NCBI GenBank assembly: GCA_000004695.1
Contig: CM000150.2
Coordinates: forward strand, 1,760,001-1,824,000
From: Dictyostelium discoideum
Lineage: Eukaryota
Reading direction: 5' to 3'
Length of the DNA stretch: 64,000 nucleotides
Shown here: positions 1-64,000 of the stretch, piece by piece
Layout of the letters: each line of letters begins with the position of its first letter
Position numbering within the stretch: position 1 is the stretch's first letter
Program-made: the position numbers and the translations under genes
The notes under the pieces: model-generated
What the model saw: only the letters and a program-made list of their open reading frames with translations
What the model was told of the DNA's origin: nothing
The model's database searches: none

Positions 1-299
1 GAACTGTTTATGTTAAGATGATGTCACTTGCAGAATTAATCAAAGTTTTATAGTGAAAAGTCAAGTTTATCTGTAAACGTAAACTTTGAATAGAAAATTT
101 TCTCCCCCGTTCTTAATAGTTCTTCGATCACCAGTACAAAGAGAGTTGGTGATAATAGAGTTTTGGTTCGAAAATAACTAAAACTAAAGATGTTTAAATT
201 GTAAAAATTGAAAAATAAAGTTGGTTTTGATTCACTCTTTAGAGTATTATTATATAATATTAATTGTATGTTTACTTTATAAAGTTGAATTTTTATTAA

Positions 300-316
300 A
301 CAAGATTCGAACTTGT
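300..316 (-). promoter_or_regulatory. External B-box-like element (ACAAGTTCGAATCTTGT on the minus strand) about 25 bp downstream of the tRNA-Arg 3' end
   Basis: This is an isolated copy of the pol III B-box / T-arm consensus GTTCGAATC with flanking 5-bp inverted arms. It is too close to the tRNA 3' end, and lacks the upstream parts, to be a second tRNA. Many Dictyostelium tRNA genes carry such an extra B box. Confidence 0.45.
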
Positions 317-337
317 GATCTAACTTTCCAATTTTTT

Positions 338-411
338 AAAAACTGTACGAGACCATCAGGGGTCGAACCTGAGACCTACCGGTTCGTAGCCGGTCGTTAT
401 ATCCAACTAAA
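338..411 (-). tRNA. tRNA-Arg, anticodon ACG (reads CGU)
   Basis: The reverse complement folds as a canonical cloverleaf. The acceptor stem GGGACUA pairs with UGGUCUC (two G-U pairs). There is a D-arm, an anticodon stem ACCGG/CCGGU with loop CU-ACG-AA, a 5-nt variable loop, and a T-arm UCAGG-UUCGACC-CCUGA. The discriminator is G. There is no intron and no encoded CCA. Confidence 0.85.
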
Positions 412-465
412 CTATAGTCCCTTTGATATTTCTTGAAAAAATTAGTTTATTAAAACCTATTTCTT

Positions 466-522
466 ATCAAGGAGAAGCAAATAATAATTGCGTTATCCAA
501 TTCAAAAAAAAAAAAAAAAAAA
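466..522 (+). mobile_element. 5'-truncated 3'-terminal fragment of a TRE5-A-like non-LTR retrotransposon (C-module end plus oligo(A)), flanked by a 14-bp target-site duplication
   Basis: The 38-bp stretch at 466-503 is identical to the 3' terminus of the minus-strand elements at 13101-13140 and 30366-30405. It is followed by A19. The direct repeat aaaacctatttctt sits at 452-465 and again at 519-532. The insertion point is about 54 bp upstream of the tRNA-Arg 5' end. Confidence 0.6.
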
Positions 523-1068
523 CCTATTTCTTCCAAATTAAAAAAAAAAAAATCTTTTGTTTAAAGAATAATTTCATTGTCCAAAAAAAAAAATTTTTAA
601 ACAAAAGATTTTTTTTTTTGGACAATGAAATTATTCTTTAAACATTTGTCCTAATTTTATTAAGAGTTTTAAGGCCTTAAAAGTGTACACTTTTTAATTT
701 AAGGATATTATGGTTTTTTTTTTTTTTACAGTATTCTACTTGAATTGATTTAATAAACCAAATAGTAAATAAATAAATTTTAATAACCTAAATTACTATT
801 AAATTTAAAATTTTATTTAAAATTTAATTTAAAATTTTTAATTTAAATACACCATGGTGACCAAAATTTTCACTTCCGTTAATTAAAAAAAATCTTTTTT
901 TTTTCATTTTTTTTTTTTTTTTTTCATTTTTTTTTTTTTTTTTTTGAATTTTTTTTTTTTTTAAAAAAAAAAAATAAAAAAAAATTAATAAAAAAAAAAA
1001 AAATAATTTATTGATTGTTGTGGGAAAAAAAAAATAAATAATAAAGGCAACAACAACAACAACTACAA

Positions 1069-3956
<2,888 letters not shown>

Positions 3957-3994
3957 AACATATCTTTAAAATATAAAAAAAAAAAAAAAAAAAT

Positions 3995-4043
<49 letters not shown>

Positions 4044-4264
4044 ATCAAAAAAAAAAAAAATAAAAATTAAAAATAAATTAACCAAAAAAACCTTTTGGAA
4101 AAAAAAAAACATAAACTGTTTTACATAACTATAAATAGAATTTTTTTTTTTTTTTTTTTTTTCTTTTCTTTTTTTTTTTTTTTTTAAATTTTTTTTTTGA
4201 ATTTTTTTTTTTTTTCATTATTTTTTTAAAACTACTATGAAAATGAAATTAAAATAAAAAAAAA

Positions 4265-6742
<2,478 letters not shown>

Positions 6743-6761
6743 TTTTAATATTAAAATAAAA

Positions 6762-6797
<36 letters not shown>

Positions 6798-6830
6798 TAT
6801 TATTTGTAAATTTTATATCTCTTTTTTTTT

Positions 6831-8018
6831 TTAACAACCTTTAACACCACCACTAATTGGAACTTCACGACAAATACCAGATTTACATTGATAATTATAA
6901 TCACATGTAATTGGATTACCATCATTTGTTAATGGTATACATCTTGGAATACCATTTACCCAAGATATTAAATTATTTGATTGATCACAATGATCACATG
7001 AATCACCCGTAAAACCTTGAGCACAAATACAATGACTTTTATTTAAATTTGAATCAAATAAAATTTCATTTAAACCTGTATTAACATTAATTCTTGAAAT
7101 TTTACCATTTAATGAATAATAAATGAAATCATTATAATATTTAAAAGAAGTTGGTAAATCTGATAAAATAGTTTTCTTTGGTCCAAATGTATTTGATAAT
7201 GAAATTGAATATAATTTTTTATCAAATTGATTTGAATAATATAAATCACTTGTTGAAACGTCAAATTCTTTAATTGTATATGCTTTACTTTCATTATACA
7301 CCATTGGTAAATCACGAATATATCCACCATTACTTTTTGGACTTAAGCTACCTTTATAAATTACATTTGTACCATCATAAATATATAAATCACTACCGTC
7401 ATCATTACCACTGGTGGTGGCGGTGTTAATGCCATTTGATTTCATTTCAAAACATGGACCATTATATAAAGTTTCACCTAAATCATTATATTTACCAATT
7501 TCACCTTTAAATATTTTATTTGCATATGGCCAACATGTGTATTGAGTATTTGTAGATTGTTTGAAAATGAAATTACCAATTTGATTCCATGTTAATTCAT
7601 TTCCAATTGTATTATTTGTAAAGAATATATTACTTGTTGGACCTGCTATACGTCTTTCAATATCGATAACAATATTTTGTGATTTCGAATCAACCAATTG
7701 TAATAAACCAATAACTTTTGTATATGTTGTTTGACCAAATAATGTATTTTGTGATTTTAAATAATTACCATTTTCATTTACCTGGGGTTGAATTGGTACT
7801 GAAACTACTCTTGGTTCAAATTCATCACTATATTTAATTGTAAATAAAATTCTACCATTCTCTTTATCTATATCAATTCTTTGTCCACCATTCTCTAATA
7901 ATGTTGCATTATTTTTACATAATGTAAATGGTGAATTACCACATGACCCATTTGAATCACAAGATGATGTATATGAAATTATACCAATTAAAATTAGTAA
8001 TAATAATAATAATTTCAT
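6831..8018 (-). CDS. Secreted cysteine-rich protein with C-terminal EGF-like module (paralog A)
   Basis: A 395-aa ORF has an N-terminal signal peptide MKLLLLLLILIGIISYTSSC. The C-terminus reads CICAQGFTGDSCDHCD...ISWVNGIPRCIPL..DGNPITCDYNYQC, which is an EGF/laminin-EGF-like cysteine spacing. It is collinear with paralog B at 8454-9626. Confidence 0.65.
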   Translation of the reverse strand: MKLLLLLLILIGIISYTSSCDSNGSCGNSPFTLCKNNATLLENGGQRIDIDKENGRILFTIKYSDEFEPRVVSVPIQPQVNENGNYLKSQNTLFGQTTYTKVIGLLQLVDSKSQNIVIDIERRIAGPTSNIFFTNNTIGNELTWNQIGNFIFKQSTNTQYTCWPYANKIFKGEIGKYNDLGETLYNGPCFEMKSNGINTATTSGNDDGSDLYIYDGTNVIYKGSLSPKSNGGYIRDLPMVYNESKAYTIKEFDVSTSDLYYSNQFDKKLYSISLSNTFGPKKTILSDLPTSFKYYNDFIYYSLNGKISRINVNTGLNEILFDSNLNKSHCICAQGFTGDSCDHCDQSNNLISWVNGIPRCIPLTNDGNPITCDYNYQCKSGICREVPISGGVKGC

Positions 8019-8453
8019 TTTTTTTTTTTTTTAAAAAAAATATTATTATTAAAATTAACAAAATACTTTTTTTTTTTTTTTATTCATTTTATAGTTTTTT
8101 TTTTTTTTATTTCTTTTTTCATTTCATTCTTTTTTGTATACATATGAAATTATGTAAAAGTGTGTTGTATAAATTTGGAAAAATAAAATAAAAATAAAAA
8201 TAAAAAAAAAAAAAATAAAAAAAAGAAACACACCAGATTTAAAAATAAATTCCAGATTTAAAAAATTTCTTCAAAAAAAAAAAAAAAAAAAAAAAGTTGT
8301 AATTTTAATATTATTATTATTATTTTATATTTTATATTTTTTTATTTTTATATTTTTTATTGAATAGTTTATTATTATTATTAATTTTTTTATTTTTTAA
8401 AAAAAAAAAAATAAATAAATAATAATTTAAAATAAATATTTTTATTCTCTCTC

Positions 8454-9626
8454 TCAAGTTGAACAACCTTTATTACCACCAGATAAAACAATTTCTTTAC
8501 AAATTTTAACATTATATGGTGAACATTGATAATTAAAATCACAAGTTATTGGATTACCATCAGAAGCTAATGGAATACATCTTGGTATACCATTTACCCA
8601 ACTAATAATATTTTTTGAAGTATCACATTGATTACATGATGAACCAGTGAAACCTTGAGCACAAATACAATGACCAACAGTTGAAGATGAGTCAAATAAA
8701 ATTTGAGGTAAGTTATCACCATTGGTGGAAACTCTTACAATTTTACCACCTTGTTGATAATATAACCAATTATTATGATATTTAAAAAATGTTGGAATGA
8801 AACCAATATCTAATATAACTTTTTTTTGATTTGTTGAAGATATTAAAACTTGATAGATTTTATTATCAGATTTACTAGTGTAAAATATACGATTAGATGA
8901 ATCATCAACATCGAAAATACCCATATTTGAATCTTGGAAAATCATAGGTAAACTTGAGATAACTGCATGTGGACCGTTTAAATTACCATTACGAATTGAA
9001 CCATTACCGTCTTGGATCAATAATGAGCTTTGGTAAGCTCTAATTGCAACTACTACACCAGAATATAATTGGCTACCCAAATTATTGTATTCTCCAATTT
9101 TACCCTTATAAACACCATTGGTGTATGGCCAACAAGTCCATTGTATATTATTAATTTCATCAAATATGAAATTACCTGGTACTGTCCATGTTAATTCATT
9201 ACCAAATGTATTGTTTGAAAAGAAAATATTGGCTGTTGTACCAGCGATTCTTACACTTCTATTGATCACCATTGATTTTGAAATTGGTCCAACATATTGA
9301 ATTAATCCTTGAATGATTTGGTATGTTGATTGACCATATAATGTTGAATGACTAATTACGTCATTTCCATTACTACCATCAACTGGAATTGATACAACAC
9401 GTTTTTCAAATTCATCTGGATATTGAACTGTAAAAAATAATCTACCATGAACTTTATCAATATCAATTCTATTATCATATTGATCAATTACAGTTTTATT
9501 TGTTCTACATCTTGTATATGGAGTATTACCACATTGCCAATCATGTTCACAACTACAATTAATTAATAAAATTTTACATAATATTAAAATTGAAATTAAA
9601 ATTAAATTATTAATTTTCATTTTCAT
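8454..9626 (-). CDS. Secreted cysteine-rich protein with C-terminal EGF-like module (paralog B, tandem duplicate of 6831-8018)
   Basis: A 390-aa ORF with a signal peptide. It shares motifs with paralog A throughout (RIDIDK..GR.FFT..Y.DEFE.RVVS.P, NIFF.NNT.GNELTW, CICAQGFTG.SC.QCD, ISWVNGIPRCIPL, DGNPITCD.NYQC). Both copies are in the same orientation. Confidence 0.65.
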   Translation of the reverse strand: MKMKINNLILISILILCKILLINCSCEHDWQCGNTPYTRCRTNKTVIDQYDNRIDIDKVHGRLFFTVQYPDEFEKRVVSIPVDGSNGNDVISHSTLYGQSTYQIIQGLIQYVGPISKSMVINRSVRIAGTTANIFFSNNTFGNELTWTVPGNFIFDEINNIQWTCWPYTNGVYKGKIGEYNNLGSQLYSGVVVAIRAYQSSLLIQDGNGSIRNGNLNGPHAVISSLPMIFQDSNMGIFDVDDSSNRIFYTSKSDNKIYQVLISSTNQKKVILDIGFIPTFFKYHNNWLYYQQGGKIVRVSTNGDNLPQILFDSSSTVGHCICAQGFTGSSCNQCDTSKNIISWVNGIPRCIPLASDGNPITCDFNYQCSPYNVKICKEIVLSGGNKGCST

Positions 9627-9656
9627 TTTTTTTTTAATTTTTTTTTTTAATTTATA

Positions 9657-9687
<31 letters not shown>

Positions 9688-11284
9688 TTTTTTTTAAATA
9701 AATAAAAAGATTAATAAATATTTTATAAATGAATATTTTAAATTAAATTATGAGAATAAATTTTTTTTTTTTTTTACTCTTTTATAGTTAATTTAAAATA
9801 TTTTTTATATATTATATTTTTTTATTTAAAAAATTAAAAATTTATAAAAAAAAAAAAAATTAATCATTTAAAAAAAATGAATAAATTAACAATAGATTGT
9901 TGTGGGGTTAGTATATTTGTGTCAAAATATAAAAATTAAAATACTCACTAATTGGTGGTTAAAAAAAAAAAAAAAAAAAAAAACCAATTCACCGATTACA
10001 CACTTTTACATTCACATTAATTTTAAAGTTTATGATCTAAAAAAAATTACAATTTATCCAAAAAAAGAAATCATTTTAATTTTATAAATTTTTTTTGTTG
10101 TATATGAATCGCCATCAATTTCTAAAATGTTTTTTACACCATAATAAATTTTATATATTTATTTTATTTATTTATTTATTTTTTAATTTATTTATTTATT
10201 TTTTTTTATTTTTAATAAAAACAATGTTTTTTATCATACAAAATATAAGCTTTTATTATTATCCATTGAGTAAAAAAAAAAAAAAAAAAAAATTTATAAT
10301 AAATATAAAAATAAATAATAATTAAAAAAAAAAAAAAAAAATAATTAAATGGTAATAAAAAATATTTCAATTATTTTTAATTAACACATTCAAATTGAAA
10401 TTATATGAGTTTGTGTTTATAGTCTATGGTTTACTTAAAGTTTTATTTGATTCAACTTCAACTAATGGTAAAAGAATTTGTGATCAATTTTTCACTGGAT
10501 AATCAATAAATCAAAGTGATACTTTAAAAATAATGTAATAAAATTAAAATTAAAATTAAAAAAAAAAATTAAAAAAAGGAAATAAAAACTAATTTTTTTA
10601 TAAAAATAATATTTAATTTAATTTAGAACCCAATAGAATAGAATAGAAAACATTTTGGTATATCAATAGACAAACCAATAATATTTTGATGGTGTGAAAT
10701 ATTGCTCACAAATTCAATTTCCTATTACAATAATTTCAAAATAATCAAATTTTTTTTTTTTTTTTTATTTATTTAAAAAATTAACACCTTTTACCAATGT
10801 AATAAATTTTTTTTTTAAAATAATTTTTATATTGGGTTTTTAATTGATTGTAAATAGAAAAAAAAATAATTAATGATGTGTTTTTTTTTTTTCTATTCAT
10901 TAATTTTATCATTTTTTTATTTTCCCTTTATCTTTATTTTAAAACAACTGAATAATACTTTTTTTTTTTTTTTGTTAAACAATAAAAAAAAAAAAAAAAA
11001 AAGTATTATTAAAATATAACAAAAAAATAAAAAAAGTATTACTCAGTTGCGAACAATAAAAAAAAAAAAAAAAAATTTAATAAAAAACAAATTTCAAACC
11101 AATTTTAAAATAAAAATAATAATTAATAAATAATTAATAAATAATAAATAAATAATAAATAATTAATAAAAAATAAATGAAAAATAAAAATAAATAATAA
11201 AAAAATAAATAAATAAATAAATAATATAATTATTTATTATCTTTTTAATTTTCTTTTAATTTTTTAATTTTTATTTTAATTAAT

Positions 11285-12395
11285 TTAATAAGAATTTTTA
11301 TGAAGATGTGGTGTATTATAATATTGTAAAGCTTCAGCATAATTTGAAGAATGTTTTGAATCAATTACTTCACAAGCTTCTAAATACTTTTCAATATATT
11401 TCTTATGTAATGGAAAAGTATTTTTATTTGTAATAGCTATTTGAAATCCATCATAATAAGTACGTGCTAATGGCATAATTCCAGATGCATATTTTTCGCC
11501 CATTTCAATTAATTCATCAACTTTTTTTAATGATTCTCTAATATCATCCTCTGTACGAATTGGTAATGTAAAAATTAATTCATCCAATTCATGACCTTTT
11601 TGAATTGAATCAATGATTTCTTTATTTTTACAAATACAACTACTATCACAATTAATATCCCATTTTGGTCTAATAACAGATTCTCTAACATCTCTAACCT
11701 CTTTACTTGATGAAAAATCATTATAAAAATAATATTGAATTGAAATCTCTTCACCTTCTTGAATATCTTTAATTGCTACCAATATAAATGAATTTAAATC
11801 TGGTATAAATTTATTTGTTGCATTATTTCTACAATCATGATTAACTCTTGCTAATCTAATACCTAAATTATCACCACCTTCTTTTGTAAAAAATGAATTT
11901 AAATCCCATCTGTTATTTTTCATAAAAAAAAAAATAATAATTAGTAACTTCCAACCCCCCCATATTTTTCACACATAAAAAAAAAAAAGTCAAATTTAAA
12001 ATTAAAAAGCATGGGTGTGGGGAGTGGGAAATTTTTAAAAATATATTTAATTACTTTTCTTGTAATGTGCCACCATGTGGCATTAAAGAATTTATAAATT
12101 CAAATGGTGTTTCTTTAATAGTTCTATAACCTCTATCAACCATAATTTTTGTATGTTTTGGTAATAATCTTTTTGCAAATACACCTAAACCTTTACCTTC
12201 AGTTTCTTTGACTTCCCAATCAATATCTTCTTCACCAATATTATCTTTACACCAAATTTTATGTGATTGTCCTTTACTTGTCCAATCACTAACTTGACAT
12301 TCTCTTGAACAATATGTTCTACGCATACATCCTGCACATTTTTTAATTTCATCTCCTTCAATACTTTTAAGGCAATATGCACAATGTCTTGTCAT
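11285..12395 (-). CDS. MYND zinc-finger plus SET-domain protein (SMYD-like lysine methyltransferase). Two exons, approximately 12395-12055 and 11909-11285
   Basis: Exon 1 contains the zf-MYND motif C-x2-C...C-x2-C...C-x3-C (MTRHCAYCLK...KCAGCMRRTYCSRECQVSDWTSKGQSHKIWC) and then the SET N-motif EGKGLGVFA. Exon 2 contains the SET core RVNHDCRNNA (the NHSC motif) and EEISIQYY (the ELxxxY motif). The donor is GTAATT and the acceptor AACAG, with phases matching. Confidence 0.7.
12010..12029. promoter_or_regulatory. G-box-like GC-rich island (catGGGTGTGGGGAGTGGGaa) within the intron of the MYND+SET gene. A C7 run lies nearby at 11951-11976
   Basis: This is an isolated G/GT-rich 20-mer in DNA that is otherwise more than 85% A+T. 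It resembles the G-box and CA-rich elements bound by Dictyostelium GBF. Confidence 0.3.
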
Positions 12396-12639
12396 TTTTT
12401 TTTTTTTTTTTTGTTTCACAATATTTTTTTCGTTTGGAAAAATAAAAAGTGGATTAAAAAAAAAAAAAAAAAAAATAAAAATAAAAATAAAAATAAAAAA
12501 AAAAAAAAAAAAAAAAAATGACAAAAACGAAAATGAAAGATTTTTTTTTTTTTTTTTTTTTTTTATTTTTTTTTTTAATTTTGATTGGTCGCTTTTATCT
12601 CTTTCAAAATTTCATGATCTTTTTGTAGTCATTTTTTTT

Positions 12640-12717
12640 AATTTTATTTTATTTTATTTTATTTTATTTTATTTTATTTTATTTTATTTTATTTTATTTT
12701 ATTTTATTTTATTTATT
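12640..12717. repeat. (ATTTT)n pentanucleotide microsatellite of about 15 units, upstream of the SMYD-like gene
   Basis: Direct reading of the sequence. Confidence 0.9.
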
Positions 12718-13069
12718 TTGGAAAAATTTATGGGTCCCATAAAAAATTAAAAAAAAACAAAAATATTTTAGTTTTTATATTTATTTTTTAAGTGAAACAA
12801 TTTCTTAAAATATGATAAAAACTATTAAAAAATAAGAAATTGAGGAATTTTATTAATTTATATTTCTTATTTCTTTTCTTCTTGTGTTAGTATTTCCGAT
12901 TCTTCAGGTTCATCGCATTGTGTGACATCAACTGGTTTTAAATGAATATTACCAATGATATTTCTTATTTCTTTTCTTCAGATTCATCTCTTTTCTTCAG
13001 AGTACCTGGTGAAAGTGGAAAAAACGCGAACTTTTTTTGTATCGATAACGGATTTTGGAAAAAAAAACG

Positions 13070-13072
<3 letters not shown>

Positions 13073-13100
<28 letters not shown>

Positions 13101-13412
13101 GAATTGGATAACGCAATTATTATTTGCTTCTCCTTGAGATGCTAGATCTCATTTTATTTTTTTTTTTTTTTTACAGGGTCTTTTTGATTAAAACATCTTT
13201 TTTGTCCAAACTTTTTTCTAAATCTTTTTTTATTTTATCGTCTGGTTCGTGATTGATGTTTATGACGTATTTGAATTGTTTTTTTTTTAATTGAGTTTTA
13301 TCCACAATTTCGCTTATTTTTTGTAGGCATTTGTGTTGCTTAATATTTGTGGTGTTGTTTGTGATTTTCATTTTATTTTCTTTCTATCTTTTTTATTTTT
13401 CTGATTAACTTG

Positions 13413-13472
<60 letters not shown>

Positions 13473-14452
13473 TTATAGAAAGTACTGAGTGAATTATTGT
13501 ATTTTTTGAGATGTTTAGGAAGTTCTATTGCGGGTGTTGATGATGATTTGTGACACCCCTTGTCCTGTTTTATCAATTGGTGCGTGGTGTGTTATTTTGT
13601 TTTTATATTGTTGATTTATTGAGTAAATTTTATTTGTTTTTATATTTGTTTCAGTTAGAAGTGCTGCGTCCAGCTTGTTGTTGTCTAAAACGGTGTTTAT
13701 TATGCTGGCAGATTGGATGGTGTTGGATCCTTGGACGTTCCAAACACCTATTCTTATTGTGTTTTTCTTTATAGTTTTATTTGGGGTAGATTTTTATCTA
13801 CCTTTTGAAGTTTCTGGTTTATTTTGTCTTCTAACTGATCTTTACTTTGTTCATTGTGTTGTTGGTCTTGTGTGTTTGTGGGGTTTTTTGATTTATTGAT
13901 TTGTTTTAGAATTTCCTTGTTGAAGTTGTCTATATCTTCATCCATTTTTGTTTTTATGCTTTTTTGTCCATATTCACCCAATTTTGGTTTGACTGGTGTT
14001 TTGTTGGTCTTGTTTGTTTTGTCTTGTTGTTTCTTTTTTGGTGTGTTTAACAATTTACTTGGTGAATCGATAATTTTCGATGGTGTACCATAGGTTGGGC
14101 TGAAACTCATGATATGTTTTATTGGAGAGGAGAAGAACCATTGATTTGAAGGGATTGAAAGTGGGAATTCTATTTTTCTTATTGCATCAGTGTTTGGGCT
14201 GGTGAAGTCGAAGATATCATTTGCCTCTCTAAGTTTTTCTTCCGTTGTTAGTCCCTTTGTTTCGCCGTGTTGTTTTATTGGTGTATTGTATGGAGATGGT
14301 GGTTCGATAGGTTTTTCTGATTTTGTTTTAATTTCTTGATTGTTTATCGATTGTGTATTGATCTCATTCTCTATTCTTGTTAGTTCATCTACGTTTTCTA
14401 GTGATGCTTCTATTACCTTTTGAGCTGTATCATCTAGGGCCATAAATGTTTA
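13073..14452 (-). mobile_element. TRE5-A-like non-LTR retrotransposon, copy 1. It is 5'-truncated and its 5' side abuts the plus-strand element
   Basis: A 28-nt oligo(A) tail is seen as a T-run at 13073-13100. It is followed by the shared C-module terminus gaattggataacgcaattattatttgcttctccttga, then a B-module-like block carrying the start of the MKITNNTTNIK... ORF, an internal oligo(A), and an ORF1-like segment at 13769-14443. The element is collinear and nearly identical with copy 2 at 30333-31700. Confidence 0.6.
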
Positions 14453-14578
14453 TGTGGAGAATTTATACATATAATAAATAAATCACTGTTATATCTTCAC
14501 CGCCACATTCATTCCTCTTAATTTTACCCTTTTTTTGCTCATTAAAGCAAGGGCTATCGTCCTATATACTTTTCAACA

Positions 14579-15787
14579 ATGGCTGATGATCACTCAACTG
14601 AATTACAGTTAAATCATACAGATAACAACACGACCAATACAAATAATACCTCCACAACCTCAACAACAAAAAATAAAAGTGCAAAAATCGACACACCTAA
14701 AAAACAAACCCCAACAAACCAACTCTCACTAAACAAAGGACTTGATAATCAATTAGATATCATTGCACCTCCATCAATCACAAGACCACTCTCTTTCTTA
14801 GAAAAAAACAATAACACCATCAACATTAAGTGTTACTTTAATCAACCACACATCCGTGAAGAATTAACCTCAAAAGATGACACAAGAATTCAACAAATTC
14901 ACAAAAACATTCACAAACTCTTCGAAGATATACTGTCGCCATCAGCATTCAAAATAATTGGTGCAACTGCCTTCGTAAATTGCAACGTTGATAAATTAAC
15001 TTCAATAATCAACCTTCAAAACCAACTTGCACTAAATATCGACAAACTCAACTATAGATTCGATATATCATCAAATGATTATGCAATCATTAAAACATTC
15101 ATTAAAACGTACTCACCCAAACATGCAAACGATGCAATTACAAACAACCTCACTAAATTCACCAGTTGTACATCAATTGAATCATTTACTGTCACATACT
15201 CATATGCTGTTGCGTTTAAAAGCTACATTATAACATATCATCTAATTGATCACACACACAACATTATTGATCAAAAGATCGAACAACCATCTGGTATCAC
15301 AAGATATATCAAAGCTGCAACACGTAGTGTCACTAAACACAAAATTCAACATGCAAAAAATGCAGATATGGCAACAACTATAAAAAATGCCATCACAAAC
15401 CCAAACATGAACAAAAACAATCAACCACCAAAAAACAACATTAACACCCCACCAATCAACGAAATTGCAAATTCCAATCGCAATAATAACTCACTTCAAA
15501 ATAGTGGTTCAAAAGCTATACTAAATGAATCACTTGATATTAACAATCAATCCCAAAACAATAATGAAATTTCACACAAAAGTGATTCTTCAAATAATAA
15601 TAACGGGAAAAACTCTTTATCAATGAGCAATCCAACCGATCCAACAATTGTACCACAAAAACCTCTACAATCTCAACCAAACAAACCAAGTGCACCAACT
15701 CCAAATACAATAAATACAAGAAGAAGCAGCAATGCCCTGACTACACAACCAGTCAATACTGGTGCTGCCAAACCTAGTAAGGTATGA
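14579..15787 (+). CDS. Retrotransposon ORF1 (402 aa), S/T/N-rich nucleic-acid-binding-type protein
   Basis: An intact ORF that starts at ATG 14579 and ends at a TGA overlapping the ORF2 ATG. Confidence 0.7.
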   Translation: MADDHSTELQLNHTDNNTTNTNNTSTTSTTKNKSAKIDTPKKQTPTNQLSLNKGLDNQLDIIAPPSITRPLSFLEKNNNTINIKCYFNQPHIREELTSKDDTRIQQIHKNIHKLFEDILSPSAFKIIGATAFVNCNVDKLTSIINLQNQLALNIDKLNYRFDISSNDYAIIKTFIKTYSPKHANDAITNNLTKFTSCTSIESFTVTYSYAVAFKSYIITYHLIDHTHNIIDQKIEQPSGITRYIKAATRSVTKHKIQHAKNADMATTIKNAITNPNMNKNNQPPKNNINTPPINEIANSNRNNNSLQNSGSKAILNESLDINNQSQNNNEISHKSDSSNNNNGKNSLSMSNPTDPTIVPQKPLQSQPNKPSAPTPNTINTRRSSNALTTQPVNTGAAKPSKV

Positions 15788-18700
15788 GCTCAAAAATCAA
15801 CTTTATAACATGGAATTGTAGAGGATTCACTGAAAACCCAAACAATCAACACAATTCCTACCAAAAAGCTGTTGACACACTACAACTACTTATATCAAAA
15901 CTTCCACCTCGTCCAACAATCTCAATACTCACTGAACTCAATTCATCACCATTACAACTTAAACATGATTTTCCCGATCACATCATCTCTGTCACCAAAC
16001 GAGGAAATGGTGTAATCATCATTAACCATAACCCAAACACACTCAAACTCAAACACATATCAACAATTGATGGTAGAGCTATTTTAGCAGACGTTATATT
16101 TCCAAATCAATTACCAATTGGTATTCTTGGAATTTACGCACCAGCATCAAATAATACCATCAAAAAGAATTCATATGCAACTTCACTACAAACACTTCTC
16201 CACAACCACTCAACAAACCCAATACCAAACCAATCCCAACATGTATCTATTATCGCAGGAGATTTCAACTGTATCCACAACGACAATTCACTATTAGATG
16301 ATATTATCCAATCCTACACATACCAACACCATCTAATTGATCAAGGTGAATTTAAAAACACTCCAACTCATACACATGGCAACAGATTAGATAGAATATA
16401 TACTCAATACAATAGAATAGACCCTGAAAATATATATACACAAGTCCACCAAATTCCATCTTCATTATCAGATCATAATCCAATATCAACAACAATTTCT
16501 TCACCTTTTCAAATAAATAAACATAAGAAAAGATGGATATTATCACCTGGTACTGCAAATGACCATGAAGCAATCAATATTATCAATCATTTAATAACTA
16601 ATCACAATAACACATCAATCAATCAATTTACAAACTGGTCAAAAGTAAAATCAAAAATTATAAAAACTCTAAAAAACTATCAATATAACAAAGACAAACA
16701 AACTCAACGTGCAAAACAAATACTATTAGAAAAAGCAGCAAAATTCAAACATCTTGAAGAACAATGCATCGCTGAATACAATATTATATGTAACAAAAAC
16801 AAACTACATCAAAACCACACAAACATATTAAAAAAACATATAAATGGAGAAATACCTAGCAAGTATCTATCAGCAATACTAAACAAAAGATCAAAAGATG
16901 CAAAAATTGAATCAATCCAATATGGTAACATCATTACATCCGACCCCGACCAAATTGAAAATGCGTTTGTTGAATTCTACACAAATCTATATAGCTTACA
17001 AATATGTTGTCCAATTACTCACCAGCTCATGCCAAACACATGGCCCATCATAAAAAATGAATATTGGAATGGTTTAGACTCACCATTTATACAAGATGAA
17101 GTTGAAGCTGCAATTAAAACCTGTAACCCCAACAAATCACCCGGTCCAGATGGCGTTACAAATGCATTCTACATTAATCATTTAAACCAAGTTAAACCAA
17201 TTCTCACTACATTATTCAACGATATACTAGAAAATCCTCACCACATCACAACAGAATTCACAGAAGGTCTTATACACACAATATACAAGAAAGGCAACCC
17301 CTTACTCATATCAAATCGTCGTCCCATTACACTTCTAAACACTGATTACAAGATCCTCTCAAAAGTAATCAATGCACGTCTTCTGAGAATACTTCCTTTC
17401 ATCATCAACAACAACCAAACTGGTTTCGTACCCCACAGATTCATCATAGACAACATCATCAACATCAATGAATTAATCAACTACCTCAAATCTAAAAACC
17501 TCCCTGGTATCATCACACTATTTGACTTCTTTAAAGCATTTGATTCTATCTCTCACGATAGCATTAAAAGAACATTAATTCATATTGGTATACCAATAAA
17601 ATTAATAAATTTAATCCACAAGCTATTATCTGACTCACAAGCAAAAATTTCAATTAATGGTAAAACGACCAGAAAATTCGATATTAAAAGAGGTGTAAAA
17701 CAAGGTGACCCAATCTCAGCCACTTTATTTGTAATTGTAATTGAAATATTAGCAAGAACAATAAATGCAGACAATTCAATAATTGGATTACCAATTTCAC
17801 CCAATCCACAAATTAAAATCAAATTTACCCAATTTGCAGACGACTCTACAACATACAACATCAACTACGAACAACAACAACAATCAATCAAACATTTCGA
17901 TAATTTCTGCGCTTCAACATCATCATCTTTAAATTTTGACAAAAGTGCAATAATAGAAATCAACCCCCACAAAATCACTGATAAACACATAATAAACAAC
18001 ATTCCACAATCAAAAAGAATTCCAATAACCAAAAAAGATCAATCAGAAAGAGTTCTTGGCTATTTCTTTAATCATAATGGTTTACATAGGAAATTACCAG
18101 AAACAATGAAAACACTGATTAAATCATTAGTGCTATGGAAAACTAGTGGCACAACATTAAAAACAAAAACAACCATCATAAACACCTACTCACTATCACC
18201 AATAACATATTTATCATACCTTGAAGAATTTACAAAAGATGAAGAAATTCAAATTAATAAATTAATCTCATGGTTTATGAATTCTCCCGCAAATTCTGAA
18301 TCACCAACTCTCGATACCAATTCCATTGAAAACAACACATCAACCATCCATTCACGTGCAAAAATACCTTTGATGTGTTATGATAGATCATTAAAACCAT
18401 TAAAAGAAGGAGGTTGGGGTATGTGGAATATCCAATTACGACAAGTTGCTCAAAAGATTTGGATATACAACAGATTTTTACAAATGCATAAATCTGCAAA
18501 CAATTCAATATACATGATAAGTTGGATGGATCAAATCATCAACAAATCAATCTCTTCTCCATACCTTATAAAAATAAAAAAAGAATGGGAAAACTATGCA
18601 ACTCAAATTGGACATCTAAAAGATAAAGTTCAAATCCTACAACCAATAATAACAAAAAACCAAACCTCTCAAACATTAAACACAAATAATATTTCACTAC

Positions 18701-19611
18701 CACCAACACTCAAAGAAATCTACTCGACAATACTAAACAATCACCTATGCAAATCAAAAGACTATATTGGCAAGAAATATTCAGATCTACTTCTTACTTC
18801 GCACCAACAATCAATACTTCTTTTATGGAAATACACATACGACCAACTTTTTGTCAAAATTCAAAAATTAAAAGATCCAAAAGGCCGAGATACAATGCAA
18901 AGATTCCATGCTAGATGTCTTCCGATTAATCATCTACACAACAAAGTTTGCCCCATTTGCAACAATGAAATGAATAATGATCCCTATGGTCATTTGTTTT
19001 TCAATTGTCAGCACACAATCAACTTCATTAACCACGACAAATTAAAATATTTTATATATAAAAATTGCAATGGAAACAAAAACTGGTCACTAACAAAAAA
19101 CCAAACAACAAAATTATACACACTCATCTATAAACCACAAACAAACAACAAAGCATTTAAACCAGATCCAACTATCAATATTAATTTTCATTTTGCAGAA
19201 AACGCACAATATAAAAAATACAGGTTCAACTGGAATTATATAAACACAAATCTTGATCTAGTCAGAACACATGCATATTGGAACATAATCTCATTAGTTA
19301 TTCACCAAATATGGATATGGTTATGCAAATCATTATTTGACATCAATATAACTCAATCAATTGATAATTGGAACAACCAAATAAACAACACAACACTAGA
19401 TTATGATATATTAAAATCAAAATGGCACAAGCTAATAAGATTGGAATATTCAAGAACTTTATCAAACTTTAACCAATACTCAATTAAAAACAACCTCACA
19501 AAAACTCAAAAAGAAACCCAATGGTCCGAAACCATCAAAAAATTTAAAAAAGAATGGAGCATAAACACTAATGAACCAATTCCAACAATTACACCACCAA
19601 TTAATTATTAA
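15784..19611 (+). CDS. Retrotransposon ORF2 (1275 aa): apurinic-endonuclease-like domain, reverse transcriptase, and C-terminal Cys/His zinc-binding domain
   Basis: The N-terminal ITWNCRGF...GDFN...DRIY block is an EEP/APE endonuclease. The RT motifs are ITLLNTDYKILSKVINARL, FDFFKAFDSISHD and QFADDSTTY (FADD box). The C-terminus has CPICNNEMNNDPYGHLFFNC. There is no internal stop. Confidence 0.8.
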   Translation: MSSKINFITWNCRGFTENPNNQHNSYQKAVDTLQLLISKLPPRPTISILTELNSSPLQLKHDFPDHIISVTKRGNGVIIINHNPNTLKLKHISTIDGRAILADVIFPNQLPIGILGIYAPASNNTIKKNSYATSLQTLLHNHSTNPIPNQSQHVSIIAGDFNCIHNDNSLLDDIIQSYTYQHHLIDQGEFKNTPTHTHGNRLDRIYTQYNRIDPENIYTQVHQIPSSLSDHNPISTTISSPFQINKHKKRWILSPGTANDHEAINIINHLITNHNNTSINQFTNWSKVKSKIIKTLKNYQYNKDKQTQRAKQILLEKAAKFKHLEEQCIAEYNIICNKNKLHQNHTNILKKHINGEIPSKYLSAILNKRSKDAKIESIQYGNIITSDPDQIENAFVEFYTNLYSLQICCPITHQLMPNTWPIIKNEYWNGLDSPFIQDEVEAAIKTCNPNKSPGPDGVTNAFYINHLNQVKPILTTLFNDILENPHHITTEFTEGLIHTIYKKGNPLLISNRRPITLLNTDYKILSKVINARLLRILPFIINNNQTGFVPHRFIIDNIININELINYLKSKNLPGIITLFDFFKAFDSISHDSIKRTLIHIGIPIKLINLIHKLLSDSQAKISINGKTTRKFDIKRGVKQGDPISATLFVIVIEILARTINADNSIIGLPISPNPQIKIKFTQFADDSTTYNINYEQQQQSIKHFDNFCASTSSSLNFDKSAIIEINPHKITDKHIINNIPQSKRIPITKKDQSERVLGYFFNHNGLHRKLPETMKTLIKSLVLWKTSGTTLKTKTTIINTYSLSPITYLSYLEEFTKDEEIQINKLISWFMNSPANSESPTLDTNSIENNTSTIHSRAKIPLMCYDRSLKPLKEGGWGMWNIQLRQVAQKIWIYNRFLQMHKSANNSIYMISWMDQIINKSISSPYLIKIKKEWENYATQIGHLKDKVQILQPIITKNQTSQTLNTNNISLPPTLKEIYSTILNNHLCKSKDYIGKKYSDLLLTSHQQSILLLWKYTYDQLFVKIQKLKDPKGRDTMQRFHARCLPINHLHNKVCPICNNEMNNDPYGHLFFNCQHTINFINHDKLKYFIYKNCNGNKNWSLTKNQTTKLYTLIYKPQTNNKAFKPDPTININFHFAENAQYKKYRFNWNYINTNLDLVRTHAYWNIISLVIHQIWIWLCKSLFDINITQSIDNWNNQINNTTLDYDILKSKWHKLIRLEYSRTLSNFNQYSIKNNLTKTQKETQWSETIKKFKKEWSINTNEPIPTITPPINY

Positions 19612-19835
19612 CTACCTAATCTAAAATAACATACTATTTTAAATTCACAAAAACTAAAAAACCTAAAATAAATAAATAAAAATAACATACTAATTGTATA
19701 CTACAATAGTTTATTTATATCAAAAAAAAAAAAAATTTTAGTATTACCAAAATACACCGCTTTTAGGTAAAAAAAAAAAAAAAGTATTACCAAAAGAATA
19801 AGTTAAAAAAAACCGAAAAAAACAAAGAAATAAAC

Positions 19836-22800
19836 GAGAATTTATACATATAATAAATAAATCACTGTTATATCTTCACCGCCACATTCATTCCTCTTAA
19901 TTTTACCCTATTTTTGCTCATTAAAGCAAGGGCTATCGTCCTATATACTTTTCAACAATGGCTGATGATCACTCAACTGAATTACAGTTATATCATACAG
20001 ATAACAACACAACCAATACAAATAATACCTCCACAACCTCAACAACAAAAAACAAAAGTGCAAAAATCGACACACCTAAAAAACAAACCCCAACAAACCA
20101 ACTCTCACTAAACAAAGGACTTGATAATCAATTAGATATCATTGCACCTCCATCAAATTCACAAAAACATTCACAAACTCTTCGAAGATATACTGTCGCC
20201 ATCAGCATTCAAAATAATTGGTGCAACTGCCTTCGTAAATTGCAACGTTGATAAATTAACTTCAATAATCAACCTTCAAAACCAACTTGCACTAAATATC
20301 GACAAACTCAACTATAGATTCGATATATCATCAAATGATTATGCAATCATTAAAACATTCATTAAAACGTACTCACCCAAACATGCAAACGATGCAATTA
20401 TAAACAACCTCACTAAATTCACCAGTTGTACATCAATTGAATCATTTACTGTCACATACTCATATGCTGTTGCGTTTAAAAGCTACATTATAACATATCA
20501 TCTAATTGATCACACACACAACATTGTTGATCAAAAGATCGAACAACCATCTGGTATCACAAGATATATCAAAGCTGCAACACGTAGTGTCACTAAACAC
20601 AAAATTCAACATGCAAAAAATGCAGATATGGCAACAACTATAAAAAATGCCATCACAAACCCAAACATGAACAAAAACAATCAACCACAAAAAAACAACA
20701 TTAACACCCCACCAATCAACGAAATTGCAAATTCCAATCGCAATAATAACCCACCTCAAAATATTGGTTCAAAAGCTACACAAAATGAATCACTTGATAT
20801 TAACAATCAATCCCAAAACAATAATGAAATTTCACACAAAAGTGATTCTTCAAATAATAATAACGGGAAAAACTCATTATCAATGAGCAATCCAACCGAT
20901 CCAACAATTGTACCACAAAAACCTCTACAATCTCAACCAAACAAACCAAGTGCACCAACTCCAAATCCAATAAATACAAGAAGAAGCAGCAATGCCCTGA
21001 CTACACAACCAGTCAATACTGGTGCTGCCAAACCTAGTAAGGTATGAGCTCAAAAATCAACTTTATAACATGGAATTGTAGAGGATTCACTGAAAACCCA
21101 AACAATCAACACAATTCCTACCAAAAAGCTGTTGACACACTACAACTACTTATATCAAAACTTCCACCTCGTCCAACAATCTCAATACTCACTGAACTCA
21201 ATTCATCACCATTACAACTTAAACATGATTTTCCCGATCACATCATCTCTGTCACCAAACGAGGAAATGGTGTAATCATCATTAACCATAACCCAAACAC
21301 ACTCAAACTCAAACACATATCAACAATTGATGGTAGAGCTATTTTAGCAGACGTTATATTTCCAAATCAATTACCAATTGGTATTCTTGGAATTTACGCA
21401 CCAGCATCAAATAATACCATCAAAAAGAATTCATATGCAACTTCACTACAAACACTTCTCCACAACCACTCAACAAACCCAATACCAAACCAATCCCAAC
21501 ATGTATCTATTATCGCAGGAGATTTCAACTGTATCCACAACGACAATTCACTATTAGATGATATTATCCAATCCTACACATACCAACACCATCTAATTGA
21601 TCAAGGTGAATTTAAAAACACTCCAACTCATACACATGGCAACAGATTAGATAGAATATACTCAATACAATAGAATAGACCCTGAAAATATATATACACA
21701 AGTCCACCAAATTCCATCTTCATTATCAGATCATAATCCAATATCAACAACAATTTCTTCACCTTTTCAAATAAATAAACATAAGAAAAGATGGATATTA
21801 TCACCTGGTACTGCAAATGACCATGAAGCAATCAATATTATCAATCATTTAATTACTAATCACAATAACACATCAATCAATCAATTTACAAACTGGTCAA
21901 AAGTAAATCAAAAATTATTAAAACTCTAAAAAACTATCAATATAACAAAGACAAACAAACTCAACGTGCAAAACAAATACTATTAAAAAAAGCAGCAAAA
22001 TTCAAACATCTTGAAGAACAATGCATCGCTGAATACAATATTATATGTAACAAAAACAAATTACATCAAATCCACACAAACATATTAAAAAAACATATAA
22101 ATGGAGAAATACCTAGCAAGTATCTATCAGCAATACTAAACAAAAGATCAAAAGATGCAAAAATTGAATCAATCCAATATGGTAACATCATTACATCCGA
22201 CCCCGACCAAATTGAAAATGCGTTTGTTGAATTCTACACAAATCTATAAAGCTTACAAATATGTTGTCCAATTACTCACCAGCTCATGCTAAACACATGG
22301 CCCATCATAAAAAATGAATATTGGAATGGTTTAGACTCACCATTTATACAAGATGAAGCTGCAATTAAAACCTGTAACCCCAACAAATCACCCGGTCCAG
22401 ATGGCGTTACAAATGCATTCTACATTAATCATTTAAACCAAGTTAAACCAATTCTCACTACATTATTCAACGATATACTAGAAAATCCTCACCACATCAC
22501 AACAGAATTCACCGAAGGTCTTATACACACAATATACAAGAAAGGCAACCCCTTACTCATATCAAATCGTCGTCCCATTACACTTCTAAACACTGATTAC
22601 AAGATCCTCTCAAAAGTAATCAATGCACGTCTTCTGAGAATACTTCCTTTCATCATCAACAACAACCAAACTGGTTTCGTACCCCACAGATTCATCATAG
22701 ACAACATCATCAACATCAATGAATTAATCAACTACCTCAAATCTAAAAACCTCCCTGGTATCATCACACTATTTGACTTCTTCAAAGCATTTGATTCTAT

Positions 22801-24122
22801 CTCTCACGATAGTATTAAAAGAACATTAATTCATATTGGTATACCAATAAAATTAATAAATTTAATCCACAAGCTATTATCTGACCCACAAGCAAAAATT
22901 TCAATTAATGGTAAAACGACCAGAAAATTCGATATTAAAAGAGGTGTAAAACAAGGTGACCCAATCTCAGCCACTTTATTTGTAATTGTAATTGAAATAT
23001 TAGCAAGAACAATAAATGCAGACAATACAATAATTGGATTACCAATTTCACCCAATCCACAAATTAAAATCAAAAGATGAAGAAATTCAAATTAATAAAT
23101 TAATCTCATGGTTTATGAATTCTCCCGCAAATTCTGAATCACCAACTCTCAATACCAATTCCTTTGAAAACAACACATCAACCATCCATTCACGTGCAAA
23201 AATACCTTTGATTTGTTATGATAGATCATTAAAACCATTAAAAGAAGGTGGTTGGGGTATGTGGAATATACAATTACGACAAGTTGCTCAAAAGATTTGG
23301 ATATACAACAGATTTTTACAAATGCATAAATCTGCAAACAATTCAATATACATGATAAGTTGGATGGATCAAATCATCAACAAATCAATCTCTTCTCCAT
23401 ACCTTATAAAAATCAAAAAAGAATGGGAAAACTATGCAACTCAAATTGGACATCTAAAAGATAAAGTTCAAACCCTACAACCAATATTAATAAAAAACCA
23501 AACCTCTCAAACATTAACCACAAATAATATTTCACTACCACCAACACTCAAAGAAATCTACTCGACAATACTCAACAATCATCAATGTAAATCAAAAGAC
23601 TATATTGGCAAGAAATATTCAGATCTACTTCTTACTTCGCACCAACAATCAATACAACTATTATGGAAATACACATACGACCAACTATTTGTCAAAATTC
23701 AAAAGCTAAAAGATCCAAAAGGCCGTGATACAATGCAAAGATTCCATGCTAGATGTCTTCCGATTAATCATCTACACAACAAAGTTTGCCCCATTTGCAA
23801 CAATGAAATGAATAATGATCCCTATGGTCATTTGTTTTTCAATTGTCAGCACACAATCAACTTCATAAACCACGACAAATTAAAAAATTTTATATATAAA
23901 AATTGCAATGGAAACATCAAAAAATTTAAAAAAGAATGGAGCATAAACACAAATGAACCAATTCCAACAATTACACCACCAATTAATTATTAATTACCTA
24001 ATCTAAAATAACATACCATTTTAAATTCACAAAAACTAAAAAACCTAAAATAAATAAATAAAAATAACATACTAATTGTATACTACAATAGTTTATTTAT
24101 ATCAAAAAAAAAAAAAAAAAAA
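19836..24122 (+). mobile_element. Degenerate second copy of the TRE3-like element, in tandem and same orientation, with multiple deletions and frameshifts
   Basis: It has the same 5' end (gagaatttatacatataataaataaatcactg...) and 3' end plus oligo(A) as copy 1. ORF1 carries an out-of-frame deletion of about 117 bp near 20160. ORF2 is broken by a 2-bp deletion near 21660, a 1-bp deletion near 21906, and deletions of about 400 bp (near 23070) and about 480 bp (near 23920). Confidence 0.7.
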
Positions 24123-24154
24123 CTATATTTTTAGATTTGTATGAATTTTGTTTA

Positions 24155-25080
24155 TTATTTAAGTAAAGTTTTAAGATTTTTTGGGAGTAGATTATTCGTT
24201 AATTGTAAATTTGGACAATCCAAAGTTAGAGTTGTGAGAGAATTTGGGAATATTTCATCTGGTAAATTATGTTCCTGTGTCTGGATATCTAATGATGTTA
24301 AATTTTTAAAACCAGAAAAAGGATTTATCAGTGTTGAATCCAAGGGAATATAAATTGAAAGTGTTTGAATTGATTTTGGTAATTGTTGATAATCAGAGCA
24401 ACTATTCAATGTTAAACTTGTAATATTTGGTAGGAAGATATCCTTTAAGTTATTGGAAGTTTCATGGACATCAAAAACTAAAGTTTTAATTGATATTGGT
24501 AATGAGTTTGATTCAATTTTAGAACCTCTAGAACCAAGGAATTCCAATGATGTAACATTATGTGGAATCATTCCTCTTTTAATTTTTTGATCGAAAGAAG
24601 AATCAAATGTTAATGAAGTTGTGCCACCAGGTATTGATTTTGAATTTGAATCTCTAACTGTTGAATTTGGAATTAATTTAATTGAATTGTTTTTTGAATT
24701 AAAATGGTAGTTGAGGTCTGTAATTGATTTTGGTATTGATCCATTCAAAATGGTACCTTTATTGATTCAATAGTTCTTGGTAACCATGGTATACCATTTG
24801 AATCACTTAATGCTTGATTAAATCTACTACCAAAATTAATGGTTTTAAGAGTATTACCAATGATGTTACAAGTTAATGCTTGGTCAAACTTTGAAAATGA
24901 AATGGATAACAATGTATCAGGTATCCAATGATCTCCTAATATAAAATTTGAGCAATCAATATATTTTTTCTACACCCGATGGAATTGGATATTTATCTTT
25001 TGTTAAAACTATCTCACTCTTTAAGTTGATTTTACTTAAATAATTTCTATATTTATATGTCAATAATTCATTTAATGATT
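24155..25080 (-). pseudogene. FNIP-repeat protein gene, frame-disrupted copy
   Basis: Repeats of the type LP.SL..L.FG..FNQ.I..G.IP..VTSLEF are present. The N-terminal region beyond the ORF at 24749-25080 is collinear with 27960-28340 but is interrupted by in-frame stops. Confidence 0.45.
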
Positions 25081-25639
25081 TGGGCAATACAATATTTATC
25101 ATAATTATTATTATATAATCTAAGATAAAATAAAATTGTTTTCCTTAAAATCATATTTCCCCAAACTTTTTTAAATAATATATAATTATAATCAATATAT
25201 TGATTTAATTCTTTATTAATTTGGTCCAATGGTAATGATTTTAAAATTAATTGATTATTATTATTAATGATTTGATGATTTAAATTATTTTTAATAATTA
25301 TTTGAATTGAACAATCGAATGCTATTCTTTTATTTCTATTGATAGTTATATTATTATTATTATCTTATTACTATTATTATTATTATCTGCTATTGAATGA
25401 TTATATATATTGTATTGAATAGAATCATTTTTATTAGTGAAAGAATTTTTTATAAATACACCCCAAAATATTAATATGTAAATGATTATTTATTATTTGA
25501 AATTGTTGATAATTTAATCCTTTTAAATCATTTAAATAATTTTGTTCTTTTTCTTCTTCTTGTCTATATATAAAAATAATTAATAATAGTAAAGATGAGT
25601 GTGTTAACGAATGAATGAATGAGTGAGTGAATGAATGAA

Positions 25640-25712
<73 letters not shown>

Positions 25713-26056
25713 TAATAAAAATAGGGTATAATGAATATTAATAAATAATTAAACTATTATTATAACATACATTGATATTTTTCTTTTTTTTTGAATGTTT
25801 CCGATATTGTTTTTATCATTGATATTATTACAATATTCTTGTAATTGATTAAATGTTATATTTAAATTATTAATTGATAATATTAATAAACAATATAAAA
25901 ATTCTTCACTTTCATTTTTATTATTATTATTATTATTGTTATAATTATTAATTAAATAATAATAAATGATATTATCCATTTTTAAAAAAAAAAAAAATAA
26001 AAAAATAAATAAAAAACACCAAAAGTTTTGTCTGAAAAAAAAAAAAAAAAAAAAAA

Positions 26057-26353
26057 TTAAACATTAAATGTTTTAAAATCAGAGAAACCACCCACTGTTA
26101 AATTTGTAATGCTTGGTGGCAATATATCCTTTAGGTTATTGATAGATTTATGTTTAAGAAGAACCAAAGTTTTAATTGAGATTGGTAATGAATTTGCTTC
26201 AATAAGACAACCTTCATAATTTTTGAACTCTAATGATGTAACATTATGTGGAATCATTCCTTTTTTAATTGTTTGGTTGAAATGATAACCAAATGTTAAT
26301 GAAGTTGTACCACCAGGTATTGATTTTGAATTTGACATGAAGAAAAAGAACAA
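26057..26353 (-). pseudogene. FNIP-repeat gene fragment
   Basis: A 98-aa ORF made of FNIP-type repeats (SIPGGTTSLTFGYHFNQTIKKGMIPHNVTSLEF...). It is isolated, and its flanks duplicate the 5' flank of the neighbouring FNIP genes. Confidence 0.4.
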
Positions 26354-26416
26354 ACCTTTTTAAATGATTTAAAAGGATTAAATTATCAACAATTTCAAAT
26401 AATAATAATAATAATA

Positions 26417-26447
<31 letters not shown>

Positions 26448-27068
26448 TCAATTAATTTTAAAATCGTTACCATTTGATCAAATTAATAAAATTAAATTAA
26501 ATAAAGAATTAAATCAATATATTGATTATAATTATATATTATTTAAAAAAGTTTGGGGAAATATAGTTATTAGGAAAATAATTTTATTTCATCTTAGATT
26601 ATATAATATTAATAATTGTACTATTGAATTTACATTAAATGGTTTATCAACATATAAATATAGAAATTATTTAAGTAAAATCATATTAGAATGAGAAGAT
26701 AGTGAGATAGTTTTAACAAAAGATAAATATCCAATTTCATCAAGTGTATAGTTAATTAATTAAATAATAATAAATGATATTATCCATTTTTCTGAAAAAT
26801 TTTAAAAAAAAAATAAAATAAAAAATAAAAAATAAAAAAACAAAAAACGTTATTTTGACAAAATTTTTGGGAAAATAAAAAAATTGTGAAGATTTATAGT
26901 ATTTTTTTTTTTTTTTTCAACAATGATTTAATTTTATATTTATGGATTTAATAAAGATAAATATAACACTAAAAAATACACAAAATGACATAATGATGAT
27001 GATTTAAATCAAACATTGAGTATTACATGTTTGATAAAGAAATCTAAACTAATAGAGTTTATACAATT

Positions 27069-28340
27069 TTAACTATCGTTTGGAATATAAAGAGATTCGA
27101 ATGAAGATGGCCAAATTAAATCTGGTAATTTTTTAAAAACAAGTTGAGAGCTAGAAAAATAAAATGATTTTAAATTTGGTGGTAACGCATCTCTATCGAT
27201 AGTTAAATTAAAATCAATACCTAAATGTAATGAAGTGAGTGATTGTGGTAATACATCTTTTTGAATTGGTTGAGAGAATGATGGTAATTTTAATATTTCT
27301 ATTGATGATGGTAGATTACCAACATTTATAGATTGGCTAAAATATGATAACTCTAAAACCTTTAGATTTCTTGGGAGGAGGTTATTCGTTAATTGTAAAT
27401 ATTGGCAATCCAAAATTAGAGTTGTGAGAGAATTTGGTAATATTGAATCTGGTAAATTATCTTCAATTGTTGAGCAACCTAATGATGTTAAATGTTTAAA
27501 ACCAGAAAAAGGATTTATCAATGTTGAATCTAAGTAAGTACCTATTTTAAGTTTTTTAATTGATTTTGGTAATTGTTGATAATCAGAGCAACCATTCACA
27601 GTTAAATTTGTAATGCTTTGTGGTAATATATCCTTAGAGTTTTAAGTGTACCAAGAACTAAAGTTTTAATTGATATTGGTAATGAGTTTGCTTCAATATC
27701 ATAACCATTGGAACCAGAGAATTCCAATGATGTAACATTATGTGGAATCATTCCTTTTTTAATTGTTTGATTGAAATTATAATCAAATTCCAACGAAGTT
27801 GTACCACCAGGTATTGATTTTGAATTTTCATCTCTAACTGTTGAATTTGGAATTAATTTAATTGAATTGTTTGAATGGAATTGATAGTTGAGGTCTTTAA
27901 TTGAGTTTGGTATTGATCCATTCACAATGATACCTTTATAATTTTCATCAAGAGTTAAAGATGTAAGTGATGGTGGTAATTCATCTCTATTAATTGATTG
28001 TTGAAATGATTCTCCAAAACGTATTGATTCAAGAGTTCTTGGTAACCATGGTATACCATTTGAATCACTTAATGATTGATTAAATCTATCACCAAAATCA
28101 ATGGTTTTAAGAGTATTACCAATGATGTTACGAGTTAATTCTTGATCAAACTTTGAAAATGAAATGGATAGCAATGTATCAGGTATCCAATGATATCCTA
28201 ATTTCATATTTGAACAATTAATTTGTAAATCTTCTACACTCGATTGAATTGGATATTTATCTTTTGTTAAAACTATTTCACTATCTTCACATTCTAATCT
28301 AATTCCACTTAAATAATTTCTATATTTATATGTTGATAAA
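27069..28340 (-). pseudogene. FNIP-repeat protein gene whose coding region is split into two frames (27602-28207 and 27069-27599). It is a frameshifted pseudogene, or else a sequencing error
   Basis: The two adjacent ORFs are in different frames and there is no intron-like sequence between them. The repeats are of FNIP type throughout. It is paralogous to 24155-25080. Confidence 0.45.
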
Positions 28341-29776
28341 TCATTTGATGTTATTTGATTAATATAATATTATTATCTGTTATTGAATGATTATATATAT
28401 ATTATCTTGTATTGAACAGAATTATTAGTGAAAGAATTTTTTAAAATTTGTTAATGATTATTTATTATTTGAAATTGTTGATCATTTAATCATTTTAAAT
28501 CATATAAATAACTTTGTTCTTTTTCTTCTTGTCTATTTATAAAAATATTTAATATAAGGAGGATGATGAGTGTGTTAATGAATGAATGAATAATAAATAA
28601 TTAGACAATCGTTATAAAATGAAAAATAAAAATTTTTTTTTTTTAAAACATGTCTGATTTATGGCAAATATTTTTTTTTTTTTTTTTTTAAGAATTTACC
28701 ATTCATTTTTACAACAATTACAAAAATTGGAATTTTAAAAAAATGAATTGGTATAAAAAAGTTTTTAAAGGGAAAAAAAAAAAATTGGTTTGGAATAAAA
28801 AAAAAAAAAAAATTAAAAATAAATTAAATGAGGTAAAATTATAATCAAATTAATAAACCTGTTCATTATTTTTTTAGTTTTCATTAAAAAAATTTTAATA
28901 CAAATAAAAATAAAATAAATAATGAATTGGTATAAAAAAAAAATTTATGAGGAAAAAATATATTCATAATGTGGAAACTATAAAAAAATAATGTTTAAAA
29001 AAAAGGGGGGTAGGGGTGAAAAAAAGAAAAAAAAAAGGGGAAAACTTAAATATTATTATTTTATACCACCTACATTTATTATGAAAATTCCACAATAAAA
29101 ATTTTAACTCAATTAATAATAATGTTTTAAATTTAATATGTATCATTCATCCATATGATATTTCTGAACCAATCAATTCCCTTCCATGGACTTCTGATGA
29201 TCCTCATGTTATAGCCATCAACCTTCCAGATTGTTATGAATATAGTATACAAGTTTGAATGATAATTTTTTGATCATTTTAAACATTACCAAAAAACATA
29301 AACAAATATTTTTAAAATAATTAAACCAAATTATTATTATTATTTTTTTTTTTTATTTTTAATTTTTTTTTTTTTATCATAAATTTTTTTTATACCAGTT
29401 CAATAAAAAAAAAAAAAAATTGATTTACTTTGATTTGATTTAATTGAATAGGTTTATTTTTTATTTTTAAAGTTTTATTAATTTCTTATTTTAATTTATT
29501 TTATAATTGAATTGCAAAAATAAAATAATTTTGAAAAAATTAAAAAAAAAAAATTAAAAAAAAACAGAATAGATTCATTTTTTTTATATTTAATATCTTT
29601 TTGAGTGCTCTATTTATCTAAAACAAATTCACATATAAAAATGATTGTTGTGAATGAAAAAAAAAAAAAAAACCCCCTTCTTGTTTTCTGAGAAACTAAA
29701 ACTGAATAAAAAAGATGAAGATAAACTTTGCTTAAAACTAAGTTTTAAAAATTAAAAAAAAAGCCATTTATTTTAC

Positions 29777-29844
<68 letters not shown>

Positions 29845-30140
29845 GTGAAAGAATTTTTTAAGATTTGTAAATGATTATTTATTATTTGAAATTGTTGATA
29901 ATTTAATCTCTTTAAATCATTTGAATAGCTTTTTTGTTTTTCTTCTTCTTGTCTATATATAAAAATAATTAAAAATAATAATGATGATGAGTGTGTTAAT
30001 GAATGAATGAGTGAATGAATAAATAATAAAAAGAATAAATAATTAAACTATTATTATAAAATACAATGATATTTTTCTTTTTTTTGAATGTTTCGGGTAT
30101 TGTTTTTATCATTGATATTATTACAATATTCTTGTTAACT

Positions 30141-30329
30141 GGTTGGCTCCCAGGTTTTTTTTTTTTTGTCTTTTTATATGAAAAATGAAATAATCAAAAA
30201 AAGAGATTGTTGTTTTTTGTTTTTTTCGATCTCAAATTAAGTAATAACCTTTTTTTTGAATAGAATAACGCAATTTTTAGTTGCTTCTTCTTGAGATATC
30301 TCATTTTATTTTGAATAATTAATTAATGA

Positions 30330-30332
<3 letters not shown>
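30141..30332 (-). mobile_element. TRE5-family debris: an A-module 5' fragment joined to a diverged C-module-like 3' end with a short A8 tail
   Basis: The segment 30160-30235 matches the A-module repeats at 32480-32560 (gtctttttatatgaaaaatgaaataatcaaaaaaagagattgttg...tttcgatct). The segment 30255-30312 is a diverged version of the C-module terminus (gaatagaataacgcaatttttagttgcttcttcttgagatatctcattttatttt). Confidence 0.45.
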
Positions 30333-30366
<34 letters not shown>

Positions 30367-30677
30367 AATTGGATAACGCAATTATTATTTGCTTCTCCTT
30401 GAGATGCTAGATCTCATTTTATTTTTTTTTTTTTTTTACAGGGTCTTTTTGATTAAAACATCTTTTTTGTCCAAACTTTTTTCTAAATCTTTTTTTATTT
30501 TATCGTCTGGTTCGTGATTGATGTTTATGACGTATTTGAATTGTTTTTTTTTTAATTGAGTTTTATCCACAATTTCGCTTATTTTTTGTAGGCATTTGTG
30601 TTGCTTAATATTTGTGGTGTTGTTTGTGATTTTCAATTTATTTTCTTTCTATCTTTTTTATTTTTCTGATTAACTTG

Positions 30678-30736
<59 letters not shown>

Positions 30737-32432
30737 TTATAGAAAGTACTGAGTGAATTATTGTATTTTTTGAGATGTTTAGGAAGTTCTATTGCGGGTG
30801 TTGATGATGATTTGTGACACCCCTTGTCCTGTTTTATCAATTGGTGCGTGGTGTGTTATTTTGTTTTTATATTGTTGATTTATTGAGTAAATTTTATTTG
30901 TTTTTATATTTGTTTCAGTTAGAAGTGCTGCGTCCAGCTTGTTGTTGTCTAAAACAAAAAAATTATGCGGCAAAAGGATGGTGTTGGATCCTTGGACGTT
31001 CCAAACACCTATTCTTGTTGTGTTTTTCTTTATAGTTTTATTTGGGGTAGATTTTTATCTACCTTTTGAAGTTTCTGGTTTATTTTGTCTTCTAACTGAT
31101 CTTTACTTGTTCGTTGTGTTGTTGGTCTGGGGTTTGTGGGTTTTTTGATTTATTGATTTGTTTTAGAATTCCTTGTTGAAGTTGTCTATTCTTTCATCCA
31201 TTTTGTTTTTTATGCTTTTTTGTCCATATTCACCCAATTTTGGTTTGACTGGTGTTTGTTGGTCTTGTTTGTTTTGTCTTGTTGTTCTTTTTTGGTGTGT
31301 TTAACAATTTACTTGGTGAATCGATAATTTTCGATGGTGTACCATAGGTTGGGCTGAAACTCATGATATGTTTTATTGGAGAGGAGAAGAACCATTGATT
31401 TGAAGGGATTGAAAGTGGGAATTCTATTTTTCTTATTGCATCAGTGTTTGGGCTGGTGAAGTCGAAGATATCATTTGCCTCTCTAAGTTTTTCTTCCGTT
31501 GTTAGTCCCTTTGTTTCGCCGTGTTGTTTTATTGGTGTATTGTATGGAGATGGTGGTTCGATAGGTTTTTCTGATTTTGTTTTAATTTCTTGATTGTTTA
31601 TCGATTGTGTATTGATCTCATTCTCTATTCTTGTTAGTTCATCTACGTTTTCTAGTGATGCTTCTATTACCTTTTGAGCTGTATCATCTAGGGCCATAAA
31701 TGTTTTATCATTAGATGAGGATGTGATTGGTGGGATAATGATTGTTCTTTTTCCTTGTTTTGGTATTTGTTCTGATGTAGATTGTGGTTGTTGTTCATCT
31801 GATTGTTTTTTATTTTTGTTTTCTTCTTGATTTTCTGGTAATGAGGTTTGATCTCTCCATCCTTTGTTGGAGTGTCCAATTAATGTTAGATTGTCTAGTT
31901 CAATGATAGTGTCAAATTCTTCTACGACTCTTTTCACTGTTTTGATAATTAGAGTTTCGCCTTTAATTTCTGATTTAATTAGTTTACATCCTTCATTTTC
32001 TATTACCCATTCTATTTCTGTGAGTGATTTATACCAATCAAAATCTGTATACATATTTTTTGGTCTTATAGTGGTTATAAATTGTCCTTTTAATTCTGCA
32101 TCAAACATATTTACAAAATAGATTACTGTACTAATACTGTCTGTGAGAATTTTGAATGTATTATTACTTTTGATTAAAACATCTTTTTTGTCCAAACTTT
32201 TTTCTAAATCTTTTTTTATTTTATCGTCTGGTTCGTGATTGATGTTTATGACGTATTTGAATTGTTTTTTTTTTAATTGAGTTTTATCCACAATTTCGCT
32301 TATTTTTTGTAGGCATTTGTGTTGCTTAATATTTGTGGTGTTGTTTGTGATTTTCATTTTATTTTCTTTCTATCTTTTTTATTTTTCTTTAAAAAGTTAA
32401 AAATCTGGAAATTTTCTAATTAACTTGGTTCC

Positions 32433-32494
<62 letters not shown>

Positions 32495-32928
32495 TCTTTT
32501 TTATATGAAAAATGAAATAATCAAAAAAAGAGATTGTTGTTGTTGTTTGTTTTTTTCGATCTGATTATTTTTTGCTTTTTTTTTGAAAATTTTGCTACGC
32601 AAAATTCTCAAAACGAAACAAATAATAAATTACAATAAAGTAAAAAGATGGCTTTTTAAAATAGTTTATTTATTTATTTATTTGTTTTTTAAGTCTTTTT
32701 TATATGAAAAATGAAATAATCAAAAAAAGAGATTGTTGTTGTTGTTTGTTTTTTTCGATCTGATTATTTTTTGCTTTTTTTTTGAAAATTTTGCTACGCA
32801 AAATTCTCAAAACGAAACAAATAATAAATTACAATAAAGTAAAAAGATGGCTTTTTAAAATAGTTTATTTATTTATTTATTTGTTTTTTAAGTCTTTTTT
32901 ATATGAAAAATGAAATAATCAAAAAAAG
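30333..32928 (-). mobile_element. TRE5-A-like retrotransposon copy 2. It is an internally deleted form lacking ORF2, with a tandemly duplicated A-module, and its 5' side runs into the assembly gap
   Basis: The oligo(A) tail appears as a T-run at 30333-30365. Next come the C-module, a downstream B-module carrying MKITNN... at 30436-30636, an internal oligo(A), the ORF1-like ORF at 31230-32357 starting in the upstream B-module, and then the A-module with an approximately 190-bp unit repeated at about 32500-32690 and 32690-32880 and continuing to the N-gap. Confidence 0.6.
31230..32357 (-). CDS. TRE5-A-like ORF1 protein (375 aa)
   Basis: The ORF starts inside the B-module (MKITNNTTNIKQHKCLQ...). 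Its C-terminal half is collinear with the copy-1 ORF at 13769-14443, but the tail differs through a frameshift between the copies. Confidence 0.5.
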   Translation of the reverse strand: MKITNNTTNIKQHKCLQKISEIVDKTQLKKKQFKYVININHEPDDKIKKDLEKSLDKKDVLIKSNNTFKILTDSISTVIYFVNMFDAELKGQFITTIRPKNMYTDFDWYKSLTEIEWVIENEGCKLIKSEIKGETLIIKTVKRVVEEFDTIIELDNLTLIGHSNKGWRDQTSLPENQEENKNKKQSDEQQPQSTSEQIPKQGKRTIIIPPITSSSNDKTFMALDDTAQKVIEASLENVDELTRIENEINTQSINNQEIKTKSEKPIEPPSPYNTPIKQHGETKGLTTEEKLREANDIFDFTSPNTDAIRKIEFPLSIPSNQWFFSSPIKHIMSFSPTYGTPSKIIDSPSKLLNTPKKNNKTKQTRPTNTSQTKIG

Positions 32929-33028
32929 NNNNNNNNNNNNNNNNNNNNNNNNNNNNNNNNNNNNNNNNNNNNNNNNNNNNNNNNNNNNNNNNNNNNNNNN
33001 NNNNNNNNNNNNNNNNNNNNNNNNNNNN
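32929..33028. other. Assembly gap (100 N) inside the retrotransposon cluster
   Basis: A run of exactly 100 N. It is flanked by a TRE5-A A-module repeat on the left and by the middle of a TRE3-like ORF2 on the right. Confidence 0.95.
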
Positions 33029-35508
33029 GTCTTATACACACAATATACAAGAAAGGCAACCCCTTACTCATATCAAATCGTCGTCCCATTACACTTCTAA
33101 ACACTGATTACAAGATCCTCTCAAAAGTAATCAATGCACGTCTTCTGAGAATACTTCCTTTCATCATCAACAACAACCAAACTGGTTTCGTACCCCACAG
33201 ATTCATCATAGACAACATCATCAACATCAATGAATTAATCAACTACCTCAAATCTAAAAACCTCCCTGGTATCATCACACTATTTGACTTCTTTAAAGCA
33301 TTTGATTCTATCTCTCACGATAGCATTAAAAGAACATTAATTCATATTGGTATACCAATAAAATTAATAAATTTAATCCACAAGCTATTATCTGACTCAC
33401 AAGCAAAAATTTCAATTAATGGTAAAACGACCAGAAAATTCGATATTAAAAGAGGTGTAAAACAAGGTGACCCAATCTCAGCCACTTTATTTGTAATTGT
33501 AATTGAAATATTAGCAAGAACAATAAATGCAGACAATTCAATAATTGGATTACCAATTTCACCCAATCCACAAATTAAAATTAAATTTACCCAATTTGCA
33601 GACGACTCTACAACATACAACATCAACTACGAACAACAACAACAATCAATCAAACATTTCGATAATTTCTGCGCTTCAACATCATCATCATTAAATTTTG
33701 ACAAAAGTGCAATAATAGAAATCAACCCCCACAAAATCACTGATAAACACATAATAAACAACATTCCACAATCAAAAAGAATACCAATAACCAAAAAAGA
33801 TCAATCAGAAAGAGTTCTTGGCTATTTCTTTAATCATAATGGTTTACATAGGAAATTACCAGAAACAATGAAAACACTGATTAAATCATTAGTGCTATGG
33901 AAAACTAGTGGCACAACATTAAAAACAAAAACAACCATCATAAACACCTACTCACTATCACCAATAACATATTTATCATACCTTGAAGAATTTACAAAAG
34001 ATGAAGAAATTCAAATTAATAAATTAATCTCATGGTTTATGAATTCTCCCGCAAATTCTGAATCACCAACTCTCGATACCAATTCCATTGAAAAAAACAC
34101 ATCAACCATCCATTCACGTGCAAAAATACCTTTGATGTGTTATGATAGATCATTAAAACCATTAAAAGAAGGTGGTTGGGGTATGTGGAATATACAATTA
34201 CGACAAGTTGCTCAAAAGATTTGGATATACAACAGATTTTTACAAATGCATAAATCTGCAAACAATTCAATATACATGATAAGTTGGATGGATCAAATCA
34301 TCAACAAATCAATCTCTTCTCCATACCTTATAAAAATCAAAAAAGAATGGGAAAACTATGCAACTCAAATTGGACATCTAAAAGATAAAGTTCAAATCCT
34401 ACAACCAATATTAACAAAAAACCAACCCTCTCAAACATTAAACACAAATAATATTTCACTACCACCAACACTCAAAGAAATCTACTCGACAATACTAAAC
34501 AATCACCAATGCAAATCAAAAGACTATATTGGCAAGAAATATTCAGATCTACTTCTTACTTCGCACCAACAATCAATACAACTATTATGGAAATACACAT
34601 ACGACCAACTTTTTGTCAAAATTCAAAAATTAAAAGATCCAAAAGGCCGAGATACAATGCAAAGATTCCATGCTAGATGTCTTCCGATTAATCATCTACA
34701 CAACAAAGTTTGCCCCATTTGCAACAATGAAATGAATAATGATCCCTATGGTCATTTGTTCTTCAATTGTCAGCACACAATCAACTTCATTAACCACGAC
34801 AAATTAAAATATTTTATATATAAAAATTGCAATGGAAACAAAAACTGGTCACTAACAAAAAACCAAACAACAAAATTATACACACTCATTTATAAACCAC
34901 AAACAAACAACAAAGCATTTAAACCAGATCCAACTATCAATATTAATTTTCATTTTGCAGAAAACGCACAATATAAAAAATACAGGTTCAACTGGAATTA
35001 TATAAACACAAATCTTGATCTAGTCAGAACACATGCATATTGGAACATAATCTCATTAGTTATTCAACAAATATGGATATGGTTATGCAAATCATTATTT
35101 GACATCAATATAACTCAATCAATTGATAATTGGAACAACCAAATAAACAACACAACACTAGATTATGATATATTAAAATCAAAATGGCACAAGCTAATAA
35201 GATTGGAATATTCAAGAACTTTATCAAACTTTAACCAATACTCAATTAAAAACAACCTCACAAAAACTCAAAAAGAAACCCAATGGTCCGAAACCATCAA
35301 AAAATTTAAAAAAGAATGGAGCATAAACACAAATGAACCAATTCCAACAATTACACCACCAATTAATTATTAATTACCTAATCTAAAATAACATACTATT
35401 TTAAATTCACAAAAACTAAAAAACCTAAAATAAATAAATAAAAATAACATACTAATTGTATACTACAATAGTTTATTTATATCAAAAAAAAAAAAAAAAA
35501 AAAAAAAA
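33029..35508 (+). mobile_element. Third copy of the TRE3-like element, 3' part (about 2.5 kb), starting in mid-ORF2 at the gap and ending in oligo(A)25
   Basis: It is over 97% identical to copy 1 positions 17277-19735. The ORF2 frame is open from 33029 to the stop at 35373. An A-run lies at 35484-35508. Confidence 0.75.
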
Positions 35509-35564
35509 GATTCGAAAAAACTCACAAACTTTTTTTGTAATATATATATATATGAGATGTTTTT

Positions 35565-38231
35565 TTATTTATTTAATTTATTTTCAAAATATAATAATAA
35601 TCTTTTTGAAGCAATTTTTTCCAAATTTATTTTTGTAATTGGAATGAATTGGAAGAGAAATTCAAATATTTTGATTTTGTTTGATTTTATTGAAAATGAT
35701 AATAAATCTTCAAGATATTCCAAATGCAATATTCCTCCATTTGTTTCTTTATCTTTTAAAAAGAAATCATAATTTTCATGAATGAATTCTAGGGTTTTTA
35801 AATTTGAATCCACTATTGATTTCCATATAATTTCATAAAATAAGTCAGGAACAAGCAATTTAAACTTATCTGATGTTGTTGGTGATGTTGTAATATAATT
35901 TAAATGTTTGAATAGTAAATCTAATAATTTTAAATCACCATTTTTAGAATAAACATTAAATGGAATTAAAAATTCATATGGGTCTTCAGTTTTAAAGTAA
36001 TTTGATTTTGTTTCAATTTCTTCAAATCTACCAGCGGCACAAAGAAAATAAATCCATTGAAATTGGTCAACAATGAAATTTGAACCAATTTTCATTTTAT
36101 TTGAATAGTTTACATAAATCCAATCCAAAAGTTTAAAAAAATTTAAATTCTCCCATAATTTAGTTAGTTTTGTTTCTTTATCTTTAAACTCAATTAAATC
36201 TAATATAATTGGTTTATGATTTTCCAATAATAAATTAGAAAAACCAATATCATTAAAAAATGAAGGAACATTGAAAATTCTTGGATTATTACTTTTTTTA
36301 TTTTGATAATTAATATTTTCATTTGAAAGAATATATAAATTTATTTCATTTGAAAAATTCTCTATACAATAATCCCTTAAACCTCTAAATTCATATTCTT
36401 GATTTTCTTTAGTTTCAAAAGTTATCATTTTTTCATAATGTTGTAATACATTTAAATCTTTAAAACAATAAAGAATTGTTTTATAATTATCTTGATTAAA
36501 AAAAATAAAATGATCTTTATGATTTTCAAATAAATAATCTAATACCAATATTGATTTTATATAATAAGTAATAAAAAAAGGAAATCTACCAATAAACTTT
36601 TTTGGATATTTCATTAAATTTCCAAACTGATTTGATACATACTTTATTAATTCTAAATCATTATAATTAATAATAAAATAAAAAAGTAAAAGTTTTTGTT
36701 CTTCCAAGTTTTGATTATCAAAATTTTCTTTTGAAATAAAATTTGATTTTAAAACTTGTAAAATATTAAAAATAAATTCAATTTGTTTATTTTTATCATT
36801 ACAATTTGAGAAAAGGATATTTGGAGATTTAAAATAAAAACAAAGATTATTTATTTGAAGTTCTATTGGCGTTAATAATTTAAAAACTGTATAATTTGCA
36901 AATCTTAATGAATTTTCAAAACTTGTATTACTATCACATTGATTATTCATTTTATCATTTAATTGATTTTCATCTAAACTATAATAACCCAAATAAAAAG
37001 ATAGAGGTAAATTACTTAAATTCCAAATTAAACAATGAAAATCCAATAATTTTTTAATAAATTCTTTATTTTCATTATCATTTGTATTTATTGGATCACC
37101 AAGTTTTGATTTTAATTTCTCTTTATTTAATTTATTTTTAAAATTTTCAATATTATTTAAAGTTATAGTTGAATTGTTTTTAATATTATTATATATTTTA
37201 TTTATTTGTTCATTTTCATTTTCATTATTATTGTTATTAATTAAAATTAAAACTAATTTTACAATTGTAATTAATTGTTTTAATGTTAAATCTTGTTTTA
37301 TTTTTTCAAAAATTGAAATAATTTTAAAAAGTGTTGAAAATTCAATGGATGATGATGATTGATAATTATTAAATAATTTATAATTTTTATAAAAACAATA
37401 TAATCCTTTAAATAATAATCCATTTGAATAATTACTAAAATTATATTTTATATCATATATATTTTCTAAATGATTTTTTGATAATTTAAAATTATTATTA
37501 TTAATTTGTTGTTGTTCTTGATTTAAAAGGTATTTAATAAATTTTTTTGAACCTCTAATTATTGATAATTTTATATCATCAATTGTTGGTTCATAATTAA
37601 ATTCTTCAACCAATAGTTGATATAATTCTATATTGTTTGCAATGATAATATAATTGGAAATTATAGTGGTAAAATCAGTATCAAAATTAATATGATTTTT
37701 AAATAATTTTCTATAAAATTCTTTATCATTTTTAATTGATCTAAATAATCTAATTAAATAACCATTCTTTGTTAATAAATCATCTTCAAAATGTAAATAT
37801 CTACAATTTCTTTTAACTTTTTCTTTTAAAATACCAAATTGATCAAATTGTATTAATTTCTCTACTGATATAATTGAATCATAGCTTGACGAAAATTGTT
37901 TATTCATAAATGACATTATTTTCTTAAAAATAGTTTTATTTCTAAATACTTTCCAAAATAATAATTCAACTATTTCAATACCTTCAAATAAAGTTATTTT
38001 ATTGATTTTATTAAATGAATTAATATTTTCATCTTTTTGTTTTTCTTCTAAATAGATTTGTTTCATTTTTATAATTGATCTAATTCTTTCAATAATCTCT
38101 TTTTTTTTTAAATCTTTTGTATAAATACAATATGATTTTCCAAGTTTTGAAATAAATTCAAAACTTTTACTTTCTAAATCATTTAAATTAATTTCATTAT
38201 TATTATAATAATTATTATAATTATTATTCAT
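35565..38231 (-). CDS. Asn-rich hypothetical protein of 888 aa, function unknown
   Basis: A single long ORF starts at ATG 38231. It is N/K/I-rich with no motif I recognise. The codon usage is typical of the genome. Confidence 0.5.
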   Translation of the reverse strand: MNNNYNNYYNNNEINLNDLESKSFEFISKLGKSYCIYTKDLKKKEIIERIRSIIKMKQIYLEEKQKDENINSFNKINKITLFEGIEIVELLFWKVFRNKTIFKKIMSFMNKQFSSSYDSIISVEKLIQFDQFGILKEKVKRNCRYLHFEDDLLTKNGYLIRLFRSIKNDKEFYRKLFKNHINFDTDFTTIISNYIIIANNIELYQLLVEEFNYEPTIDDIKLSIIRGSKKFIKYLLNQEQQQINNNNFKLSKNHLENIYDIKYNFSNYSNGLLFKGLYCFYKNYKLFNNYQSSSSIEFSTLFKIISIFEKIKQDLTLKQLITIVKLVLILINNNNNENENEQINKIYNNIKNNSTITLNNIENFKNKLNKEKLKSKLGDPINTNDNENKEFIKKLLDFHCLIWNLSNLPLSFYLGYYSLDENQLNDKMNNQCDSNTSFENSLRFANYTVFKLLTPIELQINNLCFYFKSPNILFSNCNDKNKQIEFIFNILQVLKSNFISKENFDNQNLEEQKLLLFYFIINYNDLELIKYVSNQFGNLMKYPKKFIGRFPFFITYYIKSILVLDYLFENHKDHFIFFNQDNYKTILYCFKDLNVLQHYEKMITFETKENQEYEFRGLRDYCIENFSNEINLYILSNENINYQNKKSNNPRIFNVPSFFNDIGFSNLLLENHKPIILDLIEFKDKETKLTKLWENLNFFKLLDWIYVNYSNKMKIGSNFIVDQFQWIYFLCAAGRFEEIETKSNYFKTEDPYEFLIPFNVYSKNGDLKLLDLLFKHLNYITTSPTTSDKFKLLVPDLFYEIIWKSIVDSNLKTLEFIHENYDFFLKDKETNGGILHLEYLEDLLSFSIKSNKIKIFEFLFQFIPITKINLEKIASKRLLLYFENKLNK

Positions 38232-38336
38232 TCTCTACTTTATTAAAATGATGTTTTGCTGTAGTTATTTTTAAAACTCAATATTTTTAAAAAAAAATCA
38301 AAAAAAACCAAAAAAAAAAAAGAAAAAAAAAACAAT

Positions 38337-38396
<60 letters not shown>

Positions 38397-38726
38397 AAAT
38401 TTCAATTTATTTTATTTATCACAAAATCAAATTTTATTTTCTATAAAGTTTTATAATTTGTTTATTAATATTTATCAAACAAAAATAAATTGATAATATT
38501 TCTTTCACATAATATTAAAAAAAAAAAAAAAAAATAATAATAATAATAAAAATATTTAAAAAGGGATATTTTACTATTTACCTTTAGTGGGGGTATATCA
38601 AAAAAAAAAAAAACAATATGTTGTTATTTGTGGTGAAAAAAAAATAACCCTTTTATAATAATTATTTGATTAACCTTTTTTTTTTTTTCTTTATTTTTTT
38701 TTTTTAATATACGATTAGAAGCATGT

Positions 38727-38759
<33 letters not shown>

Positions 38760-39287
38760 ATCAAAATGTTTTTTTTAATTATTCTTTATCTGAATAACAA
38801 CACATTCACATCGGAATATTATGATTTTTTAAAATAATAATATAACGATAAAAATAAGGATTTATTGTTATTGTTTTAATTTTTTTAATTTTACTATAAA
38901 AATCGGATTAATTAATGTTATCAAATATTTTTTTTTTTTTTTTAAATTTTTATTTTTATTTTATAATATTATTTTGATTAAAAATCCTTTTTTAGCAATA
39001 AAAAACAGTTTAATCACCTTTGGTTGTGATCTTATTATCATAAAATGATATAATTATCACTATTTTAACCTTGGATTACTTTTATTATTATTATAATTAT
39101 TTATTAATATTAAAATTTTAATTATTTTTATTTTTTTTTTTCCACATAAATAAGAAATTTTTTTTTTTTTTTAAATCATTCAATATATCTTTTATTTATT
39201 AATTAAATAAAATTTTAATAATTACATATTTTAAGTTTATTTTTCATATTATTTAAATATTTTATTTTGTATATAAAAAAACTACAG

Positions 39288-39318
<31 letters not shown>

Positions 39319-39321
<3 letters not shown>

Positions 39322-41673
39322 AAATTTATAACTTTCTTTGTATTTTTCCTTATTATTGTATTTATAGTAAATGGCCAAGGTTCAGTAAGTTCATCGTCAA
39401 ACAATTCTCCCTCATCTTCATTAGATTCTTTGAAACCAGGATCAGAAGGTTCAATAAGTTCATCACAATCTGGATCTGAAAGTTCAAGAGGCTCTTCACA
39501 TTCAGCACCCGAAGTTCCAACTGGTTCTTCACATTCAACCTCTGAAGTTTCAAGTGATTCTTCAAACTCAGCATCTAAAGTTCCAACTAGTTCTTCACAT
39601 TCAGCTTCTGAAGCATCTACTGGCTCGTCACATTCTGAATCAGAAGTTCCAAGTGGTTCAACACATTCATCATCTGAGGTTTCAACTGGTTCATCAAATT
39701 CAGCCTCTGAAGTTTCAATTGGTTCATCACATTCAACATCAGAAGTTTCAACTGGTTCATCACATTCAACATCAGAAGTTCCAAGTGGCTCATCACATTC
39801 AACATCAGAAGTTTCAACTGGTTCATCACATTCAGCCTCTGAAGTTTCAATTGGTTCATCACATTCAACATCTGAAGTTCCAACTGGCTCATCACATTCA
39901 TCATCTGAAGTTCCAACTGGCTCATCACATTCATCATCTGAAGTTCCAACTGGTTCATCACATTCATCATCTGAAGTTCCAACTGGCTCATCACATTCAT
40001 CATCTGAAGTTCCAACTGGTTCATCACATTCAGCCTCTGAAGTTCCAACTGGTTCATCAAATTCAGCCTCTGAAGTTCCAAGTGATTCATCACATTCAGC
40101 CTCTGAAGTTCCAAGTGGCTCTTCACATTCAGCCTCTGAAGTTCCAACTGGTTCATCACATTCAGCCTCTGAAGTTCCAACTGGCTCATCACATTCATCA
40201 TCTGAAGTTCCAAGTGATTCATCAAATTCAGCTTCTGAAGTTCCAACTGGTTCATCACATTCAAATTCTGAAGTTCCAACTGGTTCATCACATTCAGCAT
40301 CTGAAGTTTCAACAGGTTCATCACATTCAGCATCAGAAGTATCAACAAGTTCATCACTTTCAGCTTCCGAAGTTTCAGCTGGTTCGTCACACTCAGCTTC
40401 TGAAGTATCAGCTGGTTCATCAAATTCAGCATCCGAAGTTCCAACTGGTTCGTCACATTCTAAATCCGAAGTTCCAAATGGTTCATCACATTCAGCTTCT
40501 GAAGTTCCAATTGGCTCTTCACATTCAGCATCCGAAGTTTCTACTAGTTCTTCACATTCAGCATCCGAAGTTCCAAATGGTTCATCACATTCAAGATCCG
40601 AAGTTTCAACTAGTTCTTCAAATTCAGGATCTGAAGTTTCTACTAGTTCTTCACATTCAGGATCTGAAGTTTCGACAAGTTCTTCAAATTCAGCTTCTGA
40701 AGTATCAACTGGCTCATCACGTTCAACATCAGAAGTCTCAACTAGTTCTTCAAATTCAGCATCTGAAGTTCTAAGTGGCTCTTCAAATTCAGCATCTGAA
40801 GTTCTAACAGGTTCTTCAAATTCAGCATCTGAAGTTCCAACAGGTTCTTCAAATTCAGCATCTGAAGTTCCAACAGATTCTTCCAATTCAGCATCTGAAG
40901 TTCCAACAGGTTCTTCAAATTCAGCATCTGAAGTTCCAACTGGTTCTTCAAATTCAGTAACTGAAGTTCCAACTGGTTCATCAAATTCAGCATCATCAAA
41001 TTCAGTGTCCGAAGTTCCAACTGGTTCTTCAAATTCAGTAACTGAAGTTTCAACTACCTCATCACATTCAGCATCTGGTTCTTCACATTCAACATCTGAA
41101 GTTTCAACTGGTTCATCACAATCTGGATCAGAAGGCTCAACTGGTTCAAATGGTTCATCACACTCTGGATCAGAAGGTTCAATTGGTTCAGGATCATTAA
41201 ATTCAGGATCAGTGTCACATAATAGTGATAGTGGATCTGAAGATTCAAATGGTTCATCACAATCTGGATCAGAAGTTTCCAATGGTTCATCACAATCTGT
41301 ATCTGAAGGTTCGATTGGTTCAGGATCATTTAATTCAGGATCAGGATCACATAACAGTGATAGTGGATCATCGTTGGATGGTAAAACAACATGTATTTCA
41401 TATCAAGATACTATTTCAATTAAAACTCTTGAAACTGGTGAAATTGAATGTACAGGTAAGGGTGAAACAAGATGTATTTCTGATAATAGCTACAAATGTT
41501 CATCCAAACAAAAACAAGGTTCACTTGAATGCTCTGTAAATGGTTACATAAAATGTACTGGTTCAAATATTAAATGTAGAATTGGTAATACTGTTTGTTC
41601 AATTCAAAACTCACTTTTAGAAATTACTGAAAAACCAATCTTTACAAGAGGTCTTCGTCAATCTCATCATTAA
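39319..41673 (+). CDS. Secreted serine-rich repeat protein (784 aa). It has a signal peptide, about 48 tandem 11-aa repeats ([11 protein letters not shown]) and a C-terminal Cys-rich domain
   Basis: The signal peptide is [19 protein letters not shown] and follows a poly(A) promoter. A 33-bp unit is repeated from about 39520 to 41100. The C-terminus has 12 spaced cysteines (CISYQD...[19 protein letters not shown]...[24 protein letters not shown]). The stop is followed by a T/A-rich terminator region. The longer antisense ORF reads through a poly(A) tract and is taken to be an artefact. Confidence 0.7.
39520..41100 (+). repeat. Coding minisatellite: a 33-bp unit (ggttcatcacattcagcctctgaagttccaact) times about 48, with point variants
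   Basis: The period-33 repetition is visible on direct inspection and is open in several frames on both strands. Confidence 0.85.
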
Positions 41674-41698
41674 ACTTTTTTCTTTTTCTTTTTCTTTG

Positions 41699-41751
<53 letters not shown>

Positions 41752-41908
41752 AAACCTTTTCCTGAAATGTAAAATTAATATATATATATTGTAATTAAAA
41801 AAAGAAAGAAAATAAAATAAAATGATTTATTATTAAAACAATTTTAAATTTACAAATCAAAGTTACAACAACTTTATTTATTATTGTCTATTGTTTATTA
41901 TTATTATA

Positions 41909-44900
41909 TTATTTATTATTATTTCCAGTATTTTGTAATAATTTCTTTAAAGATGCAATTTCTAAATCTTTCTTTTTTATAATTGAAATTAAAGTTTGTT
42001 GATCCAATTTTTCATAATCGAAATGGTCAATATCACGTTCAGAAGCTTCAATTAATATTGGTAATAGTTCTGATAATATTTGATCGCTAGTTGGTCTATT
42101 ATCAGGATTTATATCAATCATTCTAAGTATTAAATTTGATTCTTCAGGGTGTTTACTTGTGAACCAACTTGGTAAAATTCCATTCTTTAAATTCTTAATA
42201 TGAGTAGTTCTTTCAAATTGAGTTTCAAATCCACCTACAATCATTTCAAATAATATAATTCCACAACTATAAATATCAGTTTTATTTGTATACCATGTAT
42301 TAGTATATCCTCCACCTCCAAAAACACCTTTATTTGATAATTGTTCTGGTGATGCATAAGTTAGAGTACCAACACCAACTGTATTCACTGAAATTGAATT
42401 ATAAAACATGAATGGTGTTGTAGATGTTGTTGCTGTTGCTGTTGTTGTTGAAGAAGAAGAAGAAATCGTGCAACCAAGTGATGAATTTAAATGAGTTGTT
42501 GCTGCTGTTGATGATAATGATGAAGATAATGGTTTAGATGGTGAAACTGAAATTGTTGGTGTAATTGTTGATGTTGGTGGTGTTGAAATTGGTATAGTAT
42601 TTGCAGAAGAAGTTGGAGTTGTATCAATTGGAGTAGTGGAGGGTGTATTATTAGTTAATGGTGTTGTTGAAGGTGTGGTAGCAGTAATATCTTTTACCAA
42701 ACCGAAATCACCAATTTTAATGACACCACTTGAAAGGAATAAATTTGCAGGTTTTAAATCCCTATGAATCATACCCATAGAATGAATATAATTAACACCT
42801 GTAATAATTTGTTTAAATAATGATAAAATTGTAGTTTTACTATTATTTTTAAAATCAGGATTCTCTAATAAATCTCTCAATGTTTTACCTTCACAATATT
42901 GAGTTTGAATATATACTGTATATTTTAATCTTAAATTATTGCTATTACTATTTTTATCATTATTTCGATTATTATTATTATTATTATTATTTCGATTATT
43001 ATTATTATTATTTAAATTATTAATACCAATTAATTGAGAATTTGATAATTGTTTAGTTGATAAAGTTAATCCTTTTGGTTTATTTCCTTCACTACTATCA
43101 CTATCACCTATACTACTACTATTACCACTACCACTACTAGCACCACTACCACTACTTGGATTATATATTTTACCTTTTTTCTTTTTTATAGGTTTAACAA
43201 AAGGAATCATTGATTTACTAATTGTTAATGCCTTAATCATCTCTTTAATATTTTCATTTTCAAAATCAATATTATCACTATCACTTTCACTTTCTTCACT
43301 TTCATCACTCTCACTTTCTTCACTCTCACTTTCTTCGCTCTCACTTTCACTATAAATTTCATCACTATCACTTTCTTCAATTTCACTCTCATCACTTTCA
43401 CTATTATTTGTAAGATTGAACTTTTCAAAATATTCACTTATGGAATATTCTTGAGAATTAGTATTGGTTACACTATCATTCAATGAAAATGATATTGATA
43501 AATTTCTTTTGAATGGATATTTTTTATCATTCCTCTTCTTCTTTAAATTACTACTAATACTATTATTACTACAACTACTCTTTTTAAAACCTCCTTTGAA
43601 TTTAATAGAATCTGAAAAATTACTATTACTAACATCATCTTCATCTTCATCTTCATCTTCATCTTCATCTTGATCTTCAAAAAAACTATCATCACTTTCA
43701 TCATTATCATTATTACCAGTACCTAAACTACCCTCAACTGAACTAAAACTTGAAGATCTTGGTTTATTATTTTTTGGATCCAATTCTAACCAAGCATTAT
43801 GATATCTTAAAATATTAATATGATCTAATTTTGCTAATGCTACAACTTCACGTACAACTTTTTCAATTTTACTCGATGCATTTGTTGGTGATTGATTATT
43901 TGATATTGAGAAATTCACTTTCTTTATTGCATATTTATGTCCATCCAATACATACTCTGATAAATAAACTGACCCAAATCCACCTGATCCTAATTTTGAT
44001 ATCTCTTTAAACTCTCTTTGATATCTTAAAATATTACCAAATGTCGAACTTGGTAATGCTTTTTGTTGTTGTTGTTGCTGTTGTTGCTGTTGTTGTAGAA
44101 ATTGGTATTGTTGTAATTGTTGATATTGATAAAAATTTGAAAAAAATGATGAATCAATTAAAAAACTACCTTCTTTTTTTATTGGTTTTTGATAAATTGC
44201 TAAAGGATTATTATTATTATCACTACCACCACCAAATACTTTATTATTTTCACCCTATAAATAAAAAAATACACATTAATCATATTGTTAATATATATAT
44301 ATATATATATATTCACTAAAAATCATACATACAAGTTTTAAATTTGTAACATTTAATGCATTTTGAAATAATTCTCTATAATAATCCAAGTAAAGTGATT
44401 TAAATTGTGATGACCTTAATATATTCGATGGTACACCCATTAATTCAATATCAACTACACTCTTCATAAATGTTGATAATTTCTTTTGATCTAATTGATT
44501 CGATTGAAAAAAGTTTTCTGAAATTAACATTTTTAATAATATCTTTTTTTGTTTAAATAAGTCATCTAATGATTTTTTGAAAAGTATTAGTAAAAATATA
44601 TATATATATATATTTATTATTGTTAATAATAATAATTGTTATCAAACATACCACAAGATTCAACTAATTCCATAGCATCAATTGTATCAATAAAACTTTT
44701 CGATTTTGATAAAACTATATTACCATGATTTTTTAATTTTTTATTGGTTTTATTAATACTACCATTATTATTATTATTATTATCAGAATCAACTTCAGTT
44801 GGAGTTTTCACCTCTTCTTCTTCTTCTTCTTCTTCACCTGAATTTGAGTTTATAACTAGAATTCTTGATTTTGATCTTGTGAGTTCTAATTTTGATGTAT

Positions 44901-45169
44901 TGTTTTTAATGATTTTCTTATATTCTGATCTTAATCTTTCATTCTCTTCATCTCTACTATTACTATTACTATTACTATTACTATTACTATTACTATTACT
45001 ATTACTATTACTATTACTATTACTATTATTACCATTACCATTATTACTATTTATACTGTTAAAATTAAAGTTATCAAAAGAAGGTATTGATACAGAACTA
45101 TGAACTAAATTATATCTTCCATTAAAATAATCATTACTACTACTATTATTATTACTATTACTATTATTA

Positions 45170-45205
<36 letters not shown>

Positions 45206-45333
45206 TTGGGTATATTATCGTTTTTTAAATAATCATCACTACTAATTGCTATTCCTCTGACTACCTGGGCAAAAGCTGTTGATTCTTCTTCAAGTAAAGA
45301 ATTTATCATATTATTTTTATTATCGAACCCCAT
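41909..45333 (-). CDS. Ser/Thr protein kinase of the eIF2alpha-kinase (PEK/GCN2/HRI-like) type, about 1086 aa. Three exons, approximately 45333-44652, 44565-44333 and 44254-41909
   Basis: The kinase motifs are [42 protein letters not shown] and [13 protein letters not shown] large acidic and Ser-rich insert lies between beta4 and beta5, followed by [21 protein letters not shown], which is the hallmark of eIF2alpha kinases. The donors are GTATGT and GTATGT and the acceptors ATTAG and TTTATAG, in phase. The M shown at 43948 in the ORF track is an internal TTG codon. Confidence 0.65.
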
Positions 45334-45583
45334 TCATTAATAATAAGTATCCATACTAATCTAATTTTATAAAATTACTATTATTATTATTATAATTATT
45401 ATTATTACTATAATTATTAATATTAGTTGGTTTTTCTGTTTTTCTGTTTTTTTTATTTTTATTTTTTTTTTTTTTTTTGGGGTTAATATAATACTATTGT
45501 GTCATTCATAAAAAAATAAAAAAAAAATAAAAAATCTTGTTGGTTTTTTTTTTTTTTTTATTTTCTTTTTTTTATTTTATTTC

Positions 45584-45614
<31 letters not shown>

Positions 45615-45956
45615 GAAAACGACACCCACAACTTTTTAATTAAAAAATTTAAGGTAAATTCAAAGAAACCTTTATTTGAAATTTCAATTTTGTTTTTATT
45701 TTTTTATTTTTTTTTATGAGTCAATTTATTAAAATGTCGCTATCATGGAAAATATTAATACAGTCAAATTAAAATATTTCCATAAATGAATAATAAAAAT
45801 TTTAAAAAATAAGGTATTTTTTTTTTTTTATTTTTTTTTCTTTATAAGTTAAATTTTATTATTTTAAAATCTGTGAGTTTTGTATTAATTTTTTAGAAAA
45901 AGCTGACAATATTTTTGATTTGAGACAAAAAAAAATGAATGAATTTCCTTTTTGGT

Positions 45957-45987
<31 letters not shown>

Positions 45988-46444
45988 GGGAAATCAATTT
46001 TTCAAATATTTAAAATCAAATTCGATTTTAATTATTAAAACTATTTTTAAATTAATATAAATATCTTTTGCTATCAAAAAAATTATGATACAAATTTAGA
46101 TTATGTACTATGTATGTTTTTTTGGTTTTTTTCTTTTCAATTAAAAAAAAAAAAAAAAAATACCATATTCCTGCTCTCTTTAAAAAATATAATAGGGAGA
46201 TAAGATTTTGGTCAACTCAAACTAAACTAACCTCATATTAATTTCGATAATATAAAATAGTGTATATATTAATCATTTTTGGAAAATTATTATAATAAAT
46301 AACAATAAAAAAATAATAAAAAAATAAAATTAAAATTTAATTAAATTCTTTGAATAAGGGTGTACATTCTTTATAGAATAATATATACACAAAATTTATC
46401 AATTGATGGTGATCAAAATATTTAAAAAAATTATTTAAAAAAAA

Positions 46445-46574
46445 CCCACTCACCCAGTGTGAGAATGTTCAAAAATAGTTAAAAACATAACACCCATATA
46501 GGGTCAAACCACTAATAAAAAAAAAAAAAATAAAAAGACCACTTTAACCCATTCCCACACACACATATCAGTGT
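46445..46574. promoter_or_regulatory. Cluster of CA-rich / G-box-like elements (cccactcacccagtgtgag ... cccattcccacacacacat) in the long intergenic region between the kinase gene and the 4TM gene. A further one sits at 47417-47445 (caccacccccactcacacaaacacacaat)
   Basis: These islands are conspicuous against the AT-rich background. Their position is promoter-proximal, about 480 bp upstream of ATG 47927 for the last one. Confidence 0.3.
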
Positions 46575-46910
46575 TTAATATATTCATTAAATTTATATAC
46601 AAATTTTTCTTTCACGTGTAAATGTATGATAAATTTTTTTAAAATAAATATATTTTTTGAAAAAAAAAAAAAAATAAAAAAAAAAAAAAAAAAAAATAAT
46701 ATTAAAAGAAAAAAAAAAAAAATAATAATAATACAATTAAATTTATTTATTTATTTATTTATAGAGAAAAGATAACTTATTTAGATATTGTGTATCACAT
46801 TTATTGTTAATATATATAAACAGTAGGGATTTCAATTTAATTATTTGATTTAAAAAATTGATTTTTTTTTTTTTTTTTAATTATTTATTCCTTTTTTTTT
46901 ATTATTTAAT

Positions 46911-46960
<50 letters not shown>

Positions 46961-47138
46961 AATTATATATTATTTAATTTATCAATTGAATTATAATTAT
47001 TTATTTTAGATAATAATAATAATAATAATAATAAACTTTTTTTAAAAAAAATAAAATCACATACAATTAAAATCAAAAACAAATAATATAATATCATCAT
47101 TGCTTCAGTTAATTAAAATAATTGTATACTAATAATTA

Positions 47139-47181
<43 letters not shown>

Positions 47182-47482
47182 CCTTAAAGTAAAATCAATA
47201 CATTTTATTTAAAAATAAAAAAAATCTAAACCTTATTTTTTTTTTTTTTTTTTAAATTAACTTTATTAAAAATATTAAAAAATCAATCATTTTATTTTTT
47301 ATTTTTTTTTTTTTTTAAATATTAATAAATCAATACTATACTATAATTTATAATTTCACTTTCATATATTATTACTATTTTTATACCATTATCAAAAAAA
47401 GTAATTTATTTATAAACACCACCCCCACTCACACAAACACACAATAATTGAATAATTAAAAAAAAAAAAATTTTTAAAATTA

Positions 47483-47532
<50 letters not shown>

Positions 47533-47926
47533 ATTCACTTTTTTAATATAATTATACATATAATATTTCAATAATATTGTATAAAAAAACAAACCATAAT
47601 ATTTTAAAAAAAAACAAAATTTGTAATAATTATTTGTTTATTTTATTTGTTTTATATTTGGTATTTTTTAAAAAATTTGATTATCAATTTTTTTAATTGT
47701 ATTTTTTTTTTTAAAAAAAAAAATTAAAAATAAATTATTGTTTATTTACTAATTAAAAAAATCTATATTTTATATATATATATAGTATTGATTTATTCAA
47801 AATATAATTACAAATTTTAGAGTTCAATTTTATAATTTTTTAATTGTTCAAAAAAAAAAAAAAAATTAAATTAAAAGAAATAAAAAAAACTATATATAAA
47901 AGTATCGACATAAATATAAAATTAAA

Positions 47927-47967
47927 ATGGGTGCAATTGGAAAAACAAAGTAAGTAATTTATTGAAT

Positions 47968-48012
<45 letters not shown>

Positions 48013-48802
48013 ATTTATTAACAATTTAATAATAAAAATAATAAAATAAAAGAGTATTTTTATGGTTAGGTACCATTATATTAATGTTAGCAGGTAGTCT
48101 TGCTATGATTATCTATAATAAACCTTTACAATTACAAGGATTAGGTACAAAAACTATAGTGGGACAGGTGTGGTTTAATGCTGTATTAGCTTTACATTCA
48201 ATTTATTTAATTGGTGTAGGTTTCGAATTAATTTCAAGAGCATATCTTATGATGGTTGGTTCAACTTGTTCAGAACAAAGAAGAGGATTTTTATGTTGTT
48301 TTGTATATTCAATGGTAAATTTTTTATTTATTTTTTTTAAAAAAAATTAAATCTCCTTTTATTTTATTTTTTTTTTAATTATATTTTATTAACAATCTTT
48401 TAAAAATATTATTAATTATTATAGAGTATTTGGTGGAAATTAATGATGATTTTAGGTGTTGTTTCATCTATTGTATTATGTGGTTTGACAGCATTAGTGA
48501 TTGTATTAGAAGGATTTGCAAAAATAAAGATTATTCGTTTAGCAGTTACAGATGCAGTAACATTGGTTCAATTATTCTTTAGTGTAATATGTTTTGTAAC
48601 ATCAAGAGCCACCCAAAAAATGCAAGATGAAGAAGAGGAAGCACTTCATGGTGTTAAAAAACAAGAACTCCAACCAACTAATTCTGCTGCATCAACTCCA
48701 TCTTCTGCTCCACCATGTTATATTGTTGATGAGAAAAAAGATTCTGCTTCTCCATCTGGTCAATCTAAAGATTCTGAACCTTCAGCAGTTTTACCAGCTT
48801 AA
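47927..48802 (+). CDS. Small four-pass transmembrane protein of about 220 aa. Three exons, approximately 47927-47949, 48053-48314 and 48425-48802
   Basis: The micro-exon ATGGGTGCAATTGGAAAAACAAA is followed by GTAAGT. The acceptor AAAAG sits at the correct phase. The second donor is GTAAAT and the second acceptor TATAG. Four hydrophobic helices are followed by an acidic and S/P-rich tail. The family is not recognised. Confidence 0.5.
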
Positions 48803-49150
48803 ATATTTTTAAAAAATTTTTAAAAATAATAAAAAACAATAATAATAATTTTATAATACTATCTTTTTTTTTTTAAATAACAAAAAATATTAACAAATAC
48901 TATAACTCAAAGTAAAATAAATGATTTGAATATAATAAAAAAAAAAACAAATAAAAAAAAAACAAATAAAAAAACAAATAAAAAATAAAAAAATAAAAAA
49001 ATAAAAAAATAAAAAAATAAAAAAATAAAAAAAACAAATAAAAAATTAAAAAAAAAAAAAAAATTAAATAGATAACTTTTTTTTTTTTTTGAATATATAT
49101 TTTTTTTTTTTTTTATTTTCTTTTATTTCATTATTTTTTAATTATTTCTT

Positions 49151-49374
49151 TTATTCATTAGATTTACTAGTTAATTGAGCCAATCTTTGTCTAAGTGAAG
49201 CGACAGTTGAATTTAAATCATTTGATGAACTAGTTGATGGTGAATTTTGATGACTATTATTATTATTACTACCACTATTTTGATCAGGATTTAAAGTTCT
49301 TAAACGTTGAAGTGTATTTGAAGCCATTGATGCAGTATTTGATAATTGTGGTGCTATATTTTCATTACCACCAC

Positions 49375-49456
<82 letters not shown>

Positions 49457-50974
49457 TACAACTTGAGATGATGGTTGATTATGTTGATTATAAAATGTAT
49501 TTTGAATTACTTTTAATCTTTCTTGATAATTTACAACTTCATCATCTTTATCTTTTGGTGCATCCATTGAGTCCTTAATCTTTTTAAGATTTCTAGTGAT
49601 ATATGCTTGGAATTGTTGTGAACTTGAATTTAAATTTGGTGTTATATCATAGTCTGGATATTCTCTAATAAAGAAATATAAATCATGAATACCATCCAAT
49701 GTTAAATCTTTATTTCCAATTTTTTTGAAAATTTCAATTAATAACTCTTTCTTTTGTGAATCTGTTTTACCTGAGTAATCTCTTGGTTCTTTATTAATTT
49801 TTAATGTTGATAATGTTGATTGAGTTTTACCAGTTGTTGTTGTTGTTGTTGTTGTTGTTGTAGTATTTGCTGAAGTTGTAGGTAGTTGTTGTTGTTGTGA
49901 ATTACTTGAACCAGTTGAAGTTCTAGATCTTGTTGTTGTTGTTGTTGTATTATTACTATTATGATGATCATTAATTGGTGAATCTAAACTACTATTAATA
50001 TTAATATTATTTATATTTTCTCTTCCACTATTATTATTATTATTACCACCACTACTAACTCTACCACCATTATTATTATTATTATTACTGCCACCACTAC
50101 TTATTCTATTACCATTACCATTACCATTTATTAAATCTTCAAATTGTTTTGGTACTAATTCAATTAAAAGATTAAGTAAATATTGATATTTTTGTTGTTG
50201 ACCTTTTGATATGATATCTTTTGTAAATTTAACAACTTGATTAGTTCTATTTTGATAAAGTTCAGAAGTAAGAGTTTTTGTAGTTTTTCTGGTGATTTCA
50301 TCTAGGGAAGGATTTGATTTTAAGAAGGAATTAATTTCCGATAAGACGGTTTCGACATTTAATTCCTCCAAAATAGAAGGAGTTGTCAAAGATTTAGTAG
50401 CACGTAATAAGCAACGTAACAAAAGATCATTGTATTTACCAGGATGTTGAATGCTTTGATCATTATCAGTTCTAGACATCATTTGAAGTAGCGTACTAAA
50501 CAGTATGGTGCTATTACAATTTTGAAGGATACGTAATAGAATTTGATTGAATGCTTTCGATAATTCAGATTCAGTTCCTTGTTTACTTGAATTTGATTCG
50601 GCCAAACTGTACAATTTAATGGTTTCATTTAAAACGATCTCTAAACATCTAACATTACATTGTTTTGCCACAACCTTATTTGAAAGTATAGAGATAATAG
50701 TATGAATTAAATATTTACAAAGTCTAAGTATTGTAGCATCCTTTGATACCTGTGGGAATGTATCTGCTAAAATACTTGTTAAAACTAAGAAATACTCTTC
50801 TGCAAAATTTACAAATACATCATCAAGTTTACCATTTGCCATTAATCCTGAAAATTGTTTCAATGCTTCAACTGTATGTTCAATATTTTCTTTTGTAATA
50901 CTATAATTTTTTAATAATTCTAAACAACCAATTAATTGTGTTGACATTTCATCTGTTGATAATGATTTACGTGG

Positions 50975-51015
<41 letters not shown>

Positions 51016-51018
51016 GAA

Positions 51019-51083
<65 letters not shown>

Positions 51084-54000
51084 ATAATTAATATTTTATC
51101 CTGTTGTGATATATTTGAATATTTAAAACATTCATCTTTAATATGTGAATAAAGTTTATTAAGGCAAAGTAATGATGATTGTTTTGATTGAGAATCATTC
51201 AAGTTTTGAGTGATTAATGGAATAACCACTTTAAGGTTTCCACAAACCGATGCTCCATTCTTGTCAATAATTGATGCCATAACATTTAAAACTTCAACAC
51301 GAGTTCTCCAATTTTGTGATGTAACCATTTCAATTGCAAATCTAAATAAAACATTTGGTAAACAAAGTTCTTCCAATTGTTGAATCGATTGTTTAAAGAT
51401 CTGTTTGATTTGTTCATTGGTTGCACTACCTGATTTCTCCAAAAGTATTGGTACCAAACATGATGCTTCATACTCTCCAATCGAGTATTCAGAATCTATC
51501 AATTTATTCAATAATATTTCCAATATCTTTAAAACCCTCTTTTGACTAGCCAAGCCAGTATCAAATAATTTAAATGTTATCCATCTAAATAAAATATCCA
51601 ATACTGATATGATTGCCTCTGGGTTTTGTTCAATCATACCAATCATTAAATCTGACATATGTTGTGAATTTGATGGTAAACTTGAAAACATTAAATTTGC
51701 AAATTCCTCTGTAAAACATTGTAAAACTTGATCTTGAAGTATCTCTACTACCTCTTCAGTTGGTTCAATAAAATGCCAACTTGGTATTTGATTGGTTTTT
51801 TGTCTATTCATTTTACCATTAATATCAAATATTATAAATTCACAATTACTTGCTCCATTATTTGATTGTAAAATTGATCTACGTTGTTGTTGTTGTTGTT
51901 GTTGTTGTGGTTGAGTTGGTTGTTGTTGTTGTTGTTGTTGTTGTTGTCTTATTGGTTGTGGTGAAGATGGTGTTGAAGATTGTTGTGAAGTAGTTGATGA
52001 TGATGATGATGATGATGAAGTTGATTGTTTTGTTTTTGAAGGTGGTGGAATTGGTTGACCAGTTTTTTGATAATATTTATCAAGTATTGTTTGAATTGAT
52101 GGCTGACTAGCAGGTTTAACATGTTTTAATTCTTTTTTAAATTCAATTAGTGGTATTTGAGTACAAAGTATTGATAATAAATTATCAGCTAATGAACGAA
52201 TTTCAGCAGATTTATCTTGTAAACATGAAATGATACCTTTTGCCAATGTATTGATTTCTGATGGTATAGGTGCAGCTTTCATATTGGTAACATTTACAAT
52301 TGTCCAAGCTAATGATTCCTTACGAGTGAATGCAGATTCTTGAATCATTGGTGCTGCCAATGAACCAATGAAAACATCGAATCCCAAATCGGATTGAACT
52401 ATTACATTCATACAACTAATGACAGCATCTCTGACGGGTTTCTTTGAATCACCCAACAACAATAGAATTCCTGGTATCAATAGACGAGCATGCTTTTCAA
52501 ATGATTGACCACCCATTGCCTGTGAAAGCATACCAATGATATTCAATGTTGTAATGGTACATTTCTGATTATTATCGGTCAATCTATTCTTTAAAGCAGG
52601 TATTAGTCCACCCAATTTTGGTTGAATCTTTCTATTGGCATCAATGATAATCCTCTCAATCTCATCCAATGCATCTGAACGAGTTTTCCAATTGGCATCG
52701 GATAGATTAGTGATAATGGCTGGTGTTAACTTTACAGAGATATCAACTCTTGGGAATTCGATTTGAACTGGTGCTGAACCTGGTGGTGGCATACCCTTCC
52801 ATTGTCTATTTGGTACTGGTGGTTTTTGGTCACGTATTTTTTGAAATTCCCTATCGAGTACCTCCATCGTTGGTTTCTTTACATCACCTAAAAAATCGGT
52901 TAAAGTAGCTCCAATATTGATTTTAATTGTACATAATAATTTAATTGCTGATTTTTTTACATCTGGATTCGTAGATTCTAAACATTGTTTAGTATAATCT
53001 AACAATGGTTTCAATTGTTGAATACCATTCGAGCAACATCCAATACCAAATTCATCAATTGCTTGTTGAATCCAAACCAAAGAGTCTGCAATGATCTTTG
53101 GATTCTTATGATTGCTTGTAAATTGATAAATTGATGTGAACACTGCATGAGGTGTTATCGACTCACCTGTTGAAAATAATAATTCACTAGAGATCTCTTT
53201 TAATTTAACATCTGTTAACTTCTCTATACATGTGGTTAAATAACTATTAGCACAACGTTGTTGAGTGAAATTTGAATCATTCTTACAACATTGAATGAAT
53301 ATTGAAAATATACTTGATAAAACTTGAAAATTGGATTCTTTTAAACTTGGTTTATCACATAATAATTGTATAATCGATTCAGACATACCATTGATTGAAT
53401 CTGCTGTTAAACCTTTAACATTCTCTAAAATATCATCAACTGCTTGTAATCTATCTTTCCATTGAGTTTTACCTAATCCTTCAATAATTTCATTATTTAC
53501 TATACCTGCTCCGATTAATTTATTTTTAATATCATCTGATGATGATGGTGGTGGTGGTAATGGTGAAGAATTTGATGATCTTCCTGTTGGTGTAGTTGTT
53601 GATGATGATTTTGAATTACCTGTTGCTGCTGCTGGTTTTTTATTACTACTACTAACTGGTAAATCAATATCTTTTAAATCAACAGGCGCCAATGGTTGTG
53701 GTGTTATTGTAACTGGTGTTGCAACTGCTGGCATATTATCTTTAATTTTCTTTGCTTTAATTGGATCGATTTGATTTAGATATGGTGTCATTGCTCTCTC
53801 ACCAATGATACCACCCAATGCAGCGAATGCTTTAGATGCATTATCTCTAATATTGCTATCAGTATCATTTAATGCCTCCATGAAAATCTTTGTCAATTGT
53901 TTAGTTACTTTAGTGATATCAGCTGGTTTCTTTGTATTGGTGATTGAATTACAAATGAATACCAATACCTCTTGTTTAATTTGTGGTACTTTTGATTGCA

Positions 54001-55129
54001 TAGTCGCTGTAAGTTCATCGATAATATCTGATAATGAAATTGATTTTCCAACTAAACTATCCATTGTAGTATGAACTGATTGTAAAACACTTGTCTTTTT
54101 CTCTTTAAATTTCTCTAAAATTGGTGTTATAAATGGTTTAACATAACTTGTAAATCCACCTCTTAATGAATCTGCTAATAAACCAATTGAAACAACTGCT
54201 TTTTGTACAATCATAACATTAACATCTGCTAAAATCTAAAATAGATTTATTAAAAAAAAAAAAATTAAATTAATAAAAATTAAATTCTCTCTGACATATA
54301 TATTTTTTTTAAAAAAAATATTACTTTTTTTAAAGCTTTACAAAGTTCACTAAAATCAGCAGTTTCAATTTTAGGTGTATTTGTTAAAATTGTTACTAAT
54401 TTATCCATTTGTTCAGATCTTTCTTGCCATTTTTTAGCTTGTAAACCTTCATAAAATTCACTTGTTAATTTTGGTAAAATATTAACTGCTGTCATTAATG
54501 AATATGGATCAATTTCTTCAACAACTTCTGGTTCTATAATGAATTTAAAAATAAATAAATAAGCAATTAATATATATATATATTGTGAACTATTTTATAA
54601 AAACTAAATTAGTACTTACTTGCTTGAATACCTTTTGAAGCATTTGCCAATGCTTTTGCAGCTTCAGAACGTGTATATTTTAAAGGTACAGCAGGATCAG
54701 TTGGTAATTTTTCAAATTGATCTTGAAGTGCTTTTAATTGAATTGGAGTTAACGCTTCACTAATTAATGGTATTAATGCTTTACCAATCCAACGATAAAT
54801 TTCAATGAATAATTCAGATGCTTGATCTCTAATACCCTTATCTCTATTCTCAAACCATGGTGAAAATTGTTTCAATATAAGTTTAACTGGTATTTGTTTT
54901 GGTCCAAATGTTTTCAATGCTTGAGTTAACGCTGCTAATGATGCTAATAATATCTTTGGTGAGGTTGATGATGTACCTTTCAACAATGCTTCAACTACTG
55001 GTTCCGCTGAATCTGCTTCAATCGTCAATAACAAACATTCAATTGTTTTCTCCTTTGCTCTCGGTCTAGTTGATGCAAATAATTTTTCAACTAATACACC
55101 AACATAACTTGCTGCGAATCTTTTTATTA

Positions 55130-55170
<41 letters not shown>

Positions 55171-55492
55171 ATACAAAATATTTATTAGTATATATATAGA
55201 GAGAGAGAGAGAGGGAGAGAGGAGAGTAGTATTTATTTACTTACTTATTAACACAATCACATCTATCTATAAATGCTGATAAAGGTTCCAATGCTCTTTC
55301 TTGTGACATTGGATTGATATCAGCCAGAATCTTTTTAAATTGAGGCCCCCATTCATTGAATAATGGACCACTACCTTCAATACTATTTCTAAATTTAGTT
55401 GTTAATTCTTCTAAACCACTCACTCTCCATTTCCAATTCTTATGGTTAATTCTATCCTCTATTGATCCTGATGGTGCTTCTTCATCTCCCAT
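49151..55492 (-). CDS. mtaA: XMAP215/Dis1/ch-TOG family microtubule polymerase (Dictyostelium centrosomal protein DdCP224). Four exons, approximately 55492-55245, 55119-54619, 54533-54325 and 54235-49151
   Basis: The N-terminus MGDEEAPSGSIEDRINHKNWKWRVSGLEEL matches the XMAP215 family start (MGDDSEW...HKLWKAR.SGYEE). TOG/HEAT-repeat blocks run throughout, with polyQ, polyN, polyT and polyS linkers. The total is about 2010 aa, in line with the known DdCP224 at roughly 2013 aa. The donors are GTAAGT, GTAAGT and GTAATA, and the acceptors AAAAAG, TTATAG and TTTTAG, in phase. Confidence 0.8.
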
Positions 55493-55567
55493 AATTTTAT
55501 ATTATATATTTATTTTTTGTTTTTCTTTATTTCTATTGGTTTTTTTTTTTTTTAATATATTTACAAG

Positions 55568-55620
<53 letters not shown>

Positions 55621-56265
55621 TATTTTATTATTTCAAAATTTCTATTCGCTTTTTTTAAAACATAGCCATAAATTTTAAAAAAAAAAAAAAAAATAAAGGA
55701 ATGGCCAATTTATAAAAAAAAAATTAGAAAATTAAATTTTTTTTTTTTTTTTTTTTTTTTTCAAAGACGCGCTTTTTCAAATTAAAGAAAAAAAAAAAAA
55801 ACAAAAACAACCCCCAACTAGTTCAATAAATAATTTAAATAAATAAAAGTCAAAATTAAATGAAAAAAATGAAAAAAAAAAAAAATAAATAAAAAATAAA
55901 AAATAAATAAATCTTAAAAAAAAAAAAAAAAATATCTTAATAAACGAAACATTTAAAACACTGTTTTTTTTATATTTTAATATTTTTTTTTTTTTATTTT
56001 TTTTTTATTTATTATCAATTTCTTTATTACTTGAATCGAAGATAGAAAATGATAATTTATTACAAGTGATCCATTTTTATTTTTTTTATCTTATTTGTTA
56101 TGATTGTTTCTTTTTTTTTTTTAAATTATTGAAATTGATTTAGTGTGTTTTTTTTTTTTTTTTTGTTTTTATAATTCATTAAACTATAAATACATATTTT
56201 TTTTTTTTTTTTTTTTTTTTTTTATATATTATTAAATTTTTGATTATATATTATTTAAAAAAAAT

Positions 56266-56778
56266 TTAAGCAGAAACACCACAAGCAAATGCCATTTGTT
56301 GATAAGTTTCCAAACCAATTAAAGCGACAGCTTTTGCATTTTCCTCTTGAGCATCATTGTAGAGTTGAGTGTAACGAGCTAAACCATTTTTAACTTCCTC
56401 TGCATCTAATTGGTCGATTGGGACGGCTTCGATGGTGTTGATGTAACATGATGCATCTGGATTGACAAAAGCGAATCCACCACTGATAAAGAATTTCTCC
56501 AAGTCACCGTTTTCGTGATTGATTTGAATAACGCCTGGTTTGAGTTCAGCAATTCTTGGAACGTGGTTTTTGGCAACACCAAAAATACCTTTAGCACCTG
56601 GAAGTGTAACTAATTGTGCTTTCTTATCTTTATAGATGGTTTGGTGTGGTGATAATAATGAAAAAGTTAATAAATCACTGGTGGCTGATGCTTCAGTGGC
56701 AAAAAATCTTTTATTACTATTGATAGCAACGTTTGATTTTAATAAATTGTTGCTTGATTTAATAATTGATCTGATCAT
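56266..56778 (-). CDS. Mitochondrial F1-ATP synthase delta subunit (homologue of bacterial epsilon), 170 aa
   Basis: There is a predicted N-terminal mitochondrial presequence (MIRSIIKSSNNLLKSN...). This is followed by LTFSLLSPHQTIYKDKKAQLVTLPGAKGIFGVAKNHVPRIAELKPGVIQI and a C-terminal helical domain. It is a single exon. Confidence 0.8.
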   Translation of the reverse strand: MIRSIIKSSNNLLKSNVAINSNKRFFATEASATSDLLTFSLLSPHQTIYKDKKAQLVTLPGAKGIFGVAKNHVPRIAELKPGVIQINHENGDLEKFFISGGFAFVNPDASCYINTIEAVPIDQLDAEEVKNGLARYTQLYNDAQEENAKAVALIGLETYQQMAFACGVSA

Positions 56779-57169
56779 TCTTTGTTATTGACGTTTTTTT
56801 ATATGAGTTGAATAATGAACTCGAATTTTATGCTATGTTTCAAAAAAAAAAAAAAAAAAAAAAAATTAAAAAAAATTAAAAAAAAAAAAATAAAAAATAA
56901 AAAAAAAATGAAAAAATTAATAAAAAAAAAAAAAAATTCAAAAAAAAAAAAAATAAAAAAAAATTCAAAAAAAAAATTATTTCGCTCACATAAAAATTTT
57001 TGGCTATGGACTTCGTACTTTCATCAAAAAAAAAAATATATAAAAAAAAAAATAAAAATAAATAAAAAAATAAATATAACTATCTAAATAAATCAATTTT
57101 ATAATTATTTTACATTAAATTCTTTTTTTCTTTGTCTATTCTTTATTATTTTAAATTTTTTTCTTTTGT

Positions 57170-57202
<33 letters not shown>

Positions 57203-57392
57203 GTATAAAAAAAAAAAAGATAAAATTTTAAAAAGATATTACATGTTTTATTTTTATTTATTTTAACATATGTTTTTGTTTTTTTTTTGTATTTTTTTTT
57301 TTTTTTTTTAAAAAACAAAAAATATGCTTTGGAAGTTGCGTGGTGATCAGTTCAAAATATCGTTTTACAATTAAGTGTGGAAAATGTAAAAA

Positions 57393-57431
<39 letters not shown>

Positions 57432-58373
57432 GGTAATTTTATAAAAATAACAAATAACAATGGTGTTGTGCAAAATGTCTAATAAAATAAAAAAAAAATT
57501 AAAAAAAAAATCAAAAGTTTGGCGTTTTCCCAAGCGTTTTTAAATTTTGGTTTCGAAAATCATTTTGTTTTATATTTTTTTTTTTTGTTTTGGATTTTTT
57601 TTTTGCGTCTTTTAATCTGAGCTGATCGTAAAATGGAGAAAAAAACAGTGAATGAAAATAAAAAAAAAAAAAAAAAAAAAATGTAATTTTGGTTTTTTAA
57701 TAAAATTCATTGCAAAACAAATCCAAATAATTTGATAATCTAGATTAGCCAATTTTAAATTACAATTTTTGTCACTTTTTTTCATGGTTTTTAAAACCTA
57801 TCTAGATTTTTATTTGGATATTTTTTTCTACTTCTTTATTTATTTTTAATTATTTTTCATTTTTTTTAACAAAAAAAAAAAAAAAAAAAAAAAAAAAAGT
57901 GCAGTTAGAAAAAGTTATTTTTTTTTTTATTTTTTATTTTTTTCCTCCATTTCTAAACAAATTGTACCAACATTAAAAAAATATATAAATAATAAAAAAA
58001 AAAACAAACTTAAAAAAAAAAAAAAAAAAAAAATCGTTTTAATAAATTAAAAACGACACCAAACATTCAATCTTTTTTTTTTTTTTTTTTTTTTTTTTGA
58101 ATGGGAATAAATCAACATTCAATCAAAAAATATTTATTATTATTTTTTTTTTCCCATTTAACTTTTTTTTTTTTTAAATAAATAATAATTAAAATAATTA
58201 AATATGGGATTTTTTTTTTTTTTTTTCCAAAAAATTATTTAAAATTTATTTTGTATTAAATAAATAATAAATAAATAAATAAAATAAAATAAATAACTTA
58301 AATAAAAATAAAAAATAATTTAAAAATTAAAAATAAATAATTAAAAAAAAAAAAAAAAAAAAAAAATTGTTAG

Positions 58374-58983
58374 ATTTGTAATATTACTTTTTTTTATAAT
58401 ATTTTTTGGAAATGTATTTTCTCAAACTATATCAATTCAAAATCCACAAAATCTACATTGGTACCAAGTTTATAATGATCTACAAGATGGTATTAATGCA
58501 ACTTTAATATGTTCACAAAAAACATTTACAGATTCTACAACTGGTGAAGTTTTAAGAGGGTAATTTTATAATTATTAAATCTAAAATAAAAAATAAAAAA
58601 TTAAAATTAAAATTGAAAAATGATCTAATAAAAATAAAAAATTTAATAGATACTTAGCAACATTTACATCTGAGGAAGAATGGAATTGGGCAACTGCAAA
58701 TAATGTTGTTAAAGCTGCTGCATGGTTAAGTGGTAGTGATGGAATAAAAACAGGTGTTTGGGCATGGTCAAATGGATCACCAGAAGGTGGTCAACCAATG
58801 TATAATCTTTACTTTGATAAATGTTACACATTTTGTTTATTTGGTAATGTTGAACCAAATTTAATTCTTAATGAACATTGGGTTCATACTTCTGGTAGTA
58901 ATGGTGTTGCATATTGGTAAGAATTTTTTACTTTTATTAAATTTATTTATTTAAATTTTTTATTAATTTTTATTTTATAAAAA

Positions 58984-59038
<55 letters not shown>

Positions 59039-59721
59039 GGAATAATAATAATTATAAAGCATCAATTCCAAATTATATTTGTGAATTTGGTGGATTGGAA
59101 GAACCATTTATTCCAACTTCACCAACACAAGGTTCAAAAGTAATTGTATCAAATTTATCAGCATATAAGATTGCAAGTTTAAAAATCACTTTTACTAGTC
59201 GTGATACCAGTTCAACATTTTTATGTAGTGGTATCACACAAATTAATTCAACCCATGCTTATTGTAATATACCAGTTGGTCAAGGTAAATATAAATATGT
59301 AGTTACTGATGGAATTAAAACAAGTAAAGTTCAATATTGGCATTATGAACGTAAGTAAATTTAAATTATATTAAATAATAATAACAATAATAATAATAAT
59401 ATACTAATAATATATTTTATTAGTACCATATGTTGGTGGAGTTTTTACAGCATTTACAGCTGGTCAAACAGTTACAATTACAGGTGCAAATTTTGGTACT
59501 GATAATAGTAAAATTTCAATTGTTTTAGGTGGATCACCAAATGTAACTTGTAATTCAATTAAAATAACTCAAGCTCATGAAGCTTTAACATGTGTTTTAG
59601 GTGGAACAATTACTGAAAAGTTTTTACCAGTTACTATTGATGTATCTGGATCTAGATTTATATCTTATAAAGCAGCTGTTTGTAAGTTTTAATTTTTAAT
59701 TTTTTTTTTTTCTTTTAAGTT

Positions 59722-59757
<36 letters not shown>

Positions 59758-62700
59758 AAAAAAAAAGATTATCCAACAAATTTTAGATATTATTCAGGTT
59801 TTGTTAGTTCATCAACATTTGATCTTTCAATGAATAATTATAGTGCTCAATTAAGAGTTGATGGTCAAGTTGGTCATATTGGTGTATTTGATTCACAAGC
59901 TTTAGCAACATTTATTGCAGCATCTTTACCAATACCAGTTACTAAACTCGAATGGTTATTATGGCAAAATGTGTATTATGATCCAGCAGTAGCTTCATTT
60001 AAATATTTAACAGGCCCAAAAAAGAATACAAATTGTCCATTATATTATACAAATACAGCAATTGATAAATCATCATGGAGTACAGCAACAAGATTTATTA
60101 TTTTTGCAAATAATTTCACAATAATGGCTTATGGAGGTAGTGCAAGTACATTTACAGAATTTGGTGGTGAAGGTCCAACTTTTACATATCCAAATAAAGT
60201 TTATTATGTTAGTCCAGCCGGTGGAGTTGTAAATTTACAAATCGATAATTATGGTACAGTTTTCAGTCAGATTGTTGTAACTTTTAATCAAGTAACTCAA
60301 GTTCCATTTGTAAGAGATTTCATTGCTGGTGAATTAGACACTACTATTCCTGCAGGATTTGATGGTCCATATAGTATTAGTGTTAAAGTTGATGATTTAA
60401 CAACACCACCAAATACTCAAAGTATTCAATATTATGCACCAGTTATTAAATCAATCACTAGAATTCCAACTACTGGTGGCCTTGTAACTATTAGTGGTGA
60501 TTATTTTTCAAATGTTATAACAAATTCAATAATTACATTTGGTTCAATTCAATGTATTAATCCTGCAATGCTAACTGCTTATAGTGCAATGACATGTACA
60601 TTACCAGCTGGAACAGGACAACAATCTGTAACACTTCAAGTTAGTAAACAAATATCCCCAGCTTACCTTTATTCATACGCTTCACCAGTGATTACAAGTG
60701 CTAATAATGTTCCAAATATTGGTGGTTCTTTAACAATTGATGGTACAAATTTCGGTACTAATCCAGCTGTTATTAAAGTTACCGTTGGTTCTTATTCATG
60801 TGGTAATGTTGCAATGGTAACACCACAAACTAGAATCACTTGTGTTATGCCATTGGCAACTGCTACAAATTATAATTTGGTTGTTACAGTTTCAAATCTT
60901 GATTCAAATGCTTATCCAATGTATGTTTTCACATCTGCTCGTGGAATTACTCAAGTTGGCGCCGATATAACTATTGAAGGTACTGGTATGCCAAGTACAT
61001 CATTACTTAGCATTTTATTAGGTTCGGTTAATATTTCAACCTATTGTAACGGTGGTGGTAGTGAAATTAAATGTATAAATTTACCAACCTCTGTAGTTAG
61101 TGGTAATTTACAAATGAGTAAAGGTACTACCGATATTTATCCAGTGATTGCATTTACATTATCACCTTATATCTCTGCAATTTCAAATCAAATGTTAGAC
61201 ACAATATCAAGTACAACCATAACTTTAACAGGTCGTTATTTTGAATCTAAAACATTTGAAACTACAAATACAATTGTAGTAGCTCAAGATGGTGAAACAT
61301 TACCAAGTAGTTCATATAAATTAATTAATCCTCAAACAATGGAAGTTTATATTAATGGTGGTTTTGGTGCTAATCATATTTTATATATTTTGGTTGGTGC
61401 TAGATCATCGAATGGAGCAATTTACTCTTTCTTTGCACCAGAATTAATATCAATTTCACAAGTTGGAAGTAAAGTGACAGTATCTGGTAGAAACTTTAGT
61501 AGTGATCCTTCTTTTACAACTTTAACATTTGGTGCTTATAAACCAACTTTAACTTTAATCAATAGTAATACAATAACTTTTGATACAACATCAGTGTCTA
61601 GAAATGGTGATGTTTACGTTTCAGTATTAAATCAAAAATCAAATACACTTAATTTTAGATTAACTCCATCCTTAGATTCACAAATTTTACCAAAACCAAA
61701 TATAAATGGTCCAACTCCAATTACAATTACCGGTCAATATTTATATAAAGTAGATGCAACTGGTAAAGCAATTGCCTTGGATTTCTATTATCAATTTACA
61801 ACCGTTGAGAATACACCAGCAAAATTATTAGATTGTACTTCATCTGTTGAGAATAAATATGTTTGTAGTATGGTTTCAGGTTATGGTTATTTCAATATTT
61901 ATGCAATTAGTGATGGTACAATTAAAACTAATGTAATTAGTGGTTTACAATATGTTTCACCAATTGTTGGTAATGTTTCATCCATTTATTATCAAGAACC
62001 TGGTATTGTTAAAGTTAATGTTTCAAATATTGCAACTGGTCAAACTAAAATTAGTATTGGTGGTGATGATTGTTCAAGTGTTACAATTATCGATTCAAAT
62101 ACTGCTCAATGTTATTTCCAAGCAAATACTCTCTACCCAGAAGGAAAAAATTCATTAAATTTATCAGTTGTATCTGCTGGTTTAAGTGGTTATAATGATA
62201 ATGCTTTTGTTTATCTTCCATTATTTTCATGCCCAAATGATTGTTCTGGACATGGTACTTGTGATCCAAAAACTGGTTTATGTCATTGTGATACAAATTG
62301 GAATAAAACTGATTGTTCAAATGATATGACTTTAATTGATTGTCCAAATAATTGTTCTGGTAATGGTGAATGTAATAGAAAAACTGGTTTATGTTCATGT
62401 ACTCAAGAATGGGAAGGTATTGATTGTTCAAATAGAACTTGTCCAAATAATTGTAATGGTAATAATGGTGAATGTAATGTTTTAACTGGTTTATGTTTAT
62501 GTACTCCAGAATGGGAAGGCATTGATTGTTCAAATAGAACTTGTCCAAATAATTGTAATGGTGAAAATGGTGAATGTAATGTTCTAACTGGTTTATGTTT
62601 ATGTACTCCAGAGTGGGAAGGTACCGATTGTTCAAATAGAACTTGTCCAAATAATTGTAATGGTAATAATGGTGAATGTAATGTTTTAACTGGTTTATGT

Positions 62701-64000
62701 TCATGCACTCCAGAATGGGAAGGTATCGATTGTTCAAATAGAACTTGTCCAAATAATTGTAATGGTGAAAATGGTGAATGTGATGTTTTAACTGGTTTAT
62801 GTTCATGTACTTTAGCTTGGGAAGGTATTGATTGTTCAAATAGAACCTGTCCAAATAATTGTAATGGTAATAATGGTGAATGTAATGTTTTAACTGGTTT
62901 ATGTTCATGTACTCAAGAATGGGAAGGTATCGATTGCTCAAATAGAACTTGTCCAAATAATTGTAATGGCGAAAATGGTGAATGTGATGTTTTAACTGGC
63001 TTATGTTCATGTACTCCAGAATGGGAGGGTATTGATTGTTCAAATAAAACTTGTCCCAATAATTGTAATGGCGAAAATGGTGAATGCAATATTTTAACTG
63101 GTTTATGTTCATGCACTCCAGAATGGGAAGGTATTGATTGTTCAAATAGAACTTGCCCAAATAATTGTAGTGGTGAAAATGGTCAATGTGATGTTCTAAC
63201 TGGTTTATGTTCATGTTTAAATGGATTTGAAGGTATTGATTGTTCTAATAAAACATGTCCAAATAATTGTTCAAATAATGGTCAATGTGATAAATCAAAT
63301 GGTAAATGTTTCTGTTATTCGAATTGGGGAGGAAGTGATTGTAGTATTGTAACCACACGAAAACCAGATCTTCCACCACCAATTATCGATGAAAATGGTC
63401 AAACTATTTTCCCAGGTATTAATTTAAATATCAGTGTTTCAATTACTCATTTACGTGAAATTGATATTAATGATGAATCAGTTAAAGTTTTAAGATTAAG
63501 AGATATTGTTTGGGTTGAAAGATCAAATATTTCATCAAATTATTTCTATTATAAAGGTACATTCAAAAATGATTCAGCAATATTTGAATTGGTTATTAAA
63601 TATTTCCAAAATGCCGATACAATTACATTTGCAGGTGAACAATTAGATATGCCTGATAACTCTATCAAATATCAAGTTACCATTTCAAATTGGGATTTCG
63701 CAAGTGAAACTAATAATTTACAAGCAGTCTATTACTCTAAAACCGGTTTAGTAACAAAACATAAATGTGATGAAATAGTTTCATCATCAATAGTTGGTAC
63801 CAATGATTATCAAATTAATACTGGCGAAGCAGAGTTTAATGCTAAATTTGCAAGTAAAGTAATTGTAGATAAAAACCTTTATTCCTCAACATATATTACT
63901 GCACTTCAATCAGATGATCCACTTTATAATGATATTGGTTCAAATGTAGATTCCGACTATAGTTTATTAACTGCAATTATGACTCCATATTTCCGTAAAC
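58374..64000 (+). CDS. Large extracellular protein with signal peptide, C-type lectin domain, multiple IPT/TIG domains and 11 tenascin-type EGF repeats. It is partial and continues past the window end. The exons are approximately 58374-58559, 58650-58916, 59040-59350, 59424-59681 and 59768 to beyond 64000. A short 5' exon carrying the ATG was not located
   Basis: Exon 2 encodes a hydrophobic leader (..FVILLFFIIFFGNVFSQ). Exon 3 is a CTLD (WNWA...WAWSNGSPEGG...EPN...W). The later exons encode repeated IPT-like units (GGVFTAFTAGQTVTITGANFGTDNS...). The 3' part has CPNNC.G.NGEC...TGLC.C...WEG.DCSN repeated 11 times. The donors are GTAATT, GTAAGA, GTAAGT and GTAAGT, in phase. The final exon is open to the window end, which explains why it is absent from the ORF track. 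Confidence 0.7.
62221..63330 (+). repeat. Tandem array of about 10-11 near-identical 108-bp units encoding EGF-like repeats
   Basis: Successive units differ by only a few substitutions (for example tgtccaaataattgtaatggtgaaaatggtgaatgt...ccagaatgggaaggtattgattgttcaaatagaact). The minus-strand 375-aa ORF across this region is a repeat artefact. Confidence 0.85.

Follow-up and report, generated by a model that had tools for sequence, protein, structure and literature searches.

A coding-intact TRE3 retrotransposon in the Dictyostelium discoideum AX4 chromosome 1 reference is a mosaic of two loci, most likely through mis-assembly

TRE3 elements are retrotransposons whose structure, targeting, and multiple intact copies have all been published. 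We analyze one such element, here called copy 1, in a 64,000-nucleotide stretch (the window) of chromosome 1 of Dictyostelium discoideum AX4, where the best protein matches are likewise to D. discoideum. It is an already described, tRNA-gene-targeting, LINE-like retrotransposon with intact genes, and it is no special master copy. Its sequence is a mosaic of two parents: copy 1 follows the element of one locus (locus A) to at least position 17337 and an element, B1, of a second locus (locus B) from position 17820 at the latest. Taken together, the data very probably describe a TRE3 element, most likely TRE3-B, whose copy 1 is an A/B1 hybrid most likely created by mis-assembly. An initial annotation, made from the letters alone, had correctly recognized the TRE3 family: the element is of the non-LTR type with intact open reading frames (ORFs) and catalytic residues, and it is accompanied by a decayed copy and by inverted TRE5-A elements. 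The same annotation had taken copy 1 for a single physical element, a view that an independent assembly does not bear out. The features are collected in Table 1.

Table 1. Features in and around the TRE3 copies (window coordinates)
Feature	Position	Strand	Basis or remark
5'-truncated TRE5-A, head-to-head with copy 1	13073-14451	-	98% identical to 30338-31705
5-nt filler (atgtg) between truncated TRE5-A and TRE3 5' end	14452-14456	.	
Copy 1, TRE3 (probably TRE3-B), 5279 bp, ORFs intact, two-copy mosaic	14457-19735	+	ORFs, domains, allele comparison
Segment identical to locus-A element (L006/L008)	14457-17337	+	24 differences from B1
ORF1, 402 aa	14579-15787	+	ORF translation
ORF2, 1275 aa: APE endonuclease, RT, CCHC	15784-19611	+	Pfam, motif check
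Switch interval, 482 bp, parents indistinguishable, join inside	17338-17819	+	
Segment identical to B1 (L001) except private cluster 18818/18819/18822	17820-19735	+	18 differences from locus A
3' oligo(A), 14 nt	19722-19735	+	
Downstream 17-bp target-site duplication of B1, ttttagtattaccaaaa	19736-19752	+	
3' stub of another poly(A) retroelement, tacaccgcttttaggt + A15	19753-19783	+	
Copy 2 (B2), decayed TRE3 including 5' extension	19785-24122	+	five frameshifting deletions
Downstream target-site duplication of copy 2, ctatatttttag	24123-24134	+	
TRE5-A with B-module duplication (30447-30667 = 32168-32388)	30338-32928	-	sequence comparison
Assembly gap, 100 N	32929-33028	.	
Copy 3, right-hand 2.47 kb of the locus-A element	33029-35508	+	100% match to L006

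The coding capacity of copy 1 is complete. Full translation bears out the uninterrupted ORF1 and ORF2 of the initial annotation, and the ATG of ORF2 overlaps the stop codon of ORF1 (ATGA), placing ORF2 in the -1 frame. Pfam matched no family in ORF1; in ORF2 it found Exo_endo_phos (aa 8-231) and RVT_1 (aa 502-732). The full set of endonuclease and reverse transcriptase (RT) motifs is present, with FADD at aa 684-687, and a CX2CX10HX4C motif lies at aa 1056-1075, so that the APE, RT, and zinc domains proposed earlier are all in place and every catalytic residue checked is conserved. There are no LTRs, and the predicted 3' oligo(A) is likewise there, as is characteristic of TRE3; the tails of the other copies measure 13-26 A. 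ORF2 matches the TRE3 "pol" in the literature (AAD43057) at 1269 of 1275 residues (99.5% identity). From the youngest subfamily, copy 1 differs by 7 amino acids, 0 of them inside motifs, and its private nucleotide cluster produces Q1012L. Exact-product look-ups (the window ORF2, the 375-aa ORF of TRE5-A, the DDB_G0268608 model P0090, and P0001) matched no record.

Assignment to a subfamily draws on lengths, relative abundance, and one neighboring annotation, and these most likely indicate TRE3-B rather than TRE3-A. Elements of the TRE3-B type were reportedly described in D. discoideum by Szafranski and co-workers in 1999 and by Glöckner and co-workers in 2001. The 5279 bp of copy 1 equal the TRE3-B consensus length, for which Spaller et al. 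2016 (Table 1) list 43 copies, 9 of them full-length and intact; for TRE3-A (Tdd-3), the same authors give a consensus of 5229 bp, 67 copies, and 13 intact. A second family in the genome (P0011, L009) has an ORF2 only 40% identical to ours and measures ~5257 bp including tails, which fits TRE3-A; this separate family and the length speak against TRE3-A as the subfamily of copy 1. DDB_G0291686 is annotated as "TRE3-B ORF2," and the consecutive ID DDB_G0291688, presumably that of an adjacent gene, belongs to the family of the window element. Searching the literature by GenBank accession or dictyBase gene ID yielded no papers.

Compared with known systems, the window element has the TRE3-B features of 5279 bp, two ORFs, the APE-RT-zinc finger order of ORF2, and an oligo(A) tail. 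It shows no family-level difference from TRE3-B, but the window sequence is a mosaic without the first 28-47 nt, a tRNA gene, or a target-site duplication (TSD). TRE3-A shares the architecture, the targeting downstream of tRNA genes, and a homologous ORF2, whereas the presumed TRE3-A copies have an unrelated 416-aa ORF1 and other 5' and 3' termini. Among solved structures, the best relatives of ORF2 are those of human L1 ORF2p (8c8j, E = 9e-43; 8sxt, E = 4e-42, matching aa 172-746), with which it shares APE, an RT carrying FADD, and a Cys-rich motif at the C-terminal end, the catalytic Asp/His residues and FADD being aligned. In contrast, identity to human LINE-1 is ~25-30%, ORF1 is unrelated to L1 ORF1p, and TRE3 targets tRNA genes whereas LINE-1 targets AT-rich consensus sites. 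TRE5-A (DRE), a non-LTR sister group that this genome also carries, lies inverted beside the TRE3 copies at two places; it integrates ~50 bp upstream of tRNA genes in opposite orientation, has modular A/B/C untranslated regions, and is the only TRE with experimentally shown mobility according to the literature. Pfam found no matches in the TRE5-A ORFs of the window.

The mosaic emerges from comparison with GCA_054883475.1, an independent long-read assembly in which the loci are labeled L001-L009; it probably represents another NC4-derived laboratory strain, presumably AX2-214. Over 15 kb, the window differs from it by 33 substitutions, all within TRE3 copies and 24 of them at 14542-17337. The locus-A element (L006) shows 0 differences from the window over 14457-17819 and 18 thereafter; the last site that discriminates against B1 is 17337, and the first that discriminates against locus A is 17820. 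A table of the copies against their consensus repeats the A-left/B1-right pattern. Polymorphism between strains was considered for the 27 assembly differences within copy 1 and rejected: they occur only in the repeats and, without exception, sort by parent. The amplification known from chromosome 1 of AX2 was likewise discarded as a cause of the assembly difference, its gene content (kinases, a formin) being mismatched.

The two halves of copy 1 occupy separate places in the long-read assembly. At locus A, the window sequences 5279-17819 and 33029-45417 run into each other through a single element: L008 is collinear with both stretches, with 0 substitutions in the 12.4-kb right flank, and L006 4189-8033 equals window 33029-36873 at 100%. 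The window sequence from ~17338 to 29612, the point up to which it was traced, sits at locus B, a distance of ~600 kb, where a tRNA-Lys gene precedes it. There, tRNA-Lys(UUU) lies 99 bp upstream of GAGAATTT of B1, two genes with products of 285 aa and 546 aa lie upstream in L001, the decayed copy 2 lies downstream of B1, and the insertions are surrounded by nested TSDs. The upstream TSD of B1 is absent from the window and present in L001 at 9812-9828; that of copy 2 occurs in L001 alone, at 9806-9817. A homology search of the newer assembly with an FNIP exon returned only a 66% paralogue. In the reference, gene model DDB_G0268608 on AX4 chromosome 1 runs from copy 1 into copy 2.

The right-hand side of the apparently displaced stretch ends at the assembly gap, into which tandem 199-bp A-module-like repeats (32466-32928) of TRE5-A extend. 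Copy 3, which follows (33029-35497/35508), aligns collinearly to the 3'-terminal 2.47 kb of copy 1 with 18 mismatches and 0 gaps, and its first 553 bases (33029-33581) duplicate 17267-17819 exactly before the two diverge. It had been described as the 3' part of an element; since the 100-N gap directly precedes it, its truncation is a contig end and not a truncated insertion, and the rest of the locus-A element lies across the gap.

These observations bear on whether the hybrid could exist in AX4: TRE3 copies ~600 kb apart on chromosome 1 would have undergone gene conversion or ectopic homologous recombination, with the right part of locus B ending up in the locus-A element and the recombinant staying intact. 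We regard this as unlikely. One clean switch within a long identical stretch is what homologous recombination would leave, TRE3 repeats are documented in the literature at breakpoints of true duplications in laboratory stocks, and the compared assembly probably comes from a different laboratory strain. Yet A-left joined to B-right is the configuration of a deletion product, and A-right nevertheless follows past the gap; on the right, the boundary is that of a contig (100 N) and no sequence junction; the 553-base identical overlap past the gap, followed by divergence, is characteristic of an overlap that was missed; and the AX4 gene models retrieved include neither the 5' half of B1 nor its tRNA-Lys flank. 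The specific version in which the A5'/B1-3' mosaic records a recent ectopic TRE3-B recombination, with at least 15 kb moved and a coding-competent recombinant, is improbable.

An error could instead reside in the newer assembly, which would have collapsed a real segmental duplication while the reference is correct; this we consider very improbable. Short-read-polished Nanopore sequence may homogenize or collapse repeats, and the four identical copies described below may partly be of this kind. However, the assemblies agree segment by segment in their alleles, including variants 17033 and 18021 and 37 variants of B1, and because they match allele for allele, locus-specific variants included, polishing has left the identity of the copies intact. 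Moreover, reads of ~4 kb suffice to connect A-specific alleles with the unique junction on the left, and the reference is gapped at exactly the same point.

Mis-assembly of the Sanger reference, induced by the repeats, is thus our preferred reading. The left 2.9-3.4 kb of copy 1 would come from the locus-A element, whose right half would be copy 3 past the gap, and the right 1.9-2.4 kb from B1 at locus B, ~600 kb off; the two were most likely joined within the identical 482-bp stretch.

The ends of copy 1 differ from those of other family members. AAAAAACCGAAAAAACAAAGAAATAAAC, comprising at least 28 conserved nucleotides upstream of GAGAATTT, is present in copy 2 and in five other genomic copies. 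Since TSDs delimit these nucleotides, they are part of what was inserted. They are missing from copy 1 (at least 28, and up to 47 in L002, L004, L005, copy 2, and B1), contrary to the complete 5' leader once ascribed to it; in sequences of the L002-L005 type the 5' extension measures 42 nt. The junction between the truncated TRE5-A and TRE3 is present in both assemblies. There is no TSD around copy 1. The tacaccgcttttaggt + A15 stub found downstream of the B1 segment also sits 3' of the L004 copy. The arrangement had further been called a classic tRNA-gene-associated cluster, but the window contains a single tRNA gene, a tRNA-Arg at 348-421. Beside copy 1, Rfam and a B-box pattern search detected neither an isolated B box nor a hidden tRNA gene. 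Copy 1 has no tRNA gene in the same orientation ~14-230 bp upstream, the arrangement typical of TRE3; neither does its parent at locus A, in either assembly. Such a gene does precede the parent B1 in L001 (tRNA-Lys, 49-99 bp) and the copies in L002, L003, L005, and L007.

Copy 1 was also proposed as the candidate master copy, and it would then be a single bona fide full-length source flanked by one decayed and one 5'-truncated copy. The decay of copy 2 is as described: over 19836-24122 it is 97-99% identical to copy 1 and carries five frameshifting deletions (107, 409, and 449 bp, one of 2 bp, and one of 1 bp), the at least five disabling lesions expected, plus an in-frame 6-bp deletion. The intact ORFs of copy 1, its full set of catalytic residues, and only 7 amino-acid differences from the youngest subfamily, none in a motif, would suit a source element. 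Against this stand its mosaic origin and a form without the conserved 5' terminus, TSD, and tRNA gene. Both ORFs are intact in all eight of the copies examined, at least seven besides the window copy being intact, and the literature gives 9-13 intact copies per subfamily. At other loci, four copies of 5279 bp share one and the same sequence (100% identity), from which locus A departs by 2 nt and the window copy by 18 nt. Copy 1 is thus neither the closest copy nor the only intact one, and a master role is very unlikely.

For the family itself, the published literature suggests how copies would be mobilized. ORF1 would be encoded on an mRNA whose 5' UTR is short, and ORF2 would start in the -1 frame at the ATGA overlap. 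The APE endonuclease of ORF2 would nick the target, and the RT would copy the poly(A) RNA in place by target-primed reverse transcription. The product would be flanked by TSDs of 10-17 bp; its usual place would be 30-100 bp downstream of a co-oriented tRNA gene.

The biological news is small, and the practical value lies in caution about the reference. In the AX4 chromosome 1 sequence, ~15 kb around 17.3-33.0 kb of the window appears to belong elsewhere, and the reference presents a hybrid retrotransposon together with a gene model, DDB_G0268608, that spans two elements. "Unique" mapping of RNA-seq or small-RNA reads to copy 1, or a tagged TRE3 template built from it, would rely on what is probably a nonexistent sequence. 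An active TRE3-B is better sought among the four 100%-identical copies that the newer assembly places at different tRNA genes.

Copy 1, the full-length TRE3-like element proposed in the initial annotation as an intact and possibly active retrotransposon, does carry two uninterrupted reading frames on the plus strand. They overlap by the tetranucleotide ATGA, placing ORF2 in the -1 frame, in agreement with the TRE literature, where a -1 shift is needed for ORF2 translation. Pfam returned no family match for ORF1 and placed Exo_endo_phos (residues 8-231, E = 1e-12) and RVT_1 (502-732, E = 3e-31) in ORF2. The nearest solved structures are human LINE-1 ORF2p (8c8j, E = 9e-43; 8sxt, E = 4e-42), with which the RT motif-A Asp, FADD, and endonuclease D/H residues are in register. 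The full expected motif set is kept (WNCRG, ILTELN, AGDFN, RLDRI, SDHN, RPITLLN, FDFFKAFD, and QGDPIS), the FADD box (684-687) and CX2CX10HX4C (1056-1075) are intact, and the element ends in 14 A, so the anticipated endonuclease, reverse transcriptase, zinc domain, and 3' oligo(A) are all present. The AX4 chromosome-1 gene model DDB_G0268608 (protein P0090, 1660 aa, 15784-~21000) runs on from ORF2 of copy 1 into copy 2, which identifies the window as AX4 reference sequence. Besides the whole of ORF2, it takes in C-terminal residues of ORF1 and pieces of copy 2, an artefact spanning two elements.

Features of the window (positions within the 64,000 nt)
Feature	Positions	Strand	Description
ORF1 of copy 1	14579-15787	+	402 aa, uninterrupted
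ORF2 of copy 1	15784-19611	+	1275 aa, uninterrupted
Copy 2	19836-24122		97-99% identical to copy 1 (gapped self-comparison)
Copy 3	33029-35497		collinear with last 2.47 kb of copy 1; 18 mismatches, 0 gaps
Inverted TRE5-A neighbours	13073-14451 and 30338-32928	-	TRE5-A-defining B-module duplication (30447-30667 = 32168-32388); tandem 199-bp units at 5' end
Assembly gap	32929-33028		100 N
tRNA-Arg	348-421		sole tRNA gene within window
FNIP-repeat ORFs	24155-28400	-	3' of copy 2; several, diverged; 80-87% identical DNA paralogues
Tandem array	39338-41200		period 33 bp (~45 units); probably coding low-complexity repeat
Tandem array	62260-63375		period 102 bp (9 units); probably coding low-complexity repeat
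Tandem array	1177-2450		9-nt periodic repeats; probably coding low-complexity repeat

The nearest proteins are all from Dictyostelium discoideum, and ORF2 matches the deposited 'pol' AAD43057 at 1269 of 1275 residues. For two TRE3 subfamilies, published figures are available: TRE3-A (consensus 5229 bp, 67 copies, 13 full-length intact) and TRE3-B (5279 bp, 43 copies, 9 full-length intact; Spaller et al. 2016, PMC5006619, Table 1). Copy 1 is 5279 bp long. A second family in the genome, with an ORF2 just 40% identical, an unrelated 416-aa ORF1, a length of ~5257 bp including both A-runs, and more gene models (79 cluster members), fits TRE3-A. DDB_G0291686, 'TRE3-B ORF2' in dictyBase, has an ID consecutive with that of DDB_G0291688, a truncated member of the copy 1 family, and the two genes are presumably adjacent. 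Judged by length, second family, and neighbouring gene ID, copy 1 quite probably belongs to TRE3-B. Locus L009 (1-7306) holds two tandem copies of the other family (ORF1 416 aa; probably TRE3-A), 5293 bp apart with the target-site duplication (TSD) 'ataatgcat'; its surroundings include a pair of tRNA-Thr genes as well as fragments resembling the TRE5-A C-module.

The same loci were taken from an independent assembly, GCA_054883475.1, probably from the Nanopore and Illumina project PRJNA1300491 and its only NC4-derived strain, AX2-214, as near-zero divergence in unique sequence suggests. The key two lie on contig JBTAPE010000039.1. Locus B (L001, 2.57-2.59 Mb) reads tRNA-Lys(UUU), 99 bp, a full-length element (B1), a 100-bp spacer, copy 2, and FNIP-repeat genes; it differs from window 14457-29612 by one poly(A) indel and 33 substitutions, every one within TRE3 copies, 27 of them in copy 1 and 24 of those at 14542-17337. 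Locus A (3.18-3.20 Mb), ~600 kb away, reads truncated TRE5-A, filler 'atgtg', a single full-length element, and an 888-aa gene; it shows no substitutions against the element part of window 5279-17819, none over 12.4 kb against 33029-45417, and skips 17820-33028 wholly. Site by site, copy 1 equals A to at least 17337 and B1 from 17820 on. The stretch 17267-17819 repeats 33029-33581 base for base, with 18 differing sites beyond. Such a pattern is typical of contigs whose overlap was overlooked and which were then joined wrongly inside a repeat.

Mis-assembly of the reference beside the gap, a feature that the initial annotation did not mention, is thus the most probable cause. The proper continuation of the left contig would be the present copy 3, and the contig would instead have been extended into B1 reads through a 482-bp stretch without A/B1 differences. 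Copy 3, previously read as a 3' part of an element, begins directly after the gap, which separates it from TRE5-A A-module repeats; its truncation is a contig-end artefact. Within each segment the alleles of the two assemblies coincide, copy-specific variants included, and the disagreement concerns linkage alone; long reads resolve linkage better than AX4 Sanger reads of an assumed ~700 bp. A real AX4-specific recombination is an improbable source of the mosaic, even though genuine duplications in laboratory stocks have TRE3 repeats at some of their breakpoints (Bloomfield 2008). A private cluster in copy 1 (18818/18819/18822; 3 substitutions in 5 nt, CAACTA to CTTCTT, Q1012L) occurs neither in any other copy nor in the second assembly and could reflect an error in base calling. 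Copy 2 is as decayed as first described: relative to intact copies it has five frameshifting deletions (107, 409, 449, 2, and 1 bp) and an in-frame 6-bp deletion.

The complete 5' leader proposed for copy 1 is not supported. TSD-delimited copies start 38-47 nt 5' of GAGAATTT (TSDs: gattctagatag in L002, cgaagctcgg in L004, tttttacgaa in L005), and AAAAAACCGAAAAAACAAAGAAATAAAC, which six of the nine copies carry upstream of GAGAATTT, copy 2 and B1 among them, is missing at locus A and hence in copy 1, as is a TSD. In both assemblies copy 1 (from 14457) lies head-to-head with a 5'-truncated TRE5-A, separated by only the 5 nt 'atgtg', and the tRNA gene expected between them is missing; a local deletion would be the simplest reading. 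The proposed tRNA-gene-associated cluster stands at locus B, where the array follows tRNA-Lys, but the join has left this gene outside the window. Sequence 5' of the conserved terminus varies by copy (L001, 9829-9878; L002, L004, and L005, ~1332-1378; window 19785-19835), which suggests either that transcription begins in DNA flanking the source copy (5' transduction) or that 5' joining adds extra nucleotides; B1 starts with the B-box-like GGTTCAAATCCC. Nested TSDs at locus B, 'ctatatttttag' and 'ttttagtattaccaaaa', reflect repeated use of one target. A very short 3' stub, 'tacaccgcttttaggt' plus A-run, occurs at window 19753-19783 and beside an unrelated copy at L004 ~6670-6698; it comes from another poly(A) retroelement, its 3' end matches neither of the two TRE3 families described above, and its insertion target is that of the TRE3 copies.

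TRE3 copies display coding capacity, TSDs of 10-17 bp, poly(A) tails of varying length, and, in L003 and L007, 5' truncation. By analogy with the family literature, transcription would proceed from the 5' UTR, ORF2 would be made by reinitiation or frameshift at ATGA, APE nicking would precede target-primed reverse transcription, and targets would be chosen via the RNA polymerase III machinery at B or ex-B boxes; experimental proof of mobility concerns TRE5-A only.

The proposal that copy 1 is the candidate master copy is not supported: ORF1 and ORF2 have 402 and 1275 aa in all eight full-length sequences examined. Four copies at different sites on four contigs of GCA_054883475.1 (L002-L005) are 100% identical over 5279 bp; three of them have a called tRNA gene on the upstream side (one for Thr, one for Leu, and one that contains an intron). 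Such identity would imply very recent TRE3-B retrotransposition, with homogenisation by short-read polishing possible. Counted against this young group, the differences number 2 nt for locus A, 8 for L007 (its truncated 5' end set aside), 18 for the window mosaic, and 37 for B1. B1's differences are mainly synonymous (pN/pS 0.09 in ORF2, 0.22 in ORF1), and B1 therefore represents a separate lineage evolved under selection rather than a decayed copy. The seven ORF2 residues distinguishing the mosaic from the young group (L417P, K850N, L956I, P961T, Q988L, Q1012L, and Q1174H) all lie outside catalytic motifs. Biologically copy 1 is ordinary, an already known element from an established family, and the 'intact copy' seen in the window is most likely a chimera created by the assembly next to a gap. 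What it still offers is a warning about the reference sequence and a lead towards better candidates for active copies.
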